In this document: positions 1 through 56,771 of the stretch, piece after piece
How the letters are laid out: each line of letters starts with the position of its first letter
Numbering within the stretch: the first letter of the stretch is position 1
DNA from: a bacterium
GTDB lineage: Bacteria > Margulisbacteria > Marinamargulisbacteria > UBA817 > JAQBTH01
Assembly: GCA_027623425.1 (NCBI GenBank)
Contig: JAQBTH010000002.1
Location: 1 to 56,771 of the forward strand
DNA length: 56,771 nucleotides
Direction: 5' to 3'
Position numbers and translations under genes: made by a program
The notes under the pieces: generated by a model
What the model saw: the letters and a program-made list of their open reading frames with translations, nothing else
Databases searched by the model: none
What the model was told of the DNA's origin: nothing

Positions 1-1
1 T

Positions 2-1525
2 CAGCAGGTTTATGTGGGAGAACCTTCAGTGGATGGCACCATAGCGATACTGCGCGGATTAAAAGAAAAGTATGAAGTGCACCACGGGGTGAAGATTTTA
101 GATAGTGCTATATTGGCTGCGGCCAAGCTATCGCATCGTTATATTGCCGACCGATTCTTACCTGATAAGGCCATTGATTTGGTAGACGAAGCGGCGAGTA
201 AGTTGCGCATCGAAATTGATAGTATGCCATTAGAGATTGATGAAATTGAACGTAAAATTATTCAGTACCGTGTGGAAATGCAGGCGCTAAAACGTGATGA
301 CACCGATGAAGCGCGCGGTAAGCTTGCTGAAATGGAACCGCAGCTGTCTGAAATACAGGCCGAGTCGGACCGCTTAAAGGCGATTTGGCAAAATGAAAAA
401 GATGCGATTCAACATATGCAGGATATTAAGGCAAAAATTGAATTGGCAAAAGCCCAAGAAAAGGAAGAAGAGCGCAAGGGAAACTACGAAAAAGTCTCTG
501 AAATTCGGTTTAAAACTATACCTGAATTGGAAAACGCATCTACCGAGGCGCACGCCGCGATGGAATCAAATAATGGCCAAAAACGCATGTTAAAAGAAGA
601 AGTGGATGATGAGGATATTAGTGAAATTGTAGCCAAGTGGACAGGCATTCCGGTTACAAAATTATTAAGCACTGAAACAGAAAAGCTGCTTCATATTGAA
701 GAAAAATTGCATGAACGGGTGATTGGTCAAAATGAGGCTGTGGATAGTGTGGCCAACGCCATTCGGCGGTCGCGATCGGGTTTAGCTGACCCAGACAAAC
801 CCATTGGTGTGTTTTTGTTTATGGGGCCAACAGGCGTTGGGAAAACGGAGCTTGCGAAGAGTTTGGCCGATTACTTGTTTGATAGTGAAAAGAACATGGT
901 GCGCGTTGATATGAGCGAATACATGGAAAAACATTCCGTGTCGCGCATGGTGGGGGCGCCTCCGGGTTATGTGGGTCACGAAGAGGGCGGTCAGTTGACC
1001 GAGGCGGTGCGTCGTCGTCCGTATTCAGTGGTGTTGCTGGATGAAGTGGAAAAGGCGCACCCTGACGTGTTTAACATACTGTTGCAGGTGTTTGATGATG
1101 GGCGCTTGACCGATAGCCAGGGGCGTACCGTGGATTTCAAGAACACCGTGATTATCATGACCAGTAACGTGAAGGACTTGAAAGCCACGTTTCGGCCCGA
1201 ATTTTTGAACCGAATTGATGATATTGTGGATTTTAAACCCTTAAGCAAGGACATGTTAAGCGAGATTGTGACCATTCAGTTAAATGAGCTGGCGGCGCGA
1301 TTAAAAGAGCGGCATATTGCGCTTGATGTGACGGATGTGGCGAAGGCGCATTTGGCCGAGATTGGCTTTGATGCGGACTTTGGCGCGCGGCCGTTGCGGC
1401 GAACGATTACTCGGTTACTAGAGAACCCGTTAGCGATGTTGCTTTTGGAAAAGCGTGTGTCTGATGGTGGATCGGTGAAAGTGGACGTTGTAGACGGGGA
1501 GATAGTGTTGAACGCCTCAGTATGA
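2..1525 (+). CDS. clpB: ClpB-type AAA+ disaggregase, C-terminal part (5' end cut by window edge)
   Basis: Frame is open to the window edge (QQVYVGEPSVDGTIAILRGLKEKYEVHHGV). Coiled-coil middle domain, then second AAA+ module with Walker A GPTGVGKTE, Walker B VVLLDEVEKAH and GARPLRR sensor. Confidence 0.95.
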   Translation, partial: QQVYVGEPSVDGTIAILRGLKEKYEVHHGVKILDSAILAAAKLSHRYIADRFLPDKAIDLVDEAASKLRIEIDSMPLEIDEIERKIIQYRVEMQALKRDDTDEARGKLAEMEPQLSEIQAESDRLKAIWQNEKDAIQHMQDIKAKIELAKAQEKEEERKGNYEKVSEIRFKTIPELENASTEAHAAMESNNGQKRMLKEEVDDEDISEIVAKWTGIPVTKLLSTETEKLLHIEEKLHERVIGQNEAVDSVANAIRRSRSGLADPDKPIGVFLFMGPTGVGKTELAKSLADYLFDSEKNMVRVDMSEYMEKHSVSRMVGAPPGYVGHEEGGQLTEAVRRRPYSVVLLDEVEKAHPDVFNILLQVFDDGRLTDSQGRTVDFKNTVIIMTSNVKDLKATFRPEFLNRIDDIVDFKPLSKDMLSEIVTIQLNELAARLKERHIALDVTDVAKAHLAEIGFDADFGARPLRRTITRLLENPLAMLLLEKRVSDGGSVKVDVVDGEIVLNASV

Positions 1526-1540
1526 TGTGGTGCATGACGA

Positions 1541-1645
1541 GATTCCCGTTTTCACGGGAATGACGGCGTGTATGTGGGATGACGGTGCGTGTTGGGATGA
1601 CGGATTATAAACTCAATTCCGTCATCCCCAACTTGATTGGGGATC
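1541..1645. repeat. Composite of hairpin repeats: two full inverted copies plus two tail fragments of the GGGAATGACGG family
   Basis: 1541-1566 GATTCCCGttttcaCGGGAATGACGG; TGGGATGACGG at 1575-1585 and 1593-1603; inverted copy at 1619-1645 (revcomp GATCCCCAAtcaagTTGGGGATGACGG). Related copies at 10162, 23847 and 37896. Confidence 0.75.
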
Positions 1646-2328
1646 TACTCTTGGATAATTGCTAGCATGGGCCTGTCTTCATTAAAGCCAGCTAGAAATT
1701 GGTTTGCAGGTCGCGAAAAAGTTTTAGGATATATCTCTTGTCTTTTTTGGCGTGCTAGCTGCTCTTCTCTTAGTGATGGCACTAGTTGCTGTGGGCTTTG
1801 TACGGGTTCATCTGCTGGCTCTTCTTCTTCTTCTTCTAAAACTGAATCTGCTGCTAATGTATTGGCAGGTTTCCATCGTGATGTAGATGTACTTGATGGC
1901 GCAAATGGCTCAGGAAGGAACGTATTTTTTCGTCTAACGGTTGTGCTATGGCTTGATGGCGGTGTTGCCGCACCACCTAATTTTAATCGTCGTGCCACTT
2001 GAGGAAGTATTGAGAGGCCGATATTTTGAGTTGGTGTGCGTTCAGGCCGTGCTGATGCGGGTCTGTCTAGTGACTCAAGGCGCCTTTGTGGTTTTGGTGA
2101 CTGTGCTTGGGGGCTTCTCGTTGGTGAGGTATTTACAGACGGAGGTGCGCTTTTGGTAAGCCGGGCGATTACCTGTTGTGCGGCTGCGCGCACTGATTGA
2201 GAGGCATAAGGACCGCCAGCTTGAAAGCGTGCCACATTAAGCTGTGTTTGGGTGTTTGAATTTTTCCGTGGTGAATTCGCCCCTGAAGGGCTTTGTTTTG
2301 CAACGGAGGGGAGTGCGGTTGCTGTCAT
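1645..2328 (-). CDS. Hypothetical low-complexity Pro/Ser/Thr/Gln-rich protein (227 aa) with E6 run
   Basis: Long ORF with SD-like AAAGGAAACTAAA directly before the ATG at 2328. No TM or signal peptide seen. The opposite strand also has an ORF (1637-2002) but it lacks an RBS. Confidence 0.55.
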   Translation of the reverse strand: MTATALPSVAKQSPSGANSPRKNSNTQTQLNVARFQAGGPYASQSVRAAAQQVIARLTKSAPPSVNTSPTRSPQAQSPKPQRRLESLDRPASARPERTPTQNIGLSILPQVARRLKLGGAATPPSSHSTTVRRKNTFLPEPFAPSSTSTSRWKPANTLAADSVLEEEEEEPADEPVQSPQQLVPSLREEQLARQKRQEIYPKTFSRPANQFLAGFNEDRPMLAIIQE

Positions 2329-2365
2329 TTTAGTTTCCTTTGGCTCTCTAATTGAGAGATAAGAT

Positions 2366-2394
2366 AATATACTAAAAAAACGTTAAATTTACAA
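2366..2394 (-). promoter_or_regulatory. Sigma-70-type promoter candidate for ORF 1645-2328
   Basis: On the minus strand: TTGTAA (2389-2394), 17-nt spacer, TATATT (2366-2371). A short inverted repeat CTCTCtaattGAGAG lies between it and the RBS. Confidence 0.45.
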
Positions 2395-2424
2395 GTGGTG
2401 TGTTTAATCTACCTATTTTATACC

Positions 2425-3033
2425 TTATGCCGTTCCATTTGGGCTTTCACCAGGGCCTTGTCCTTCTGGGATATTGAAACGCACGTGTCGATCATCGGCT
2501 CTTCTTAATTCAGGTTGTAATGGTCGCCTAGCAGGCGGGTGGCCAGGCGGTAATTTTGTTGGGGTTGCTTCTGCGTGGGGCGGAGTTTCTGGTGCTGAAG
2601 CTCCTTTTTCTGCAGCAATTTGTCTTGCCAATTTAGCTAATTCTCTTGCCGCATTTGGCGTTAAGGCAACGGTGCCTCCTAGGTCGGCGCCTCTTAAATC
2701 ATCAAGGCTTCCTGCGACTGATCTTACATATACCGTTTGGCCAGAGGTGGTGGTAAACTCTGCTTTTCTAGGTGTTCTTGGAGAGGAGGCAGGAGACACA
2801 CCAGGAGATACAAGCGTTGTGGCGTTAAAGTCTACTGCGCCATCTATGCCGGCGTTTTTGTGCGTGGCGACTTGTTCGGCGCGGTAGTGGCCTTGTTGTG
2901 CCGGGCGACTACCTGAGTGTGTGTGGGCGAGAGACGTCTGATGATGTTGGCTGGGTGGTTCAAGGTGGCGACCTGAAGAGGCCTGTGGCGTGGCGACTGC
3001 AGCTCCTGCGGCTATGTCAGCTAGATTATGCAC
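2425..3033 (-). CDS. Hypothetical low-complexity Pro/Ala/Ser-rich protein (202 aa), GTG start
   Basis: Longest ORF in the region. Contains one ordered-looking island (GQTVYVRSVAGSLDDLRGADLGGTVALTPNAARELAKLARQIAAEKG). No clear SD. The antisense ORF 2474-2887 looks like a shadow. Confidence 0.45.
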   Translation of the reverse strand: MHNLADIAAGAAVATPQASSGRHLEPPSQHHQTSLAHTHSGSRPAQQGHYRAEQVATHKNAGIDGAVDFNATTLVSPGVSPASSPRTPRKAEFTTTSGQTVYVRSVAGSLDDLRGADLGGTVALTPNAARELAKLARQIAAEKGASAPETPPHAEATPTKLPPGHPPARRPLQPELRRADDRHVRFNIPEGQGPGESPNGTA

Positions 3034-3056
3034 GGAAGTGTTCGCCTATGGCGCCT

Positions 3057-3072
3057 TGCGGGTGGTGTGCCA
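3057..3072 (-). promoter_or_regulatory. Candidate sigma-54 -24/-12 promoter element
   Basis: Minus strand reads CTGGCACACCACCCGCAAGG. TGGCAC is exact, GG-N10-GC spacing is exact, and the -12 reads CCGCA instead of TTGCA. It lies about 24 nt upstream of the GTG at 3033 and about 340 nt downstream of a sigma-54 activator gene on the same strand. Confidence 0.4.
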
Positions 3073-3152
3073 GCGGGTTGTTCGGCGTTAACTTTTCTTG
3101 ATTCAGCCACTTTGAGCGCTCCTTATTCATAGTTTAACAAAACTTAAATGTA

Positions 3153-3371
3153 TTACGAATTTGGTCCATAATCTCTACTTATAATTTTATCTAGACCTAA
3201 TAGTAGAAAAAAAGCTTCGCCTTCTGTTTTGCCTTTGAGTGGGCCTTCTTTTACGGGTGTCGTGTCTGAAAAATGACGTGGCAAACCAAGTCTTGGTAGC
3301 GTGCTGTGATGACTTTTGAATTCAGCGAATGTGCGCACTGAACATACTGTTTGTTTTATTGCGTCAGCCAT
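3153..3371 (-). CDS. Small hypothetical protein (72 aa)
   Basis: ORF only; no recognisable motif. It occupies the region where an upstream activator site for the 3057-3072 element would be expected, so it may not be coding. Confidence 0.3.
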   Translation of the reverse strand: MADAIKQTVCSVRTFAEFKSHHSTLPRLGLPRHFSDTTPVKEGPLKGKTEGEAFFLLLGLDKIISRDYGPNS

Positions 3372-3409
3372 ATTCCTTTTATATCAAATTTTGTAAATTT
3401 ACACAACAG

Positions 3410-6241
3410 TTAGAGGGATATTTTAAGGAGTAATGGCGTGTTGTCACGAACGATGGTGGCCGGTATGGTATTACTGCCTTCAAGTTCATCTAAAATGGTG
3501 TCGTAATGGTTTAGGCTGATGATGGCGTTATCGTTTAATTCGGAAATAAAATCACCGGGTTTTAAACCCGCGCGGGCGGCAGGGCTATCTGGCTCTACCG
3601 ATGTTACGAGTACGGCATAATCGGTTTCGTCGGGAATGGTGTTAATGTCGGGTTCAGTAACAATCAGGCCAAGCGCGTCGGTGATTTGGGCATCAATTGG
3701 TAGGGCCATTGTGTCGGGCGAATCCGCCGGGTTTACGCTAATGGAAAGCGTTGTTTTTTGCCCACGTCGCACAGTAAGCTTGGTGGGTTTACCAATAGTG
3801 AGTTCTTCTATGGTTGTGTTGAATTGTGCGGGTGATGTGATTTCAGTGTTTCCAACTGCCAATATGATATCGCCGCGGCGTAATTTTGCCACATCAGCAG
3901 GGCTGTCTTTTAAGACATTGTTGAGCATTACGCCGTGTTGGCGTTTTAATTTGTGTTGGCGTTGCGCTGAAACTGGAACGGGCTTTGCTTGTACGCCTAT
4001 CCACCCACGTTTCACCACACCGTATTTTTCCAATGCACGCGCAACACGTAGGGCCGTATTTGCAGGTATAGCGGTGCTAAAGGGTGTTTTGGTCATATGG
4101 GGTGAACTGGCAATGCTTGTTATTCCGACCAATCGGCCATCCAGGTCTACTAGCGCCCCACCAGAATGACTACTTGGAACCAACGTGTTTGTGGCCAATA
4201 ATCCATGACGTTTTGTTGGGTTTGGTATGGCCGAAATAATTCCTGTTGCGATGGTGATACCGTGGTCTGGAGAGTGGCCAATGCCCATTACCCAGTCGCC
4301 GAGTCGAATTGTTTCGCTTTCTGGGGCAGGGGTAAGAAACGGATGGCTATTACCTACAATCTTTAGTACAGCAAGGTCACTTTGTGGGTCGACACCAATT
4401 CGTTTTGCTGGCACTGTACGGCCATTATATAAAACCACCTCGAGCTGTTCGCGTTCCCAAATATTGTTGTAAGACGTAATGATTGTGCCAGAGCTGGAGA
4501 TTATAACGCCTGATCCAAGGTGCTTGCTGGCTTCGAGCGGTTGGGCCGTGGCGGGAAGCTCGCCGAAATGTGGGTCTTTTGCTTTGGCTCCCGGAATTGC
4601 ACCAACGGTTTGTATGCCGACGATGGCCCGATTTGTGCTTCGATACACGTATCGAAATACCACTGAATAACCATTTAATTCCGCAAATTCTTTTGGGTAT
4701 CGGTGTTTTGTTTCTGCAACGCCCTTGGTGCTTGTTCCTATAATCAGAGCGGCGGTTAATGCCACTGTTATGATGGATTTAATGCTGATGCCATATTTTT
4801 CTGCTTTGGTATAAAACGTGGTGCGGGAAATGCCCAATGCTTCGGCGGCTTTTCTGATGTTTCCAGCGGTTACTTTTAAGGCGTGTCGCATTGCGGATTC
4901 TTCCACTTCTTCTAGGCTTGGAATATGATTGGATTGAGGTGTAATAGTGTCTTTTTGTTGGGTGGGCTCTGCAAGTAGTGGGGCGGCGTTTTGGCCAGGT
5001 AGGTAGGCTAAAAGAGTGGCGGTGATGGTTTTTCCACCCGCAATAATGGTCATGCGTTGCATGAGGTTTTCCAATTCTCGAATGTTGCCTTCCCAAGGTT
5101 GTTTTAGCAAGAAAACTTCTGCGTCTTGGGATAAATTGGCAGTGGGATGATTAAATTCTTTCGCGTACTTTTCAAGAAAAAACTGAGCCAATGGCACAAT
5201 ATCTTCGCTGCGTTCTCTTAATGGTGGAATGCTGATGGGGAACACATTTAAACGGTAATATAAGTCCAATCGAAACTGCTTGGCCTCAACAGCTTGTTTT
5301 AGATTTCGGTTTGTTGCCGCAATAATGCGCACATCAACTGGAATGCGTTTTCGCCCACCCACGCGTTCTATTTCTCGGTTTTGCAGTACGCGAAGTAATT
5401 TAACTTGTAAGTCTAGCGATAGCTCGCCAATTTCGTCTAAAAATAAAGTGCCGCCTTCGGCCTGTTCGAATTTTCCTGGTCGGGTTTCTGTTGCGCCCGT
5501 AAATGCGCCTTTTTCATGGCCGAATAATTCGGATTCGATTAATTCTTTAGGGATGGCTCCGCAGTTTAATGTAATAAATGGCTTTGGTTTACGGGTTGAA
5601 TTGTTGTGAATTAGATTTGCCAATACGTCTTTTCCTGTGCCACTTTCACCTTCTAATAGGATGGTGATGTCGTTGTCTAGAACGATTTGTATGGCTTTAA
5701 ATACAGGCACCATTGCCCGGCTATTCCCAATAAAATGGTTTCGTTCAATGTGTTGGGGTAGAGATGGCGTTTTTGATTTTTCAGGCATAATAGCCGCCTG
5801 CTCGTCGGAATAGAGTTCATAGGTTAATATGCCCAAAAAATCTAATAAATTACTTAGTTTACCCACGTCTTCATTTAACTCAAATTCATCGGATTTATAT
5901 TGGTTTTGTAGCGCTTTTACAATAGTGGATTTGAATGAAAAAATAAGTAGTGCGGTGTCTTTAGCCGATAAGCCATGTTGGCGGTGGTGTTTTCGTATTT
6001 CTTGCCACAGTGTGATGACTGGTTTTAGCGCTTGAGCATTTAAATTGGGTAAATTGGTGTTTTCAAATGTGGCTGACAATTTATCTAAAAAGAGTTGGGA
6101 ATGACTTGAAAATTCGCCGTCTGTGGTGAATAGAGCATCTTTGTAACGGGGGTTTTCTTCAACTTCTTTTAGCCATGCATCGGAAATTTCGGCATGGTGT
6201 TGGGTGAGAAAGCTATTTGCTTGAAGATTTTGATGTCCCAT
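3410..6241 (-). CDS. Fusion protein: N-terminal helical sensor-like domain, sigma-54 enhancer-binding AAA+ core, Fis-type HTH, one TM helix, HtrA/DegS-like trypsin-fold domain (His replaced by Asn), two PDZ domains
   Basis: One uninterrupted 943-codon ORF. Motifs: GESGTGKD (Walker A, aa 198-205), GAFTGA (aa 245-250), TLFLDEIGE (Walker B), AAEALGISRTTFYTKAEKYGI (HTH), IITVALTAALIIG (aa ~490-502). Then GSGVIISSSGTIITSYNNIW / DLAVLKI / SHSGGALVD (HtrA core) and two PDZ-like segments (RGDIILAVGN..., LKPGDFISELN...). Confidence 0.85.
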   Translation of the reverse strand: MGHQNLQANSFLTQHHAEISDAWLKEVEENPRYKDALFTTDGEFSSHSQLFLDKLSATFENTNLPNLNAQALKPVITLWQEIRKHHRQHGLSAKDTALLIFSFKSTIVKALQNQYKSDEFELNEDVGKLSNLLDFLGILTYELYSDEQAAIMPEKSKTPSLPQHIERNHFIGNSRAMVPVFKAIQIVLDNDITILLEGESGTGKDVLANLIHNNSTRKPKPFITLNCGAIPKELIESELFGHEKGAFTGATETRPGKFEQAEGGTLFLDEIGELSLDLQVKLLRVLQNREIERVGGRKRIPVDVRIIAATNRNLKQAVEAKQFRLDLYYRLNVFPISIPPLRERSEDIVPLAQFFLEKYAKEFNHPTANLSQDAEVFLLKQPWEGNIRELENLMQRMTIIAGGKTITATLLAYLPGQNAAPLLAEPTQQKDTITPQSNHIPSLEEVEESAMRHALKVTAGNIRKAAEALGISRTTFYTKAEKYGISIKSIITVALTAALIIGTSTKGVAETKHRYPKEFAELNGYSVVFRYVYRSTNRAIVGIQTVGAIPGAKAKDPHFGELPATAQPLEASKHLGSGVIISSSGTIITSYNNIWEREQLEVVLYNGRTVPAKRIGVDPQSDLAVLKIVGNSHPFLTPAPESETIRLGDWVMGIGHSPDHGITIATGIISAIPNPTKRHGLLATNTLVPSSHSGGALVDLDGRLVGITSIASSPHMTKTPFSTAIPANTALRVARALEKYGVVKRGWIGVQAKPVPVSAQRQHKLKRQHGVMLNNVLKDSPADVAKLRRGDIILAVGNTEITSPAQFNTTIEELTIGKPTKLTVRRGQKTTLSISVNPADSPDTMALPIDAQITDALGLIVTEPDINTIPDETDYAVLVTSVEPDSPAARAGLKPGDFISELNDNAIISLNHYDTILDELEGSNTIPATIVRDNTPLLLKISL

Positions 6242-6386
6242 ATGTTCAATTTTTTAACGCTTTTTTGGTGTTTTGGCAAGTGTGTTTGTCTTTTTGTCCT
6301 TGTTTTTTTATTCGTGAAAAATTTGAGATTTTGTTTAAATTCTGCTAATGTTTTAATACATTAATTTCTAAAAAGGATGATATAGT

Positions 6387-7670
6387 ATGGATAAAATGCG
6401 ACTTTTGGCTTCTTCGGTAGCGGGTTTTTTATCTGCCCCTTCTAACCCTCAGTCTCAGTCTCGTTTTGAGCACAGAGATTGTGGTCATGTGGATATTTCG
6501 GATTGCGCATCTCCCTTGTCTTGTGAACATAATTGCAAACCCGAACCCGAACCCGAACCCGAACCCGAACCCGAACCCGAACCCGAAGTTTCTGTTCCTA
6601 AGGTTTCTACTCCCTTTTCTATTCATCTCTCAGGGGATACTTTACGCGAGATTGCAATGGGTGGTGGTGCAGCTGGTATTACAGAAGGTATGTTATACAA
6701 GCTGGGTCAAAATAAGGCGGGCTGTGTGGTAAAGGCTGCTGGATTGCCAGAACTGCAAGGTTTGGAGTTGACCCCCAGGCAACATGTTTGGGCTCAAGCG
6801 CGAAATGCAATTGCTGCTGGTGCATACCGGGCTGGGCAGCGTGGGCTTACTATTGGTGTTGCATCTATTCTCAGTGGTAGCTCCCAGTGGAAGTCGTTTT
6901 TAGGTCAATATGGGTTTACGGGCTCAGTGGCAAGTGCGTTAACGGGCGCCGCTGCTTCAACGGCTGTTTTGCCGGTTATTGTGCTTCCTGATATTGTGAA
7001 GCAAACGATTGATTTACGCACTGCGCAAGGGGCCGATTCTCGCTTGGGTTCAGTTATTCGCAGTGTTGTACGTCGTCCGGGGCTTGTGGCTGAAACTGGT
7101 GTTCAAATAATGTGGCGTAATAACACTACTTTTTTTGCCGCTTATTTTGCCAAATCAAAAGCGAATGCTGCGGCTAAATCAGATTATCCGAATGCATCTC
7201 CCATGACGCAAAAGTTAATCGGTGCCGCTTATGCTATACCGAGTTTAGTGCCAGTTTTTACCGCACTGTTTCCTTTAGATGGAGCGAAAGTTTTGCAGAA
7301 TGAAGAACTTACTCGAACACTGGAGCATGTGGATCACCTTAAACGTCAGTTATCTACTACAGGTCAGGATGCGTTAAGCGGGGTAGATCGCGCCCGTTTA
7401 ACTCAAGAGCTTGCTGACGTAGAGGCAGGGTTAAGGCTTAATGTGCGGCGCACTATGGGTCGTGTGGCGACAGCCTACAGTGGCACTTTTCAACAGTTTT
7501 CTGGTTTTGTTGCTAACGCGTTGGAAAAAGGAATGACTGCGAGGGAGTTTGGGCAAGCATTAAAGAGTTCGGCCTGTTTTTGGCGCGTGATGCAAATGTC
7601 GATATCGTTACCGCTATGTATTACTATCTTTGAAGGATTTCAGGCCTTTTTTGATCCAGATTCCCGTTAG
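6387..7670 (+). CDS. Hypothetical multi-pass membrane protein (427 aa) with Cys-rich N-terminus and (Pro-Glu)8 repeat
   Basis: SD AAAAGGA 9 nt before the ATG. Several hydrophobic segments (FTGSVASALTGAAASTAVLPVIVLP, LIGAAYAIPSLVPVFTALFPL, VMQMSISLPLCITIF). Divergently oriented from the sigma-54 activator gene. Confidence 0.65.
   Translation: MDKMRLLASSVAGFLSAPSNPQSQSRFEHRDCGHVDISDCASPLSCEHNCKPEPEPEPEPEPEPEPEVSVPKVSTPFSIHLSGDTLREIAMGGGAAGITEGMLYKLGQNKAGCVVKAAGLPELQGLELTPRQHVWAQARNAIAAGAYRAGQRGLTIGVASILSGSSQWKSFLGQYGFTGSVASALTGAAASTAVLPVIVLPDIVKQTIDLRTAQGADSRLGSVIRSVVRRPGLVAETGVQIMWRNNTTFFAAYFAKSKANAAAKSDYPNASPMTQKLIGAAYAIPSLVPVFTALFPLDGAKVLQNEELTRTLEHVDHLKRQLSTTGQDALSGVDRARLTQELADVEAGLRLNVRRTMGRVATAYSGTFQQFSGFVANALEKGMTAREFGQALKSSACFWRVMQMSISLPLCITIFEGFQAFFDPDSR
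6540..6587 (+). repeat. Perfect hexanucleotide tandem repeat (CCCGAA)x8 encoding (PE)8
   Basis: Read directly from the sequence: 48 nt of CCCGAA units inside ORF 6387-7670, in frame. Confidence 0.98.
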
Positions 7671-9289
7671 TTAGTGGCCACTAACGGCGCAACAGCGTCT
7701 TTATCAATGCGTTCGGCCAAACGTTCGTAGGGATTGATGGTTTGGTTTATGACAGGGTCGGTTATTGTTGCCCAGGTTTGTGGTGCAATATTGAGGTAAG
7801 TCTCTACTTTTTTTGCGAGCTCGGGTAGAACAGGGGTAAGGTAGCCAGAGAGCATTTTTAGTGCGTTAATTCCGGCGGTGCAAATTTGTCGGGCAGCATC
7901 GGGGTTTTCTTTCACCACATCCCATGGTGCAGTGTCGTTGATGTACTTGTTTGCGTCATCGGCTAACAGCATAATGCGTTTCATGGCTTCATGGGTATTT
8001 ATCGCGTTATAAAATGTGGCAATTTCGTCGCTACTATGGGCAATTTTATCTAATAATTCTTGCCCAGCAGCATCAGGAGTAGATAGTTGTAGATCTAATT
8101 TTTTCTGAATAATGCTACCAAGTCGTGACCCAATATTTACGACTTTGTTCACCACGTCAGCGTTTACTTTGAAAACGAAATCTTCTAAATTAAGATCAAT
8201 ATCTTCTACTTTTCCGTTTAATTTACTGGCGTAGTAGTAGCGCAATAATTCAGGGTTTAAGTGTTCTAAATACGTGCGCGCCAAAATAAAGGTGCCACGG
8301 CTTTTGCTCATTTTTTCACCGTTTACTGTTAAAAAGCCATGCACATTAATTTTCGTGGGGGTTTTGTAATTAGCGACTTGCAGCATGGCCGGCCAGAATA
8401 GTGCGTGGAAATATAGAATGTCTTTGCCAATGAAGTGGTGAATCTCGTAGTCGTTGTTGCGCCATATGGCGTCAGCATCTAACTTGCATTTTTCAGCTAA
8501 TGCATAGGTACCAGAAATATAACCCACCGGGGCATCCATCCAAACATAGAAATATTTGTCTGTGGTTCCAGGAATTTTGAATCCAAAATAAGGCGCGTCT
8601 CGGCTGATATCCCAGTCTCTGAGGCCGTCTTTAAACCATTCTTGCATCTTATTTTTTAAACTTTGTTCTAGGTGGTCCCCTGCAATGTAGTCTTTTAGTT
8701 GGGCTTCAAACTTACCCAACTCAAAAAAGTAATGCAGTGATTCTTTTAGAGTGGGTGTGCTGCTGCATTCGGCGCATTTCGGGTGTTTTAGATCGGTTGG
8801 TGAATAGGTAGACGCGCAGACTTCGCAGTTATCGCCGTATTGGTCTTCGGCGTTGCATTTTGGGCAAGTTCCTTTTACAAAACGGTCGGGTAAAAATATG
8901 CTGCAGCTATCGCAATACAGTTGCTCGATGGTGCGCTTGGCAATGACTCCCGCCTCATTTGCTGCTGTGTAAATGGCTTCTGATAATTCGCGGTTTTTAT
9001 CGGTGTTTGTGCTGGAATACATGTCAAATTCAATGTGAAACGCGGCAAAATCGTTTTGGTGCTCTTTTGAGAACTTTGCGATGAGTTCTTCTGGTGTGAT
9101 GCCCTGGCGTTTGGCTGATAACATAATCGGTGTGCCATGGGTGTCATCTGCACACACATAGTGGCATTCGTTTCCGCGCATTTTTTGAAACCGTACAAAT
9201 ATATCCGTTTGGATGTATTCAACCAAATGACCCAGGTGAATGGGGCCGTTGGCGTATGGTAAGGCGCTGGTTACTAATAACTTTTTCAT
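7667..9289 (-). CDS. metG: Methionyl-tRNA synthetase (short form, no C-terminal tRNA-binding domain)
   Basis: MKKLLVTSALPYANGPIHLGHL (HIGH motif), zinc knuckles CPKCNAEDQYGDNCEVC / CAEC, KMSKS motif. Start placed at the internal ATG 9289, because the 76 upstream codons of the tracked ORF are not MetRS-like. Confidence 0.93.
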   Translation of the reverse strand: MKKLLVTSALPYANGPIHLGHLVEYIQTDIFVRFQKMRGNECHYVCADDTHGTPIMLSAKRQGITPEELIAKFSKEHQNDFAAFHIEFDMYSSTNTDKNRELSEAIYTAANEAGVIAKRTIEQLYCDSCSIFLPDRFVKGTCPKCNAEDQYGDNCEVCASTYSPTDLKHPKCAECSSTPTLKESLHYFFELGKFEAQLKDYIAGDHLEQSLKNKMQEWFKDGLRDWDISRDAPYFGFKIPGTTDKYFYVWMDAPVGYISGTYALAEKCKLDADAIWRNNDYEIHHFIGKDILYFHALFWPAMLQVANYKTPTKINVHGFLTVNGEKMSKSRGTFILARTYLEHLNPELLRYYYASKLNGKVEDIDLNLEDFVFKVNADVVNKVVNIGSRLGSIIQKKLDLQLSTPDAAGQELLDKIAHSSDEIATFYNAINTHEAMKRIMLLADDANKYINDTAPWDVVKENPDAARQICTAGINALKMLSGYLTPVLPELAKKVETYLNIAPQTWATITDPVINQTINPYERLAERIDKDAVAPLVATN

Positions 9290-9458
9290 CTGGTTATTAT
9301 AACGACTGCGGTGGTATTTGGCGATCATTGCCCATTTTAGCGAATAAGCCTGTCCTCGACGTATGTTGAATACGCCTCCGGTAGGCTTTTCTCCAATTAA
9401 GCTCAAGTGCAAATTGCTTTTATCCCAATATTGGGCGCAATTTTGCTTTGACTGAATT

Positions 9459-9486
9459 GGAAATGAACAAATCTCTCTGATTTGTT
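9459..9486 (-). terminator. Weak intrinsic-terminator candidate after ORF 9519-10112
   Basis: Minus-strand RNA: AACAAAUC-AGAGA-GAUUUGUU (8-bp stem, 9466-9486) followed by CAUUUCC. The stem is AT-rich and the U-tract is short. Confidence 0.3.
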
Positions 9487-9518
9487 TCTTATTTACGAGT
9501 GTTGTTTCAGACAGCACC

Positions 9519-10112
9519 TTATGGCACGACGGCGAACTTACCTTTGCCTAGCTTATCCTTGCCATTGGCAAGTAAGATGTAGAAGTAGACTCCTGATGGT
9601 AGGCTAGCGCCCATTTCAACCTCGTTAATGGGGATGCGGTTTGAGATGCCTTGTGCGCCACCACTTGCGCCTTTTGGATAGTTTTTATCAAATATTTTAT
9701 GACCAAACATGTTGTATATGACTAAGCGAACATCCACATCGGTATTTAGCACGTAGCCTAAATTCGAATTTCCTCGGCTAAATTTAACAGGGTTTGGGTA
9801 AACCAATGGCTCGCTTAATAGTGCAGGCACGACAGTTCCATTTAAATCGCCTGCAGATAGTTCCAGCTCTCCTGCGCCGTCGTCAAATATAATGTCATCA
9901 AAAATGAGGTGAAATACCGTGCTATCTGTTAGGGTACTTTGGCCGTTGTTGATGAACCACACACCAGTGGTGGCGAAGGTGTTTGATTCGTTTGTTGCAA
10001 CAGCTTGATCGGGCACAAAATTACCACTGAATACATCAATGTTGTCTTCAGCCATGGTATTTCCGCCTAAACAAAAGACGATTAGTAGTGTCCAAATTAA
10101 ACGCGTTTTCAT
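9519..10112 (-). CDS. Secreted protein with T9SS-type (Por/FlgD-Ig-like) C-terminal sorting domain
   Basis: N-terminal signal peptide MKTRLIWTLLIVFCLGGNTMA. C-terminal ~90 aa shows the YPNP..., VRLVIYNMFGHKIF and LPSGVYFYILLANGKDKLGKGKFAVV pattern typical of Por_Secre_tail domains. Confidence 0.6.
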   Translation of the reverse strand: MKTRLIWTLLIVFCLGGNTMAEDNIDVFSGNFVPDQAVATNESNTFATTGVWFINNGQSTLTDSTVFHLIFDDIIFDDGAGELELSAGDLNGTVVPALLSEPLVYPNPVKFSRGNSNLGYVLNTDVDVRLVIYNMFGHKIFDKNYPKGASGGAQGISNRIPINEVEMGASLPSGVYFYILLANGKDKLGKGKFAVVP

Positions 10113-10161
10113 ACCTCAGTTATACCCCTAAAAGAGGTGTTTAAAACAACTAAGTGTGCGA

Positions 10162-10188
10162 GATCCCTAATCTAGTTGGGAATGACGG
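10162..10188 (+). repeat. Hairpin repeat copy (GGGAATGACGG family)
   Basis: GATCCCTAATCTAGTTGGGAATGACGG, in the intergenic gap between the mreB 3' end and the start of ORF 9519-10112. Confidence 0.7.
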
Positions 10189-10200
10189 TTTAGTGTGAAC

Positions 10201-11238
10201 TTACTCTGTGATGAGGGCTTTTTTCAGAACGTCGATTTCGTCTAACGCTTTTCCTGTGCCTAATGCCACACATTTTAGTGGGTCTTCAGCAATAGTTGTG
10301 CGAATATTGGTTTCGTACTGAATGTGTTGGTCTAACCCTTTTAAAAGGGCGCCACCACCCGCAAGTGTAATACCCGCGTCCATGATGTCAGACGATAGTT
10401 CAGGGGGCGTACGCTCTAATGTGGTGCGTATTCCATCTACGATTGTTGCGATGGTGTCTTTTAATGCTTCACGTATTTCAATGCTGGTGAATGTAAATGT
10501 TTTAGGTAAGCCGGATACCAAGTCTCGTCCGCGTACTTCCATGGTTTTTTCTTCTTTCATATCGAAGGCTGAACCCAGGTGAATTTTTACTTCTTCTGCG
10601 GTGCGCTCACCCACAAGTAACCGGTAGTTTTCGCGGCAATGGTTTATGATCGCTTCGTCCATTTCGTCTCCAGCAACGCGGATGGATTTCGACACAACGA
10701 TGCCACCTAGTGAAATAACCGCGATTTCTGTTGTTCCACCACCGATATCTACGATCATAGACCCAGATGGTTCGCTTACAGGTAGGTTTGCACCAATTGC
10801 GGCAGCCATAGGCTCTTCTAGTAAATACGCTTCGCCAGCACCTGCATGATATGCGGCGTCGAGTACCGCGCGTTTTTCAACGCCAGTGATGCCGGATGGA
10901 ATACCAATAATAATACGGGGTTTTGCGATTAAGAATTTTTTGTCCAATGCTTTTCGGATGAAATGTTTTAGCATGGTTTCGGTGATCTCAAAGTCAGCAA
11001 TGACACCGTCACGCAGTGGGCGAACCGCAATGACGTTTCCTGGCGTACGGCCGATCATGCGTTTGGCATCGTTTCCAACGGCGAGCACCATGTTTTTCTT
11101 CGAATCTAAGGCCACAACCGATGGTTCTTGGATGATAACGCCCTTGCCTTTGACAAAAACGAGAACGTTGGCGGTACCAAGGTCGATACCTAGGTCTAAA
11201 TTTAAGCTTGGAAACAGTTTTGATAAGAAATTTCGCAT
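10201..11238 (-). CDS. mreB: Rod-shape-determining actin homologue MreB
   Basis: [12 protein letters not shown] phosphate-1 motif, [25 protein letters not shown]. Start moved to ATG 11238 (MRNFLSKLF...), giving 345 aa, the typical length. Confidence 0.95.
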
Positions 11239-11357
11239 GGTAAAGGACTCCCTAGCCTCAGATAAGAGGAATATATGCAGTAGTATATCAAATCCAATCA
11301 ACCATGTCTTTGAATAATTACGAATTGGGCTTATGTTTTCTTCTGTATAATAGGGCG

Positions 11358-12482
11358 ATGTCAAAATCTATCGCGCTTTACCTTCATATTCCCTTCTGTA
11401 GCAAGATTTGCCCATATTGTGGATTTTATAAATTATTGTGGGAAAAATCATTGGAGCAGGATTTTGTCGAGGCGTTATGCCGCGAGATCGATTTTTACGC
11501 GCAGCGGTTTGGGGAGCTTCAAATTGACACCGTGTTTTTTGGTGGTGGCACGCCAAATTTATTGCGGCTGTCTGCAGTAGAGCGGATTATGGCGTTGATT
11601 TACGATCGTTTTGACGTATTGCCTAATGCTGAAATTACGATGGAAATGAACCCCGGTTTGGGTGTGATGGAGAAATTGCGTGGGTTGAAGCAGGCCGGGA
11701 TAAATAGAGTCAGTTTGGGCGTGCAATCGTTGGATGATAGCTGCTTAACTTTTTTAGGGCGAAACCATACTGCAGATGTATCTCGGCGCACGCTTGGGCG
11801 ATTACGCGATGTTGGCTTTGATAATGTGAGTGTGGATGTGATGTTTGCGTTGCCTGGGTTTGATGATGATGTGTTGGTTCGTACGATAAAGGAACTGAGG
11901 ACCTTTGAACCGCAGCACGTATCGGCCTATAGTTTGAGTATTGAACCGGGCACGCCATTCAAACGAAACCGTGTTAAAAAAGCCTCGGTGCACCAAGATG
12001 CTGAGCAGTTTGATGTGTTGAGAGATGAATTAGAAGCAGGTGGGTTTATCCATTATGAAGTGTCAAATTATGCCTTGCCTGGGTTTGAATCTCGCCATAA
12101 TACCTATTACTGGATGGGGGCGTCGTTTATAGGTATGGGGCCGGGGGCACATAGTTACTTTAATGGTGGGCGTTATCATCACGCGCGGGATTTGGCGAAG
12201 TATGTTGAAAACCCTGTGCCACGGGCGTTTCGTCAAAAGACCTTTCCTGTATTAAATGCTGAAGATGAGTGGGTGGATTATGTGATGTTACGTTTGCGAC
12301 TGGTTTCTGGGGTGACGTATGGGGAAGTGTTGGAACGCTTTGGTGTGGCGACGTGTACGGCGTTTAAAACCCGCTGCACCGAACTGGCGGCGCAGGGATT
12401 TATGATTGTGGATGACCGAGGTGTGCGCGTGTCACGAACCGGGATTTTAGTGTTGGATGAGATTGTGCTGTCACTGGTTTAA
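11358..12482 (+). CDS. hemW: Radical-SAM heme chaperone HemW (HemN-like, oxygen-independent coproporphyrinogen oxidase family)
   Basis: [17 protein letters not shown] (CxxxCxxC), FFGGGTP, HemN_C-like C-terminus. Start placed at ATG 11358. Confidence 0.88.
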
Positions 12483-13538
12483 AATGTCGTTTCGAATCTC
12501 ATCCACAAGATGGATTAAGAACGCCAAATTATGAACACTTAAAAGTGTGGCTGCAAGCATTTCTTTTGCTTTGAACAGGTGCCTGATGTAGGCTCTGGAA
12601 TAGTGTTGGCAGGTCATGCACTGGCAGCTTTCAACCAACGGACGCTGGTCGGTTTTAAACTGTTCGTTTGAGATGTTTGAGCGTTGGTGCTCACTTGCAA
12701 AGAACTGACCGTGGCGCGCAAGACGTGTGGGGGCGACGCAATCAAACATATCAATACCCGCTTCAATCGCTGCGCGCATGTTTTCGGGTAGCCCAACACC
12801 CATTAAGTACCGCGGCTTGTCTTCAGGCATAAAAGCGGTGGTAATCGCGGTCATTTCACTCATGATGTCTGCCGATTCGCCAACGCTTAGTCCGCCTATA
12901 GCGTAGCCTGGAAAGTCGAGAGCGGTGATGTCTTTTGCGCTTTCTTCTCGCAGGTCGGCATGCATTCCACCTTGTATGATGCCAAATAATAAGTTTCCTT
13001 TGTCGCGGTGTTTTTCCCAATGGTCACGTTGTCTGGTTTCCCACTTGGCGGTAATGGCCATATCGACGGCGACCTGTAATTTTTCAGCAGGGTAAGGCGT
13101 GCAAATATCGAGTGGCATTAAGATGTCAGAGTTAAATCCAAGTTGAAGGTCTACAACGCCTTCAGGGGTAAAGCGTACTTTTGATCCATCTAGGTGGGAC
13201 TGAAATGTAACGCCATCATTATCAACCTTTCGTAGCCCTTTTAAGCTAAACACTTGGTAGCCACCGGAATCCGTTAAAATGGGTTTGTTCCAATTGATAA
13301 AGCGATGCAGACCACCAAATTCTTTGATGAGATCAACACCTGGGCGCAAACTTAGATGGTACGTGTTTCCTAAAATGATTTGGGTGTTTATGTCGTGTAG
13401 CATGTCTACGGTAACGGCTTTTACACTACCCTGTGTGCCAACGGGCATGAAGGCAGGGGTGTTGATGATGCCATGGTTGGTGTGTAATTTTCCAACGCGT
13501 CCGCGATGGTTTTTTGCGGTTTTTATGAGTTCGAACAT
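12471..13538 (-). CDS. tgt: Queuine tRNA-ribosyltransferase (tRNA-guanine transglycosylase)
   Basis: TPAFMPVGTQG, LTDSGGYQ, zinc site CQCMTCQHYSRAYIRHL. 3' end overlaps hemW by 12 nt (convergent). Confidence 0.95.
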   Translation of the reverse strand: MFELIKTAKNHRGRVGKLHTNHGIINTPAFMPVGTQGSVKAVTVDMLHDINTQIILGNTYHLSLRPGVDLIKEFGGLHRFINWNKPILTDSGGYQVFSLKGLRKVDNDGVTFQSHLDGSKVRFTPEGVVDLQLGFNSDILMPLDICTPYPAEKLQVAVDMAITAKWETRQRDHWEKHRDKGNLLFGIIQGGMHADLREESAKDITALDFPGYAIGGLSVGESADIMSEMTAITTAFMPEDKPRYLMGVGLPENMRAAIEAGIDMFDCVAPTRLARHGQFFASEHQRSNISNEQFKTDQRPLVESCQCMTCQHYSRAYIRHLFKAKEMLAATLLSVHNLAFLIHLVDEIRNDILNQ

Positions 13539-13558
13539 AAGGCCTAGTGTACCAGATT

Positions 13559-14683
13559 TTATTCGGGGTCTAAGTCCATATCAATTTCAGAGCCTGGGCG
13601 GTTGTCCATATTCATTTCGTCATCGTCGGAATTAAAACGACTCTTTTTTGATGTTTTTGGTGGTGTTTGGCTTTTGGGTTTGGCCTTATCGTCGGTTTTT
13701 ATGTCTTGCTCAGATTTATTTTCCTCGGTACTAACTTCAACTGGGGATTCCGGTAACTTGTAGCTGGTGATTGCGGCAACTAATTCTTTTTTGGCCTTTT
13801 CATTCATCCACGTCCACTTTGCTTTTCTTACCATTTCTTCTGCTTCTGTTTTGTCAGTGTTATGGATGGTATCAACGATTTTAAGTAGCGTGGTTTCAAG
13901 CGTATTTTTAAACTCAAATTGAGGTGTTTTTAGTCTGAAATTGCTTACCGTATTAGGCGCTTGTTTGTAGGTAATGTTGTCGTAAAATTCTGGTGTGAAT
14001 AGATGTTTTAATGTTTTAACAGGAATACGATCTTTTAACGCGTATTCGATGCGAGTTAAGTCTGTTAAGACGAGTGTGGCCATGAAATTATCGTATGGGG
14101 TGATGGTTTCGAGGGAAATTAGGGTGTTGCCAGATACCTCTGTTTCATCGAGATAGACCAGTTGAAACTTGTCTTTATCCGTAAAGAACTGCACGAGATA
14201 CCCTGTTTTTTCGTGTTTTAGTTTAGATGCGCGGCCAGACCAAATCCACGCATTTCCTGAGGGGTCTTTTGCACGGTTTTCACGTAACGATAATAAGGAT
14301 TCTTTGAGGTTTGATGCGGTGATGGTGACGCTGTTTTTGTTAGAGGCGATGGATTTAAATGTAATATTTTCTGAGGGGTCTTTTTCTTCCTCAATATCCC
14401 CTTGGCCCCAACTCATAATTTCAGGGGCTTCACCATCTAATATGCCAGATACAGCGAAGTACATGGTGGTGTCTAAAATGGAAAACGACGGAAGCGTGGT
14501 GTTTGATGTTGAGGCTATATTTTTACTGCTTACCACGTTTACGACGGCTGTTACGGTAAAATCTTTGCGTTCTTTCGTGTCATTGGGGGCTACTTCTTGG
14601 GTTACTTTTCCACACGATATTACGACCGCGAGTAACGCGCAACAAAGCCCCACCCCTAAGGCATTTGATTTTAGAGAGTTCAT
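13559..14683 (-). CDS. Hypothetical lipoprotein (374 aa) with Lys/Asp-rich C-terminal tail
   Basis: Lipobox-like signal MNSLKSNALGVGLCCALLAVVISC-G. No recognised domain. Co-oriented and tightly spaced with ORF 14692-15753 and tgt. Confidence 0.7.
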   Translation of the reverse strand: MNSLKSNALGVGLCCALLAVVISCGKVTQEVAPNDTKERKDFTVTAVVNVVSSKNIASTSNTTLPSFSILDTTMYFAVSGILDGEAPEIMSWGQGDIEEEKDPSENITFKSIASNKNSVTITASNLKESLLSLRENRAKDPSGNAWIWSGRASKLKHEKTGYLVQFFTDKDKFQLVYLDETEVSGNTLISLETITPYDNFMATLVLTDLTRIEYALKDRIPVKTLKHLFTPEFYDNITYKQAPNTVSNFRLKTPQFEFKNTLETTLLKIVDTIHNTDKTEAEEMVRKAKWTWMNEKAKKELVAAITSYKLPESPVEVSTEENKSEQDIKTDDKAKPKSQTPPKTSKKSRFNSDDDEMNMDNRPGSEIDMDLDPE

Positions 14684-14691
14684 ACGCCGAA

Positions 14692-15753
14692 TTATACCAC
14701 AGAGCCGAATTCACTTGGTGGTGTTGGATTTACTTTATCTACAGCACCACTTTGTTCGGGAGCTTGACCATTATGTTGAGGCATAATGCTGGCTGCACCG
14801 CTATTGGCCGCTGAACCAACGCGACTTTGTAAATCGACATCGCCCTCAATTTTATTTTCAGTGGAGGGCTTAACTAAATTATTGAGTAGGTCTTGTAGTT
14901 GTTTTTCAGCGTCATGTTGCATGCTTCTTGCATTATCAATAGTGGTTTCTTGAATGCCTCCCACTTTACCTACAGAGTCTTTTGAGAGTGTGGATGAAAC
15001 TTGGCCATTATCGAAGGAGACTCCGGATATGCCACCTAGATTTCCTAGGCGTTCCAGTTGAAAGTTAAGCGCATCATCATTTGTTTTATGAGCGGAGTCA
15101 CCTGAATTACCCGTCATATCCGCATCGGTAGATTCAATGCCCATAACGCGATTCATGCTGCGTTGTAATAGTGCTTGAACCGCGTCTTCTGCAATTTCGC
15201 GGCGCATTGCTTTGTATGTTTCGCCTGCTTTTCGCATAAATTCATTATCCATAAGGCCGCCTTTTGCGACGTCAAATAATTCATTAATTTGGTCTGGATG
15301 CACTTCTTCAAACGGATTTTGCATATTGGGTTGTTGAATGCCCTTTGCGCCCGATACACCACTAACGGTATTTTCTGTTATCGCGCCTGACCCACTTATT
15401 GCCTCGCCTGGTTTGATGGCGCCACCCATTGAACCGGCACTGCCACCAAAACCTGCTTTTGCAGGGTCTTTTAACAAATGTTCAAGTAAGCCAGTTTCCT
15501 TAAGGAATTTTAGTTTTTTCTGGATTTTTTTGATTTCATTTTTTAATTCTGGATCCTGAATCATGTCTCCAGCTTTGCCTAGTAACTTACCTAGCGTATC
15601 AATTTCGTGGGGCTGTATGCCATCGCCAATCATGTTTTGAATGCGCGCTAAAAGTGACATTAAAACATCTAATTCGCCTTTGGGCATGCCGCCTTGTTTG
15701 CCTGCGGTGGCAATTTGGCTGGTCAACGTCATTATTAAGCTTTCTAAACGCAT
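14692..15753 (-). CDS. Hypothetical Gly/Ser/Asn-rich helical protein (353 aa)
   Basis: Start set at ATG 15753 because it is preceded by AGGAG with 7-nt spacing; the tracked upstream ATG at 15783 has no SD. No TM or signal peptide and no recognised domain. Confidence 0.7.
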   Translation of the reverse strand: MRLESLIMTLTSQIATAGKQGGMPKGELDVLMSLLARIQNMIGDGIQPHEIDTLGKLLGKAGDMIQDPELKNEIKKIQKKLKFLKETGLLEHLLKDPAKAGFGGSAGSMGGAIKPGEAISGSGAITENTVSGVSGAKGIQQPNMQNPFEEVHPDQINELFDVAKGGLMDNEFMRKAGETYKAMRREIAEDAVQALLQRSMNRVMGIESTDADMTGNSGDSAHKTNDDALNFQLERLGNLGGISGVSFDNGQVSSTLSKDSVGKVGGIQETTIDNARSMQHDAEKQLQDLLNNLVKPSTENKIEGDVDLQSRVGSAANSGAASIMPQHNGQAPEQSGAVDKVNPTPPSEFGSVV

Positions 15754-15785
15754 GATAATTCTCCTAAATGCAGATTCTATCATTA

Positions 15786-15813
15786 TTATCGGTAAAAAGA
15801 GTTATTAACTTGC
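15786..15813 (-). promoter_or_regulatory. Sigma-28 (FliA/SigD-type) promoter candidate for operon 15753-12471
   Basis: Minus strand: GCAAGTTA - 12 nt - ACCGATAA (consensus TAAAGTTT-N11-GCCGATAA). The -10 octamer and spacer length are identical to the element at 23961-23988. The SD and ATG follow within about 30 nt. Confidence 0.55.
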
Positions 15814-15875
15814 ATAGCGCAATAAGTGAATTAACTTGCTTGTTTTTCCTGCCGTGCGCTATATTGTTGAGTCTT

Positions 15876-16436
15876 ATGGGAAAAGCAGTTTTTTTAGATA
15901 GAGATGGAACCATCATTCAGGATCGGCATTATTTGCGAGACGTAAATGAGGTTGCTTTTGAAGACCGTGTTGTTCCGGCGTTGCACATGCTGGTTGCTGC
16001 GGGGTTTAAGCTTATCATTGTGACGAATCAGTCGGGTATTGGGCGGGGCATTATTTCCGTGTCTGAATATGAAGCAGTTGAAGCGCATTTAACGCAACGT
16101 TTGTTGGCAAATGAAGTGCCGTTGGCGGCGACGTATTATTGCCCGAATCACCCTAAAGAAGGTCAGGGCGAATATAAGCAGGAATGTGGATTTCGAAAGC
16201 CAAAACCAGGTATGATTTTTAAAGGTTTGGAACAGTTTCAGTTGGACCCAGCTCAATGTTATATGGTGGGAGATAAATTAATAGATATTGCTGCAGGTCA
16301 GGGTGCGAAATTGAAAAAGAATATTCTGGTGCGTACTGGGTACGGCGCCGAACAATCGAAGAAAAACAGCGAGATTGTGCCCGATGCAATTGCGGAGGAC
16401 TTGTATGATGCTGTGGTTAATCATATTCTAGATTAA
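15876..16436 (+). CDS. gmhB: D-glycero-D-manno-heptose 1,7-bisphosphate phosphatase (HAD family)
   Basis: AVFLDRDGTI (HAD motif I), VTNQSGIGRG, CPNHP...C.FRKPKPGM, VGDKLIDI. Start placed at ATG 15876. Confidence 0.85.
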   Translation: MGKAVFLDRDGTIIQDRHYLRDVNEVAFEDRVVPALHMLVAAGFKLIIVTNQSGIGRGIISVSEYEAVEAHLTQRLLANEVPLAATYYCPNHPKEGQGEYKQECGFRKPKPGMIFKGLEQFQLDPAQCYMVGDKLIDIAAGQGAKLKKNILVRTGYGAEQSKKNSEIVPDAIAEDLYDAVVNHILD

Positions 16437-16438
16437 TC

Positions 16439-17587
16439 ATGCAGATACTATTTGTTAGTAATGGGGCGGGTGAAGATGGAATCGCTGCAAATGTGGCTGA
16501 GTCGCTGCGTGAGTTGGTACCTGGTGTAAGTTGTTTAGGGTTTCCTCTTTTGGGTTCTGGTAAGGCCTATCGCAATCGGGGTATTGATGTGGTTAATGTG
16601 GCTGAAATGCCACCCAGTGGTGGTTTTATGCGTTCGCTTGTTAGTGTGGCTAAGGATTTAGCTGGAGGCGTGATTCGCCAGCACTATCAAAATCGCATCA
16701 AATTGCGGGAACGCCATGCTCACACCCATGCCATCGTGGCGGTTGGTGATGTGTACTGCTTGGGTATTGCGGCCAAGGGCTTTAATGGCCCAATTGTGTT
16801 TATGCCAACCGCGAAAAGTGATCGGTTTATGCCTCACACAGGTTTAGAAGTAGGGATTATGAAGCGCATTGCCAATGTTGTTGTTCCCCGTGATGAAGAC
16901 ACGGCTGCGGGGCTGCGTGCCCAAGGTGTGGATGCCATCTATTGTGGAAACCCGATGATGGATAAGTTGATGGTTGGGCATTCGTTGACAGGTGTGTTGG
17001 ATGGTAATGATAAGGATGTCGTGGCATTGATACCAGGTAGCCGAAGTGAGGCGATTTTGAATTTGGCGCGTCAATTGGATGTGGTTGTGGCGCTTTGCTC
17101 ACAAGGCTTTCAGGCTAATTTTGTAGTTGCCAAAGCACCGACGTTGAGTGTGTCGGCAATTAAAGAGGGATTGGAATCAACGGCCTGGCACGTGGCTCAA
17201 GATGGTGGACGTGTTAGTTTGGTGCACAGTAAAACTGCTGTTAAAGTGTTGATGTCTGAGGCGTTTGTAGACGTGATAAATGCTGCGCGTTGGTGCATTG
17301 GTATGGCGGGTACGGCGAACGAACAGGCGGCTCATTATGGGCGGTTTGTGTATACGTTTGTGGGTACTGGGCCGCAATCGACTGAGAAGCGGTTGCGTGA
17401 ACAGGAACAGTTGATGGGGCGGGAACGGATTTGCTTTTTGGATGCTCGGGGATCGGCGGAGCTGGCGGCGCGATTGCTTGCCGATTACAAGCAGCGGGGG
17501 ATGGGTGAGCTAAGCCCTATTGGTTATGAAACAGACGCATCAACTGCGGTGGCCCAGCTTATTGCGCAGCGCGCTGACCTCTTGTAG
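16439..17587 (+). CDS. Lipid-A-disaccharide-synthase-related (LpxB-like) glycosyltransferase-fold protein
   Basis: N-terminus ILFVSNGAGEDGIAANVAESL resembles the LpxB/GT19 N-terminus, and the size is about 380 aa. Family-level call only. Confidence 0.5.
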   Translation: MQILFVSNGAGEDGIAANVAESLRELVPGVSCLGFPLLGSGKAYRNRGIDVVNVAEMPPSGGFMRSLVSVAKDLAGGVIRQHYQNRIKLRERHAHTHAIVAVGDVYCLGIAAKGFNGPIVFMPTAKSDRFMPHTGLEVGIMKRIANVVVPRDEDTAAGLRAQGVDAIYCGNPMMDKLMVGHSLTGVLDGNDKDVVALIPGSRSEAILNLARQLDVVVALCSQGFQANFVVAKAPTLSVSAIKEGLESTAWHVAQDGGRVSLVHSKTAVKVLMSEAFVDVINAARWCIGMAGTANEQAAHYGRFVYTFVGTGPQSTEKRLREQEQLMGRERICFLDARGSAELAARLLADYKQRGMGELSPIGYETDASTAVAQLIAQRADLL

Positions 17588-18439
17588 GTCTTTTTTTAGG
17601 GGATCTAAATTTTGATTGATGATTTGAGCTCGCCATTTTGTGAGTGTGTTTATGGCTTCTAGCAGGCCTTTTTCAATGGCACTGTGGTTTGTTTCGGCGA
17701 TGTCTTTTCCCCAATTGGGGTCTGACGCGCTGACCCGTGTTGTGGATGCAAACCCTGTGGATACAATGCGTTTAAATGCGTCGAAATCGTCTTTATCAAC
17801 AAGTGATTTTGCGGCTTCAACGGTGGCGCATGCCATGAAATAGGGTAAGTGAGATGCGATTCCAACCAGGTGGTCATGTTTTTCAGCGTCAATTTCAATA
17901 ACAGAAAAATCCATTTGGCGTAAGAAACTGGTAAATACTCCATATCCGGGGTGTTCTTGGGCATTTTTGGGTGGGCATACTAAATAGTTGCACCCTTGTA
18001 TAAGCTCTTTTGTGCTGTTTTCAAATCCTCTTAGCTCATTTCCAGCCATTGGGTGGGCTGGGATGAAGAGTTGATTGTCGTTATGGGGTTGGCAATTGGG
18101 ATGTTTAGCGATGCTGCTTTTGGTGCTTCCGATGTCTGATATGACGCTAACGCCTTTTGCAAACAAGGACGTTGTGAATTGAGGAATGGTGTCGATGGGA
18201 GTGCAAATGATAGCCAAATCCACATCGGAATTAATCGCATTAATGGAGTCGTATCCGTGGTCAATTATGCCGGACTTTTCAGCGTCTTTGGCGGCAGCGA
18301 GACGGCGTGACACACCAGTTAGCGTAATGTCGGGGAAATGATATCGAATAAGGCGGGCTAGTGAGCCACCAATTAAACCGGTTCCAACGATGGCGATGTG
18401 TTGGTAGGGCGATTTTTGATTTGTTTTTGGGGTATTCAT
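17540..18439 (-). CDS. tyrA: Prephenate dehydrogenase
   Basis: IAIVGTGLIGGSLA Rossmann motif, HPMAG motif (IPAHPMAGNE), GIASHLPY. 3' end overlaps the convergent ORF 16439-17587 by 48 nt. Confidence 0.85.
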   Translation of the reverse strand: MNTPKTNQKSPYQHIAIVGTGLIGGSLARLIRYHFPDITLTGVSRRLAAAKDAEKSGIIDHGYDSINAINSDVDLAIICTPIDTIPQFTTSLFAKGVSVISDIGSTKSSIAKHPNCQPHNDNQLFIPAHPMAGNELRGFENSTKELIQGCNYLVCPPKNAQEHPGYGVFTSFLRQMDFSVIEIDAEKHDHLVGIASHLPYFMACATVEAAKSLVDKDDFDAFKRIVSTGFASTTRVSASDPNWGKDIAETNHSAIEKGLLEAINTLTKWRAQIINQNLDPLKKDLQEVSALRNKLGHRS

Positions 18440-18636
18440 TTTTTAAACCATAGCAGAGTTTAAAAACAACCAGCAAGGGGCATTGTGAGAGTGTGTCATG
18501 TTGTTCTGTTAAATTCCACAACAAAATTTAAGGGTAATAAACCAAAATCGGCGGATGATGTCCATGATTTCGCAAATTCTTTAAAACTGACGTTTTGGTT
18601 TTTTCTATTCCTTTTTCAGTATAGTGGAGGGTCGTG

Positions 18637-19008
18637 TTACAGGTGCCCGGCTTTATCGGGGCGCAGCACTGTGGCGCCATTAATGTAGATGTGTTTAATT
18701 TTGGTTTTGTCTGTATTTGTGTTCACGTGCATAAGTACGCGAATACAGCGTTCCAATGAGCCTGGAACGGCGATTTCATTTAGGCATAATAACGGCGTAT
18801 CTTCTAATTGAAGGGTTTCTCTTGCTACTTTTGCAGGAAAAACGGCGTCCAAATCTTTTGTGACAGAAAAGAAAATGGAAATAATGTCGTCAGGGTGGAG
18901 TTTGTTTTTGGTGATCATTTCAGATAGCAAGGATTCCGTGGCAGCCAATATCTCTGACTCGTTATTTTGATCGGCAGTTGTTGCGCCTCTAATTCCTCTG
19001 ACAGGCAT
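18637..19008 (-). CDS. aroH: Chorismate mutase, AroH class
   Basis: N-terminal VRGIRGATT signature, about 120 aa, same architecture as Bacillus-type AroH. Confidence 0.85.
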   Translation of the reverse strand: MPVRGIRGATTADQNNESEILAATESLLSEMITKNKLHPDDIISIFFSVTKDLDAVFPAKVARETLQLEDTPLLCLNEIAVPGSLERCIRVLMHVNTNTDKTKIKHIYINGATVLRPDKAGHL

Positions 19009-19531
19009 TGGGTATCTCCTTTGTTAATTCGGTAATAAAAGTCTCTTTATCCACTGGCGTGTTGCCATACAATCGAAGCGATGTTGTGACCGGTTCGAGT
19101 GAGCCTGAAAACTGAGTTTGGTTTAGATTGAGACCGATTCCGATTATAACATAATTAGGGGTGGTTTGAGAGGCGGAGCTATTGCATTCAATCAAAATTC
19201 CCCCCACTTTTTTAATGCCTAAGATAATATCGTTTGGCCACTCTAGTTCAACGGGTATTTGGGTTAATCTTTTGGTGATGCTGACCACCATTTTTCCAAC
19301 GGCTTGTGTGATAGATGGGATGTCTTCTTGAGATAAACCGATGTTTTTTGACCCAAATGAAATATACAGGCCGCCGGGCGTGCTTTCCCATACTCGCCCA
19401 TGTTGGCCGCGACCGTTGGTTTGGGTGTCGCTAATGACAATGCATTCCGATTCACCGGCTTCTAGTAGATGCTTTGCTTCGTCGTTAGTTGACCCCACTT
19501 CTTTAAAGCGGAATTCCTTCGGTTGTGGCAT
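18989..19531 (-). CDS. birA: Biotin--[acetyl-CoA-carboxylase] ligase, short form without HTH
   Basis: TQTNGRGQHGRVWESTPGGLYISF (GRGRxGRxW-type motif), KWPNDI-like EWPNDIIL. Start set at ATG 19531, one nt after the hldD stop. Confidence 0.8.
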   Translation of the reverse strand: MPQPKEFRFKEVGSTNDEAKHLLEAGESECIVISDTQTNGRGQHGRVWESTPGGLYISFGSKNIGLSQEDIPSITQAVGKMVVSITKRLTQIPVELEWPNDIILGIKKVGGILIECNSSASQTTPNYVIIGIGLNLNQTQFSGSLEPVTTSLRLYGNTPVDKETFITELTKEIPNACQRN

Positions 19532-19532
19532 G

Positions 19533-20507
19533 TTAGGAAAGAGGGCGCTCTGGATCGAGGTAGTTTGATACGTAATCGGCACAAGCATCTTCAAGCGATG
19601 TCATTTTAATGGGGCATCCTACACTGGTGAGTTTGTCCATTTTGGCTTCAGTAAAGTACTGGTATTGTTTTTTCAGATGGTCGGGCATATCGAAGTACTC
19701 GATTTTTGGGGTGATGTCCATACCATGAAATACCGCGTTGGCTAAATCGTTCCATGTTTTTGCTTGGCCTGTGCCCACATTGTAAATGCCATTTACGTTT
19801 GGGTTGGTCATTAGCCAGTACATAATATTGACGCAGTCTTTGATGTACACAAAATCTCGTTTTTGACCGCCATCTTCATAGTCTGGGTGGTCGGATTTAA
19901 ATAAACGCAATTTTCCGTGTTCTTTGATTTGTGGCACGGCTTGGCACGCCACCGACCGCATGGATCCTTTATGGTATTCGTTAGGGCCAAAAACGTTAAA
20001 AAATTTCAGTCCAACAATGTGGTCTAGTAAGCCGTTTCGAAGAAAATGCAAATCGGCCAACTGTTTGGAATAAGCATAGCGGTTTATGGGGCGTAAGGAT
20101 TCAATTGTGTCATGGTTGTCATCGAATCCATTTTCACCCTCACCGTATGTGGCTGCGCTGCTGGCGTATAGGTATCGAATGTCATTTTGTAGGCACCAAT
20201 CTGCTAAAATCAGGGTGTATTGGGTGTTATTTGTATACAGGTAATCCATGTTTGTTTCAGTGGTTGCTGAGCAGGCCCCCATATGGATTACTGCGCTGCA
20301 GTCAGACGCAAATTCAGTGTTCTCTTGAATGAGTTCAATAAAATCGGTTTTATGAATGTATTCGGTGTATTTAAGTGGTACCAGATTGCGCCAGGATTCG
20401 TGCTCTTCAAATTCATCCACCACGATGATATCGGTAATGCCTTCTTGGTTCAGCTTCCATACGAAAGCGCTTCCAATAAATCCTGCACCGCCAGTAACAA
20501 TAATCAT
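19533..20507 (-). CDS. hldD: ADP-L-glycero-D-manno-heptose 6-epimerase
   Basis: MIIVTGGAGFIGS, SSAATYG, YAYSK catalytic motif. Start at ATG 20507 with AAGGA SD; the upstream part of the tracked ORF is the tRNA. Confidence 0.9.
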   Translation of the reverse strand: MIIVTGGAGFIGSAFVWKLNQEGITDIIVVDEFEEHESWRNLVPLKYTEYIHKTDFIELIQENTEFASDCSAVIHMGACSATTETNMDYLYTNNTQYTLILADWCLQNDIRYLYASSAATYGEGENGFDDNHDTIESLRPINRYAYSKQLADLHFLRNGLLDHIVGLKFFNVFGPNEYHKGSMRSVACQAVPQIKEHGKLRLFKSDHPDYEDGGQKRDFVYIKDCVNIMYWLMTNPNVNGIYNVGTGQAKTWNDLANAVFHGMDITPKIEYFDMPDHLKKQYQYFTEAKMDKLTSVGCPIKMTSLEDACADYVSNYLDPERPLS

Positions 20508-20522
20508 GAAACATCCTTTGTG

Positions 20523-20607
20523 TGGTGCGCGCGGAGGGAATCGAACCCCCACGCCTTACGGCACTAGATCCTAAGTCTAGCGCGTCTACCAATTCCGCCA
20601 CGCGCGC
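20523..20607 (-). tRNA. tRNA-Leu (anticodon UAG), long variable arm, CCA encoded
   Basis: Manual fold of the minus strand: GCGCGCG-TG-GCGG-AATTGGTAG-ACGC-G-CTAGA-CTTAGGA-TCTAG-TGCCGTAAGGCGT-GGGGG-TTCGATT-CCCTC-CGCGCGC-A-CCA. Confidence 0.92.
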
Positions 20608-20641
20608 ATATCATTCATTGGTTTGGTTCGCGTATTCTAAC

Positions 20642-20671
20642 AAAAAGCCAGCGTGACGGCAACACGCTGGC
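20642..20671 (-). terminator. Rho-independent terminator after ORF 20936-21679, just upstream of tRNA-Leu
   Basis: Minus-strand RNA: GCCAGCGUG-UUGCCGU-CACGCUGGC (9-bp GC-rich stem) followed by UUUUUG. Confidence 0.7.
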
Positions 20672-20808
20672 TTTAGTAGAAGGAGATGAAGACATGGCAA
20701 CGATGTAAAAAATACTACTTTGGGTATTCCGAGGAATCCCTCAATGTCTTCAAGAGCAATAATGCCTCATATGAAATGGCGATACTATCCACCAAGGTGT
20801 GTATTTAT

Positions 20809-20832
20809 TAAAACTCAACCATATGGTTGATG
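20809..20832. repeat. 24-nt repeat copy 1 containing perfect 16-bp palindrome TCAACCATATGGTTGA
   Basis: TAAAACTCAACCATATGGTTGATG, identical to 20904-20927. Confidence 0.95.
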
Positions 20833-20903
20833 GTGTTTGCTATCAAACGATAGGTGTATGTAGTGACAGGTAAATTGGGGTGTAATTTATCTTGTGTTTG
20901 ACC

Positions 20904-20927
20904 TAAAACTCAACCATATGGTTGATG
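20904..20927. repeat. 24-nt repeat copy 2 containing perfect 16-bp palindrome TCAACCATATGGTTGA
   Basis: TAAAACTCAACCATATGGTTGATG, 95 bp from copy 1 and 9 nt past the stop codon of ORF 20936-21679. Confidence 0.95.
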
Positions 20928-20935
20928 TGATAAAT

Positions 20936-21679
20936 CTATTGCGCCAAGCGCGCTTGTATCGCGCATGATGTAAAATAGCGGCTTAATTTTTTTTTGCTAT
21001 CTTCAAGCAATAATTCTGGTTGTTTTATAGTCATTAACACCGTTGTTATATCACGTTTTACGTGGCATTTTGGTAGAAACTCTAGTAATATAGCGCATTG
21101 GCCAGGCGTTAGTTTAGAGGACATCTCTAGTAAAATGGCAGCATATTGCCCTTCCTGAATCTCATATAGGAGAGGGCACTTCTCTTGGCATGTTTTTACC
21201 CAAAATAATGCGTCTTTCATGTTTTTTTTGGCGAGCGCAAGAGTGTCTTCTCCCAGAAGATTTGGGTTTTCTTGTATTAAATCAGGTATATTCTCTAATG
21301 CTATTTTTGCTAATGGTAAATTTATTTGTGCTTCTTCTAGTATTTCTACCAAGCCACCTAGTGCGTTTGGGGTGTGACTTAAATAGGTTTTTACTGCGTC
21401 TTGATTCAAAATGGTCATGACTGTGTTTCTTTCAACCGGCATTAAGAAACGTGATAATAGGTTGTATGCCAATAGAAATTGTGGCGAACTGGTTTGATGG
21501 GGAAAGATGTTTGTTAACAGCCTAGACTCATCGTTTATGGGAATATCATGTACGGCGCTCACGGCGTATTGTGGAGGCACGTTTACTGGTGATGCAGCAC
21601 GAGCTGTTAGTCTGTTTCTGCCGTCTTGCCATGACACATAGCAAGGGGGAGCCGTACTTGTTTGTCTTATATTTTCCAT
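20936..21679 (-). CDS. Hypothetical helical protein (247 aa)
   Basis: ORF only, looks AT-richer than the backbone by eye. No signal peptide or TM. Contains an A9 tract (20987-20995) coding KKK. Confidence 0.6.
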   Translation of the reverse strand: MENIRQTSTAPPCYVSWQDGRNRLTARAASPVNVPPQYAVSAVHDIPINDESRLLTNIFPHQTSSPQFLLAYNLLSRFLMPVERNTVMTILNQDAVKTYLSHTPNALGGLVEILEEAQINLPLAKIALENIPDLIQENPNLLGEDTLALAKKNMKDALFWVKTCQEKCPLLYEIQEGQYAAILLEMSSKLTPGQCAILLEFLPKCHVKRDITTVLMTIKQPELLLEDSKKKLSRYFTSCAIQARLAQ

Positions 21680-21814
21680 ATCAATTATCGCTTTCAGTTG
21701 GGCTACTATTTCATTTTTAATTTATTTAAATTTTGAATTATTCTTTTTATTCTTGTTTTTTTCACATATACTTAAATTTACATTCCCAAAATCTATATTA
21801 TCAGAGGAGTTTTT

Positions 21815-22987
21815 ATGGCCAGCGTTGCATTGCGTTTAGTTCGGAGTGGTACACGGCGGGTAGTTCCTGCTGTTGCGGGCTCAATCCAAAGAAGTTTTTC
21901 TTCTTCAATCAACGCGGGGACTCAGGTGCTATCCACACGGCCTCAGGTTGTAGTGGGTTTAGGTGAATTGGGGGGTCTTTTTGCCCGTGAGGCTAGTGCA
22001 ACAATGGTGGGGGCCCTCAAAAGAGAATCCACTCCTAATGGCGTAACTGTAACACGTTTTAATTATGATGCGACGGCGCCAGATCATGCTGAACAATTAC
22101 TTGAAACCGTGTTTACTCGCCATCCTGATGGTGCCGATATCATATATGCCATTGGTGCGTGCTCTGGTGATGCAGAGGGAAACCCGGATCTTGCGCATCA
22201 AGTGAACGTATTAGCCCCGCTTCAGCTTATGGCTGCTACGGCAGGAACTGGTGTGCGGACGGTGTTTTTTTCATCTATGGCGGCTCGAGAGGGTTTGGGT
22301 GCAATTGTTGGTAACGAACCCGCAAATGCTGTTCGTTTGTACGGTAGCCAAAAAGCAGAGCTTGAATCGGGTGTTCGGTTTCAGCATCGCAAAGGAAATC
22401 GTAATGTTACTGCACTTGGGGTGCCTGGAATGTTGCCCGATGTGACCCTATTTGAAGGTGACGTGCCTAAAATAGGTGGCGGTGGTTCTACGGATCCCAT
22501 GCCATTATATATTCAAGCTGCAATGTTGAATTTATTTGCCCATTCGAACGGTCAGCCAATACCTGTTCCGACGTTGGTTTTACCGCTTTTATCTGATTCA
22601 GAAACCGCTTTTACTACCCATAGAGCGTTTCGCGTGGGTATGCAGTGCCTACTTAGTAAAAGTGGGCCGTTTGAAACCCCTGTTGTGGGTGTGCCTGGGG
22701 CTGCCATAAGTTTGGAAATGGCGCAATTTGTATTGCAATCATCTGGTGTTCGAGGGGGCGTGCTACCAGTGGTTATTGGCCGTCCAGATATTCGAAATGA
22801 TTTTGTTGCGTTATGGCCAACCTCTCAGTCTGGGGATTCTGTTGGTAAAGCATGTTTTGGTAGTAATTCAGTTTTTGATTCGATTTTAAGTTGTGCGAAG
22901 GGGTTTTTCAGGGTACCGTATGCGGCTAATTTAGCTGCATTTAATGCGACCCTGGCCCGCATTTGGCCAGAGGGAGTTCCCAAATAA
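21815..22987 (+). CDS. Extended short-chain dehydrogenase/epimerase-fold protein, L-threonine 3-dehydrogenase-like, with 43-aa basic N-terminal extension
   Basis: Strong SD (AGAGGAG). VVVGLGELGG (GxGxxG), YGSQK (YxxxK), GGGGSTDPMPLYIQAA and a WP...D...K tail, colinear with motifs I recall from animal/bacterial TDH (GLGQLG, YGxSK, GGGTTDYAVQIF). Confidence 0.55.
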   Translation: MASVALRLVRSGTRRVVPAVAGSIQRSFSSSINAGTQVLSTRPQVVVGLGELGGLFAREASATMVGALKRESTPNGVTVTRFNYDATAPDHAEQLLETVFTRHPDGADIIYAIGACSGDAEGNPDLAHQVNVLAPLQLMAATAGTGVRTVFFSSMAAREGLGAIVGNEPANAVRLYGSQKAELESGVRFQHRKGNRNVTALGVPGMLPDVTLFEGDVPKIGGGGSTDPMPLYIQAAMLNLFAHSNGQPIPVPTLVLPLLSDSETAFTTHRAFRVGMQCLLSKSGPFETPVVGVPGAAISLEMAQFVLQSSGVRGGVLPVVIGRPDIRNDFVALWPTSQSGDSVGKACFGSNSVFDSILSCAKGFFRVPYAANLAAFNATLARIWPEGVPK

Positions 22988-23027
22988 GTGGGTGTTTGTT
23001 TTTGTGCCTGCGCGTTATACTGGTGCC

Positions 23028-23807
23028 ATGAATAAACGACACCTTATATCACTGTTTGTTTTGGCGATGGCTCTTTTTGGTTCAACATCACTTGTTTTTG
23101 CATCAGAGTCATCTACTCACCCCGATGGTTTGTTTTTTACCGGGGCAATTGGTGGTGCGTTTAATGCGCCCACTAATGTGCAGTTTCGCCAAAAAGGTGA
23201 AGATGATGTAAGCGTATTTGCCAATTATTCTAATAAATCATTTGAAGATTATCCTTATTGGACCATGCGGTTTGAAAATTGGAATGCGAATAACGCGTTA
23301 GAATTTGAATTAATTCATCATAAAATTTATTTAGAAAATACCCCCGATGAAGTGGCTTATTTTAATGTGAGTGATGGGTATAATATGTTTATGCTAAACC
23401 GCGCTAGGCGAATTGGGCCGCGTATTTGGCGTGTGGGTGGCGGTGTTGTGATTGGGCATGCCGAAAGCAAGGTGCGTGGCCAAAAATTAGATTCCAGTGA
23501 GGGGCTTGGGGATGCGGGATTTTTTGTGGGTGGGCCTGCGGTTCAAGCCGGTGTTGAGTGGCGCCGTTTTACTACAGAAACGTTGTTTTTTAGTTTGGAA
23601 CAAAAATTAACGGCCGCTTATACCGAGTTTCCCATAAACGATGGTGTTGTAAGCGGGTTTAATTTTGCGTGGCATATTAATCTTAGGTGGGGCTCTAAAA
23701 AACCTGGCACTGGCGCGTCTTTGAAAGATCATGTGGTATTTTGGTCGCCGTTGGCAATGCCGTTTACCTTAGATGCGGTTTTTCCTAGGTATATTGATAA
23801 ACAGTAA
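23028..23807 (+). CDS. Putative outer-membrane beta-barrel protein (259 aa)
   Basis: Signal peptide MNKRHLISLFVLAMALFGSTSLVFA-S. Alternating aromatic/hydrophobic strands (FNFAWHINLRWG, TLFFSLEQKLTAAY). Start placed at ATG 23028. Confidence 0.6.
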   Translation: MNKRHLISLFVLAMALFGSTSLVFASESSTHPDGLFFTGAIGGAFNAPTNVQFRQKGEDDVSVFANYSNKSFEDYPYWTMRFENWNANNALEFELIHHKIYLENTPDEVAYFNVSDGYNMFMLNRARRIGPRIWRVGGGVVIGHAESKVRGQKLDSSEGLGDAGFFVGGPAVQAGVEWRRFTTETLFFSLEQKLTAAYTEFPINDGVVSGFNFAWHINLRWGSKKPGTGASLKDHVVFWSPLAMPFTLDAVFPRYIDKQ

Positions 23808-23846
23808 CTAAAATGTGTCATATGTCACGCTAGGGTGTGACCTTGG

Positions 23847-23872
23847 GATTCCCATCGAGTTGGGAATGACGC
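23847..23872 (+). repeat. Hairpin repeat copy (GGGAATGACGG family)
   Basis: GATTCCCAtcgagtTGGGAATGACGC, 40 nt after the stop of ORF 23028-23807. Confidence 0.75.
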
Positions 23873-23960
23873 CTGTGAAATGACTGTTGCGACGTGTGGT
23901 TTGAAACCGACTCATGATGCGTATGCACTTTTCTAGCGCAAGGAGTGAGTGTGGATGTAA

Positions 23961-23988
23961 TAAAGTTTTGCGTGCGGGCTACCGATAA
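23961..23988 (+). promoter_or_regulatory. Sigma-28 (FliA/SigD-type) promoter candidate for the 24058-28327 cassette
   Basis: TAAAGTTT (exact -35 consensus) - 12 nt - ACCGATAA (7/8 of GCCGATAA), about 70 nt upstream of the ATG at 24058, which has a GGAGG SD. Confidence 0.65.
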
Positions 23989-24057
23989 TGCCAACAGAAT
24001 GACTTGGGAACAAAACCGAGTCGGGAACTGTTTAACAGTTTATTGGAGGTATTTATT

Positions 24058-25803
24058 ATGGCAGATGTAGGTGGTGCCGTAGGTGGTGCAAAAAATTTCC
24101 GTTCAGTTAAGGGCGATGTGTCAGATTCGAATAGGCAAAATACTAACTTAGCGCGTTCAGCGTGTCTTGCTGCTTTATTAGTTAAAGGTGGTAAAACGAC
24201 AGCGATGGGTGCCGCTGATAGGGTAAAAGTGGCTACTATGTTGTCTGGTTTTTCTCATCAAAAAGAACTCGTAAAAAGTGAGTATGCTCAGCTTACAAGA
24301 GATGTTAAAGCATCAATTAAAGGCGAATCTGATGTCAGTCCAAATGTAGAACGATTTCAATCCCAATTGAGTTTAGCAGTAAAGGCAATGGGTAAGGCTG
24401 TGAGTAAAATGCAGACTACTGAAGCTGTTAAGGATACAACTTATAATAAATTATTAGGGGCACAATTTGCGCGATTGGATGCCATTCAGGGATTGTTAGA
24501 GGCCAAACAGGATGTTGGAATAGCACATATTCAATTTGTGCATGACTTGGCACACAGCTCACCATCGCCTAGTGTTACTAAAGAATTAATTCAGTATGCT
24601 AACTTACTATTTCAAGAGATTGGAACAACGGCACTTAGTAAAGATTTAGGATTAAACCCAGAAGGCATTCAAGATGCTATTTCTGAGAATAGGTTTCCTA
24701 AGATTCAAGTGAATAGAGATGTACTTGATATAGTTCCATACTCGTATGAGGTATTTAAACCTACGGTCAACGCTCTTAAAGGTGGGCCACAATTAGTTGG
24801 AAAAGTAAGTTTGGAAATGTTTACTGAAATTGCATCAGCGAATTTTAACGTTAACCTTGAACAGGTAGGTGCTTTGAAGGATATGATTACTTTTGTTTCC
24901 GATTCTATCTTATTTTTGGATCAGGCATCGCAACTTGAAATGGGTGATTCAGATGCTAGAGAGATTGAAGAACTTCGAGGATTGTTTGTGGGTCAAATTT
25001 CATTTTTATCCGAAATTATTGTGAAAGTGGCAGATCACCTTATCGCATTTCATGATTCAGTTGCTGCGAATGACATGTTGCAAGTAGCGGATTTAATAGA
25101 AGTTGTTTTAGGTTGTATGACGCGTTCAGGTGACCCATCGCAGGATGCAAACTTGAAGACTCTTTATCATAGCTATGATGCGATTGCTACGCACTTTTAT
25201 CGGACTGAAGTGGGAATGGCTCAGCTGGCGTCATTTCAGCAACCGTTAGATGTGTTTACTGCTACTGCACGTGCGCAAGTTAGTTTGGTTTTGGAGGGAG
25301 AGTATGTATTTGAGTTGCATAACCCTATGGCTGTTATACGAGAAAATGCACCCGGAGCAGCAGTAAAGACTGATTCTGAGGTGGTTCCAAATAGGACGAT
25401 GCGCTCGGAATTACAGGAGGCTAAGAGGGGGCTTCAAAATGTTAGTCTAAGCTTGGTGCCTCTTTCTATGTTTGTTGATTTAAAAAATGCTGCACATGCT
25501 ATTTTGGGCGATTGTAGTACTCATGTGGATCGCAAAGGAGCTGTGGCTGATGGGGGTAGCCATCTCTCTGAGGATGTTCAATTTACTTCTGAGATGCAAC
25601 CACAATTGGATCGTTTTAAAGCTGATTTAAAACTTATGAGTCAACGCTATCCTGCACAATATGAGGTTTTGTGTAAATTATCTGATGTTTGTCGTGATGT
25701 AGGCGCCGTTTCGGCCCCACTACCCTTTAAAGGAGGGGTGTCGCAAAGCGCAACGTTGAATATGAGGGGTATCGCATCAACCTCACTGGGGGAACTGCGG
25801 TAA
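24058..25803 (+). CDS. Hypothetical large helical protein, paralogue A (581 aa)
   Basis: GGAGG SD 8 nt upstream. Gly-rich N-terminus MADVGGAVGGAK. Colinear shared motifs with ORF 26342-28327 (MAD..GG, ERFQ, Y.TEVG). Confidence 0.8.
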   Translation: MADVGGAVGGAKNFRSVKGDVSDSNRQNTNLARSACLAALLVKGGKTTAMGAADRVKVATMLSGFSHQKELVKSEYAQLTRDVKASIKGESDVSPNVERFQSQLSLAVKAMGKAVSKMQTTEAVKDTTYNKLLGAQFARLDAIQGLLEAKQDVGIAHIQFVHDLAHSSPSPSVTKELIQYANLLFQEIGTTALSKDLGLNPEGIQDAISENRFPKIQVNRDVLDIVPYSYEVFKPTVNALKGGPQLVGKVSLEMFTEIASANFNVNLEQVGALKDMITFVSDSILFLDQASQLEMGDSDAREIEELRGLFVGQISFLSEIIVKVADHLIAFHDSVAANDMLQVADLIEVVLGCMTRSGDPSQDANLKTLYHSYDAIATHFYRTEVGMAQLASFQQPLDVFTATARAQVSLVLEGEYVFELHNPMAVIRENAPGAAVKTDSEVVPNRTMRSELQEAKRGLQNVSLSLVPLSMFVDLKNAAHAILGDCSTHVDRKGAVADGGSHLSEDVQFTSEMQPQLDRFKADLKLMSQRYPAQYEVLCKLSDVCRDVGAVSAPLPFKGGVSQSATLNMRGIASTSLGELR

Positions 25804-25973
25804 TGCCAAGAATGGTTCAAGGGAAGAGAAAAGATCACCCTCTCGTTGAGCTACGAGCGGCCGATAAAACTCCGTTACCTGGGAACAAAACTCCTGGCAG
25901 TATTGTTGTGGGTGATATGGCTAATATAGTACTGGCAATGGCTGTTCATGGTTATCCGAAAGCTGCAGTCTAA
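25803..25973 (+). CDS. Small ORF (56 aa), start overlaps the upstream stop (TAATG)
   Basis: Not in the ORF track because it is under 60 aa. Translation: MPRMVQGKRKDHPLVELRAADKTPLPGNKTPGSIVVGDMANIVLAMAVHGYPKAAV. Fills an otherwise non-coding 170-nt gap. Confidence 0.4.
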   Translation: MPRMVQGKRKDHPLVELRAADKTPLPGNKTPGSIVVGDMANIVLAMAVHGYPKAAV

Positions 25974-25996
25974 ATCAAATGGAAAGGATTAACAAT

Positions 25997-26329
25997 ATGA
26001 CGATTAAAGAACAGTTTCAGCAGGTAGTGAGTGCGCCCGATTCATCGGTGTTAATTACGAATCATCGGGATACCAATCGCCGTGATTATCGGCATTATTA
26101 TTTACGGGTTACCATGGATGGCATGCAGCTTAAGGAAGAATCAATGACCTTGCGCCGCGATTATACCTATTCGTTTACTGATGATTCCCTTGAAATGGAT
26201 GGTATTAAAAAAGGGCAAGATTTTGTAGATGAGTTTTATGACAAGCTAGCCAAGATTGCCAAAGATGTGGAAGCAAACCAAGCGTTTGTTTTTGAACATA
26301 AACCAGAGCAATCTGAGACAGATAAATAG
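25997..26329 (+). CDS. Small acidic hypothetical protein (110 aa)
   Basis: Start chosen at ATG 25997 (GGAAAGGA about 8 nt upstream) rather than 25979. D/E-rich C-terminal half. Confidence 0.65.
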   Translation: MTIKEQFQQVVSAPDSSVLITNHRDTNRRDYRHYYLRVTMDGMQLKEESMTLRRDYTYSFTDDSLEMDGIKKGQDFVDEFYDKLAKIAKDVEANQAFVFEHKPEQSETDK

Positions 26330-26341
26330 GAGGAAATTAAA

Positions 26342-28327
26342 ATGGCAGATGCATTAGGTGGGCTACAAGGACAAGGTGTTATTGCAGGAATGCGTCAAAA
26401 GGCTGTTGATTCTCGGGATGCGGCATTGCAGGCCTTAGAAAATCGATTTGCAACTGAAGACTTGCGTGGAGCGGAGCAAATGAAGGGGTTTTCCGCAAGC
26501 GCTGTTGCTGTGTTCTTAACGGGAATGGGTGGTGGTGATAAGGGCGCCTTTAACTCGGCAATGTTGAATTATTCTCAGGCTGGTGGAAAAGGGCCAATGT
26601 ATGAGGTTAAATCTAGAATGGGGCAAAAATCAGCGGTTAAAACTGACGCGTTTACAACGCCATTGGAGAGATTTCAAAAAGCGGTTGGCGATGTGCTTTC
26701 CAATATCGAAAAATTGAGAGGAAAACCGGTAGATGTTAAAGGACACGCTCGTTTAAAAGCGGATGTTATTGCTTTGGCGGACTTGCTAAGTGATGCGTTT
26801 TCTAAAGGTATTTCTTTGCGATCGGAATCGCTGGACAATTGTATGGCGGTTTTTGATTCTGTATTAACGGGTGGAGACATGCCATTGGGGCAGTTGAAAG
26901 ATGATCTGGGTGATTTTGTTCAAAACTCCCAAGATATGGTTGTTCTTCATCAGTGCGGGCTTGTTCCGTTTTTGGATAAAACAGAGTTAACGGCTGGAGA
27001 ATTTAAACCGTTAATTAGGTTATTGACTCAGCATACTGAACGTTTGGCTCATTTAGGGAATGCTTCTGTTTTGGATGGTTTAAAAGAGGCGGTTAGTAAC
27101 GTTTTTATGGAAAAAATTATGCCTTTATTAACAACTCTGGATTATCTTACTCCAGGTTCTGAGTCTAATGGCATATTAATGGCATTTTGTCAGGGTAATG
27201 GTGACTTTTTGGGGGTGGATACCGCTACAAAACTGGGGTTTCTGGATTTGGTAGTTGAAAATGCGTGTTGTTCGCCTATCGCCGATGATTTAGTTGTTGC
27301 ACGGAATTTACTTTTCGAGGTTGTGCAACATGCGTCAGTTGGCGACATGCGTTCAGGTGAGCCTCCTTTAGGGCAGCAGTTTAAAGACATGATGGATGCT
27401 CTTGGTGATGCGTGGTATGGCACCGAGGTAGGAACGATGGCTGTTAACGCGTTGTTTGAAGGGATGGATGGCAAGCTGGGAGTAGAGAGCGGCCAAATTA
27501 CGGGTTTAACGAAGTTGGTAGGATCAGCGCAAAAACGTGCAGATGAGGCAAAGGGAGGGTCTGTTACAGATGATTTACACCCTGAACAATATTTGCGTTT
27601 ATCAAAAACTGAGGGCGCCTACTCAGCTAGGGGTAAAGGGGTTGCGGAAGCGACCCGAGACCGCTTTCGTGAGTCCTTTCCGTTTCCTATTGTGCCGTAC
27701 CGAGCAGTTGCGCTACTTGCAGATATCGCAAAAGGCGGATTAATGGTGTCAGAAAACAGTGGTGGAGTGTCGGTTCAGACGGATCGTTTTGATCGATTAC
27801 CTAAAGAAGGGCGGTTGACGTATCTTCCTGACCAAGAAGTGCCGAGCTTCACATTTAAAGGTGAGCCCGTTAAACGAGATGTTGTATGTGTTGATGGAAA
27901 AGAAGGGGCGCCCGCTTTGAGTGAAAATGCATATGATTTAATGGAAACTAAATTACCAGGTGCGTTTAAGAATGAGGCGAGATTAGAGGCTTTTAAACGG
28001 GTTTCAGCAGCGTTTGGTGATATTGCAAGAGCGGGTTCAGCAGTGCCTAGAAAAGTAGTTTCCACAAATCATTTCTACACGATGCCGGCCATGCAAGGGG
28101 TGTTGCGAACGCTATTGCTTTCCGTAGGCGAAAGTTTAGCTGCTCCCGGGTATGAACCTGGTACAGACCGATTAACATTTGCAGATAAGTGTGCAGGATT
28201 AGATATTGATGCATCTAGTGATCCAATGGCCGTGATAACGTATTCTAGAAGTCCTGTAAGTCGTGTTGATATGTTATCTATGTATCAACTGATGGCATGG
28301 GCACCAAGTTCAGAGACTATGGCCTAG
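26342..28327 (+). CDS. Hypothetical large helical protein, paralogue B (661 aa)
   Basis: AGGAGG SD. N-terminus MADALGGLQGQG. Shares ERFQ and AWYGTEVG motifs in the same order as paralogue A. Confidence 0.8.
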   Translation: MADALGGLQGQGVIAGMRQKAVDSRDAALQALENRFATEDLRGAEQMKGFSASAVAVFLTGMGGGDKGAFNSAMLNYSQAGGKGPMYEVKSRMGQKSAVKTDAFTTPLERFQKAVGDVLSNIEKLRGKPVDVKGHARLKADVIALADLLSDAFSKGISLRSESLDNCMAVFDSVLTGGDMPLGQLKDDLGDFVQNSQDMVVLHQCGLVPFLDKTELTAGEFKPLIRLLTQHTERLAHLGNASVLDGLKEAVSNVFMEKIMPLLTTLDYLTPGSESNGILMAFCQGNGDFLGVDTATKLGFLDLVVENACCSPIADDLVVARNLLFEVVQHASVGDMRSGEPPLGQQFKDMMDALGDAWYGTEVGTMAVNALFEGMDGKLGVESGQITGLTKLVGSAQKRADEAKGGSVTDDLHPEQYLRLSKTEGAYSARGKGVAEATRDRFRESFPFPIVPYRAVALLADIAKGGLMVSENSGGVSVQTDRFDRLPKEGRLTYLPDQEVPSFTFKGEPVKRDVVCVDGKEGAPALSENAYDLMETKLPGAFKNEARLEAFKRVSAAFGDIARAGSAVPRKVVSTNHFYTMPAMQGVLRTLLLSVGESLAAPGYEPGTDRLTFADKCAGLDIDASSDPMAVITYSRSPVSRVDMLSMYQLMAWAPSSETMA

Positions 28328-29820
28328 ATCTGTTTGTCTCTCATGTGCGGAAAGGCAATGACATCGCGAATAGAAGGTTGGTCTGTAAGTAGCATGACCA
28401 CACGGTCAATACCGATCCCAAGCCCGCCCGTAGGTGGCATGCCATAGCTTAATGCGGTCACAAAATCTTCATCTGTCATATGGGTTTCATCGAAGCCGGC
28501 TTCACGGGCTTTTGTCTGGTCTTCGAACCGGGCTTTTTGGTCGATAGGGTCGTTTAACTCGCTAAATGCGTTCGCGATTTCCATCGTGTTAATAATCAGC
28601 TCAAATCGCTCCACATACCGTGGGTCATCGGCTTTGCGCTTTGCCAGTGGCGACGTTTCCCACGGATGATCCATAATAAAGGTGGGCTGAATGAGTTTGT
28701 TTTCTACGCATTTATCATAAATTAAATTGATCAATTCGCCGCGGTGGTATTGCTCAGGAATATCACAGCCTAATTCTTTGGCGCGTTTGGCAAGCCCTGC
28801 TTCATCAAGGTTAATGTCGGTGTCTGCGTATTCCTTTAATGCGTCTTTCATGGTGAGGCGACGAAATGGTGGTGCAAAATCTAATTCAGTGCCTTGATAG
28901 GTAATTTTAGTGCTGCCTGTATGGGCTTTTACCAGTTCGCTTAGTAATGTTTCGGTTAATGCCATAATGCCGTGGTAATCAGTGTAGGCCTGGTAAAGTT
29001 CCAAAAGGGTGTATTCAGGGTTGTGTTTGTAGCTTACCCCTTCGTTCCTAAACACGCGCCCAATCTCAAAAATGCGTTCAAATCCGCCCACCATGAGGCG
29101 TTTCAATGGCAATTCCAGGGATATTCTCATGTATAGTTTTTGGTCTAGGGTGTTGTGATGGGTTTCAAATGGGCTCGCCGATGCGCCACCATAAATGGTT
29201 TGTAACACGGGCGTTTCAACTTCCATAAAATTATCTTTATGTAGGTAGTCGCGAAAAAAATGTATAATTTTGGCCCGGTCTTGGAACACGTGACGCACTT
29301 CTGGGTTTGCAATTAAATCCACATAGCGTTGGCGATAGCGTGTTTCTTTGTCTTGTAGGCCATGAAATTTTTCTGGTAGTGAATGTAGTGACTTTGTAAG
29401 AAGGGTAAATTTGGCCAGGCGTATGGAAAGCTCTCCGCGCTTACTAACAAAGGGTTTTCCTTCAATGCCAATGATGTCGCCCACATCTAAATGTATTAGA
29501 TCGTGGTAGACTTCGTCGCCCAATTCATCGATATTGGCATAGTATTGAACGGCGGCATTTTCATCGGCAATATTACCAAAAGAGGCTTTTCCATGACCGC
29601 GTTTGGCCATTAATCGGCCGGCTAAAATTACCGTGTCCTCTGATTTTTCGCCACTTTCTAAGTGCGCGTATTTTTCACATATCTCTTTAATGGAATGGGA
29701 TCGGTCAAATTTATATTTAAATGCGTCTTCGCCTTTTTCACGATAGTGCGCTAATTTTTTAAGACGAACTTCCGATTCACTTAAACCATCGTATTGCGTT
29801 TGTTCTGTTGTCTGGCTCAT
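28324..29820 (-). CDS. lysS: Lysyl-tRNA synthetase, class II
   Basis: OB-fold N-terminal domain (AGRLMAKRGHGKASF), class II motifs (FRNEG, GGLGIGIDRVVMLL). Confidence 0.96.
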   Translation of the reverse strand: MSQTTEQTQYDGLSESEVRLKKLAHYREKGEDAFKYKFDRSHSIKEICEKYAHLESGEKSEDTVILAGRLMAKRGHGKASFGNIADENAAVQYYANIDELGDEVYHDLIHLDVGDIIGIEGKPFVSKRGELSIRLAKFTLLTKSLHSLPEKFHGLQDKETRYRQRYVDLIANPEVRHVFQDRAKIIHFFRDYLHKDNFMEVETPVLQTIYGGASASPFETHHNTLDQKLYMRISLELPLKRLMVGGFERIFEIGRVFRNEGVSYKHNPEYTLLELYQAYTDYHGIMALTETLLSELVKAHTGSTKITYQGTELDFAPPFRRLTMKDALKEYADTDINLDEAGLAKRAKELGCDIPEQYHRGELINLIYDKCVENKLIQPTFIMDHPWETSPLAKRKADDPRYVERFELIINTMEIANAFSELNDPIDQKARFEDQTKAREAGFDETHMTDEDFVTALSYGMPPTGGLGIGIDRVVMLLTDQPSIRDVIAFPHMRDKQI

Positions 29821-29941
29821 TTTTTCCTCATTTTCTCGAAGTGTTTACACTCATTTACCCGTTAATATGGATTAATGCTACGATGGGCAAAAATAGCTGT
29901 CAACTTCCCCTTGAGTTTTGATATACTTAGACAATCACACT

Positions 29942-31270
29942 ATGAAAAATTTCAGACTACTATTTTTAATTGTTATATTGATCGGTGCTGCCGTGGCCTT
30001 CACCCAAATCCCTACGCGACTTGGCTTGGACTTGCAAGGTGGCACGCGTTTGGTATTGGAAGCAAAAGACACACCAGACCAACCTGTGGATTCAGACACC
30101 GTAATAGGTGTTATGTCTGTTATTCGCAACCGTGTAAATGGTTTGGGTGTTACTGAGCCCGTGCTGCAGCGCAAGGGATTGCGGCAAATTGTGGTGGAAT
30201 TACCTGGTGTAAAAGACCCAGAGCGCGCGATAAAGTTGATTGGGGAAACAGCGTTACTGGAATTTGTTGCGGCAGATTGGGCGCCTGAAAATTTGGCAAG
30301 TTTGTCAAAAGAAAAACAGGAAATTTTGGTTGGTAAAAATGTAAAGGTGGCTTCGATGCCAATTACAGATGCCTCTGGAAAAGTTGTTGCAACGCGGACA
30401 TTAATACTGCATCGCACAGAGTTGACGGGTTCTGATTTGAAATATGCGAATCCGGGTACGGATGAATTGGGGAACCCAGTGGTCAGTATTGCCTTTAAAA
30501 AAGAAGGAACTAAACGGTTTGCTGACTTAACCCGTTCGAATATGGGAAAACCGATTGCAATAGTGCTTGATGGCAAAGTTGTTTCAGCACCGAATGTGCG
30601 TGCGGTTATTAATAATGGTCAAGCGGTTATAGAGGGTGGGTTTTCAGTTCAGGAAATGCGTGATTTGGTTATTAAATTAAAAGCCGGTTCGTTGCCAGTG
30701 CCGGTTGAAATCGTGTCGAATCGCATTGTTGGTCCTACTTTGGGCCGGGACTCTATCGCAAAGAGTAAGGTTGCAGGCATGATTGGTTTGCTTATTGTTT
30801 CGTTATATATGGTGGTGTTTTACCGCGTAGGTGGCTTTGTTGCCAATTTGGCGTTGTGCGCTTACCTTCTTATTGTTATGGCCCTTTTGAAGGTGTTTGA
30901 TGCCACTCTCACATTGCCAGGGATTGCAGGGGTTATTTTAACCTTGGGCATGGCAGTAGATGCTAACGTGATTATTTTTGAGCGCATTAAAGAAGAGATT
31001 AGCTTAGGTGAAACAGTTTTAGGTGCGATTAACTCCGGGTATTCCAAGGCTTTTGTTGCGATTTTAGATTCGAATATCACCACGATGATAGCGGCGGTGG
31101 TGCTGTTTTGGCTGGGTACGGGTACCATAAAAGGTTTTGCGGTTACTCTTAGCATCGGCATTGTGGTGAGTATGTTTTCTGCTATTTTCGTAACGAAATT
31201 ATTATTAACAGGAGTGGCCAGAATGCGTGGAATGACTGCGCAGTGGTTGTTTGGTGGGGTGAAATCATGA
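29942..31270 (+). CDS. secD: Protein translocase subunit SecD
   Basis: LGLDLQGGT, periplasmic P1 domain, six C-terminal TM helices (GIAGVILTLGMAVDANVIIFERIKEE). Start placed at ATG 29942. Confidence 0.93.
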   Translation: MKNFRLLFLIVILIGAAVAFTQIPTRLGLDLQGGTRLVLEAKDTPDQPVDSDTVIGVMSVIRNRVNGLGVTEPVLQRKGLRQIVVELPGVKDPERAIKLIGETALLEFVAADWAPENLASLSKEKQEILVGKNVKVASMPITDASGKVVATRTLILHRTELTGSDLKYANPGTDELGNPVVSIAFKKEGTKRFADLTRSNMGKPIAIVLDGKVVSAPNVRAVINNGQAVIEGGFSVQEMRDLVIKLKAGSLPVPVEIVSNRIVGPTLGRDSIAKSKVAGMIGLLIVSLYMVVFYRVGGFVANLALCAYLLIVMALLKVFDATLTLPGIAGVILTLGMAVDANVIIFERIKEEISLGETVLGAINSGYSKAFVAILDSNITTMIAAVVLFWLGTGTIKGFAVTLSIGIVVSMFSAIFVTKLLLTGVARMRGMTAQWLFGGVKS

Positions 31271-32207
31271 ATCAGATGAAACGCTTTAAATTGGTTCAAA
31301 AACGGAATTTATGGTTTGGTTTTTCATTAATTATCATTGCGGTGGGTTTTGGATTGATGGGGTTGCGTGCGGTTAGTCATGAGCCTGTTCTTAACTTTGG
31401 TATTGATTTTACGGGTGGCACGAGTTTTATTGTAAAATTTGACTCCCTTAATGCGCGTTTGCTCGGTAAGGGAAATGAACAGGACACTCAAATTGCATTT
31501 ATAGAAGAATTACGAGGTGTGTTGTCGCAATTTGGACTGGGTAAAAGTCAAATTCAGATTACCCAGGATAAAGCGGTTATCATTCGTACTGTGGCTTTAG
31601 ATAATGACCGACGCGTTTCGGTGCTGCGTTCGTTAGAGGAACGGGTGGGCGTGATGGAACTGTTGGAAGTGGATGTTATTGGCCCCACAATCGGGCAAGA
31701 GCTTAAGGAGCAATCTTTTTGGATTGTGTTAATGGTTAGTATTGCGTTATTAATTTATATTACGTGGCGATTTGAATTGGTGTTTGGTGCGGCGGCATTA
31801 ATTGCGGTGTTGCATGATGCGATGGTGATTATTAGTTTTAGTTCCATTACGAACTTAGAGATTAATACGGCATATGTGGCTGCGTTATTAACCGTATTGG
31901 GGTATTCGATTAATGATACTATTGTCATATTTGACCGTATTCGGGAGCAATTACAAGCAAAAGGAATAAAATCACCTTGGATACATTGATTGATGTGTCT
32001 GTTACACAAATGTTTACTCGGTCTGTTCATACTTCTATAACGACCCTAATTGTAGTGGGTTCATTGCTGGTTTTTGGCGGAGCTACAATTAAGACGTTTA
32101 CGATTGTACTACTTGTGGGAATAATAAGTGGTACGTACTCATCAATTTTCATAGCAAGCCCGTTGTTGTACGTTATGTATCCGCGGCTTGGGAAGGAAAC
32201 AGGATAA
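31267..32207 (+). pseudogene. secF: Protein translocase subunit SecF interrupted by a -1 frameshift in an A-rich tract (or an assembly error)
   Basis: ATGA overlap with secD. Frame 1 ends at 31989 (..IREQLQAKGIKSPWIH*). The conserved SecF C-terminus (LDTLIDVSVTQMFTRSVHTSITTL...GTYSSIFIASP) continues in the -1 frame from about 31960. Confidence 0.85.
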
Positions 32208-32978
32208 TTGAATCCTACAAAAAAGAAAGCATCGCCTAAGCAGGCAACACAGTCGACTGATAAATCAGCGCCTACTCGAAATCAATTGGTTGAAGATCAC
32301 CTTCACTTGGTAAAGTATGTGGTAAATCGGATGGCAGTGAGTTTACCCCCAGGAATGGGGCGTGATGACCTTTTAAGTATTGGTTGCTGGGGTTTGATTG
32401 ATTCTGCTGAGAAATTTGATACATCAAAAGGTGTTCTTTTTAAAACGTATGCGATCACTCGCATTCGCGGTGCTATTTTAGATGAATTACGCCGTCATAG
32501 TTTGGGCGGGCAAACATTATGCCGAAAAGCCAGAGCCTTGGAAAAGGCGGTGCGATTGGTAGAAAGTCGCTACGAAGGTAAAAAGGCGCCTGATTCAGAA
32601 GTGGCGAAGGAATTGGAGATTACCATAGAGAAATTACGTCATTTATACACTGAAGTGGCGCATTCCTTTTTAGTGTCTTTGGATGAATATACGTATAGCG
32701 ATGATGATTCTGAATCGTATGTGGATGGTTTAAAAGACGAAAAAATGCCAGAGCCTGCAGAGGCAATGGAAGCGTTGGAATTAAAAGAAACCATTATGAC
32801 TCATATCGATTCGATTCCACAGCAAGAAAAATTAGTGCTGACGTTGTATTATTACGAAGAATTGACCTTTAAAGAAATTGGCCGTGTTTTAAATGTGAGC
32901 GAGTCTCGTGTGTCGCAGATCCATACCAAAGCGATTGTTCGCATGCGGGGACGTTTAAAGCATTCTGTGACTTATTAG
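32208..32978 (+). CDS. fliA: RNA polymerase sigma factor, sigma-28 (FliA/WhiG) family
   Basis: Region 2 LLSIGCWGLIDSAEKFDTSKGVLFKTYAITRIRGAILDELRR; region 4.2 HTH LTFKEIGRVLNVSESRVSQIHTKAI; 256 aa with no region 1. TTG start directly after the secF stop. Confidence 0.85.
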   Translation: MNPTKKKASPKQATQSTDKSAPTRNQLVEDHLHLVKYVVNRMAVSLPPGMGRDDLLSIGCWGLIDSAEKFDTSKGVLFKTYAITRIRGAILDELRRHSLGGQTLCRKARALEKAVRLVESRYEGKKAPDSEVAKELEITIEKLRHLYTEVAHSFLVSLDEYTYSDDDSESYVDGLKDEKMPEPAEAMEALELKETIMTHIDSIPQQEKLVLTLYYYEELTFKEIGRVLNVSESRVSQIHTKAIVRMRGRLKHSVTY

Positions 32979-33031
32979 AGGGAAAGAATGCTGCCGCAAC
33001 GGATAAAGCTATGGTAAAATGGACGCATTAA

Positions 33032-33856
33032 TTGGAGGCAACTTTGAGCACTAGGCACATTATTTTTAGATCTGTTTTTGGCCTTGCTTTGGTGATGGCC
33101 ACTTTTAGTGTTGCCTATGCCCATGACATTCAATTACGCAGTGATGTGGTGAATGGTCGTTTGGTGCCGCAGATCGAGATTAATGGTAAAAAAGTTGTGC
33201 GTATTCAAGACAAGGGGCCAAAGGGGCGTTTTGAATCGAATTTTGACCGCGCAGAACAAATCTATTTAAACCTTGTGGAGTTGGAAGAAAAAGGCCAGGA
33301 AATTGGGCACATTCGCGTACGTCGTATTAATCGTGAGTATACGGCATATGTGGGTCGTAACCGTATATTTACTATTACAAAAGGTGATATATTGGCGAAT
33401 GACTCAACATCAGAGTATCAGTTAGCAAGTTTGTGGGTACAAAATATTCGAGATGCTGTTGCTGTTGTTGGTACCGATTCAGATGGTGGTGTGGATATGC
33501 CGTTGGCAGCTGACGCCCATGAAAAGGAAGTAAAGAAAGACCAACAAGAACGGATGTTCCCGTTGGTTTTTGTATTGAATTCTTTGGCTAAGAGTGGCGC
33601 GATGATGCTGATTATTCAACTGTTGTTTTTGGGCGTGTTTCAGGTGTTGGTCGCCTATGGGGTTGTGCATTATGTGATGAAGCGTCAGATGGCGAGGGAT
33701 CGGGTGATTCAAGGCCGATTAGATAAAATACAGCATGCAGTGGGTCAATTAAAACAGCAAGCAAATACAACTCAGAACGATGTAAAATTGATGAAAAAGA
33801 AAACCGAGCGCAAAAGTGGGGCCTCACCGTTGGATATGTTACGCACAAGCGGGTAG
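33032..33856 (+). CDS. Hypothetical exported/membrane protein (274 aa)
   Basis: Signal-like N-terminus FRSVFGLALVMATFSVAYA, soluble domain, C-terminal TM pair (GAMMLIIQLLFLGVFQVLVAYGVVHYV) and a basic coiled tail. An alternative TTG start at 33044 lies behind a GGAGG. Confidence 0.65.
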   Translation: MEATLSTRHIIFRSVFGLALVMATFSVAYAHDIQLRSDVVNGRLVPQIEINGKKVVRIQDKGPKGRFESNFDRAEQIYLNLVELEEKGQEIGHIRVRRINREYTAYVGRNRIFTITKGDILANDSTSEYQLASLWVQNIRDAVAVVGTDSDGGVDMPLAADAHEKEVKKDQQERMFPLVFVLNSLAKSGAMMLIIQLLFLGVFQVLVAYGVVHYVMKRQMARDRVIQGRLDKIQHAVGQLKQQANTTQNDVKLMKKKTERKSGASPLDMLRTSG

Positions 33857-33902
33857 AATCCACACGCATTTGGGCGTTTTGATTTGAGGCATGTAGGCCG
33901 GC

Positions 33903-35261
33903 TTATTTTCCCACACAAAATCGTGAGAAAATGCCATCTAGTACGTCTTCGTTAATTTCATCGCCGGAGAGTTCGTCTAATTGTCGAATTGCGGCTTTTA
34001 AGTTAATCGCCAGTAAATCGTCAGCATGCCCTTCGGCGGTGGTGGTTTGCAGTTCATCTAGTTCGGCTTTGATCGCTTCGATGCAGTGGATCTGCCGAAC
34101 GTTGCATAGGGTGGCCTCATCGAGTTGCTCAAGACTGTTTACAAAATCCTGCACGAGCTGCGCTTTGAGTGTGTCTATACCGGTGCCAGTTGTTGCGCTG
34201 ATGGGAATGGTTGTGAATGTGCTCAATGCGGGGTCATCAGCGCGCACCACTGGAACTAGGTCAGATTTGTTCAGTAACGCGTAACGGTGGGCTTTTTCGT
34301 GGGCAATGCGGCAAATCTCTGCGCTATTGTCTGGTAGCGCGATGCTGGAATCGATCATCCAGATTACGGCGTGGGCGTTTTTGATCAGTTCGTTTATTTT
34401 ACTGATGCCTGCTTCTTCGATCGCATCTGTGGCCTGGCGCATACCGGCGGTATCGGTAAACTGGAATTGCAGACCGCCTAAGGTGAGGGTGCTGTTAATG
34501 TAATCTCTGGTTGTGCCGGCGGTATCGCTAACGATGGCTCGTGATTCGCCAAGAAGGGCGTTAAGAAGAGACGATTTGCCTGCGTTAGGTGCGCCTAGAA
34601 TCAGGCAGTTTACGCCTGAAAACACGTAAGCGCCGTAATCTTTGTTTGCAAGGACGCTTTTTGCAAATTCTAAGGCGTTGGAAATGGCAGTATTTAGTTG
34701 TTCTCTTGGAATGCGATCTACTTCATCAGGGAAGTTAATTGAGGCTTCGATGTGTTCTAAACAGTGAAATAACCCCGCTTTTAGCGCTGCTATTTTTTGG
34801 TGCAGTGCGCCTTGGTAATGGTGCAGGGACACTTGTCGTCCTTTTTCCGATTTGCTGTCAATTAAATCTATAATGGATTCGGCTTCGGTTAGGCTTAACT
34901 TCCCATTTAGGAAGGCGCGCTTTGAAAATTCCCCTGCTGGAGCTAATTCTGCGCCTAAGTTGAGGCAGATTCCTAATAATCGTTCTAGAATCACCATGCT
35001 GCCGTGGCATTGTAGTTCTACCACGTCTTCGCCAGTGAACGAATTTGGCCCTTTAAAATATAGAGCAAGCCCTTCATCTATTTGTAAGCTGTCTGCTGGG
35101 TTTCTAAACGTGGCGAAATGGGCAAATCGGGGTGTTAGCTTTTCAAGCCCGGTGATGTTGCAACCAATGGCGTGTGCCGTATCGCCGGATATGCGAATAA
35201 TACCCACGCCGCCAGAGCCAGGCGGGGTGGCGATTGCAGCAATTGTATCGAAATTAAGCAG
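33903..35261 (-). CDS. mnmE: tRNA modification GTPase MnmE (start codon uncertain)
   Basis: GAPNAGKSSLLNAL, DTAGMR, NKSD, C-terminal FCVGK. The conserved N-terminus FDTIAAIATPPGSGGVGIIRISG is encoded upstream of the first canonical start (GTG 35207). Confidence 0.9.
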   Translation of the reverse strand: MLNFDTIAAIATPPGSGGVGIIRISGDTAHAIGCNITGLEKLTPRFAHFATFRNPADSLQIDEGLALYFKGPNSFTGEDVVELQCHGSMVILERLLGICLNLGAELAPAGEFSKRAFLNGKLSLTEAESIIDLIDSKSEKGRQVSLHHYQGALHQKIAALKAGLFHCLEHIEASINFPDEVDRIPREQLNTAISNALEFAKSVLANKDYGAYVFSGVNCLILGAPNAGKSSLLNALLGESRAIVSDTAGTTRDYINSTLTLGGLQFQFTDTAGMRQATDAIEEAGISKINELIKNAHAVIWMIDSSIALPDNSAEICRIAHEKAHRYALLNKSDLVPVVRADDPALSTFTTIPISATTGTGIDTLKAQLVQDFVNSLEQLDEATLCNVRQIHCIEAIKAELDELQTTTAEGHADDLLAINLKAAIRQLDELSGDEINEDVLDGIFSRFCVGK

Positions 35262-35811
35262 TGGTTTCTGCGCGTCGTTCGATTACCACGCGGCGGGTGG
35301 GGCCTTCACCAACACTGTAAGACATCAATTCTTCATGTTCTTTAAATAGCATGTGAATGGCGCGTCGTTCTGCGGCAGACATGGGGTTCAATTCCTGTTT
35401 GTTCGTTTCTTTAGATATTAGTTGGGCGGCTTGCAGTGCCTGATTTTGGGCTTTATCCATGCGTTTTTGTTTATATCCGCCTGCATCAACGGCGACTTTT
35501 ACCCGTTCACCGTATGTTTTGAACATCATTGCTTTGATTAATGTTTGGAGGCTTTCGACTGTGTTTCCATCACGACCAATGATGCGTCCTGTGTCGTCGG
35601 TTTCTTCTATTTCTAGTGAAATTAATTCCTCTTCAATACGTGCGGTAACATCGCCTTCAAATCCACAGCGTTTTAGCAACTCTTCAAGTAATTCTTTTGC
35701 GCCATTTACTAATTTAGGCGATATATTTGAATCGGCAACCGCTGAACTTTCTAAAGTACTTTCCTCTGATTCTTTCCCTTTAAAGAAGCTAAAAAGTCCT
35801 TTTTTACTCAT
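35254..35811 (-). CDS. jag: Jag/KhpB-type RNA-binding protein (KH + R3H)
   Basis: Position between yidC and mnmE. KH-like GRIIGRDGNTVESLQ and R3H-like ERRAIHMLFKEHEELMSYSVGEGPTRRVVI. Confidence 0.85.
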   Translation of the reverse strand: MSKKGLFSFFKGKESEESTLESSAVADSNISPKLVNGAKELLEELLKRCGFEGDVTARIEEELISLEIEETDDTGRIIGRDGNTVESLQTLIKAMMFKTYGERVKVAVDAGGYKQKRMDKAQNQALQAAQLISKETNKQELNPMSAAERRAIHMLFKEHEELMSYSVGEGPTRRVVIERRAETTA

Positions 35812-36490
35812 TCTCTTGTCCTTTCGCGATTACGACCGCATTCGAATTTGGTTTCATAATAAAGTATTGTTGGGCAGCTGAAATCATTTGGCTAGTCGCC
35901 CAATATAATAATACACCAGCCGGCATCTTTAAACTCACAAATACCATTACAATTGGAATAATGGCCATGATTTTTGCTTGGTTTGGATCTGTTGATGACG
36001 GTGTTAATTTCTGAGTTAGGTAAGTTGAAAGACCAATGAGGGCTGGAAGAATATAGAAGGGGTCAGGTTGGGCTAAATTGGTTATCCAGAATGATGTAAA
36101 CCCTGGGTTTGAGCCAACTGTACTGATAAGTGCATTGAAGCTATCCGATGAAATGGTGTAGAAGATTGCGAATAGAAATGGCAATTGGATAATCATGGGT
36201 AGGCAGCCACCGAACGGATTCACGTCATTTGCTTTGTACAGCCTCATCATTTCTTGTTGAAGTTGTTGTGGATTACTTTTGTGTTTTTCACGGATCTTTT
36301 TGAATTCAGGCATCAATTCTTGCATGCGTTTCATAGAGGTGAATTGTTTTTGTGTGAGAGGGTAGAAAATGAGTTTAATGAGTAGGGTTAGTAATATGAT
36401 GGCGACGCCGTAGTTGGGGTAAAAACTCGTGTATGTGAATTTTAAAAACGGTATCATTAGCTGTTCAACTAGAAAATTAATGGGGCCCAT
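35804..36490 (-). CDS. yidC: Membrane protein insertase YidC, short (Oxa1/YidC2-like) form without large periplasmic domain
   Basis: GVAIILLTLLIKLIFYPLTQKQ, NPFGGCLPMIIQLPFLFA, LLYWATSQMISAAQQ; only 228 aa. Confidence 0.9.
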   Translation of the reverse strand: MGPINFLVEQLMIPFLKFTYTSFYPNYGVAIILLTLLIKLIFYPLTQKQFTSMKRMQELMPEFKKIREKHKSNPQQLQQEMMRLYKANDVNPFGGCLPMIIQLPFLFAIFYTISSDSFNALISTVGSNPGFTSFWITNLAQPDPFYILPALIGLSTYLTQKLTPSSTDPNQAKIMAIIPIVMVFVSLKMPAGVLLYWATSQMISAAQQYFIMKPNSNAVVIAKGQENE

Positions 36491-36502
36491 AGGGGTTCCT
36501 CC

Positions 36503-36724
36503 TTACGATTTGGGGGGTACCGGATCGATACCGCCATCCGAGAATGGATGGCAACGCATAATGCGTGTACTGCATAATTGTAGCCCTTTTATGGTGCCAT
36601 GAGAAGAGATAGCTTCTTTGCAATAGTCTGAGCAACTGGGATAGAAGCGGCAATTTTTTCCCAGTAACGGGGAGATGGTCCATTGATATAGGGTTATTAT
36701 TCCCCGAATTACCTTGTTTATCAT
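36503..36724 (-). CDS. yidD: Membrane protein insertion efficiency factor YidD
   Basis: [27 protein letters not shown]......[17 protein letters not shown]. Confidence 0.92.
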
Positions 36725-37074
36725 TTGTTAAGTTTGGAAAAGGTTGCTTTTACAGCATCAACGATATGGGAAAATTCTGCGGTTAAAACAATGGGCTTAG
36801 TCAGAAAAATAAGATCGGTTTGTGGTGGTGCATCAGCTAAAAGTAAGCGAATGGCTTCTTTTACGCGGCGTTTACACCGGTTTCTATCGTGGGCTTTCCC
36901 TATTTTTTTGGGGCTTGCAACGGCAATTTTTCCAAATTCGGTTTTGGCTGGTGATGAGATGACTTGATAATATAAAGTATGGTTCCAACGGCCAGATTTA
37001 AAGACAGCTTGAAAATGTGACTTATCCCGCAAGCGACGCTCAACGGGAAATTCATAGTGTTGGGATGGTTGCAT
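36721..37074 (-). CDS. rnpA: Ribonuclease P protein component
   Basis: 117 aa, basic. RNR-like motif [21 protein letters not shown]. Positioned between rpmH and yidD. Confidence 0.9.
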
Positions 37075-37084
37075 TTAGCGGAAA

Positions 37085-37219
37085 CTAAACAGCGATTTTA
37101 TGACGGCCCTTACGGCGACGAGCACTAATTACTCTGCGGCCACCGACTGTTCTCATGCGAACACGGAAACCATGTTTTTTGTGACGTTTGCGTTGATTGG
37201 GTTGAAAAGTACGTTTCAT
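37085..37219 (-). CDS. rpmH: 50S ribosomal protein L34
   Basis: Not in the ORF track (44 aa). Minus-strand translation: [52 protein letters not shown] upstream. Confidence 0.95.
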
Positions 37220-37272
37220 AATTTTACCTTCTTAGAGCCTTACTTTAAGGCCAAAATTTCCTCAGGGAGAAT

Positions 37273-37301
37273 ATATTATATAGAATAGCTTTATTTGTCA
37301 A
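37273..37301 (-). promoter_or_regulatory. Sigma-70-type promoter candidate for rpmH-rnpA-yidD-yidC-jag-mnmE
   Basis: Minus strand: TTGACA (37296-37301) - 17 nt - TAATAT (37273-37278). Overlaps the stop region of ORF 37291-37695. Confidence 0.55.
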
Positions 37302-37695
37302 CGGGATTTGTTCCGGTTTCGGGTTGTGTAGTGATTACTTTGTTGGCTGTTTGGATGCTAGGTGATGTTGTCTTGCCGTCACATGCGTCACATGCGCTAC
37401 ATGCTTTTTCACATGTTCGGATACAGCATTGTTGCGACATAGGGGCAAACGGTGCGGTGACGCATGCCATTAGACCCGTAACAGCTGCACCTATTAGTAA
37501 TGAGGGGGTTTGTGTCGCTGCTGCAGCGATGGTTAAGCCGGCTGAGATTGCGCCGCATGCGGTTTCACCGATATTTAATATACAACCAACGGCGGCATTG
37601 TTCTCGGCTATGATTCGCTTTGCAGCGGCGGCACGTTTTGGTTCATCCATGGCGCGTTTTTGAGTATTGCTAGATGTAGGGTGTACGCGTGTCAT
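37291..37695 (-). CDS. Small Gly/Ala/Cys-rich membrane protein (134 aa) with C-terminal Cys cluster
   Basis: Polar basic N-terminus, hydrophobic GxxxG/A-rich core (ACGAISAGLTIAAAATQTPSLLIGAAVTGLMACVTAPF), then QQCCIRTCEKACSACDACDGK. Confidence 0.5.
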   Translation of the reverse strand: MTRVHPTSSNTQKRAMDEPKRAAAAKRIIAENNAAVGCILNIGETACGAISAGLTIAAAATQTPSLLIGAAVTGLMACVTAPFAPMSQQCCIRTCEKACSACDACDGKTTSPSIQTANKVITTQPETGTNPVDK

Positions 37696-37846
37696 ACTTC
37701 ACTTTCATCGCGGCGTGCGGTAGTTGTTACGGCGGCTTTGGGTGGTAAGCTATTCTCGCTGGTAGAGGATGGAGTATCACGTGCATCGCCATCATTTTGG
37801 TCGACCCATGCTATGGTTCTGCGCGGCTCATGGGTATAGATTTGGG

Positions 37847-38119
37847 TTACAGCCACTTTATTTCCTTTGGCGCAGGGTGTCTGACGAGCAATCTGCCGTC
37901 ATTCCTATTCCCAACTAATGAAAGTATACCACATACTATGGGTAACTCTGCTCCGCATGCAGACTGACCTGCATATGCTGCTAATGCACCAGAGACAACC
38001 GTGGCGACTCCTGCAGCGCATCCGACTGTTCCTGCAAAAGCACGGCAGTCATCCTTTCCAGAACGATGATGAGTCGAAGGCGTTGAAACAGGGTTGCGGG
38101 TGATTGGAGGTGTTGCCAT
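37847..38119 (-). CDS. Small Gly/Ala/Cys-rich membrane protein (90 aa)
   Basis: AAGGAG SD. Same layout as ORF 37291-37695 (polar N-terminus, then AFAGTVGCAAGVATVVSGALAAYAGQSACGAELPIVCGILSLVG). The last ~25 codons run through a hairpin-repeat copy. Confidence 0.5.
   Translation of the reverse strand: MATPPITRNPVSTPSTHHRSGKDDCRAFAGTVGCAAGVATVVSGALAAYAGQSACGAELPIVCGILSLVGNRNDGRLLVRHPAPKEIKWL
37896..37915 (-). repeat. Degenerate hairpin-repeat copy (GGGAATGACGG family) inside the 3' end of ORF 37847-38119
   Basis: Revcomp reads GTTGGGAATAGGAATGACGG. Confidence 0.55.
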
Positions 38120-38238
38120 TTTATGTCTCCTTTATACGTAAAATATATTCAAAAAATACTTGAATAACGTAAAATTTTCAAGCTGCCTAGTTCCGTTGAT
38201 TTTAGGTGGTGTGGTATGGGATTTGGTGAGTGTGTATA

Positions 38239-39591
38239 ATGAGAATAATGTTTCAATTCAATCAACTGGCGAATATTATCACTTTTACGCGTATTCTAGG
38301 TGTTGGCCTGATTTTTTGGGTTACCCCTTACACGACAAATTTTTGGTTGCTCACTGCGGTGCTCATTTTTATTTTTGTGGCGCTCACTGATTTTTTAGAT
38401 GGGTGGGTGGCCCGGCGGTTTAACCAAGTGTCTGACTTGGGTAAAATGATGGACCCACTTGCGGATAAAATCTTAGTGTTAATCTTTTTGCCTTTATTGG
38501 AAATGCAAATGATTACCTCATTTCCAGTGTTTATTATATTGGCGAGAGAATTTGCAATAATGGCCTTACGGGTCATGGCGGCAACTAAAGGCGGCACTGT
38601 GGTTGCGGCGCAGTTTTCAGGCAAGTTAAAAACAGCCTTAACATTCCCACTTTGCGGTATTTTAATGGGTAGAGTGCCCGTTGATGTTGTGCCGAATTTA
38701 CCGTGGATACTTCAGCCTTTGGAATGGCTTCGTCAGTGGGTAATTACCTGGCCGCAGTATGTGATATCGGTCTTGGTGTTCTTAACAGTCTTAGTGACGA
38801 TTTGGAGCTTCTTGGATTATTTCGGAAGTTTTATTTGGAATTTTTATATGAATGCGCGGGGTTTAGATAATGATGAAGCCCGTCGGCGTGTCAGGTCTAT
38901 TGTGCCAAATACGTTTTCGTTTTTGAATTTGGCGTGCGGGTTAGGCGCCGCTGTTTTAGCTTGGTATGGCAATTTGCATTTGGCGGTATTAATGGTGCTT
39001 TTAGGTACGTTTTTGGATGCCTTTGATGGGGCGTTGGCGCGAAAGTTAGATGCCTTTTCGGAGTTTGGTGCGGCGTTAGATAGCAAGGCTGATATTGCCA
39101 GCTTTGGTGTGGCACCTGCGTTTTTAACCTACCGATTTTTAACCCAATTTGGAGTGTTATGGGGATGGGCTGGGGCTGCTTTGGCGATATTTTATTTTAT
39201 AAGCGTGCAATTTCGTCTGCGTCGATTTTCGCGAGGTGGTCACTCGGAATTCTTTGAAGGGTTGCCATCGCCTGCTGGTGCTGGTGCCGTGGTGTTATAT
39301 GCTATCTGTGATTTTTCATTGCCCCCTATTTATTTTGTAGCCTTGGTGAGCATGGTGTGTATTTTAATGACTTCGCGTATACCCTATGCTCATTTGGATA
39401 TCGCTAAAAAGGCGCGCTTTATTTTTGTATTGAAGTGGTTAACGGCGATTACTTTTCCACTAGCGGTATTGAAGTTTGCTGGTTTGCCTTACGCCCAAGA
39501 TTTGTATGCTTATGAGTTGCTATTAAGCTTGGTTGGGTTGTATTTGGTCTCACCACTATTTTTTATGTTTCGGCATGAGCGAACCGACTAA
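38239..39591 (+). CDS. Tandem CDP-alcohol phosphatidyltransferase fusion: PgsA-like N-terminal half plus PssA-like C-terminal half
   Basis: Two complete D-G-x2-A-R-x8-G-x3-D-x3-D motifs: DGWVARRFNQVSDLGKMMDPLAD (first half) and DGALARKLDAFSEFGAALDSKAD (second half), each followed by multiple TM helices. Start could be ATG 38239, ATG 38248 or GTG 38230. Confidence 0.8.
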   Translation: MRIMFQFNQLANIITFTRILGVGLIFWVTPYTTNFWLLTAVLIFIFVALTDFLDGWVARRFNQVSDLGKMMDPLADKILVLIFLPLLEMQMITSFPVFIILAREFAIMALRVMAATKGGTVVAAQFSGKLKTALTFPLCGILMGRVPVDVVPNLPWILQPLEWLRQWVITWPQYVISVLVFLTVLVTIWSFLDYFGSFIWNFYMNARGLDNDEARRRVRSIVPNTFSFLNLACGLGAAVLAWYGNLHLAVLMVLLGTFLDAFDGALARKLDAFSEFGAALDSKADIASFGVAPAFLTYRFLTQFGVLWGWAGAALAIFYFISVQFRLRRFSRGGHSEFFEGLPSPAGAGAVVLYAICDFSLPPIYFVALVSMVCILMTSRIPYAHLDIAKKARFIFVLKWLTAITFPLAVLKFAGLPYAQDLYAYELLLSLVGLYLVSPLFFMFRHERTD

Positions 39592-41059
39592 GCTTTTAAT
39601 TGTTCGCCCTGATGCATTAGGGGATATGGTGTTTACCTTGCCTTTAATCTCTGCTTTAAAGCACTATTTTAATGGGGTTGAGGTGTGGGTGTTGGCATCG
39701 CCATATACCCGTGGCATTTTAGATGGGCATCCGGATGTGGATGGTGTGATTGAAGATTGGAAAAACTTTAAGCGTAAGTCGCCTGAAAAATCGCGTAAGG
39801 ACTATGTCGCTGCAATAAAAAGTTTTAAGTTTGATGCGGTGGTGTTGGTGTATATGGACTTGTTTTACGCGCGAGTGATGTCGGATGCGGGGATTCCGGT
39901 GCGCATTGGGGATGCTGGCCGATCAGGTTTTGGGCGCTACCTTACTCGGCAATGTGGCAAGGTGAATTTTAGAGACTTGTCTAAGCATGAAGTGGAATTG
40001 AATATGCAGTTGGTTAAGCCCTGGTTGGGTGGGGAAATTCCACCAGGTAAATTGCGCGTTTATGTTACAGATGTGGCGCGGGATAGTGTGCGAGATACAC
40101 TTAAAGAACGGGGTTTGAAGGGCGATAACTATGTGGTTATTCACCCCTCTATTGGGGCTGGGAATAGGGAATGGTACCCAGAACGTTACGCCGCGTTAAA
40201 TGATAAGTTGCAGGCCGAACTGGGTGTTCAGGTGGTACTGACGGGTGGCCCGAATGAAGCTAATAAAACAGCCGCAATCTCTGCAAAATGCAAACGGCGC
40301 CCAATTGATATGGCAGGCAAAAGTAGTATTGGTGAATTGATGGCTATTTTAGAGAGTTCCAAATTGGTCATAGGGGCGCAAACGGGGCCGGTGCATTTGG
40401 CAAGCGCGCTTGGAGTGCCTGTTTTGAGCGTGTCACCGACGAAATTTATAAAAAGTTTTCGTTGGGGGCCGTGGAAGGTGCCACACTTGGTTCTTACTGA
40501 CACGTCAACGTGCCCGCTTTTTTGCAATACATACAAAACGCCGTGTAGTGCGCCTTTCTGTGTGGATGCCATTGGGGTGAGCGCTGCGTTTGATGCGGCA
40601 CGCAAATTGTTGGAACTGCCAGAACGTTGCCCTGGTGTGTTAGACAAAGTGCATTGGTTTCAAAAATCTGGGGTGGTACTGCTACATGTGCAGCGTTGGC
40701 ATGACGACGCAGGTAGTCAGGCAATGCATTTTCGACGTATTTTGAAGTCTGTTGGGGTGCGAGTATTGGTTAGTTCGTATTCGGCTTCTGTGGCACGTGA
40801 TGCGTCGCGTCATTTGGGCACTAGTGTGTTTTGTGCGCGGCCTTGGCAGTTTAGACGGTGGGTGCGATTTTTGGCAGTAAATGATGTGACAATTTGGCAT
40901 TTTATCGGTGGACCAGCTGGGCGTTTTAGTGGCGCACTGCGTCAGCTATCGGCCCTTAAAATGTATGTGCCACCTGTAATCGTGCAAATTAGTGGGATGG
41001 TGGCAGATGGGGTAGGACTGATTAAGGAATATTTGGTAGAATGCCAGGGAGCGAGGTAA
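39575..41059 (+). CDS. Glycosyltransferase family 9 (LPS heptosyltransferase-like) with ~150-aa C-terminal extension
   Basis: LLIVRPDALGDMVFTLPLISALK, LTGGPNE, GPVHLASALGVPVLSV. Start at ATG 39575, overlapping the upstream gene by 17 nt. The extension from about nt 40607 has no recognised motif. Confidence 0.8.
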   Translation: MSEPTKLLIVRPDALGDMVFTLPLISALKHYFNGVEVWVLASPYTRGILDGHPDVDGVIEDWKNFKRKSPEKSRKDYVAAIKSFKFDAVVLVYMDLFYARVMSDAGIPVRIGDAGRSGFGRYLTRQCGKVNFRDLSKHEVELNMQLVKPWLGGEIPPGKLRVYVTDVARDSVRDTLKERGLKGDNYVVIHPSIGAGNREWYPERYAALNDKLQAELGVQVVLTGGPNEANKTAAISAKCKRRPIDMAGKSSIGELMAILESSKLVIGAQTGPVHLASALGVPVLSVSPTKFIKSFRWGPWKVPHLVLTDTSTCPLFCNTYKTPCSAPFCVDAIGVSAAFDAARKLLELPERCPGVLDKVHWFQKSGVVLLHVQRWHDDAGSQAMHFRRILKSVGVRVLVSSYSASVARDASRHLGTSVFCARPWQFRRWVRFLAVNDVTIWHFIGGPAGRFSGALRQLSALKMYVPPVIVQISGMVADGVGLIKEYLVECQGAR

Positions 41060-41062
41060 ATA

Positions 41063-41956
41063 ATGACAGGACCAGAACTTAGTATTGTAATTGGTAGTTA
41101 TAACCAGAAAGACGTGCTGGAACGGGTTCTGCTTTCATTTAACGAGCAGAAAACGGATCGGATTTTCGAAGTCATTGTTGTGGATAGTTCGTCACCCGAT
41201 GGCACTGATAAAATGATGCAGGAGTTTCAGGCTAAATTTCTGTTTAAACCGATAGTTCAAGAGAACAATGGTAAGGCCGGTGCGCGTAATCGTGGCGTAC
41301 GTGAGGCGTCGGCTCCTCTTATTATGATTACGGATTCAGATATGATTGCTCATCCTGATTTGGTGGCAACGCACTTAAATGCCCATGATAAGGCTAAGAG
41401 CGCGTGTTGTTTTGAAGGGGTTACGATGAATATGACCCATCTGCATTGGCCGATTAATGACAATTATTTGTACCCGTATATCACAAAGGATTATTCCGAT
41501 GGGGATGCGTTAGGTTGGTACTATTTTTTAACCGGGAATATTAGTTTTCCAAAGGCTATTTTTGATGGTGAGGGTGGGTTTGACGAAACATTTCAGAGTT
41601 ATGGATGGGAAGACATTGAACTTGGATACCGTTTAAGTAAAAATGGTGTTCCCCTTCGCTTTTTAAAGAATGCCATTAATTATCATTATCATGTGGTTAC
41701 AAAGCAAGAAGAGATCGATCGTTGTTATAAAAAGGGTGAATCGGCAAAACTATTTTTAGCAAAACAGCCTGAATTAAAGTGGTTTTTGGGTTTGAATCCC
41801 ATTTCACGTATGATGCATCCGCGTATTAAAAAAGGCGGTTCATTTTATTCTAAGATGAAAGAAAAATGGTTGCCTAAAGGGGATGCTTCTGTAAAAGGGC
41901 GATTTGCGTTCTGGTTTTTAAAGGAACATGAATACCTTAGTGGCATTTTGTCTTAG
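41063..41956 (+). CDS. Glycosyltransferase family 2
   Basis: LSIVIGSYNQKDVLERVL, VIVVDSSSPDGT, NNGKAGARNRG, DSD (DxD). Confidence 0.85.
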   Translation: MTGPELSIVIGSYNQKDVLERVLLSFNEQKTDRIFEVIVVDSSSPDGTDKMMQEFQAKFLFKPIVQENNGKAGARNRGVREASAPLIMITDSDMIAHPDLVATHLNAHDKAKSACCFEGVTMNMTHLHWPINDNYLYPYITKDYSDGDALGWYYFLTGNISFPKAIFDGEGGFDETFQSYGWEDIELGYRLSKNGVPLRFLKNAINYHYHVVTKQEEIDRCYKKGESAKLFLAKQPELKWFLGLNPISRMMHPRIKKGGSFYSKMKEKWLPKGDASVKGRFAFWFLKEHEYLSGILS

Positions 41957-41965
41957 GAGACCCGT

Positions 41966-42511
41966 ATGAAACACATGACTCCAAAGGAAATATTAGACGA
42001 GTTTGACGCCTGGAAAGCAAAGGGTTTTGCCACGACTACCATGCTTAAAACGGCATTGTTGAATGAGTATAATCATGGGTATCGGTTTCAAATAGAATCC
42101 AAAGAGGCATTCCTTCATTTGGTTGTTGGTTATCTTGAAAAATGGGATGTATTAAGCCAGAAAACATTGGTTACGCGGCAAGGCCGACCGAATATGTTAA
42201 TTGAAGTGGCTGAGCGCATGAAAAAGAAGAAATGGACGTTTCAGGATTTTGCCGATGAAACGGTAAAGGGAAATTATAGCCCATCGTGGTTAAAAAAATG
42301 CGCTGATATAGAAGCTGATTTTAGTTGGGATAAATTTGGTGTGCTGTATACGATTCACCCGGATAAGGCGGAACTTAAAGCCTGCCCCAATGGGACATTG
42401 CGTATTGTGGATGGTATGCACCGAAGTTTTGTGTTGGCCAATATGTTGTTACACGACAAAATAGAGTATCAACCCATTACGACCATATTATTAACCCCAC
42501 GGCTAAGTTAA
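41966..42511 (+). CDS. Hypothetical protein with ParB/Srx-like DGxHR motif
   Basis: LRIVDGMHRSFVLA near the C-terminus resembles the ParB-N/sulfiredoxin-fold signature. Otherwise unassigned. Confidence 0.35.
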   Translation: MKHMTPKEILDEFDAWKAKGFATTTMLKTALLNEYNHGYRFQIESKEAFLHLVVGYLEKWDVLSQKTLVTRQGRPNMLIEVAERMKKKKWTFQDFADETVKGNYSPSWLKKCADIEADFSWDKFGVLYTIHPDKAELKACPNGTLRIVDGMHRSFVLANMLLHDKIEYQPITTILLTPRLS

Positions 42512-43066
42512 TAGTTTAAACGCACCTTGTCGAATTATGTTGGGGGGGTGAGCCGTGAAATCCACTAGTGTAGATGCGGTGGTTTGGGCTGGGGCTGTGG
42601 GGGGTGTATAGACGAAATCAATGTGTGATTCAATCTCTTTGGGTGGGTTAAGAGGATTCCATGCGATGGTGTTACCGGAATAGTTGGCGCTGGTGGAAAT
42701 TATGGGTAAAGGGGGAATGTGTGTGGATGGAATGCGTATGGCAATAGTGTCTCTGTTTCCGGTAAGTGTGTGGCTTACATTTGGGTGTTTTGGTAAAATT
42801 GCCGTTAGGGGTGCTGGCCAATATTGTGTGAGTGTTTCTAGTAGTGTTTGGGGTAGATTTGCAGTGTATAGGGATAAATGGCTTATGTTGGGTAGCACTA
42901 TAATAAAGCCCATATTTAAGTCTCGTTTTTTAAGGTGGCAAATGCGCGCGGCATTTTCTGGTGTTGGTAAGGCAATTATTCCCAATATGGTATCAGAATG
43001 GGCTAATCCAACTTCATTGTTTATAAGGGCGATTCTCAGATCTTCTGGTGTTGATATGCGTTTCAT
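42503..43066 (-). CDS. tsaC: L-threonylcarbamoyladenylate synthase (YrdC/TsaC family)
   Basis: TILGIIALP, KKRDLNMGFIIV, WPAPLTAILP, IAIRIPS, PIISTSANYSG. Start set at the ATG that forms an ATGA overlap with the upstream ATPase stop. Confidence 0.8.
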   Translation of the reverse strand: MKRISTPEDLRIALINNEVGLAHSDTILGIIALPTPENAARICHLKKRDLNMGFIIVLPNISHLSLYTANLPQTLLETLTQYWPAPLTAILPKHPNVSHTLTGNRDTIAIRIPSTHIPPLPIISTSANYSGNTIAWNPLNPPKEIESHIDFVYTPPTAPAQTTASTLVDFTAHPPNIIRQGAFKLLT

Positions 43067-44451
43067 GGTGTGTTTATTGTACACGAAATGGGCGCATCGT
43101 GAATGGCATGCATCAGCGCCTCAGCACTAAATTCTGTCGGTTTCCATTCTCGTAAGTCTAGCCACTCTGCATTTACAGTTCGTTCTTTGAAGCCATTGAA
43201 GTGGCACTTGAAGCAGCCCTCACCGTTACAGCTAGTACATGGCTTTGGAATTAATTGTTGAGACACAACGCCTTTTAAAGCGTGGCACAACATAAACGGA
43301 TCGCAACCAAACTGAAGAAGGCGAATCAGTGTGTTTTTGGCGTCGCTTGTGTGAAGAGACGACATGACTAGATGGCCTGTATAGGCGGCTTCCAAGGCTA
43401 TTTTGGCGGTTTCTTTATCTCGAATTTCACCGATAAAGATGATGTCTGGGTCATGGCGTAGTAGTGCTTTTAGTCCTGCTTTAAAATCGTAACCAATTGC
43501 GGTATTAATTTGCGATTGGCGCACATTGGCAATGGGGCACTCAATGGGGTCTTCGAGGCTTACGATCTGGGGGCGGTCTTCTTTCAAACGGTCGTTGATA
43601 CACGCATACAGTGTGGTGGTTTTTCCGGACCCAGTGGGTCCCGTGACAAGCACCAGGCCTGATTTCAGGCGCATTGTGTCACGCAACCCTGCGCACAGGG
43701 TTGGGGAAAACCCAAGTTCTTCTAAGCTTGCACTTAGTGTGTTGTGGCCCATGCGACGTATGGCAAATTCTTCTCCAAAAATACACGGTAGGCTTGCCAC
43801 TCGTACGTTTATATCCTCTTTGTCATCTTGTGGCAGTATGATTTGCCCGTCTTGGGGGGTAAGCGAGTTGTCTAGCGTCATATGCGCATGGTACTTTAAT
43901 TGTTGGCACAGCTGCTGGCCTTTTTCCAGAGTTAGCGTGTTATAGAATACCCGTTTTCCGGAGACCCTAAAGAAAATGGTCATGCCAGAGGCATGACGGT
44001 GTAAATGGGCATCGCTGGCATCTTTGCTAACCATATCGATTAACAGATTTTCCATAAGAGAGGCATTTATGGTGTTGGTTTGTATAGGTTGTGCCAGCTG
44101 GCGTAGCAACGCGCTTGGCATTAGTAATGGTACGATATCGCCTGTTTCAGGTAGGGTAAATGGGGAATTGGTTGCCACATATGTGGTTCCATTTGATGTG
44201 AAGAGTGGAATTCCATAGCGATGTGACTTTCCCTTTTCTAGTGGGTCAGGAATTGGAATGGTGTCGCTTTCAAAGTGCCAATTAAATGTTTCGGCAAGTT
44301 GCTCAAGGATGTCGTGTTCGGAGATGTGATGATGTTGTATGAGGAGTTGGAGTTTCTCTTGGTTTGTTAACGCCTTTGTTTTTGGATTTTCATCAAATGA
44401 AATGCCAAATTGTGTCACACAAAACTGATTAAACGTGTCCCCCGAAATCAT
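43063..44451 (-). CDS. GspE/PilB-family secretion ATPase (type II secretion / type IV pilus-like), orphan
   Basis: N-terminal T2SSE_N-like domain, Walker A GPTGSGKTTT, SLEDPIE, IFIGEIRD, tetracysteine CTSCNGEGCFKC. No GspF/PilC, secretin or pilin genes in the window. Confidence 0.85.
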   Translation of the reverse strand: MISGDTFNQFCVTQFGISFDENPKTKALTNQEKLQLLIQHHHISEHDILEQLAETFNWHFESDTIPIPDPLEKGKSHRYGIPLFTSNGTTYVATNSPFTLPETGDIVPLLMPSALLRQLAQPIQTNTINASLMENLLIDMVSKDASDAHLHRHASGMTIFFRVSGKRVFYNTLTLEKGQQLCQQLKYHAHMTLDNSLTPQDGQIILPQDDKEDINVRVASLPCIFGEEFAIRRMGHNTLSASLEELGFSPTLCAGLRDTMRLKSGLVLVTGPTGSGKTTTLYACINDRLKEDRPQIVSLEDPIECPIANVRQSQINTAIGYDFKAGLKALLRHDPDIIFIGEIRDKETAKIALEAAYTGHLVMSSLHTSDAKNTLIRLLQFGCDPFMLCHALKGVVSQQLIPKPCTSCNGEGCFKCHFNGFKERTVNAEWLDLREWKPTEFSAEALMHAIHDAPISCTINTP

Positions 44452-44458
44452 GTTGCTA

Positions 44459-44770
44459 TTATACCAAGGTTAAATGATTCCCACAATTTGGGCAGGTGTC
44501 TGTTGCCCGTGTGGCTTCATGGCCACATTTACTACACAGCGTTCCAGATAGTTTAGGTGTGTAGGCCTTGTGTTTTGGTTTGGGCGGCGCACCAGGATGA
44601 CGGCGCTCTCTGGCAAAAATAACGATAACAATGGCTAAAATTGGCAGGGCAAATGTGGCAACGCCTGCCGCTATGGCGAGTAGGGGGCTTTTTCGTTGTT
44701 GATATACGTAGTAACCAATCCAGGCCGCTGATAAGAGTCGGATTATTAAAGTTCCAGGAGGCATTGGCAA
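44459..44770 (-). CDS. Small membrane protein with two TM helices and a C-terminal zinc ribbon
   Basis: LLSAAWIGYYVY and LLAIAAGVATFALPILAIVIVIF, followed by CSKCGHEATRATDTCPNCG. Confidence 0.6.
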   Translation of the reverse strand: MPMPPGTLIIRLLSAAWIGYYVYQQRKSPLLAIAAGVATFALPILAIVIVIFARERRHPGAPPKPKHKAYTPKLSGTLCSKCGHEATRATDTCPNCGNHLTLV

Positions 44771-44772
44771 AA

Positions 44773-45210
44773 CTAGATGTGCTTAGCCATTCTGACGCTT
44801 GTGCCTTTACCCTTTGTTGAGTTAAAGTCAGCCACATCCATTAAGCTTTTAATAAATGTCATACCAAGTCCTAGGCTGGAGCGCTCATCGCCCATTGGTT
44901 CGCCTTCTTTGTTCGCCTTGATGGCTTCCACTTCAGACATGTCGAATCCTTTACCATGGTCTTCCACAATGATTTCCAGTTTCTCTTTATATAGGTTGCA
45001 GGTAATGTAAACGCGACCTTGGCTCTTGTCTTCGTACGCATACTGAACGGAGTTTGTGCAGGCTTCGGATACTGCAATTTTAATATCTTCAATTTCTTCG
45101 ATTGAGAAATTCATTCGTGTGGCGATTCCAGAGACGGCGAGGCGCACAACGCCTACAAAGTCGGATGCACAGGGTATTTCAAGGTTAATGGTTTCTACTG
45201 TAGGGGTCAT
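44773..45210 (-). CDS. Anti-sigma factor serine kinase (RsbW/SpoIIAB family, HATPase_c)
   Basis: N-box EACTNSVQYAY, G1 DHGKGF, G2 GLGMTF; 145 aa. Confidence 0.85.
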   Translation of the reverse strand: MTPTVETINLEIPCASDFVGVVRLAVSGIATRMNFSIEEIEDIKIAVSEACTNSVQYAYEDKSQGRVYITCNLYKEKLEIIVEDHGKGFDMSEVEAIKANKEGEPMGDERSSLGLGMTFIKSLMDVADFNSTKGKGTSVRMAKHI

Positions 45211-45225
45211 TTTGACTATCCTTTA

Positions 45226-45573
45226 TTAGGTGTTCTTTACGGCTTCAGCCTCAATGTCATATATATTAACATTTTTTTGGTTAAGACCGGAAACCTCAAA
45301 AATTTTCACGAGTTGGGGCTTGGTGCAAACCACGTTTAGCCGACCGCCTTGTGTTGATAGGTTTTCAGCACTAAGGGCAATGGCGCCTAAACCCGTGCTA
45401 TCAATGTAATGAACGTTTTCTAGGTTTAATACAACCGCTTTAGGATGGTTTGCCATCGCAGAGCCAATTGATTCCGTAAGGCGAGGTGATGTGTAAATGT
45501 CGATCTCACCATCTACGCTGATAACGGGTACGGAATTTGTTTCACTTGTTGTAATTTTGAAGTCTAAAGGCAT
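45226..45573 (-). CDS. Anti-sigma factor antagonist (STAS domain, RsbV/SpoIIAA family)
   Basis: 115 aa; VHYIDSTGLGAI with the conserved phosphorylatable Ser. AGAGGA SD. Confidence 0.85.
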   Translation of the reverse strand: MPLDFKITTSETNSVPVISVDGEIDIYTSPRLTESIGSAMANHPKAVVLNLENVHYIDSTGLGAIALSAENLSTQGGRLNVVCTKPQLVKIFEVSGLNQKNVNIYDIEAEAVKNT

Positions 45574-45649
45574 CGTGTGTTCCTCTATTTATATTAAATT
45601 TATTTTTAGGGGAGTAAGCTGTGGGTAATATAATCATATTTTCAGCTTC

Positions 45650-45679
45650 TTGACAACTATTAGGGTTTAGTACTAATAT
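45650..45679 (+). promoter_or_regulatory. Sigma-70-type promoter candidate for rpmE-prfA-prmC
   Basis: TTGACA (45650-45655) - 18 nt - TAATAT (45674-45679), 38 nt upstream of the ATG at 45717. Confidence 0.55.
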
Positions 45680-45716
45680 TCACTCTCTGTTGAGGCTGAG
45701 AGGACTGACATTAATT

Positions 45717-45947
45717 ATGGTAAAACAAGCAACAAAAAAAGACGAAACTAAAGGTAGCAAGACTATCCCTTACCACAAAATCACAATAAGCTGTGCATGT
45801 GGTGCAGAATTCGAAGCAGGATCTACATTAGAATCCCTTCGTGTGGACATTTGCTCTCAGTGTCATCCGTTTTTCACTGGTGATAAACGAATTGTGGATG
45901 CTGAAGGTCGCGTCGAGAAATTCAAGAAAAAATATAAAATGAATTAG
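45717..45947 (+). CDS. rpmE: 50S ribosomal protein L31 (Zn-ribbon type)
   Basis: CACGAEF...[10 protein letters not shown] motif; 76 aa from ATG 45717. Confidence 0.93.
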
Positions 45948-45964
45948 CCAGATAGGCGTTTTTA

Positions 45965-47023
45965 GTGATCGAGCAATTTAAGGATATAGAACATAAGTTT
46001 GCCGAGATCGAGCGTCGCATTGGTGATCCCGAGATTATTTCTGATCAAAAGAAATATCAGGAGTTAATTCGCCAGCACGCTGAGATAAAGGAAGTTGTTG
46101 AAGTCTACCGGCGGTATCAACGGGTAGATAAAGAACTTTCAGAAGCAAAGGAATTGTTAAAAGACCCCGACATGGCTGACATGGCCGGAGATGAAGTTGA
46201 TTCCTTAAAGGATGAACAAAAAAAGCTGTATAACAAATTGCAGCTTTTCTTGATTCCGAAAGACCCGAATGATAAGCGCAATGTGATCGTTGAGATTCGG
46301 CAGGGTACAGGTGGGGAAGAGGCGGCGCTTTTTGCTGAAGACTTGTACCGCATGTATATACGGTATGCGGAGTCTCGCGGTTGGAAAGTGGAAACTATGT
46401 CTGTTAATTCAACGGGTATTGGTGGTATTAAAGAGGCATCCTTTTTAGTATCTGGTGATTCTGTGTTCAGGCGATTAAAATTTGAAATGGGTACCCACCG
46501 TGTGCAACGTGTGCCGACTACGGAAGCATCGGGGCGTATTCATACGAGTGCGGCGACGGTTGCCATTATGCCTGAGGTAGAGGCTGTGGATGTTGAGATT
46601 CGGGATAAAGATCTTCGTATTGATACCTATCGTGCCTCTGGGGCGGGTGGTCAGCACATTAACAAAACGGATTCAGCCGTGCGCATTACCCATATGCCAA
46701 CAGGTGTGGTTGTGGCGTGTCAGGATGAACGTTCGCAGTTTCAGAACAAAGAGAAGGCAATGAAATTATTGTGCGCTCGAATTTACGAAGCTCAAATAGA
46801 AGCCCAACGCAAAACCCATGCGGAATTGCGTAAGAGCCAGGTGGGTAGTGGTGATAGAAGTGAGAAAATTCGAACTTACAACTTCCCACAAAATAGGGTG
46901 ACTGATCATCGTGTTAATTACACAACGCACACGTTAGACAAAGTGCTTGATGGTGAGATTGATGATATTATCGATGCGCTTGTGCAAGCTGACCAACTCT
47001 TAAAGTTGGCGTCTCAGAAATAG
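45965..47023 (+). CDS. prfA: Peptide chain release factor 1
   Basis: VEIRQGTGGEEAALFAEDLYRMYIRYAESRGWKVE, GAGGQHINKT (GGQ). GTG start, followed by prmC. Confidence 0.93.
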   Translation: MIEQFKDIEHKFAEIERRIGDPEIISDQKKYQELIRQHAEIKEVVEVYRRYQRVDKELSEAKELLKDPDMADMAGDEVDSLKDEQKKLYNKLQLFLIPKDPNDKRNVIVEIRQGTGGEEAALFAEDLYRMYIRYAESRGWKVETMSVNSTGIGGIKEASFLVSGDSVFRRLKFEMGTHRVQRVPTTEASGRIHTSAATVAIMPEVEAVDVEIRDKDLRIDTYRASGAGGQHINKTDSAVRITHMPTGVVVACQDERSQFQNKEKAMKLLCARIYEAQIEAQRKTHAELRKSQVGSGDRSEKIRTYNFPQNRVTDHRVNYTTHTLDKVLDGEIDDIIDALVQADQLLKLASQK

Positions 47024-47892
47024 TGGTTGAACCGATAGAAACAATTGCCTCACTGCATGAGTGGGGGTGTACTGTTTTGGGGACAGAGCAGTCTTATGAT
47101 GTTCGATTATTATTAAGTTCTGCTTTGAATCAGCCCTTAAGCTATTTGATTGGGCATCCCGATGAACGTGTTTCAAATGCTCAGTTTGTGCAGTATAAAT
47201 CGATGATAAAACGGCGTCAGTTGCACGAGCCTGTTGCCTATATTTTAGGCGAAGTGGGGTTTGGCCCACGGATGTATCGGGTGGCAGCAGACGTGTTGGT
47301 GCCGCGACCTGAAACGGAATTATTGGTTGAGGCGGCATTGGGAATGGTGTCGGATGGGGTAGATGTTAGTGTGCTTGAATGTGGAATAGGGTCTGGTGTT
47401 GTGGCGTGTGAAATCGGCTTAAATCGTGCTAAGGCGCAACTATCGGGTTGGGATATAAATCCCACAGCGGTGTCACTTTCTAAAGACAATGCGTCTTTGC
47501 ATGGGGTAACAAACGTGTCGGTATATCAGGGTGATTTCTTTTCTGGTGTGCGTAGCGGTGGGTATTTTCCGTCTGATTTACCTATTTTATTGGTTTCTAA
47601 TCCGCCTTATATTCCCTCTTCTGATATTGAGGGTTTGGATGCGACTGTGCGGGATTATGAGTCTAGAGTGGCGCTTGATGGCGGAGAAACTGGCTATGAT
47701 TTTTATGTGGAATTGGCAAAATTAATGCGCGATATTTTAGATTCGGGTACTCGTGTTTCCATGTGTTGCGAGTTTGGGATGGGCCAAGAAAATGGGATTC
47801 GGGATATTTGCGCGAGATACAATTTAGGCCCGATTGGTTTTGATCGGGATTATTCGGGGATATATCGTGTGATGAGAGTTGGTATAATGTAA
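47023..47892 (+). CDS. prmC: Release-factor glutamine N5-methyltransferase
   Basis: EPVAYILGE, LVPRPETE, VSNPPYI. The GTG start overlaps the prfA stop (TAGTG). Confidence 0.88.
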   Translation: MVEPIETIASLHEWGCTVLGTEQSYDVRLLLSSALNQPLSYLIGHPDERVSNAQFVQYKSMIKRRQLHEPVAYILGEVGFGPRMYRVAADVLVPRPETELLVEAALGMVSDGVDVSVLECGIGSGVVACEIGLNRAKAQLSGWDINPTAVSLSKDNASLHGVTNVSVYQGDFFSGVRSGGYFPSDLPILLVSNPPYIPSSDIEGLDATVRDYESRVALDGGETGYDFYVELAKLMRDILDSGTRVSMCCEFGMGQENGIRDICARYNLGPIGFDRDYSGIYRVMRVGIM

Positions 47893-47895
47893 GCT

Positions 47896-50742
47896 ATGAA
47901 GGGTATTTATGTAAGTGTTGACCTTGAAAGTACGGGGTTAAGTGCGGAACAAAACGAAATAATTGAAATTGGCGCTGTGAAAATGGTGGATGGGGAGATT
48001 GTGGGTCGTTTTGAGACCTTGGTTAGACCTAATGGTAAGGTGCCGCCATTTATATTTAAGTTAACAGGTATCAATCGCCATCGCTTGAAAGAGGCGCCGC
48101 CGATTGAGGCTGTTATTGATGAGTTTCTCGACTTTTTGGGTGATGCGGTATTTTTAGCCCATAATGTGCCATTCGATTTTGGGATGGTGAACCGAACTTT
48201 AAAACGCTTAGGGCGTCCGCGATTAAAAAATCGTACGATTGATACGCGCGATTTGGCGATTATGTTGTTGCCGGATCAACCGTCACATAAATTGTCTATT
48301 TTGGGGCCGGCATGTGGGTTTCCGCATCCTGATGCGCACCGTGCACTTGCGGATGCTGAAATGGTAGTTCATCTATTTAAAATGATGGTGGCACAATTAA
48401 ATGAGTTAAATCCTGTTGTTTTGCGCGAATCGCAGCGGTTGTTGCGGTCTCAACCAAAGTATATGGATCTAAGGGAATTTGTGGCTGAGTTTTATGAGCC
48501 CGAAACGGTGCATCATCGATTGGATTACAAGCATTTTGTGGCGCCGAAGCGTCTAGAACACGATGTGGAACTGGTGTTGCGCGACACACCTAAACGTCGT
48601 GATGACTGGTCAGACGTGATTGCCGGTTTCGAGGCGCGCGAGGGGCAAAAACAGTTTAGCACTTATGTGTCTGAACTGATTGAGGGTGGTAAGCATGGCG
48701 TGATAGAGGCCGCGACCGGTGTTGGCAAAACGCTTGGGTATTTGGTTCCCGCGTTGCGTTATGGGTTGGCCCATGATGAGCCGGTAATTGTAAGTACAAA
48801 AACAAAGGTGTTGCAGTCTCAGATTTTTGATTATGAATTGCCACGCGCGGCTAAAATATTGGGTCGCGAAGTGCGTGCTGTTGTGGCCAAAGGGCGTGAT
48901 AATTATGTGGATGTGCGTCGTTTTGATGCCTTGTATAAAACCTTTCTGCGCGACCCGGATTTAGCCGGAAAAGACAAGGATGATGCCTTGGTGTTTTTGG
49001 GTTTATTGAAGTGGATCGTGACCACAGATACGGGCGATGTGAATGAGCTTCACCCGGTGATCTTATCGCGATTTGGGCATAAAATTAGGTTTTCTTCCGA
49101 GATTCCAACCCAATCCTATCAAGCGTCTATTTGTTTTCTTGCGCAATTGCGGCGCCAACTTAAAACCGTAGATATTATTATTACAAACCATGCCTTGGTG
49201 ATGGCGGATGCGGCAGCTGGATCGGGTATTTTGCCGCAGGCCCCCGTGGTGGTGTTTGACGAGGCACATGCTTTAGAAGAAGTGGCCACGAGTAGTTTTT
49301 CAAAGAGTTATTATCATTTCTTATTTCAAGAGTTTTTGAGTAGTTTGGTGGATAAGGCTAGAGAAGGATTTGTGAGTACGCTACGAGCCTCTCTTTACCT
49401 GTTTGATGATGACGATTGTGATTCGCTTAAATCGTCTATTATCGCGATTAAAGAACTATCTAATATTGCCTCAGAGCACCATCGCACGTTAATGCGTGGG
49501 TTGGAAACGGTGCTAAGTGAGCAAGACATGTTTTCTGCCAAATCCCAATTGATGTTAACCGAAGATGTGTTGCTGAACCCTGCGTGGAGAGACGTGTTTA
49601 GTACGTTTGAGCAATTGCGAGAATCGTTGTTGCAGATTGAATCTTTATTGGAACAATGTGCCACTATTTTAGTGCTTTATAACCGAAACGCCGTTGGTGA
49701 ATTGAATTATTTATTGCAGGTTGTTCGCGATAAATTGTCTGACATGATTAGCCGTGTTCAATTTATTTTTGAGCCGGATTCGGATTTTGTGTCGTGGTTG
49801 GAAGTGGGTAAACATGTGAGTTGGCAAGGTATTTCCATTACCGCTGCGCCGGTGCATTGTGGGGCGTTGATTCGTGAAAATGTTATGAATCAGCATCGTA
49901 GTGTGTTGTGTGTGTCGGCTACGTTACAAACGAAAGGCTCGTTTGATTTTTATTTGGACCGTGTGGGTCTATCGCATTTAGACGTGTTTACTGAGTCTGT
50001 AGGCTCTGATTTTGATTATGGTACACAAGCGTTATTTGCAAATGGTGTGGATATGGAATCCTATGAAGAATTGGATCAGCACCCCAAAGCAATGGCGAGT
50101 TATATTTCGAAAATCGCGACGACTTTTAATGGCAGGACCCTAATTTTGTTTACTAGTTTTGCCACAATGAATCAGGTGTACAGTGTGGTTAAGCCCAAAT
50201 TGGCTCAAGAGGGTATTCAGTTGTTGTGTCAGGGTAAACATGGCACGCGAGAGAGTATCTTACAGCGTTTTAAAACGGTGGGGCAACGCGCTGTTATTTT
50301 AGGTGTGGATAGTTTTTGGGAGGGTGTGGATATTATGGGAGAGGCATTATCCGCAGTAGTGGTAACAAAATTGCCATTTCCTGTGCCCTCAGACCCCCTG
50401 CATTACGCGCGCATTTCGGCTATTGAAGAAGCCGGTGGCAATGGGTTTATGGATTATTTAGTACCATTAGCGGTGTTGAAATTTCGCCAGGGCATTGGCC
50501 GTTTGATTCGTAGTAAAACCGATAAGGGTGTGGTGTTTGTCATGGATGACAGGATGTTTCGGCGCGGCTACGGAAAATACTTTCGCCGTGAACTTGAGCA
50601 TTTTGCCTATCAAGCGGGGCAGTTTGAAAGCCTTCTTGAACTGTGTCGAGCGTGGTATGATGGTGACCAATTGCATTTAGATGCGTTGAAAACATTGGTT
50701 GATGACAGAATGTCGGATGCCTTGGAGAAGGATAAACAGTGA
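47896..50742 (+). CDS. dinG: DinG-family ATP-dependent helicase with N-terminal DnaQ-like 3'-5' exonuclease domain
   Basis: Exo I VSVDLESTGL, Exo III HRALADA. Helicase motifs AATGVGKTLGY and VVFDEAHALEE (DEAH). C-terminal RecA-like domain. Confidence 0.85.
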   Translation: MKGIYVSVDLESTGLSAEQNEIIEIGAVKMVDGEIVGRFETLVRPNGKVPPFIFKLTGINRHRLKEAPPIEAVIDEFLDFLGDAVFLAHNVPFDFGMVNRTLKRLGRPRLKNRTIDTRDLAIMLLPDQPSHKLSILGPACGFPHPDAHRALADAEMVVHLFKMMVAQLNELNPVVLRESQRLLRSQPKYMDLREFVAEFYEPETVHHRLDYKHFVAPKRLEHDVELVLRDTPKRRDDWSDVIAGFEAREGQKQFSTYVSELIEGGKHGVIEAATGVGKTLGYLVPALRYGLAHDEPVIVSTKTKVLQSQIFDYELPRAAKILGREVRAVVAKGRDNYVDVRRFDALYKTFLRDPDLAGKDKDDALVFLGLLKWIVTTDTGDVNELHPVILSRFGHKIRFSSEIPTQSYQASICFLAQLRRQLKTVDIIITNHALVMADAAAGSGILPQAPVVVFDEAHALEEVATSSFSKSYYHFLFQEFLSSLVDKAREGFVSTLRASLYLFDDDDCDSLKSSIIAIKELSNIASEHHRTLMRGLETVLSEQDMFSAKSQLMLTEDVLLNPAWRDVFSTFEQLRESLLQIESLLEQCATILVLYNRNAVGELNYLLQVVRDKLSDMISRVQFIFEPDSDFVSWLEVGKHVSWQGISITAAPVHCGALIRENVMNQHRSVLCVSATLQTKGSFDFYLDRVGLSHLDVFTESVGSDFDYGTQALFANGVDMESYEELDQHPKAMASYISKIATTFNGRTLILFTSFATMNQVYSVVKPKLAQEGIQLLCQGKHGTRESILQRFKTVGQRAVILGVDSFWEGVDIMGEALSAVVVTKLPFPVPSDPLHYARISAIEEAGGNGFMDYLVPLAVLKFRQGIGRLIRSKTDKGVVFVMDDRMFRRGYGKYFRRELEHFAYQAGQFESLLELCRAWYDGDQLHLDALKTLVDDRMSDALEKDKQ

Positions 50743-51575
50743 GTCACTTAACGCCATTTGGTGTGCGAGATTATTTACCCCATGAGATTACTGCCCGGCA
50801 GGCTGTGTTGCGCGGTGTGTCTAAGGTGTTTAAAGCCGCTGGTTTTGAACGGGTGGTTACCCCAACATTTGAATATTATGAAGCCTTGCTTCCGGGTATG
50901 GGGGCGCATTTGCGTAAAAAGGCTATTCGATTTAATGGTGTCGAGGGTAACGACCTTGTATTGCGGCCCGATCATACAGCTGCAATTGCACGTGTGGTAG
51001 GTAGTCGTTTAACAGCTGCGGATTTACCGGTAAATTATTATTATTTAGACCCAATCTTTCGTCGTAGCAATAGTGGCGAAGATATTGAGCAGTTTCAAGC
51101 AGGAATAGAAATGATTGGTGACGCGTCTGTGGATGCAGATGCCAAGGTTATAGGCACTGCAATTGAAGCGATGAGATCGCTCGGATTCGATGATGTAAAA
51201 ATTGATATCGGGTATGCGGGTTATGTGGCGTCTCTTAGTGAGACTGAACAAAAAGCACTGCGTTACGGTGATTATACCGCGGGTATTCCAGCGCATGGGG
51301 GTGTGGAAGTGGTGCAAGATGTGCCGGAGTTAGTGTCTCTTCACGCAGCGTTAACAGCAAATGGGTATGCCGATTACGTGACTTATAACAAAGGTTTAGT
51401 GCGTGATTTTAGTTATTATACAGGCGTGATGTTTGACGTTGTGGTGCCAGGTTGTGGCCGTGTTTTAGGCTCTGGTGGCCGTTATGATGAATTGATGGGG
51501 CAGTTTGGTTTCTCTGCACCTGCTGTTGGTTTTGCATTGCGCGTTAATCGGCTACAGGAGCTAATGGATGTCTAA
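50739..51575 (+). CDS. hisZ: ATP phosphoribosyltransferase regulatory subunit (HisRS paralogue)
   Basis: LRPDHTAAIARV, GGRYDEL; no anticodon-binding domain. Directly precedes and overlaps the short-form hisG. Confidence 0.8.
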   Translation: MSHLTPFGVRDYLPHEITARQAVLRGVSKVFKAAGFERVVTPTFEYYEALLPGMGAHLRKKAIRFNGVEGNDLVLRPDHTAAIARVVGSRLTAADLPVNYYYLDPIFRRSNSGEDIEQFQAGIEMIGDASVDADAKVIGTAIEAMRSLGFDDVKIDIGYAGYVASLSETEQKALRYGDYTAGIPAHGGVEVVQDVPELVSLHAALTANGYADYVTYNKGLVRDFSYYTGVMFDVVVPGCGRVLGSGGRYDELMGQFGFSAPAVGFALRVNRLQELMDV

Positions 51576-52215
51576 TTACCTGCCAAAATCATCATTAACA
51601 ATTGCGATTGCCAAGGGTTATCTTTGGGGTGAATCATTGAAATTGTTTGAGTCGATTGGCATTTCCATAGAAGACCTATCTAAAACCCGACGGTTGATGG
51701 GAATGGATAAAAGCGGAAAAATTAACGTGTTGATGGTGCGTCCCTGGGATGTTGCGACTTATGTGCAGTCGGGCGCTGCTGATTTGGGGATAGTTGGGCG
51801 TGATGTGATGTTAGAACATGGGGCGCGGGTTGTGGATTTAATCGATTTAAAATTTGGTGGGTGCGATTTGGTATTGGCTGGTCCCGATAAAATGGATGCG
51901 GCCGACTTGCCTCATAACCTTCGTGTGGGTACAAAATTTGTAAATAGTACGGAGCAGTATTTTCAATCCCGTGGTTTAAACGTGTATCCTATTAAATTAT
52001 CGGGCGCGATCGAATTGGCCCCACTAACAGGTTTAAGCGACATCATCTGTGATTTGTCCGCTACGGGCTCTACGCTGCGTGAACATGATTTACATGTGAT
52101 TGACACTGTATTTTCTTCTACTGCCCATTTAGTGGCCAATTCGGTGATTATGAAGCTGTGTTATGACGATATTGTATCGTTGGTGGAGGCAATCAAATGC
52201 CAATTGCCAGCTTAA
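51568..52215 (+). CDS. hisG: ATP phosphoribosyltransferase, short form
   Basis: 215 aa. LTIAIAKGYL, DVATYVQSGAADLGIVGRDV, DLSATGSTLREH. Confidence 0.88.
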   Translation: MSNYLPKSSLTIAIAKGYLWGESLKLFESIGISIEDLSKTRRLMGMDKSGKINVLMVRPWDVATYVQSGAADLGIVGRDVMLEHGARVVDLIDLKFGGCDLVLAGPDKMDAADLPHNLRVGTKFVNSTEQYFQSRGLNVYPIKLSGAIELAPLTGLSDIICDLSATGSTLREHDLHVIDTVFSSTAHLVANSVIMKLCYDDIVSLVEAIKCQLPA

Positions 52216-52748
52216 AGCGCCAGTTCTTAAATAATTTTAATGATTATAAAGAGTTGCTTCGGTTGATGTTAACACCGGATGAAATCTGCGATGCGGTAGA
52301 AGATATTAATCTTGATGATCTTTATGGCCGTGGGTTTCGCACAATCTTGTTAGATCTTGATAATACGTTGATGACCTATGAACAAAAGGAACTGTCTCTG
52401 CAAAAGTACAATTGGGTGGAACGGTTAAAAATTCAAGGGTTTCGGGTTTTTATTATCTCGAATAATAGTTCGAAGCGCCGCGTGCAACGTGTTGCTAAGC
52501 AGTTGATGATCGATGGATTGTATTTTTCCACCAAACCCTTGGTGTTTGGTGCGAAAGAGTTGGCGGAGCGTCAAATGATCGATTTTGAACGTACGATTGT
52601 GGTGGGTGATCAGGTATTAACGGATGTCATATTCGGAAACTGGCTACGCGCACATACGGTGTTGATTGAGCCCCTAAATAAGCGCCTGTCGTTTATTAAG
52701 ACCTTGCAGCGTGAAGTGGAATTGTTTCTCTTACGTAATTTGGATTAG
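52197..52748 (+). CDS. yqeG: YqeG-family HAD-IIIA phosphatase
   Basis: ILLDLDNTLM (motif I), ISNNS, KP, VGDQVLTDV (motif IV). Confidence 0.8.
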   Translation: MPIASLKRQFLNNFNDYKELLRLMLTPDEICDAVEDINLDDLYGRGFRTILLDLDNTLMTYEQKELSLQKYNWVERLKIQGFRVFIISNNSSKRRVQRVAKQLMIDGLYFSTKPLVFGAKELAERQMIDFERTIVVGDQVLTDVIFGNWLRAHTVLIEPLNKRLSFIKTLQREVELFLLRNLD

Positions 52749-52809
52749 TAAGGAACCTTTCGATAAGAGCGCGCGTTGAGACTATTTGAGAACAGTTATG
52801 TATGCCAGT

Positions 52810-53124
52810 TTATACTGGGTTACTGGTAGATATTGCGATTAGATCAGATTCTTTACAAGATGAGAGCATGTATTTGCCCAATTCGATCATGCGGTGCTTA
52901 TCGTCGGAACCACCTTCTGATCCATTCACGAAGATTTTGCCAGAGTCGCGTTCAAATACGTAGGTGATTGCGGAGTCTGTTGGGGCTTGGCGATACAACA
53001 CAAACTGCTGTTTGCTTTCAGCAAATACGATGCGACTTCCGTCAGGCAACTTTTGTTTGTCGTCTGATAACTGTACAACTTTAATTAATCCAGTTGTAAC
53101 GGTATTCGTTTTCGAGTGTGACAT
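52810..53124 (-). CDS. Hypothetical protein (104 aa)
   Basis: ORF with its own promoter-like element; no recognised motif. Confidence 0.5.
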   Translation of the reverse strand: MSHSKTNTVTTGLIKVVQLSDDKQKLPDGSRIVFAESKQQFVLYRQAPTDSAITYVFERDSGKIFVNGSEGGSDDKHRMIELGKYMLSSCKESDLIAISTSNPV

Positions 53125-53164
53125 AAACTTTTTCCCTTAAGTGTCTCTTAAAATGTCATTGGAT

Positions 53165-53193
53165 ATTGTAGTTCATTTTTATCTTTTTTACAA
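53165..53193 (-). promoter_or_regulatory. Sigma-70-type promoter candidate for ORF 52810-53124
   Basis: Minus strand: TTGTAA (53188-53193) - 17 nt - TACAAT (53165-53170). Confidence 0.45.
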
Positions 53194-53352
53194 TAAAATT
53201 TTGTATGATAGCGGAATGTTAGTCAGAAAATTGTTATTATAATGTTATGTTTATTGTGGGTTCTTTATTTGGGAACATGAACTAACGGTGTGTTTACTTG
53301 GGGGGCGCAGCCGTATAAAGGTATCGTTTTGGGCCACAGCCCAAGGCGCTAG

Positions 53353-55986
53353 TTAGCTAGCGTCCTTGGGTGTGTTTGTTGCTTCGGAAATATCATTACC
53401 GTCTATGGGTAATCCTTCTCCTTCTTCTTCTTTGGCCACTTTTGCTAGCGCAAGAACTTCGTCTTTTTCATCTAGTTTGACTACTCGGACACCTTGAGAG
53501 GCGCGACGCTGAACCGAGATGGCTGAAATCTTTTGACGGCACAGAGTACCTTTCAACGTTACCATCATGATTTCATCTTCTTTATCTACGATTACCCCAT
53601 CGATCATGCGATCGCCAGGAACCGTTTTACGGAATTTCAGTGCTTTTACTCCGATTCCGCCACGCCCTTGTGTTTTAAACTCATCAACACGTAGGTTCTT
53701 GCCATAGCCCTTAAGGGTTAATAATAAGAAGAGTTCTTTGCTTTCTTTTTCGATTAAGTCGGCGCAAACCAAATTGTCTTCTGGTTTGATTTTAATGCCT
53801 TTAACGCCTCGTGATGCACGGCCCATGGCGCGTACTTTTTCTTCTTCAAAGCGTATTACCATCCCTGCAGATGTGGCTAAAATCACATCCATATTTCCAT
53901 TTGAGCTTAATACCCACTTTAATTCATCGCCTTTATCTAGGTTGATTGCGATGATGGCACGTGTTTTAAAGTGTGAGAAAGCGTTTACCGTGGTTTTTTT
54001 GATGATGCCTTTTGCCGTCACCATGACCAAGTTTTCTTGCTCGCTCTCAAAAGATTTTACGGGTATTAATGCGGTTACACGGTCTTCTTCCGGTAATTCT
54101 AAGAAATGGTTGATCGATACACCCTTGCTTTGGCGAGACCCTTCTGGAATTTGGTACGCTTTAATCTTGTGTACTTTTCCAGATGCTGCAAAACATAATA
54201 GGTAATCGTGTGAGCTTGTTACTAAGATTTTTTCTACAACATCTTCTTCACGGGTGCTCATGCCACTTACACCACGACCGCCACGCAATTGGGAACGGAA
54301 GATGTCTACTGGCATACGTTTAATTAGACCTCTTTTGGTCATTAGTATGGCCACTGATTGCTGTGGTATTAAATCTTCGATGGATACATCGTGATTTGGC
54401 GCCCCAATTTCGGTACGACGTGCGTCTCCGAATCGGTCTTTGATTTCTTGGTGCTCGTCTTTGATGATTTGATACACACGTGGTTGATTCACTAAAATAT
54501 CTTCTAAATCGGTTATTTTGAGTAGCAATTCATTGTATTCGTTTTCAATCTTTTCACGCTCTAGTCCGGTTAGTCGTTGTAGGCGCATTTCCAATATGGC
54601 ATTGGCTTGTTTTTCAGATAACGTGTAGCGTGTCATTAAACTTTCACGCGCTGTGTTTGTGTCTGGCGACTTTTTGATCAGTTCGACGATTTCGTCGATG
54701 TTGTCTAGTGCAATGCGTAAGCCTTCAAGAATGTGTTGACGTGCTTTTGCGACTCTCAAATCGTATTCTGTACGGCGAATAATAACCACACGACGGTGTT
54801 CGATATAGTGCCCTAAGATTTCCTTGAGGTTTAATGTTTTTGGAATGCCACCAACTAGGGCTACCATATTGATACCAAAACTATTTTGTAGTTGGGTATG
54901 CTTGAATAATTGGTTTAGTACGATTTCGGGTTGTGCGTTTGTTTTCAATTCGATATGAATACGCATTCCGTTTCGGTCAGATTCGTCTCGTAAGTCAGAG
55001 ATTCCTGGAATCTTTTTGTCGTTTACAAGTTCAGCAATCTTAATGATCAAATTGGCTTTGTTTACTTGGTAAGGAAGTTCGTGTACCAAGATAACGGTGC
55101 GTTTTTTGATTTCTTCAAACGTGGTACGAGCTCGAATGGTGATAACACCACGGCCCGTTTCATAGGCTCTACGAATGCCTTCTGTACCACAGATGATACC
55201 AGCGGTTGGGAAGTCAGGCCCTTTGATTGATGCCATTAGGTCGTCTATGGTGGCCTCAGGATTGTCAATTAAGGTAGAAATGGCTTCCAATACCTCATTC
55301 ATGTTGTGAGGTGGAATATTCGTTGCCATACCAACAGCGATTCCAGAGGTTCCGTTAAGTAATAAGGTTGGTAAACGGGTTGGAAGTACTCTTGGTTCTT
55401 CTAAAGATTCATCAAAGTTGGGTGCAAATTCTACGGTTTCTTTTTCAATATCTTGTAACAGATGCATGGCCACTTTTGCCATACGGGCTTCTGTGTATCG
55501 CATGGCAGCTGCGTTGTCACCATCGATAGACCCATAGTTACCTTGGCCATCAATTAATTGGTATCGCATAGAGAAATCTTGTGCCATACGTACTAATGAG
55601 TCATATACGGCAGTGTCACCATGGGGATGGTAACGCCCTAAGACGTCCCCAACGATACGGGCGCATTTTTTATAGGGTTTGTTTGCTGTAAATCCGGATT
55701 CATACATAGAGTATAGAATGCGGCGGTGAACAGGTTTTAAGCCGTCACGTACGTCTGGCAGGGCTCGGCCTACGATAACGGACATTGCATACTCAAGGTA
55801 GCTATTTTTCATCTCATCACTGATCGTGATAGAATTGGCAGCCGTAATAACGCCACCGCCATCGGAGTCCATTTCTACGTCTGGGATTACGTCGTTAGAA
55901 GCGGGCGTAACTTGCCCACTGTTTTCTTCAGGCTTGTTTTCATCTTCAGGGGTATTACCAAATAAACTTTTTTGATCGTCGCTCAT
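53353..55986 (-). CDS. gyrA: DNA gyrase subunit A
   Basis: [23 protein letters not shown], active-site [11 protein letters not shown]-terminal beta-pinwheel repeats. Has an acidic ~50-aa N-terminal extension. Confidence 0.97.
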
Positions 55987-55996
55987 GATATTCTCC

Positions 55997-56771
<775 letters not shown>

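Follow-up and report, generated by a model that had tools for sequence, protein, structure and literature searches.

In the 56.8-kb stretch of DNA analysed here (the window), from an uncultivated marine bacterium placed by its GyrA in the Marinamargulisbacteria, a single open reading frame of 943 codons joins a sigma-54 activator (bacterial enhancer-binding protein, bEBP) to an HtrA-like module with two PDZ domains, and comparison with its orthologue indicates that two genes have truly been fused in frame here and that selection maintains the fusion. The general view of sigma-54 activators is that they are soluble hexamers of the cytoplasm that stand under the control of N-terminal domains or separate partner proteins.

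Architecture of the fusion protein

The frame lies on the minus strand and contains no internal stop codon (Table 1), in agreement with the uninterrupted codons listed in a preliminary description made from the letters alone. A profile-HMM scan likewise recovered the bEBP AAA+ core and Fis-type HTH read there, so that the N-terminal half combines the Sigma54_activat domain, Walker A and B motifs, GAFTGA loop and Fis-type HTH that characterise bEBPs. Judged by these motifs, the elements for ATP hydrolysis and sigma-54 contact in the AAA+ core are intact, and the best NCBIfam similarity is to NifA. The HTH_8 domain is internal, not C-terminal as in the bEBP class. The preliminary description had stated that bEBPs are normally controlled by N-terminal domains without reporting one here; Pfam detects an RsbRD_N-like domain, sensor-like and of regulatory type, in that position, which is common to the fusion protein and to stand-alone relatives such as P0241.

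The C-terminal half matches the Pfam profile Trypsin_2 (residues 576–707, E 1.1e-21) and PDZ profiles at residues 762–830 and 879–925, as well as NCBIfam degP_htrA_DO over residues 567–937, with 238.7 bits under a cutoff of 416.2. An AlphaFold2 model of residues 441–943 (pLDDT 85.8) comprises the HTH, a helix at 487–503, disorder at 504–515, a protease barrel and two PDZ domains, and this prediction upholds the HtrA–PDZ fold assigned earlier. Only these residues were modelled, because MAFFT aligned HtrA sequences with the bEBP half, either in full (alignment A3) or through their N-terminal parts (A4). Foldseek returned DegQ, DegP and DegS as top matches of the model (best DegQ, E 5e-34), with AlgW and DegS among the structural matches, and a PDB sequence search found DegP/DegQ (E 3.6e-41).

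Table 1 Features of the fusion gene and of the region upstream of it, in window coordinates.
Feature	Position (nt)	Strand	Evidence or remark
Candidate bEBP-family operator next to the start codon: CGTTAA-N5-TGAACA, an imperfect palindrome (TGT-N11-ACA type)	6243..6259	.	Same element in relatives
Putative sigma-70-like promoter TTGCCA-N17-TAAAAA	6251..6279	-	Conserved with L001 (alignment A2); consensus match only
Fused ORF, 943 codons + stop: bEBP, relic signal peptide, HtrA-like module with two PDZ	3410..6241	-	ATG 6241, stop 3410-3412; orthologue P0002 75% identical over full length
RsbRD_N-like domain (non-haem globin type), N-terminal, residues 11-112	5906..6211	-	Pfam PF14361, E 6.5e-10, 40.1 bits vs 24.3 cutoff
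Sigma-54 interaction AAA+ domain (Sigma54_activat), residues 171-336	5234..5731	-	Pfam PF00158, E 4.9e-73
Walker A GESGTGKD, residues 198-205	5627-5650	-	Motif coordinates verified
GAFTGA sigma-54 contact loop, residues 245-250	5492-5509	-	Verified; identical in P0002
Walker B LFLDEIGE, residues 266-273	5423-5446	-	Motif coordinates verified
AAA+ lid domain (AAA_lid_14), residues 342-411	5009..5218	-	Pfam PF25601, E 5.2e-21
Fis-type HTH (HTH_8), residues 442-483; recognition helix 473-482	4793..4918	-	Pfam PF02954, E 7.6e-11; AlphaFold2 helices
Hydrophobic helix IKSIITVALTAALIIGT, residues 487-503; relic signal peptide/anchor of ancestral htrA-like gene	4733..4783	-	Alignment to P0395; predicted helix
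Disordered basic linker STKGVAETKHRYP, residues 504-516; A-x-A-like GVA/E site and conserved KHRYPKE motif	4694..4732	-	pLDDT <50
HtrA/DegQ-like protease-fold domain, residues 567-745, degenerate triad	4007..4543	-	Pfam, NCBIfam, PDB sequence search, Foldseek
Triad positions Asn592 (His site); Asp622; Ser693	4466-4468; 4376-4378; 4163-4165	-	
PDZ1, residues 746-845	3707..4006	-	Pfam PDZ_2; AlphaFold2
PDZ1 carboxylate-binding loop RGWIGV, residues 745-750	3992-4009	-	Sequence verified; starts one residue before PDZ1 part
PDZ2, residues 846-943	3413..3706	-	Pfam PDZ_6/PDZ; AlphaFold2

The HtrA-like half has lost its catalytic His

While the trypsin fold and the two PDZ domains of the preliminary description are recovered, the HtrA/DegS-type protease that it proposed is not. 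The triad reads Asn/Asp/Ser in the window protein and Ser/Asp/Ser in the orthologue P0002, against His/Asp/Ser in 33 of 33 ordinary HtrAs of the same alignment, and it is also broken in the unfused partners of related bEBPs, which carry Asn at the His position (locus L040) or Ala at the Ser position (L041). The protein thus has the chymotrypsin-fold protease domain and PDZ domains of MEROPS family S1C and lacks its His-Asp-Ser triad. By these residues, the HtrA half is a pseudoprotease, which keeps the DegQ fold and the peptide-binding loop of PDZ1. As the catalytic His is absent from the fusion and the triads are broken in its unfused relatives, a self-contained proteolytic relay is unlikely. 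MamO, a magnetosome HtrA-family pseudoprotease, has likewise been repurposed for a non-proteolytic role (PMC4794232). It shares with the window protein a bacterial HtrA/trypsin fold with a degenerate triad, but it binds transition metals for biomineralisation and has no link to transcription, the fold being the only relationship between the two.

The fused frame is conserved and derives from overlapping genes

The orthologue (959 aa, 75% identity) has the same uninterrupted ORF in the same gene order, on contigs from two sequencing runs. A lost stop codon or a chimeric assembly, raised as a concern in the preliminary description, can be set aside on this comparison, which reveals no stop and restart at the junction; that an error (sequencing, assembly or frameshift) has merged two ordinary adjacent genes is hardly credible, given that the window, SRR29340314 and SRR29340315, which are independent assemblies, have the same fused frame, differ by 25% in amino acids and show no gap at the junction. 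Synonymous divergence between the window and P0002 is saturated (pS 0.70–0.79), with pN of 0.09 in the bEBP domains and 0.14–0.22 in the protease and PDZ domains, values that indicate purifying selection on both halves.

The closest relatives, bEBPs of 480–520 aa that stand alone, end at query residue 486–487; two of them, P0241 (L040) and P0008 (L041), share 51–54% identity, depending on the tool, over residues 5–487. In both loci the next gene overlaps the bEBP stop codon, by 8 nt in L041 and 4 nt in L040, and its HtrA-like product begins with a signal peptide of canonical n-h-c layout. The C-terminal half of the window protein aligns over its whole length with P0395, an HtrA-like protein that stands alone, such that the hydrophobic helix falls on the signal peptide residue for residue and Ser486 on the start Met, and the junction runs exactly from the bEBP C-terminus through a former Met-Ile-Lys into the h-region. 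From these alignments, the fusion arose from a bEBP gene and an htrA/degQ-like gene that are adjacent and overlapping in relatives.

L040 and L041 share with the window the bEBP family and the type of HtrA-like partner, with its degenerate triad and a basic segment after the hydrophobic run, and clpB is also near in L041. They differ in that two polypeptides are made and the partner's signal peptide is free and strongly hydrophobic, whereas the window has neither stop nor start codon between the halves and the signal peptide has become internal. The gene upstream in L040 is not homologous to that in the window, and hence no synteny argument can be made on that side. A second neighbour fusion is found in the same bEBP family: a Hydrolase_6 gene that precedes the bEBP gene in L042/L044 is joined to it in P0005.

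Only two sequences, the window protein and P0002, carry the bEBP–HtrA architecture, which appears unique in the databases searched. No other such fusion was found among 1.84 billion cluster representatives in an exhaustive HMMER search, in which all multi-stretch matches checked were tandem-AAA+ proteins. A word-indexed search with the full protein gave P0002 as its sole fusion match, and a search with the HtrA half gave only ordinary HtrAs of 380–540 aa at ≤38% identity. One distant ordinary HtrA and no fusion came from a scan of GTDB genomes; ordinary bEBPs and no fusion came from a metagenome scan with generic HTH patterns, where apparent HtrA matches in L004 and L007 were rejected as chance pattern matches beside ordinary, catalytically intact HtrAs. 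Literature searches found neither a published description of a bEBP–HtrA fusion nor a published account of sigma-54 in Margulisbacteria, and the earlier failure to recognise the architecture as a described family is borne out.

A candidate operator and a link to chaperone genes

The conserved signals upstream of the fusion gene are a sigma-70-like promoter and a palindrome, and no sigma-54 promoter was found there. As the promoter ends 10 nt before the ATG, the mRNA may be leaderless or nearly so. The same palindrome occurs within a few nucleotides upstream of the bEBP start codon in L001/L002, L040, L041 and L042/L043, and directly upstream of the clpB -24 box in L041 and L044, from which we infer that it is bound by the bEBP. 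Its TGT-N11-ACA pattern resembles the NifA upstream activating sequence, TGT-N10-ACA. A further match in L001 (16146–16162) lies within the clpB coding sequence and was taken as chance. The sigma-54-like element at 3057–3072, singled out in the preliminary description, did not hold up: its -12 box carries two mismatches, the orthologous intergenic region does not contain it, and at its stringency such elements are not rarer than expected, the window having 50 matches against 35 by chance.

Genes of this bEBP family adjoin clpB (L044, L041 and window/L001), groES–groEL (L047) and htrA-like genes. Of the 47 loci examined, only six contain TGGCAY-N5-YTGYA, in four cases directly upstream of clpB (L001, L002, L041 and L044) and in the remaining two beside unrelated bEBP genes. 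Upstream of clpB in the orthologous and related contigs the element reads TGGCAC-N5-yTGTA; the 5' end of clpB falls outside the window, and no rpoN lies within its 56.8 kb. The position of the bEBP genes beside clpB, groESL and htrA-like genes, together with -24/-12-type promoters before clpB, suggests that the family is a sigma-54 proteostasis regulator.

The hydrophobic helix and the topology of the fusion protein

A hydrophobic span had been noted at nt 4733–4777 (residues 489–503) and read as a single transmembrane (TM) segment. It is indeed the most hydrophobic segment in both orthologues on the Kyte–Doolittle scale, although its TM character is marginal, with a 19-residue mean of 1.92 in the window and 1.56 in P0002 against a classical threshold of 1.6. 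On the Wimley–White octanol scale, the fused spans score -3.5/-6.2 kcal/mol, no better than buried strands of the soluble domains and much weaker than the signal peptides of unfused homologues (-8.5/-9.1 kcal/mol). Thirteen residues are strongly hydrophobic, and the uncharged run extends over 17 residues in the window and 23 in the orthologue. The helix is 22% identical between the two and has pN ~ pS, that is, drift at a neutral rate, and no charge was gained in either; this charge-free state of the most hydrophobic segment was counted for an anchor, as was the extracytoplasmic location of HtrA proteins as a family.

At the same time, the 15 residues after the hydrophobic run contain 4, 4, 4 and 7 Lys + Arg in the four bEBP-linked HtrA-like proteins (7 in L040), compared with a mean of 1.7 in 112 ordinary HtrAs, 0/112 of which reach 5, and the net charge after the run is +2 to +7 versus a mean of -0.33 and a maximum of +2. 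By the positive-inside rule, this basic segment argues against translocation of the C-terminal side. In the AlphaFold2 model, four residues (483–486) separate the DNA-recognition helix from the hydrophobic helix, short of the linker between DNA-binding domain and TM helix in ToxR/CadC-type tethered regulators, and this gap would make simultaneous membrane insertion and DNA binding sterically awkward; that DNA would need to lie on the membrane surface was counted against an anchor, as was the cytoplasmic nature of the chaperones encoded by the linked clpB and groESL. The membrane anchor proposed earlier is hydrophobic as described, yet it is a short, uncharged relic signal peptide, less hydrophobic than in unfused homologues and basic in its flank. 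An N-in/C-out topology is conceivable, and the fusion protein may, but need not, act as an envelope sensor that spans the membrane.

The explanation that we prefer, tentatively and as somewhat less than probable, is that the fused bEBP/pseudo-HtrA uses the relic signal peptide as an anchor and senses outside through its PDZ domains to control chaperone promoters. The relic would serve as a single N-in/C-out anchor that places the activator part at the inner face of the membrane, and the non-proteolytic HtrA–PDZ module outside would, like DegS and DegP, bind peptides or unfolded proteins. A ligand-driven change of oligomeric state might then be passed through the helix to the assembly of the AAA+ ring, which would switch on -24/-12 promoters in front of proteostasis genes, for example the neighbouring clpB, while the fusion gene's own sigma-70-type promoter would be autoregulated via the palindrome. 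The absence of rpoN and of the clpB promoter from the window, and the small number of sequences (two), were counted against this model.

Whether a periplasmic, dead HtrA/PDZ controls the AAA+ activator across the envelope in a single chain, via a TM helix or export-coupled cleavage, is a matter on which we lean to the doubtful side. In the export-coupled variant, signal peptidase and then an intramembrane protease would free the activator. If true, this would be the first membrane-integral sigma-54 activator, and envelope or secretion status would be wired to sigma-54 chaperone promoters without a sigma/anti-sigma relay.

An entirely cytoplasmic regulator, in which the helix is peripheral or buried in an oligomer interface and HtrA/PDZ acts as a regulatory or oligomerisation domain, seems unlikely, though far from negligible. 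HtrA/PDZ would then detect exposed C-termini or misfolded proteins and control the AAA+ ring as PspA does PspF and NifL does NifA, though in cis, and the unfused partner would be anchored N-out/C-in and face the cytoplasm. The basic cluster in 4/4 bEBP-linked HtrA-like proteins, the weaker hydrophobicity of the fused spans, the closeness of the HTH, the cytoplasmic chaperones and the already degenerate triad all favour such an arrangement, and a fusion should be better tolerated if the partners already shared a compartment. Nevertheless, members of the HtrA family nearly always work outside the cytoplasm, canonical signal-peptide layouts are seen in the unfused partners, and a useless hydrophobic stretch of 17–23 residues should have gained charges at the observed divergence, which it did in neither lineage.

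It is improbable that the protein is a precursor inserted N-in/C-out and cut by signal peptidase I after GVA/E (TIA/A in the orthologue), releasing a soluble periplasmic pseudo-HtrA and leaving the activator tail-anchored by the signal peptide until signal-peptide peptidase or a site-2 protease frees it, so that release would be coupled to successful export (regulated intramembrane proteolysis). The putative mature end would carry Lys and Arg at +3/+5, which disfavours both cleavage and export, and the marginal hydrophobicity and basic flank weigh on this scheme as on an intact anchor, even though both orthologues keep signal-peptide proportions (a Lys n-region, a 12–13-residue h-region and small -3/-1 residues) and the linker, disordered in the AlphaFold2 model, would be accessible. 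Release of the activator would remove the clash between HTH and membrane, and RseP is known to cleave remnant signal peptides.

We regard as very improbable a tolerated accident, in which an indel in the 4–8 nt overlap fused co-transcribed genes whose products keep their old roles, perhaps less well. Overlapping start and stop codons do make such a fusion mutationally easy, the family has another neighbour fusion in P0005, and the HtrA fusion is limited to one lineage; but the fused frame has persisted while synonymous sites diverged to saturation and both halves stayed under constraint, and a DNA-binding activator tied to an exported domain should carry a heavy cost unless the arrangement was accommodated.

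Comparison with known systems

As in the DegS–RseA–RseP–sigmaE system of E. coli and AlgW/MucA of Pseudomonas, an HtrA fold with PDZ domains could read unfolded envelope proteins, with stress-gene transcription as output. DegS, however, is an active protease with one PDZ domain, an N-terminal anchor and a separate anti-sigma target for an ECF sigma-70-family factor, whereas the window protein has two PDZ domains of DegQ/DegP type and a covalently attached sigma-54 AAA+ activator, and the missing His, with RGWIGV kept, sets it apart from an active HtrA switched on by a PDZ ligand. With a membrane-spanning anchor, the layout of a DNA-binding part in the cytoplasm, a single TM helix and a sensor in the periplasm would recall ToxR, CadC and TcpP; those proteins have N-terminal winged-helix domains of OmpR type, tens of linker residues and sigma-70 promoters, in contrast to the hexameric AAA+ sigma-54 activator, four-residue gap and marginal TM character seen here. 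PspF–PspA and NifA–NifL are similar in that the activator gene is paired, often through coupled translation, with the gene of a stress- or signal-sensing partner that gates the AAA+ domain, but the predicted partner in the window is an HtrA/PDZ module fused in cis and not a PspA coiled coil or NifL PAS/GHKL.

A natural, selected fusion of a sigma-54 activator to HtrA/PDZ amounts to a 'Rosetta-stone' link, suggesting that the HtrA-like pseudoprotease and the activator cooperate, both here and in the relatives with overlapping genes, and the shared role to which the linked clpB, groESL and htrA-like genes point is the control of proteostasis. Were the protein to span the membrane, it would represent a new route for envelope information to reach RNA polymerase; a cytoplasmic location would make it a rare example of an HtrA/PDZ module put to regulatory use in that compartment. 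The findings also point to a sigma-54-dependent chaperone regulon, with a 'TTGTA' variant of the -12 element, in the little-studied Margulisbacteria.

The fusion ORF and its domains

The fusion ORF occupies the minus strand from an ATG at 6241 to a stop at 3410-3412, and the 943 codons and domain order of the preliminary description were borne out by Pfam, AlphaFold2 and Foldseek. The protein conforms to the sequence and domain definitions of sigma-54 activators (bEBPs) that we tested: its first half scored best against the NifA, NorR and NtrC models of NCBIfam, and the motifs for AAA+ ATPase activity and sigma-54 contact all read as intact (Walker A, residues 198-205; GAFTGA, 245-250; Walker B, 266-273). 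The AAA+/HTH part of the described layout thus stood, but the core is not "naked", since an RsbRD_N-type domain occupies the N-terminus. As also claimed, the C-terminal half matched HtrA/PDZ profiles, namely Pfam Trypsin_2 and two PDZ domains, as well as NCBIfam degP_htrA_DO (residues 567-937; 238.7 bits, below the model cutoff of 416.2). An AlphaFold2 model of residues 441-943, built from 122 aligned sequences (mean pLDDT 85.8), places three HTH helices, a separate helix (487-503), a disordered stretch (504-515), a helix (517-539), the protease barrel and two PDZ domains in that order; its top PDB matches in Foldseek were DegQ, DegP, DegS, AlgW and MucD (best E 5e-34).

Coordinates of protein domains, candidate promoter elements and palindromes
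Feature	Sequence	Position	Strand	Detail
RsbRD_N	fusion protein	residues 11-112		Pfam, E 6.5e-10
Sigma54_activat	fusion protein	residues 171-336		Pfam, E 4.9e-73
AAA_lid_14	fusion protein	residues 342-411		Pfam
HTH_8	fusion protein	residues 442-483		Pfam
Trypsin_2	fusion protein	residues 576-707		Pfam, E 1.1e-21
PDZ, first	fusion protein	residues 762-830		Pfam
PDZ, second	fusion protein	residues 879-925		Pfam
-24/-12-type match upstream of clpB	L001	16426-16441	-	TGGCAC-N5-yTGTA
-24/-12-type match upstream of clpB	L002	12040-12055	-	TGGCAC-N5-yTGTA
-24/-12-type match upstream of clpB	L041	9456-9471	-	TGGCAC-N5-yTGTA
-24/-12-type match upstream of clpB	L044	9472-9487	+	TGGCAC-N5-yTGTA
-24/-12-type match beside unrelated bEBP	L030	8338-8353	+	TGGCAC-N5-yTGTA
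Palindrome	window	6243-6259
Palindrome	L001	9982-9998
Palindrome	L040	2248-2264
Palindrome	L041	4493-4509
Palindrome	L041	9479-9495
Palindrome	L042	7982-7998
Palindrome	L044	9448-9464

A lost stop codon or chimeric assembly is hardly credible. An orthologue of 959 residues (P0002), on contigs (L001 and L002) of the sequencing runs SRR29340314 and SRR29340315, retains the fused frame with 75% identity over the full length and aligns without a gap at the junction. Its contigs share with the window the order MreB, a 197-aa gene, MetRS, a divergent 399-aa gene and the fusion, followed by a disordered protein of ~200 aa and a convergent clpB. Between the two genes synonymous differences are saturated (Nei-Gojobori pS 0.70-0.79), while non-synonymous differences are low (0.06 for the HTH, 0.09 for RsbRD_N and AAA+, 0.14 for the protease fold, and 0.21-0.22 for the two PDZ domains). 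This comparison shows that the fusion is no artefact: its frame has outlived a long divergence, with each domain in both halves under purifying selection.

Origin from neighbouring genes

An exhaustive HMMER search of 1.84 billion representatives of 50%-identity clusters returned the query's own cluster as the sole full-length match and no further bEBP-HtrA fusion. The next-ranked proteins (among them P0241, P0242, P0008, P0246 and P0252) are unfused bEBPs, 480-520 aa long, that share the N-terminal domain of the fusion, and their alignments end at query residue 486-487. In two of their contigs, L040 (P0241) and L041 (P0008), the following gene overlaps the bEBP stop codon (by ATGA and by 8 nt, respectively) and encodes an HtrA-like protein opening with a classical signal peptide (MNKKINLFNSVVLILLIAGSPLLA… and MIRNLIFLFVFLALVSGPAEG…). 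The C-terminal half of the window protein aligns end-to-end with the L041 protein (residues 2-458 versus 2-450, 30% identity); IKSIITVALTAALIIG falls on IRNLIFLFVFLALVSG, and Ser486 on the start Met. What had been described as a membrane anchor is therefore the former signal peptide of the partner. These alignments show a fusion of neighbouring genes, which by the same comparison erased one stop and one start codon within the gene overlap, and unfused bEBP/htrA-like pairs are its closest real relatives.

The preliminary description had recognised no described family in this architecture, and it is indeed limited, among the databases and literature searched, to a single lineage within an uncultivated phylum; the Sigma54_activat-trypsin combination is missing from the serine-protease architectures surveyed in 2008 (PMC2605481). 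HMMER hits with several aligned stretches were considered as extra fusions, and all 19 scanned were tandem AAA+ proteins with two or three Sigma54_activat domains per chain (P0243, P0244, P0247-P0251, P0253, P0256, P0258, P0261, P0262, P0264, P0266, P0268, P0269, P0273, P0276 and P0277). Some tandem metagenomic proteins also carry FHA domains; such chains may be either real tandem activators or gene-calling/assembly fusions. A second neighbour fusion occurs in the bEBP family: in P0005 (770 aa) a HAD-like Hydrolase_6 domain is joined to the bEBP N-terminus, and the corresponding gene is separate, just upstream of the bEBP, in L042 (7075-7902) and L044 (5356-6198).

A degenerate protease

Protease activity of the HtrA/DegS-type module originally described is contradicted by the catalytic triad, which is Asn592/Asp622/Ser693 in the window and Ser/Asp/Ser in P0002, against H/D/S in 33 of 33 ordinary HtrAs in the alignment. 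The unfused partners are also altered, with Asn at the His position in L040 and Ala at the Ser position in L041. That the triad has been damaged independently in fused and unfused proteins suggests that the bEBP-linked HtrA group has a non-proteolytic role. The alignment thus shows a triad that reads as dead on a retained fold, with the carboxylate-binding loop of PDZ1 (RGWIGV) kept, so the module should be named HtrA-like rather than a protease. A repurposed HtrA-family pseudoprotease has a precedent in MamO (PMC4794232).

Candidate regulon and operator

Near related bEBPs, clpB is found in L044, and in convergent orientation in the window, L001 and L041; lptE-secG-groES-groEL adjoins a related bEBP in L047, and htrA-like genes do so in L040 and L041. 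Other neighbours (SIR2, a histidine kinase, genes of unknown function) are unrelated. The promoter pattern TGGCAY-N5-YTGYA, scanned over all 47 loci fetched, gave six matches, four of them directly upstream of clpB and two beside unrelated bEBP genes (L009 and L030). Upstream of groES in L047, TGGCAC is present with a poor -12 box. The window contains no rpoN gene, and the 5' end of its own clpB falls outside it, so that the promoter evidence comes from orthologous and related loci and bears on the window indirectly; it suggests a sigma-54-dependent chaperone/proteostasis regulon in Margulisbacteria, with a lineage-specific -12 variant, yTGTA in place of TTGCA.

The sigma-54-like element at 3057-3072, previously named as a target for reporter assays, proved neither conserved nor significant. 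The fusion gene is preceded by conserved sigma-70-like hexamers, TTGCCA-N17-TAAAAA (6251-6279, minus strand), whose -10 box ends 10 nt before the ATG; as a Shine-Dalgarno sequence is absent, the transcript may be leaderless or nearly so. A palindrome, TGTTnA-N5-TGAACA (TGT-N11-ACA), touches the start codon of the fusion gene, is placed within a few nt upstream of the bEBP start codon in five independent loci including this one, and lies just upstream of the clpB -24 box in L041 and L044. Its form recalls the NifA UAS. It is probably the operator/UAS of this bEBP family, which would imply autoregulation of the fusion gene.

Genomic surroundings

The ~200-aa protein downstream of the fusion (2425-3033, minus strand) is fast-evolving, rich in Pro/Ala/Thr, probably disordered and without a Pfam match, and its position is kept in the orthologue (L001 12956-13609). 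An extra 72-codon ORF with a Shine-Dalgarno-like AAGGA (3153-3371, minus strand) is absent from L001. Runs of large ORFs (363-661 aa) without Pfam matches lie amid housekeeping genes at 13559-17587 and 21815-28327, as is usual for a phylum so little characterised, and 47896-50742 (plus strand) encodes a 948-aa protein with an N-terminal RNase_T-type exonuclease and a DinG-like helicase (DEAD + Helicase_C_2). On the plus strand, GC skew stays above zero over all of 1-56771 and its cumulative curve climbs monotonically; AT skew is negative over most of the stretch. The window contains no replication-origin or terminus switch.

The window GyrA shares 75% identity with its counterpart in a Candidatus Marinamargulisbacteria single-cell genome, and its remaining named matches are Margulisbacteria. 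L042, a marine metagenome contig (S15 protein MAH80384.1), is labelled "Rickettsiales bacterium" at NCBI; because its bEBP is among the closest stand-alone relatives of the window activator (52% identity), and given the GyrA grouping, this label may be a misclassification.

Topology and possible mode of action

No other part of the protein is as hydrophobic as the putative transmembrane span (nt 4733-4777, residues 489-503), but the span is not a clear transmembrane helix. Its strongly hydrophobic residues number 13, in an uncharged run of 17 (window) or 23 (P0002), and its Kyte-Doolittle hydropathy averaged over 19 residues is 1.92 and 1.56, respectively. Its Wimley-White octanol scores (-3.5 and -6.2 kcal/mol) resemble buried strands of soluble domains, versus -8.5 and -9.1 kcal/mol for the unfused signal peptides. 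By these measures it is marginal as a transmembrane helix. Between window and P0002 the span retains 22% identity and drifts at the neutral rate (pN 0.58 versus pS 0.57), yet neither lineage has gained a charged residue, which argues that some hydrophobic function is kept.

That the whole protein is cytoplasmic, with its HtrA/PDZ module gating the activator in cis, is unlikely but deserves weight. This reading would fit the weakened hydrophobicity, the cytoplasmic location of the chaperone targets, the four residues that AlphaFold2 leaves between the HTH recognition helix and the start of the hydrophobic helix, and an unusually basic segment past the span. The 15 residues there hold four K+R in the window, P0002 and L041 and seven in L040, versus a mean of 1.7 in 112 ordinary HtrAs, none reaching five (net charge, mean -0.33, maximum +2). 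Signal-peptidase cleavage of a precursor, followed by release from the membrane, is improbable, and a tolerated accident with no new function, to be set beside the selection on both halves, slightly more so.

We tentatively prefer, with less than even confidence, an anchored chain. The protein may work in the manner of ToxR/CadC-type tethered regulators, although their bona fide transmembrane helix is at best marginal in the fusion and their linker is lacking, or in that of the DegS sensor, without its defining proteolytic activity. In the preferred reading the span would anchor the protein N-in/C-out, and an extracytoplasmic, non-proteolytic sensor module would be coupled to AAA+ assembly.

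Follow-up and report, generated by a model that had tools for sequence, protein, structure and literature searches.

Does a dedicated promoter drive the cluster of orphan genes that begins at position 24058 of the window, i.e., the 56,771-nt stretch of bacterial DNA analyzed here (GCA_027623425.1 JAQBTH010000002.1:1-56771), and if so, which sigma factor would read it? An initial annotation had proposed a near-consensus sigma-28 promoter at 23961-23988, hereafter P1, and had tied it to a FliA/WhiG-family sigma factor encoded further downstream. All coordinates given there for the two boxes, the spacer, and the GGAGG-N8-ATG arrangement proved correct. The features around P1 are as follows.

23961 to 23968, + strand: P1 -35 element, TAAAGTTT, matching the consensus at 8/8 positions
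23969 to 23980, + strand: P1 spacer, tgcgtgcgggct, 12 nt, of a sequence that is not kept in relatives
23981 to 23988, + strand: P1 -10 element, ACCGATAA, matching at 7/8 positions, with an intact CGA core at -13 to -11 and A for G at -15
23996, + strand: predicted transcription start, an A
23996 to 24057, + strand: predicted 5′ leader, 62 nt, carrying the GGAGG
24045 to 24049, + strand: Shine-Dalgarno GGAGG of gene 1, 8 nt 5′ of the ATG at 24058
24058 to 25803, + strand: gene 1, the first gene 3′ of P1, encoding a 581-aa orphan with no Pfam/NCBIfam match

Both strands of the window were scored against the consensus TAAAGTTT/GCCGATAA, with spacers of 10 to 13 nt. P1, at 15/16, was the only site to deviate from the sigma-28 consensus at no more than one position; the runners-up carried three mismatches and all other sites at least that many. 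An exact first-order Markov calculation based on window composition yielded 0.0065 (spacers of 11 to 12 nt) or 0.013 (10 to 13 nt) chance sites with at most one mismatch per window, and a 20-Mb simulation returned 0.028 per window from just five events, in agreement with the calculated figure within noise. Scaled to a 2.5-Mb genome, the same expectation amounts to ∼0.3 to 0.6 sites; the match is thus rare in the window and not decisive genome-wide. At three mismatches or fewer, a shuffle test found one site versus 0.82 expected, i.e., no discrimination at this threshold. A chance resemblance, in which P1 would be an AT-rich intergenic stretch without any role in transcription, could draw on the genome-wide expectation, on a window no richer than shuffled sequence at the looser threshold, and on the selection of P1 as the best of many possible motifs, but it is at odds with the minute expectation within the window and with the placement of the element. 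Indeed, the 250-nt intergenic gap that holds P1 runs from the stop at 23807 to the ATG at 24058, and P1 faces gene 1 at a distance of 69 nt from this ATG, in the right position and orientation relative to a strong ribosome site. Only 3 of the 13 CCGATAA heptamers in the window are located upstream of a gene start rather than inside long ORFs, and each of these three is oriented toward the start of a gene downstream.

A sigma-70 scan of the gap revealed no competitor other than a site at 24032-24059, which was rejected as the gene 1 promoter because its -10 overlaps the start codon. The transcription start was predicted from published numbering of the -10 element, which spans -15 to -8 as GCCGATAA in the Pseudomonas aeruginosa fliC promoter complex (PMC12784957) and is numbered C-13/G-12 in the E. 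coli sigma-28 complex (10.1101/2020.01.02.893370). Setting C23983 at -13 places +1 on A23996.

P1 deviates from the textbook arrangement at two points. In P. aeruginosa, changes at either -15 or -14 barely affect transcription when introduced singly and are severe in combination (PMC12784957); the A-for-G mismatch of P1 thus falls at a tolerant position. As for the spacer, the initial annotation had remarked that it exceeds the E. coli optimum by one nt and is shared with a second site at 15786-15813. The E. coli spacing is 11 nt, as in tsr (TAAAGTTT-N11-GCCGAAAA; PMC4183435). The 12-nt length is no defect, since it equals that of the WhiG2 consensus T(A/C)AA-N16-GCCGATAA (PMC12871210), when its -35 is written TAAA, and that of Chlamydia pneumoniae hctB (TNAAG-N15-GCC), which is one nt longer than the gamma-proteobacterial TNAAG-N14 (PMC3333780); chlamydial spacing preferences were drawn from secondary sources.

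Conservation was assessed in relatives that share the neighborhood of P1, which includes the following genes.

23025 to 23807, + strand: signal-peptide, outer-membrane-like gene, the synteny anchor 5′ of P1, with no Pfam family
25997 to 26329, + strand: conserved 110-aa gene, with likely ATG at 25997 (ORF 25979-26329), 80% identical to P0004 and 68% to P0005
26342 to 28327, + strand: gene 3, encoding a 661-aa orphan, polymorphic in the population according to contig comparisons

Within the reference genome collection, the MAG SI072_bin188 (L002) comes closest; its sigma factor is 61% identical, and it is syntenic with the window on both sides of a variable interval. Homologs of the 110-aa protein led to two closer relatives, both metagenomic contigs. 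L084 (2 kb) encodes an 80% identical homolog of the 110-aa protein and has flanking genes ∼76% identical in DNA, whereas L083 (20 kb) encodes a 68% identical homolog and an 84% identical sigma-28, and is syntenic with window positions 11.9 to 38.7 kb. The outer-membrane-like protein is 74% identical to its L084 counterpart and 57% to that of L083. Gene order in both contigs is tRNA-Leu flank, outer-membrane-like gene, short ORF, and 105-aa gene; neither contig has the 581-aa or the 661-aa gene, and the site occupied by the 581-aa gene in the window holds an ORF of 69 aa in L084 and of 133 aa in L083.

The two boxes of P1 recur in this setting. In L084, TAAAGTTT-ttggcgtgttt-ACCGATAA occurs at 1363-1389, 3′ of the outer-membrane-like gene (-35 octamer at 1363-1370, N11), and is followed by the GGAGG-N8-ATG of the 69-aa ORF, an arrangement identical to that of the window. 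In L083, TAAAGCCT-N12-ACCGATAA (6/8 plus 7/8) is found at 9929-9956, 44 nt 5′ of the 105-aa gene, and a second ACCGATAA with a weak -35 precedes the 133-aa ORF. Under the Markov model, a stretch of 450 nt on a single strand would contain an exact match at all 15 positions, as in L084, with a probability of 3.6e-6, and a match with at most two mismatches, as in L083, with a probability of 0.003. When the gaps of the window and L084 are aligned globally, agreement is patchy outside the two boxes, the ribosome site, and a single upstream block, and the spacers of the window, L084, and L083 differ in sequence, with lengths of 12, 11, and 12 nt, respectively. Two kept boxes around a free spacer are the pattern expected of a selected sigma-factor site, as judged from these alignments. 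Such recurrence at the orthologous position, exact in L084, amid diverged spacers and surroundings, speaks strongly against chance resemblance, which we regard as highly improbable. The window, L083, and L084 are mutually related, so these sites are not fully independent, and the lineage consensus rests on two to three loci. The motif did not appear in L002 before its homolog of the 110-aa gene, and the strain contigs L001 and L082 end before reaching P1. Scanning metagenomes with the 110-aa family gave no hit, and a scan with the outer-membrane-like protein returned three loci of 36% identity in unrelated contexts that lack the motif and are uninformative. The expectation of a conserved element was thus borne out at the orthologous position in L084 and L083, with the qualification that conservation concerns the expression site rather than the cassette.

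A decaying or silent ancestral promoter, with gene 1 either unexpressed or read through from the outer-membrane-like gene, would agree with the finding of no terminator-like site between the stop at 23807 and P1, and with gene 1 being a lineage-specific insertion relative to L083 and L084. It also has a parallel in Chlamydia trachomatis, where good in vitro promoters can be unused in vivo, i.e., four promoters transcribed in vitro by sigma-28 polymerase are unbound in the cell (PMC12282069). Likewise, E. coli FliA binds many intragenic sites that give no detectable transcript (PMC4183435); sequence alone thus cannot prove promoter use. However, decay predicts an eroded element, whereas the window copy is the best match of all (8/8 plus 7/8), and the same promoter type is retained in three genomes, which makes a silent relic very unlikely.

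A second sigma-28-type site, also reported in the initial annotation, lies on the opposite strand.

15786 to 15813, - strand: second sigma-28-type site, GCAAGTTA-N12-ACCGATAA, with boxes and spacing kept in relatives
14692 to 15753, - strand: gene for a 353-aa glycine/serine-rich orphan 3′ of the second site, with no family and with orthologs in L002 and L083

This site has four mismatches, three of them in the -35; judged by its sequence alone it is no better than chance, as ∼32 sites with no more than four mismatches should turn up per window. It shares with P1 the same A-CCGATAA -10 and the same 12-nt spacing. The orthologous gap holds GCAAGAAA-N12-ACCGATAA in L083 (3805-3778; also written GCAAGAAA-N12-ACCGATAAtaatgat) and ACATGTTT-N12-AACGATAT in L002 (587-560). 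Spacer sequences differ among the window, L083, and L002; the boxes and the 12-nt length are kept. Conservation before an orthologous gene in three genomes suggests that the second site is probably a real promoter. The 353-aa protein that it faces is probably disordered. A 374-aa lipoprotein-like orphan, kept in L083 and without family match, is also encoded 3′ of the second site, within 13559-15753 (- strand).

The factor expected to read both sites is encoded in the window.

32208 to 32978, + strand: cognate FliA/WhiG-family sigma factor, scoring 237 bits against TIGR02479 (cutoff, 189.6)

The family assignment of the initial annotation thus holds. The protein scored 214 bits against NF005413 (cutoff, 201), and its best NCBIfam match was the WhiG equivalog NF004935 at 246 bits, short of the cutoff of 343; the chlamydial equivalog NF004572 gave 143 bits, well under its cutoff of 378. 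It aligns full-length with Streptomyces WhiG (6pfv; E = 6e-51, the best PDB match) and with E. coli FliA (6pmi), and the order secD-secF-sigma is kept in L002 and L083. In the window, secF (31243-32204) is split into two frames 5′ of sigma-28 by one base missing at ∼31956 relative to L001, where the gene is intact (313 aa); the split reflects either a misassembly or a frameshift particular to this strain.

DNA-contacting residues reported for the initiation complex of E. coli sigma-28 (10.1101/2020.01.02.893370) were mapped onto this protein. In E. coli numbering, T69, R74, R84, R95, R98, K208, and R220 are kept, as is D81; changes affect 5 of the 12 listed residues (H26Y, R34S, Q63K, Q73T, and R94C), and R58K is conservative. 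The SRVSQ segment, which holds the equivalents of P. aeruginosa S224 and Q228 that read the -35 element (PMC12784957), is invariant. Residues 98 to 103 read SLGGQT in the window, L002, and L083, and usually DWVPRS in FliA/WhiG. Within this segment, E. coli R91, which aligns with the P. aeruginosa R97 that contacts guanines at -15 and -14 of the extended -10 (PMC12784957), is replaced by Q (Q102). Given these altered contacts, R91Q among them, the real specificity of the factor could differ from the textbook consensus. Seven of the eight candidate sites of the lineage, which represent two to three independent loci, have A rather than G at -15. An A at this position would fit the arginine-to-glutamine change in the sigma factor; with only two to three independent loci, we put forward this sigma/promoter co-variation as a hypothesis, not as a result.

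The same substitutions could be taken to mean that another factor binds the element, either a group-3 sigma under the RsbW/STAS-like pair encoded at 44773-45573 or a dimeric transcription factor. The window does encode an RsbW-like kinase and a STAS protein, so that a partner-switching module exists, and the full set of sigma factors lies beyond the window. However, the boxes match sigma-28 specifically, including the CGA core that separates them from a sigma-70-type -10, the spacing is that of known sigma-28/WhiG promoters, and the asymmetry of the boxes argues against a dimeric repressor site. Moreover, every relative examined encodes a FliA/WhiG-family factor in a syntenic position. Recognition by a different factor is thus quite unlikely, and sigma-28 remains the preferred reader of P1.

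The genes behind P1 have little in common with known proteins. The 581-aa protein had no homolog among 5.8 billion clustered proteins and matched only a 98% identical strain fragment among 1.84 billion representatives; its AF2 model is all-helical and unusable (pLDDT, 43). A strain fragment was likewise the sole homolog of the 661-aa protein. Since these searches return strain fragments only, the databases hold no strict orthologous cassettes. The 110-aa gene is the only cassette gene with homologs, a distant one of which adjoins tRNA-Leu in L002 (E = 1e-7). The AF2 model of its product (pLDDT, 75.7) comprises a beta-sheet plus one long helix, and its best PDB fold match has an E value of only 0.44, which leaves a type III secretion/flagellar chaperone fold unsupported. 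Searches of nine orphan proteins against Pfam, NCBIfam, PADLOC, and PHROGs yielded no usable match; the sole hit, to a PHROG connector (E = 0.0095), was ignored. With no family, fold, or defense-system match, the proposed analogy to late secreted substrates and their chaperones is unsupported here. The term paralogue cassette has a weak basis: the resemblance between the 581-aa and 661-aa proteins is slight (E = 0.008 over 83 residues), and their genes have in common a 35-nt ribosome-site/start segment of 74% identity. A shared N-terminal motif (∼AAL..L..RF) among the variable ORFs, with E values of 0.06 to 0.2 in a seven-sequence database, is not claimed.

Gene 3 varies among strains. From 27273 to the right, L001 (Scaffold_4022) and the window share 99.97% identity, and the 685 nt to the left of this breakpoint (L001 12549-13233) encode an unrelated N-terminal half of the 661-aa gene. 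Scaffold_730, from the same assembly as Scaffold_4022, ends at approximately window position 27307 and resembles an assembly-graph branch. L082 (98% identical; 2143-2221) has an indel at window 27122-27173. Breakpoints in the 661-aa gene thus lie near 27122-27173 and 27273-27307.

A further sigma-28-like site is located between gene 1 and the 110-aa gene.

25841 to 25867, + strand: candidate internal promoter P2, TCTCGTTG-N11-GCCGATAA, with a perfect -10 (25860-25867) and a -35 of 4/8

P2 is followed by ACCTGGGAACAAAAC, a 14/15 copy of a 15-mer 3′ of P1, and the window has just two occurrences of the 12-mer TGGGAACAAAAC (24005 and 25880), each 12 to 16 nt past CCGATAA (segments 23961-24016 and 25841-25891). 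The twin 12-mer/15-mer suggests duplication of the promoter-leader segment when gene 1 arrived. P2 may sit within a 56-aa ORF called in a strain contig and is thus graded as a candidate only. The leader downstream of P1 can fold into a hairpin at 24001-24022 (loop GAACAAAA; -11.2 kcal/mol, z = -3.5), which was rejected as a conserved element on finding it unmatched in P2, L084, and L083; since it is not kept in L084 or L083, function is not claimed for it.

The cassette belongs to an interval that starts at a tRNA gene.

20523 to 20607, - strand: tRNA-Leu, anticodon TAG, the left edge of the variable interval, also present in L002 and L083

The interval from tRNA-Leu to lysS (window 20523-29820) differs in every relative. 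It measures 7.7 kb with six genes in the window, ∼2 kb in L083 (8297-10379), and ∼0.65 kb with two small ORFs in L002 (5183-6138), where tRNA-Leu and lysS are in opposite orientation too. It behaves like a tRNA-linked variable island, and no integrase or mobile-element gene was seen in it. The segment between tRNA-Leu and the 3′ end of a 247-aa gene contains, at 20798-20927, a 35-nt direct repeat in two copies that show 86% identity, lie 95 nt apart, and each include the perfect 16-nt palindrome TCAACCATATGGTTGA; the first copy falls within a stretch that aligns with L084 at 82% identity. An Rfam search returned tRNA only.

Other regulatory genes were noted in the window. A row on the - strand at 43063-45573 encodes a STAS protein (45226-45573), an RsbW-like kinase/anti-sigma (44773-45210), a zinc-ribbon protein (44459-44770), and a type II/IV secretion ATPase (43063-44451); its STAS/RsbW-like genes form the partner-switching module mentioned above, which could control a sigma factor. 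At 3410-6241 (- strand), a 943-aa ORF joins RsbRD_N, a sigma-54 AAA+ activator, a Fis-type HTH, a trypsin-like protease, and two PDZ domains, in effect a fusion of an enhancer-binding protein with an HtrA-like protease; the same gene is called on the scaffold. GC skew is positive in all 2-kb bins over the 56.8 kb regardless of gene orientation, consistent with one replication arm.

The initial annotation had seen no flagellar gene, and we likewise found none in the searched ORFs of the window or the adjoining 10 kb. This holds for the larger window ORFs searched against Pfam, for the called genes in 10 kb of the same scaffold past the left end of the window, and for the window-aligned parts of L002 and L083, which together cover a small fraction of the genome. 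Nor did the cassette proteins match any flagellin, hook-associated, FlgM, FliS/FliT/FlgN, chemotaxis, or motor family in Pfam or NCBIfam. P1 has the two boxes of FliA class 3 flagellar promoters in E. coli/Salmonella and Pseudomonas (TAAAGTTT-N11-GCCGATAA), with the same -35 octamer, CCGATAA core, and distance to the predicted start, differing in its 12-nt rather than 11-nt spacer and in the A rather than G at -15; unlike class 3 regulons, it precedes orphans instead of flagellin, chemotaxis, or motor genes.

Sigma-28 at work outside motility has several precedents. In Chlamydia, it operates apart from any flagellar system on very few genes, none of them flagellar, and ChIP-seq in C. trachomatis detected binding only at hctB and tsp (PMC12282069). 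The genes behind P1 likewise match no flagellar family and the spacing of P1 is that of C. pneumoniae hctB, but the window sigma factor is not the chlamydial ortholog and the P1 targets are unrelated to hctB or tsp. WhiG is a sigma-28-family factor taken over for nonmotility functions (PMC12871210). The WhiG of Streptomyces/Actinomycetota is the best sequence match for the window sigma factor, and its promoter spacing is identical to that of P1; no RsiG-like anti-sigma factor was identified. The host is not an actinomycete by composition or envelope, given its ∼44% G+C, its LPS-heptose-pathway genes, and its BamA. Finally, in the nonflagellated Legionella oakridgensis and L. longbeachae, FliA persists after loss of the flagellar regulon and controls other genes (PMC5655016). 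Those species retain FlgM, whereas none of the window proteins compared with Pfam resembled FlgM.

Taken together, the match, rarity, position, and conservation of P1 and the family of the sigma factor, all read directly from the DNA, lead us to infer initiation and sigma dependence, i.e., that P1 is a functional sigma-28 (FliA/WhiG-class) promoter, with a probability of about 0.8. The extent of the operon and its biological role are inferred as well and are worded here accordingly as predictions. In the proposed mechanism, holoenzyme containing the 32208-32978 sigma factor would engage TAAAGTTT via sigma region 4.2 and ACCGATAA via regions 2.4/3.0. Transcription would start near A23996 and yield a leader of ∼62 nt with the GGAGG-N8-ATG of gene 1. 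This transcript would include the 581-aa gene and probably extend across the 110-aa and 661-aa genes, with possible help from the candidate internal promoter at 25841-25867. P1 would thereby mark a conserved expression site between the outer-membrane-like gene and the 105- to 110-aa gene, at which the orphan ORF differs by relative. A more speculative extension, which we hold only tentatively and consider doubtful, is that sigma-28 has been taken over for a swappable expression site beside tRNA-Leu, with a first cargo ORF of 69, 133, or 581 aa depending on the relative and with one cargo gene that is mosaic in a single lake population, the cargo possibly consisting of polymorphic secreted or surface proteins, and with a matched R-to-Q shift in the sigma factor and G-to-A shift at -15 of the promoter.

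P1 belongs to a well-known promoter class, sigma-28 promoters being textbook elements, and in view of the precedents in Chlamydia, Streptomyces, and nonflagellated Legionella it adds no new principle. What is mildly unusual is that the promoter is kept while its cargo changes, that one cargo gene is polymorphic, and that sigma factor and promoter may have shifted together. For this uncultured lineage, P1 provides a first regulatory handle on genes that have no homologs among billions of proteins. The sites identified here point to at least two loci that may be co-regulated, the variable cassette and the gene for the 353-aa disordered protein. If the cargo is secreted or surface-exposed, the locus would make a tidy case of regulated variable-gene expression.

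Follow-up and report, generated by a model that had tools for sequence, protein, structure and literature searches.

A predicted sigma-28-type operon with a conserved small gene and variable large orphan genes in a Marinamargulisbacteria-type genome

What might link two large genes (A and B) to the two small ones (S1 and S2) that lie between them? The genes are from an uncultured aquatic bacterium whose nearest LysS relatives are from Marinamargulisbacteria-type metagenome-assembled genomes (60% identity). A sequence-only reading of the window (the whole 57-kb stretch of DNA analyzed) had described A and B as large paralogous helical proteins under a sigma-28-type promoter, and had likened the cassette to the secreted-substrate/chaperone modules of flagellar or injectisome-type export.

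The order and structure of the four genes are real (Table 1). The layout described in the sequence-only reading, with ribosome-binding sites and a coupled start for S1, was borne out: all four genes have Shine-Dalgarno sites, and the ATG of S1 overlaps the TAA of A as TAATG. At the other end, B and the convergent lysS have overlapping stop codons. There is an alternative in-frame ATG for S2 at 25979, but this is not kept in the most distant relative. S1 is gene-called in two further assemblies of the same species and has no match in Pfam or NCBIfam. By eye only, its SIVVGD stretch recalls the N-terminal strand of CsrA. The gene directly upstream of the promoter is the same in all three species with the locus; its product has its highest Kyte-Doolittle 19-residue mean (2.23) at the N-terminus and has no match in Pfam or NCBIfam.

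Table 1. Features of the locus, in window coordinates.
Feature	Positions	Strand	Description
Upstream signal-peptide protein	23025-23807	+	Conserved neighbor, no family assigned; may or may not belong to the operon
Predicted sigma-28 (FliA)-type promoter	23961-23988	+	TAAAGTTT-N12-ACCGATAA; 70 nt 5' of the start codon of A
Gene A	24058-25803	+	581 aa; ORF and RBS (GGAGG, 24045-24049); soluble orphan with Gly-rich N-terminus; this species only
S1	25803-25973	+	56 aa, basic, pI 10; from sequence, with RBS (GGGGGA, 25788-25793); status as a real gene uncertain
S2	25997-26329	+	110 aa, acidic (pI 5.0), alpha/beta; RBS (GGAAAGGA, 25981-25988); apparent conserved core gene of the locus
Gene B	26342-28327	+	661 aa; ORF and RBS (AGGAGG, 26328-26333); soluble orphan
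FliA/WhiG-family sigma factor gene	32208-32978	+	TIGR02479; presumed cognate sigma of the promoter

Sigma-28 promoters have a -35 element of TAAA(GTTT) and a -10 element of GCCGATAA, with a canonical spacer, upstream of the gene. The site proposed upstream of A is present as sequence and is also found at this locus in two relatives (L024 and L025). Of 16 consensus positions it fits 15, and no other such site in the window is intergenic. With N12, its spacer exceeds the classical N11 by one base; the site in L025 has the canonical spacing. The three species provide four upstream regions, all of which contain the TACCGATAA block unchanged, and L024 has a second sigma-28-type site 45 nt before S2. 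The sites at this locus are the only intergenic ones in about 100 kb of this lineage's DNA. We consider this region to be a conserved promoter of the sigma-28 type, as predicted from sequence.

The cassette also co-occurs with a sigma-28 gene, as had been proposed as a check: a FliA/WhiG gene lies 4 kb 3' of B, and its product scores 237 bits against TIGR02479 (the cut-off is 189.6). The sigma gene is syntenic and 85% identical in L024, and S2 is within about 6 kb of it in both long contigs. At 44773-45573, the window also encodes an anti-sigma kinase of the RsbW type and a STAS antagonist. We infer that the promoter is used and that the four genes are transcribed together.

In both relatives, the promoter and S2 are retained but A and S1 are lacking, and we found no tblastn match for A, S1, or B in either of them. 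In L024, B is absent and S2 is directly followed by lysS; the L025 contig stops short of where B would lie. The spacers in the two relatives (about 440 and 540 bp) are too short to hold A. Instead, each has a different short ORF at A's place, and these ORFs are related neither to one another nor to A or B. Because the relatives keep the promoter and S2 while A, S1, and (in one of them) B are missing, the conserved unit appears to be the promoter with S2. As only three species carry S2, this "conserved core" comes from a small sample. The S2 homologs (P0003, 80% identity, and P0004, 68% identity) are at the same position and behind the same promoter; for comparison, LysS is 83% identical and FliA is 85% identical. 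Across these three species, the slot around S2 is seen to turn over rapidly.

A and B lie outside of known families, flagellar or otherwise, as the sequence-only reading had suspected. Searches of Pfam (to E ≤ 1), NCBIfam (to E ≤ 0.1), PHROGs, PADLOC, and PDB sequences gave no match for either protein, and the profile searches assign neither one to a housekeeping family. Among 1.84 billion representative proteins, B has no relative except for one fragment from the same species. A had no plasmid or phage match; a word-index search with A missed A's own cluster representative, which makes the search with A less reliable than the search with B. Neither protein has a transmembrane segment or a signal peptide, in agreement with the earlier description: their highest Kyte-Doolittle 19-residue means are 1.33 (A) and 1.21 (B), as compared to 2.2-2.4 for control membrane and signal-peptide proteins. 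Both had also been described as helical. The AF2 model of A is indeed all-helical, with low confidence (pLDDT of 43), and the description holds only as far as this model of A. A and B are soluble orphans and probably alpha-helical. A, B, and the slot ORF of L025 each have 5 glycines in their first 30 residues and are otherwise unrelated.

The collinear motifs on which the claim of paralogy was based are present in A and B: a start of MAD with a Gly-rich stretch, ERFQ near residue 100, and Y.TEVG near residue 370. The pairwise alignment that the sequence-only reading had named as a way to refute the claim found no significant similarity at the protein level, so paralogy is not supported by the proteins themselves. 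We used 42 other proteins from the window as controls. In BLASTP, A and B match with E = 0.008, but B has a stronger match to GyrA (E = 0.004); B also matches the ORF at 14692-15783 (E = 0.01), and A matches MnmE (E = 0.03). The phmmer score for A and B is 1.6 bits, which is below that of shuffled sequences, and hhalign gives E = 0.023 with a probability of 2%. Shuffling gave z-scores of 5-6, which the unrelated pair of A and MnmE equals (z = 6.0). Nevertheless, the best match of A among 43 window proteins is B, with a collinear matching block (A 313-394 and B 297-373), and the start regions (-17 to +18) of the two genes share 25 of 35 bases. This is the highest of 946 gene pairs (mean 11.2, standard deviation 2.8, next best 21). 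Because the start regions are the most similar of all these pairs, an old duplication is still plausible.

By comparison of strains, A and B are fast-evolving. Together they have 14 nonsynonymous and 3 synonymous changed codons (6 and 1 in A; 8 and 2 in B, of which 7 and 2 are in the C-terminal part). For lysS in the same strain pair, there are 6 nonsynonymous and 19 synonymous changes.

Could A and B be substrates of flagellar or injectisome (type III) export, expressed late by sigma-28, with S2 (and perhaps S1) as the chaperone? The promoter and the sigma gene fit with this idea, as do a small and acidic S2 (110 aa, pI 5.0), the lack of Sec signals and transmembrane segments in A and B, the glycines near the N-termini of A, B, and the L025 slot ORF, and fast evolution, which would suit extracellular proteins. 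However, a dedicated chaperone is expected to co-vary with its substrate, so the persistence of S2 (at 68-80% identity) while its neighbors were replaced by unrelated ORFs or lost counts against this role. The AF2 model of S2 (pLDDT 75.7, pTM 0.66) has a five-stranded sheet, a long helix, and a final strand. Using Foldseek, we found no fold match for it in PDB or BFVD: the best hit in PDB had E = 0.44 and a TM score below 0.4, and no chaperone of type III secretion or flagella was among the top 50, where the moderate confidence of the model limits how much these negatives can say. A profile search with S2 against PDB sequences found nothing, and S2 has no match in Pfam or NCBIfam. Furthermore, there is no FliS, FliT, FlgN, or CesT at Pfam E ≤ 1, A and B contain no domain of flagellins, hook-associated proteins, or translocators, and no apparatus gene lies in about 67 kb (the window and 10 kb past its left end). 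The substrate/chaperone reading is weakened by these comparisons, and we consider it unlikely.

The size and pI of S2 fit the CesT/SycE, FliS, FliT, and FlgN classes, but its profile, fold, and co-variation do not. A and B have no match to the flagellar axial proteins (Flagellin_N/C, Flg_bb_rod/Flg_bbr_C, or FliD_N/C). They are not like the SctE/SctB-type translocators either, because they have no transmembrane helices (their hydropathy is below the transmembrane range).

Another idea is that S2 is a feedback regulator of sigma-28, such as a FlgM-like anti-sigma factor or co-factor, and that A and B are unrelated passengers in its operon. It is common for anti-sigma genes to be controlled by their cognate sigma factor (flgM, rsbW, and spoIIAB). 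S2 alone has stayed downstream of the conserved promoter in each of the three species, it has a sigma-28-type site of its own in L024, and the sigma gene is within about 6 kb in both long contigs. On the other hand, neither S2 nor S1 matches FlgM in Pfam, and the S2 model is a folded beta-sheet with a helix, unlike FlgM, which is disordered or helical. Also, the RsbW-type kinase and the STAS antagonist are alternative candidates for regulators. Overall, a regulatory S2 with passengers seems rather improbable to us.

Because the ratio of nonsynonymous to synonymous changes in A and B fits omega = 1, at a strain divergence of only 1-2%, A and B could be recent gains that drift without a function. 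They would then be neutral or decaying, be behind the promoter by chance, and have no part in the sigma-28 programme. Consistent with this, they have no homologs anywhere that we searched, they are absent from the closest relatives, and their GC3 is low (among 46 ORFs, A ranks lowest and B falls within the bottom quartile). But both ORFs (581 and 661 codons) are unbroken in every assembly (three independent ones), the sole indel that we saw is in frame (18 bp deleted from A in one strain), the ribosome-binding sites are strong, the spacing with S1 and S2 is tight, and both genes show GC1 > GC2 > GC3, as housekeeping genes do. We think this reading quite unlikely.

The explanation that we favor, if only slightly, is a lineage-restricted sigma-28 operon: a core of the promoter and S2, with a slot around S2 where genes turn over rapidly. 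The operon would be transcribed by the FliA/WhiG-type sigma factor that is encoded nearby, and the four genes would be co-expressed when sigma-28 is active. In this species, the slot is filled by A, B, and the 56-aa ORF; in the two relatives, it is filled by the unrelated short ORFs, and in L024, no slot gene follows S2. A and B would have been gained in this lineage, probably by way of one duplication that took in the ribosome-binding site and the first codons, and they would be under relaxed or diversifying selection. S2 may function independently of A and B, as a general adaptor or as a regulator within the sigma-28 programme, with A and B as accessory cargo. Exposed or exported proteins would be the most plausible form of such cargo, a step that we consider rather less likely than not. 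It would be a surprise, given how we weigh the evidence, if S2 founded a new family of sigma-28-controlled partners, as either a general export adaptor for the Gly-rich, disordered N-termini of cargo proteins that can be exchanged, or a new kind of anti-sigma-28 factor.

If the operon does depend on sigma-28, then it offers a handle on the targets of FliA/WhiG in a poorly known, uncultured lineage. And if S2 is an adaptor, then a little-known lineage would be using the slot as a hotspot for making and trying out new exported proteins, A and B among them. In any case, the locus is a clean case of a conserved promoter and small gene with large genes that are gained and lost between close species. 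With it come four uncharacterized proteins, three of which are confined to a single species. Such orphan genes occur commonly in metagenome-assembled genomes, and the locus does not touch a long-standing question.

It is useful to compare the locus to known systems. Like the effector/chaperone pairs of type III secretion (SycE-YopE and CesT-Tir), it has a small acidic protein beside large proteins that evolve fast and lack Sec signals and transmembrane segments. Unlike in those pairs, the S2 model gives no match to the fold of class I chaperones, S2 is kept while the neighboring "substrates" are replaced, and no injectisome genes were seen in about 67 kb. The small basic S1 (pI 10) beside an acidic, beta-rich S2 (pI 5) resembles, in a sigma-28 setting, the FliW-CsrA pair that is found by flagellin genes. 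But there is no match to CsrA or FliW at Pfam E ≤ 1 and no FliW fold match for S2; S1 is without CsrA's RNA-binding part (GxxAP...REE) and is missing from the relatives.

The class-3 flagellar operons (flgMN, fliDST, and fliC of Salmonella and E. coli, and those of sigma-D in Bacillus subtilis) share the promoter architecture (TAAAGTTT-N11-GCCGATAA), the cognate FliA/WhiG gene, and the placement of large helical proteins beside small acidic ones. They differ in that none of the four proteins has a flagellar match at Pfam E ≤ 1 (this covers Flagellin_N/C, Flg_bb_rod, FliD, FliS, FliT, FlgN, FlgM, FlaG, and FliW), there is no flagellar gene nearby, and close relatives lack the large genes. Sigma-28 regulons are also found in bacteria without flagella: in Chlamydia, sigma-28 controls late genes, and there too RsbW/RsbV-type partner switching is present. 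Although we see no sequence relationship to the chlamydial sigma-28 targets, the two systems are alike in encoding a FliA-type sigma factor alongside an RsbW-like kinase and a STAS protein, and in having target genes that are not flagellar.

The cassette at 24058-28327 consists of four closely spaced ORFs on the plus strand, which we refer to as A, S1, S2, and B. Upstream of each one is a purine-rich Shine-Dalgarno sequence (see table). The ORFs show GC1 > GC2 > GC3, similar to housekeeping genes; they are uninterrupted in the window and in two further assemblies of this species (ENA ERZ23495043 scaffold_730 and ENA scaffold_45610); and an 18-bp deletion in A of one strain keeps the reading frame. 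These observations support the idea that the ORFs are coding. The cassette that was described from the sequence alone is largely real, including the gene order and the ribosome-binding sites, apart from the claimed paralogy of A and B, which at the protein level does not pass the refutation test that was set for it. We did not find a hydrophobic segment in the transmembrane range in A or B (maximum KD19 of 1.33 and 1.21, respectively, vs. 2.2-2.4 for controls) or internal repeats within either protein. Also, we found no mobile-element-like repeats bounding the cassette and no Rfam element inside or close to it.

Features of the cassette and of other parts of the window (SD, Shine-Dalgarno sequence)
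Feature	Position	Strand	Description
943-aa ORF	3410-6241	-	RsbRD_N, sigma-54 activator AAA+, HTH_8, trypsin-like protease, two PDZ domains
374-aa protein	13559-14683	-	no family match; lipoprotein-like N-terminus
363-aa protein	14692-15783	-	no family match
tRNA-Leu(tag)	20523-20607
35-nt direct repeat, first copy	20798-20832		perfect palindrome TCAACCATATGGTTGA
35-nt direct repeat, second copy	20893-20927		perfect palindrome TCAACCATATGGTTGA
Gene beside the repeats	20936-21679	-	missing from this position in L024
Gene beside the repeats	21815-22987	+	missing from this position in L024
Sigma-28-type promoter	23961-23988		TAAAGTTT-N12-ACCGATAA, 70 nt upstream of A
A	24058-25803	+	581 aa; SD GGAGG
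S1	25803-25973	+	56 aa, pI 10; ATG overlaps TAA of A as TAATG; SD GGGGGA
S1 residues 33-52	25899-25959		GSIVVGDMANIVLAMAVHG
S2	25997-26329	+	110 aa, pI 5.0; SD GGAAAGGA
B	26342-28327	+	661 aa; SD AGGAGG
lysS	28324-29820		convergent with B; stop codons overlap
5' part of lysS	29467-29641		31 substitutions within 175 bp, window vs. L023
FliA/WhiG-family sigma gene	32208-32978	+	TIGR02479, 237 bits (cut-off 189.6)
274-aa membrane protein	33032-33856	+	no known family
RsbW/SpoIIAB-like anti-sigma kinase	44773-45210	-	HATPase_c_2, E = 2e-24
STAS anti-anti-sigma protein	45226-45573	-	E = 2e-20

None of the four proteins had a usable match in Pfam, NCBIfam, PHROGs, or PADLOC. The sole family matches, A to a PHROG connector (E = 0.0095) and S2 to BilQ (E = 0.052), were judged to be noise, and comparing A, B, and a profile of S2 to PDB sequences gave chance-level matches only. 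For B, both a word-indexed search and an exhaustive HMMER run against 1.84 billion representatives returned just one fragment of 382 aa, which comes from this same species. The word-indexed search found no homologue of A, which is less reliable because A's own cluster representative was also missed. We found no relatives of B in GTDB genomes; of A in JGI metagenomes, plasmids, or phages; or of S2 in JGI metagenomes (using the alignment) or IMG/VR. We also used LysS as a synteny anchor in the genomes closest to this one (60% identity), where nothing comparable was beside lysS. A stretch of S1 (residues 33-52) resembles the N-terminal strands of CsrA (ESIVIGD..I.VL). S1 has no match to CsrA in Pfam and is missing the RNA-binding part, and the likeness is probably a coincidence.

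The sigma-28-type promoter that had been proposed upstream of A is present: it matches 15 of the 16 positions of the classical consensus, with a spacer that is one base longer, and similar sites are found in contigs from two related species, L024 and L025. The presumed cognate sigma factor, of the FliA/WhiG family, is encoded 4 kb downstream of B. There are no flagellar or type III secretion genes among the window's ORFs or in the 10 kb beyond its left end, and our search of the literature for the sample accessions and for flagella in Margulisbacteria turned up nothing usable.

Directly 3' of the sigma factor gene is a gene for a 274-aa protein with an N-terminal hydrophobic segment and a transmembrane segment near residue 190. 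It has the same position in L024 (66-77% identity) and may partner with the sigma factor. The window also encodes an RsbW-like kinase and an adjoining STAS protein. The FliA/WhiG protein, encoded 12 kb away, is the sole alternative sigma factor that we saw in the window, with no SigB- or SigF-type gene, and could be the target of this pair.

S2 has homologues in both of the related species: P0003 from L025, a Logan contig (80% identity), and P0004 from L024, a 40-kb ENA contig (68% identity). L024 is syntenic with the window across about 20 kb, from the genes for a radical-SAM/HemN-type protein and tgt to a CDP-alcohol phosphatidyltransferase gene, and the block also spans hldD, tRNA-Leu, lysS, secDF, fliA, mnmE, and yidC (83% identity for LysS and 85% for FliA). 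Both contigs have the same gene order: a 287-aa protein with a signal peptide, a sigma-28-type site, a short ORF in the slot that A occupies in the window, and S2. The site before the slot ORF is TAAAGTTT-N11-ACCGATAA in L025 and TAAA-N15-CCGATAA in L024, and L024 has a second site, TAAAGCCT-N12-ACCGATAA, 45 nt before S2. The slot ORF encodes 69 amino acids in L025 and 133 in L024, where it is probably frameshifted by nanopore errors. The two slot ORFs are similar neither to each other nor to A or B, and we rejected the idea that they are kin of the N-terminal region of either large protein (z of at most 2).

The slot spacers in these relatives, at about 440 and 540 bp, are too short for A. 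L024 lacks B, since the gene that comes right after S2 there is lysS, and tblastn of A, S1, and B against both contigs gave no match. Because the promoter and S2 are kept while A, S1, and B are missing, the conserved unit appears to be the promoter and S2. From this comparison, A, S1, and B would be additions in the window's lineage.

Several other parts of the window stand out. A 35-nt direct repeat occurs twice between tRNA-Leu and a pair of genes that are missing from this position in L024; this region looks like a small insertion beside the tRNA. The 374-aa and 363-aa proteins, which are encoded next to each other, have 52-66% identity to their counterparts in L024. There is a ACCGATAA box just upstream of the gene for the 363-aa protein, with no TAAA at the correct distance. 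The 943-aa ORF, which is also a single gene in an independent ENA assembly, joins a bacterial enhancer-binding protein and an HtrA-like protease, which is an unusual architecture.

A and B had been taken to be paralogues because of shared motifs. These motifs are present and collinear, and at the protein level, the similarity of A and B is no higher than that of controls. BLASTP of A against B gave E = 0.008; among comparisons of A and B to 42 other proteins from the window, the values included 0.004 for B and GyrA, 0.01 for B and the 363-aa protein, and 0.03 for A and MnmE. With phmmer, the pair scored 1.6 bits, and several shuffled sequences scored higher; hhalign gave E = 0.023 with a probability of 2%. 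The shuffle z-scores for A and B were 5-6, and we dropped them as evidence because the unrelated pair of A and MnmE was just as high (z = 6.0); the scores reflect helical composition rather than homology. On the other hand, B is A's top match among 43 window proteins, with a collinear block (A 313-394, B 297-373). Also, the DNA around their start codons (-17 to +18) is identical at 25 of 35 bases, which ranks first among 946 pairs of genes from the window (mean 11.2, standard deviation 2.8, second-best 21). These two observations favour a common origin, and an ancient duplication seems plausible and somewhat favoured.

Of the codons that differ between the window and L023, a contig from another strain of the species, those in A and B together comprise 14 nonsynonymous and 3 synonymous ones, and those in lysS 6 and 19. 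The changes in A and B rule out ω ≤ 0.3 (p of about 0.003) and fit with relaxed or diversifying selection. The 5' part of lysS contains a cluster of substitutions and the rest of the gene is identical; recombination probably produced this tract. Among 46 ORFs, GC3 is lowest in A (0.30), and a value of 0.36 places B in the bottom quartile, alongside other uncharacterised genes.

We modeled S2 from an alignment of three sequences and obtained a structure of moderate confidence (pLDDT 75.7, pTM 0.66) in which a short helix leads into five antiparallel strands, and a long helix then precedes one last strand. The best Foldseek hits were at E = 0.44 in PDB and E = 0.11 in BFVD, and type III or flagellar chaperones, FliW, and anti-sigma factors were not among the listed matches. 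The AlphaFold2 model of A, from a single sequence, is all-helical and unreliable (pLDDT 43, exceeding 50 only at residues 230-380). Its Foldseek matches were designed helical repeats, for which no TM-score, normalised by query or by target, exceeded about 0.3, and we dismissed them as meaningless.

The best-supported interpretation of these comparisons is that the cassette is a putative sigma-28-dependent and lineage-restricted operon. S2 would be the constant part, and the neighbouring gene slot would be a variable part with fast turnover, which in this species holds two large, soluble, and fast-evolving orphan proteins, A and B. Alternatively, S2 might regulate the sigma factor by feedback; the RsbW-like kinase and the STAS protein could also fill this role. 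With a strain divergence of just 1-2%, it is also conceivable that A and B were acquired recently and are neutral. The proposal that A and B are secretion substrates with S2 as their chaperone is weakened: S2 stays while its neighbours are swapped, whereas dedicated chaperones are expected to covary with their substrates; the predicted fold of S2 is unlike chaperones; and no export apparatus was found in the window or the adjacent 10 kb. For this proposal to hold, what S2 recognises would have to be some generic feature. A, B, and the slot ORF of L025 each have 5 glycines within their first 30 residues, a pattern that we spotted post hoc.

Under our preferred reading, a sigma-28-dependent operon with a variable slot, the cassette is so far mechanistically unsurprising, and uncultured lineages often carry orphan genes. 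What is new is the cargo: A and B represent protein families that have no relatives, while the kind of regulation is already known.
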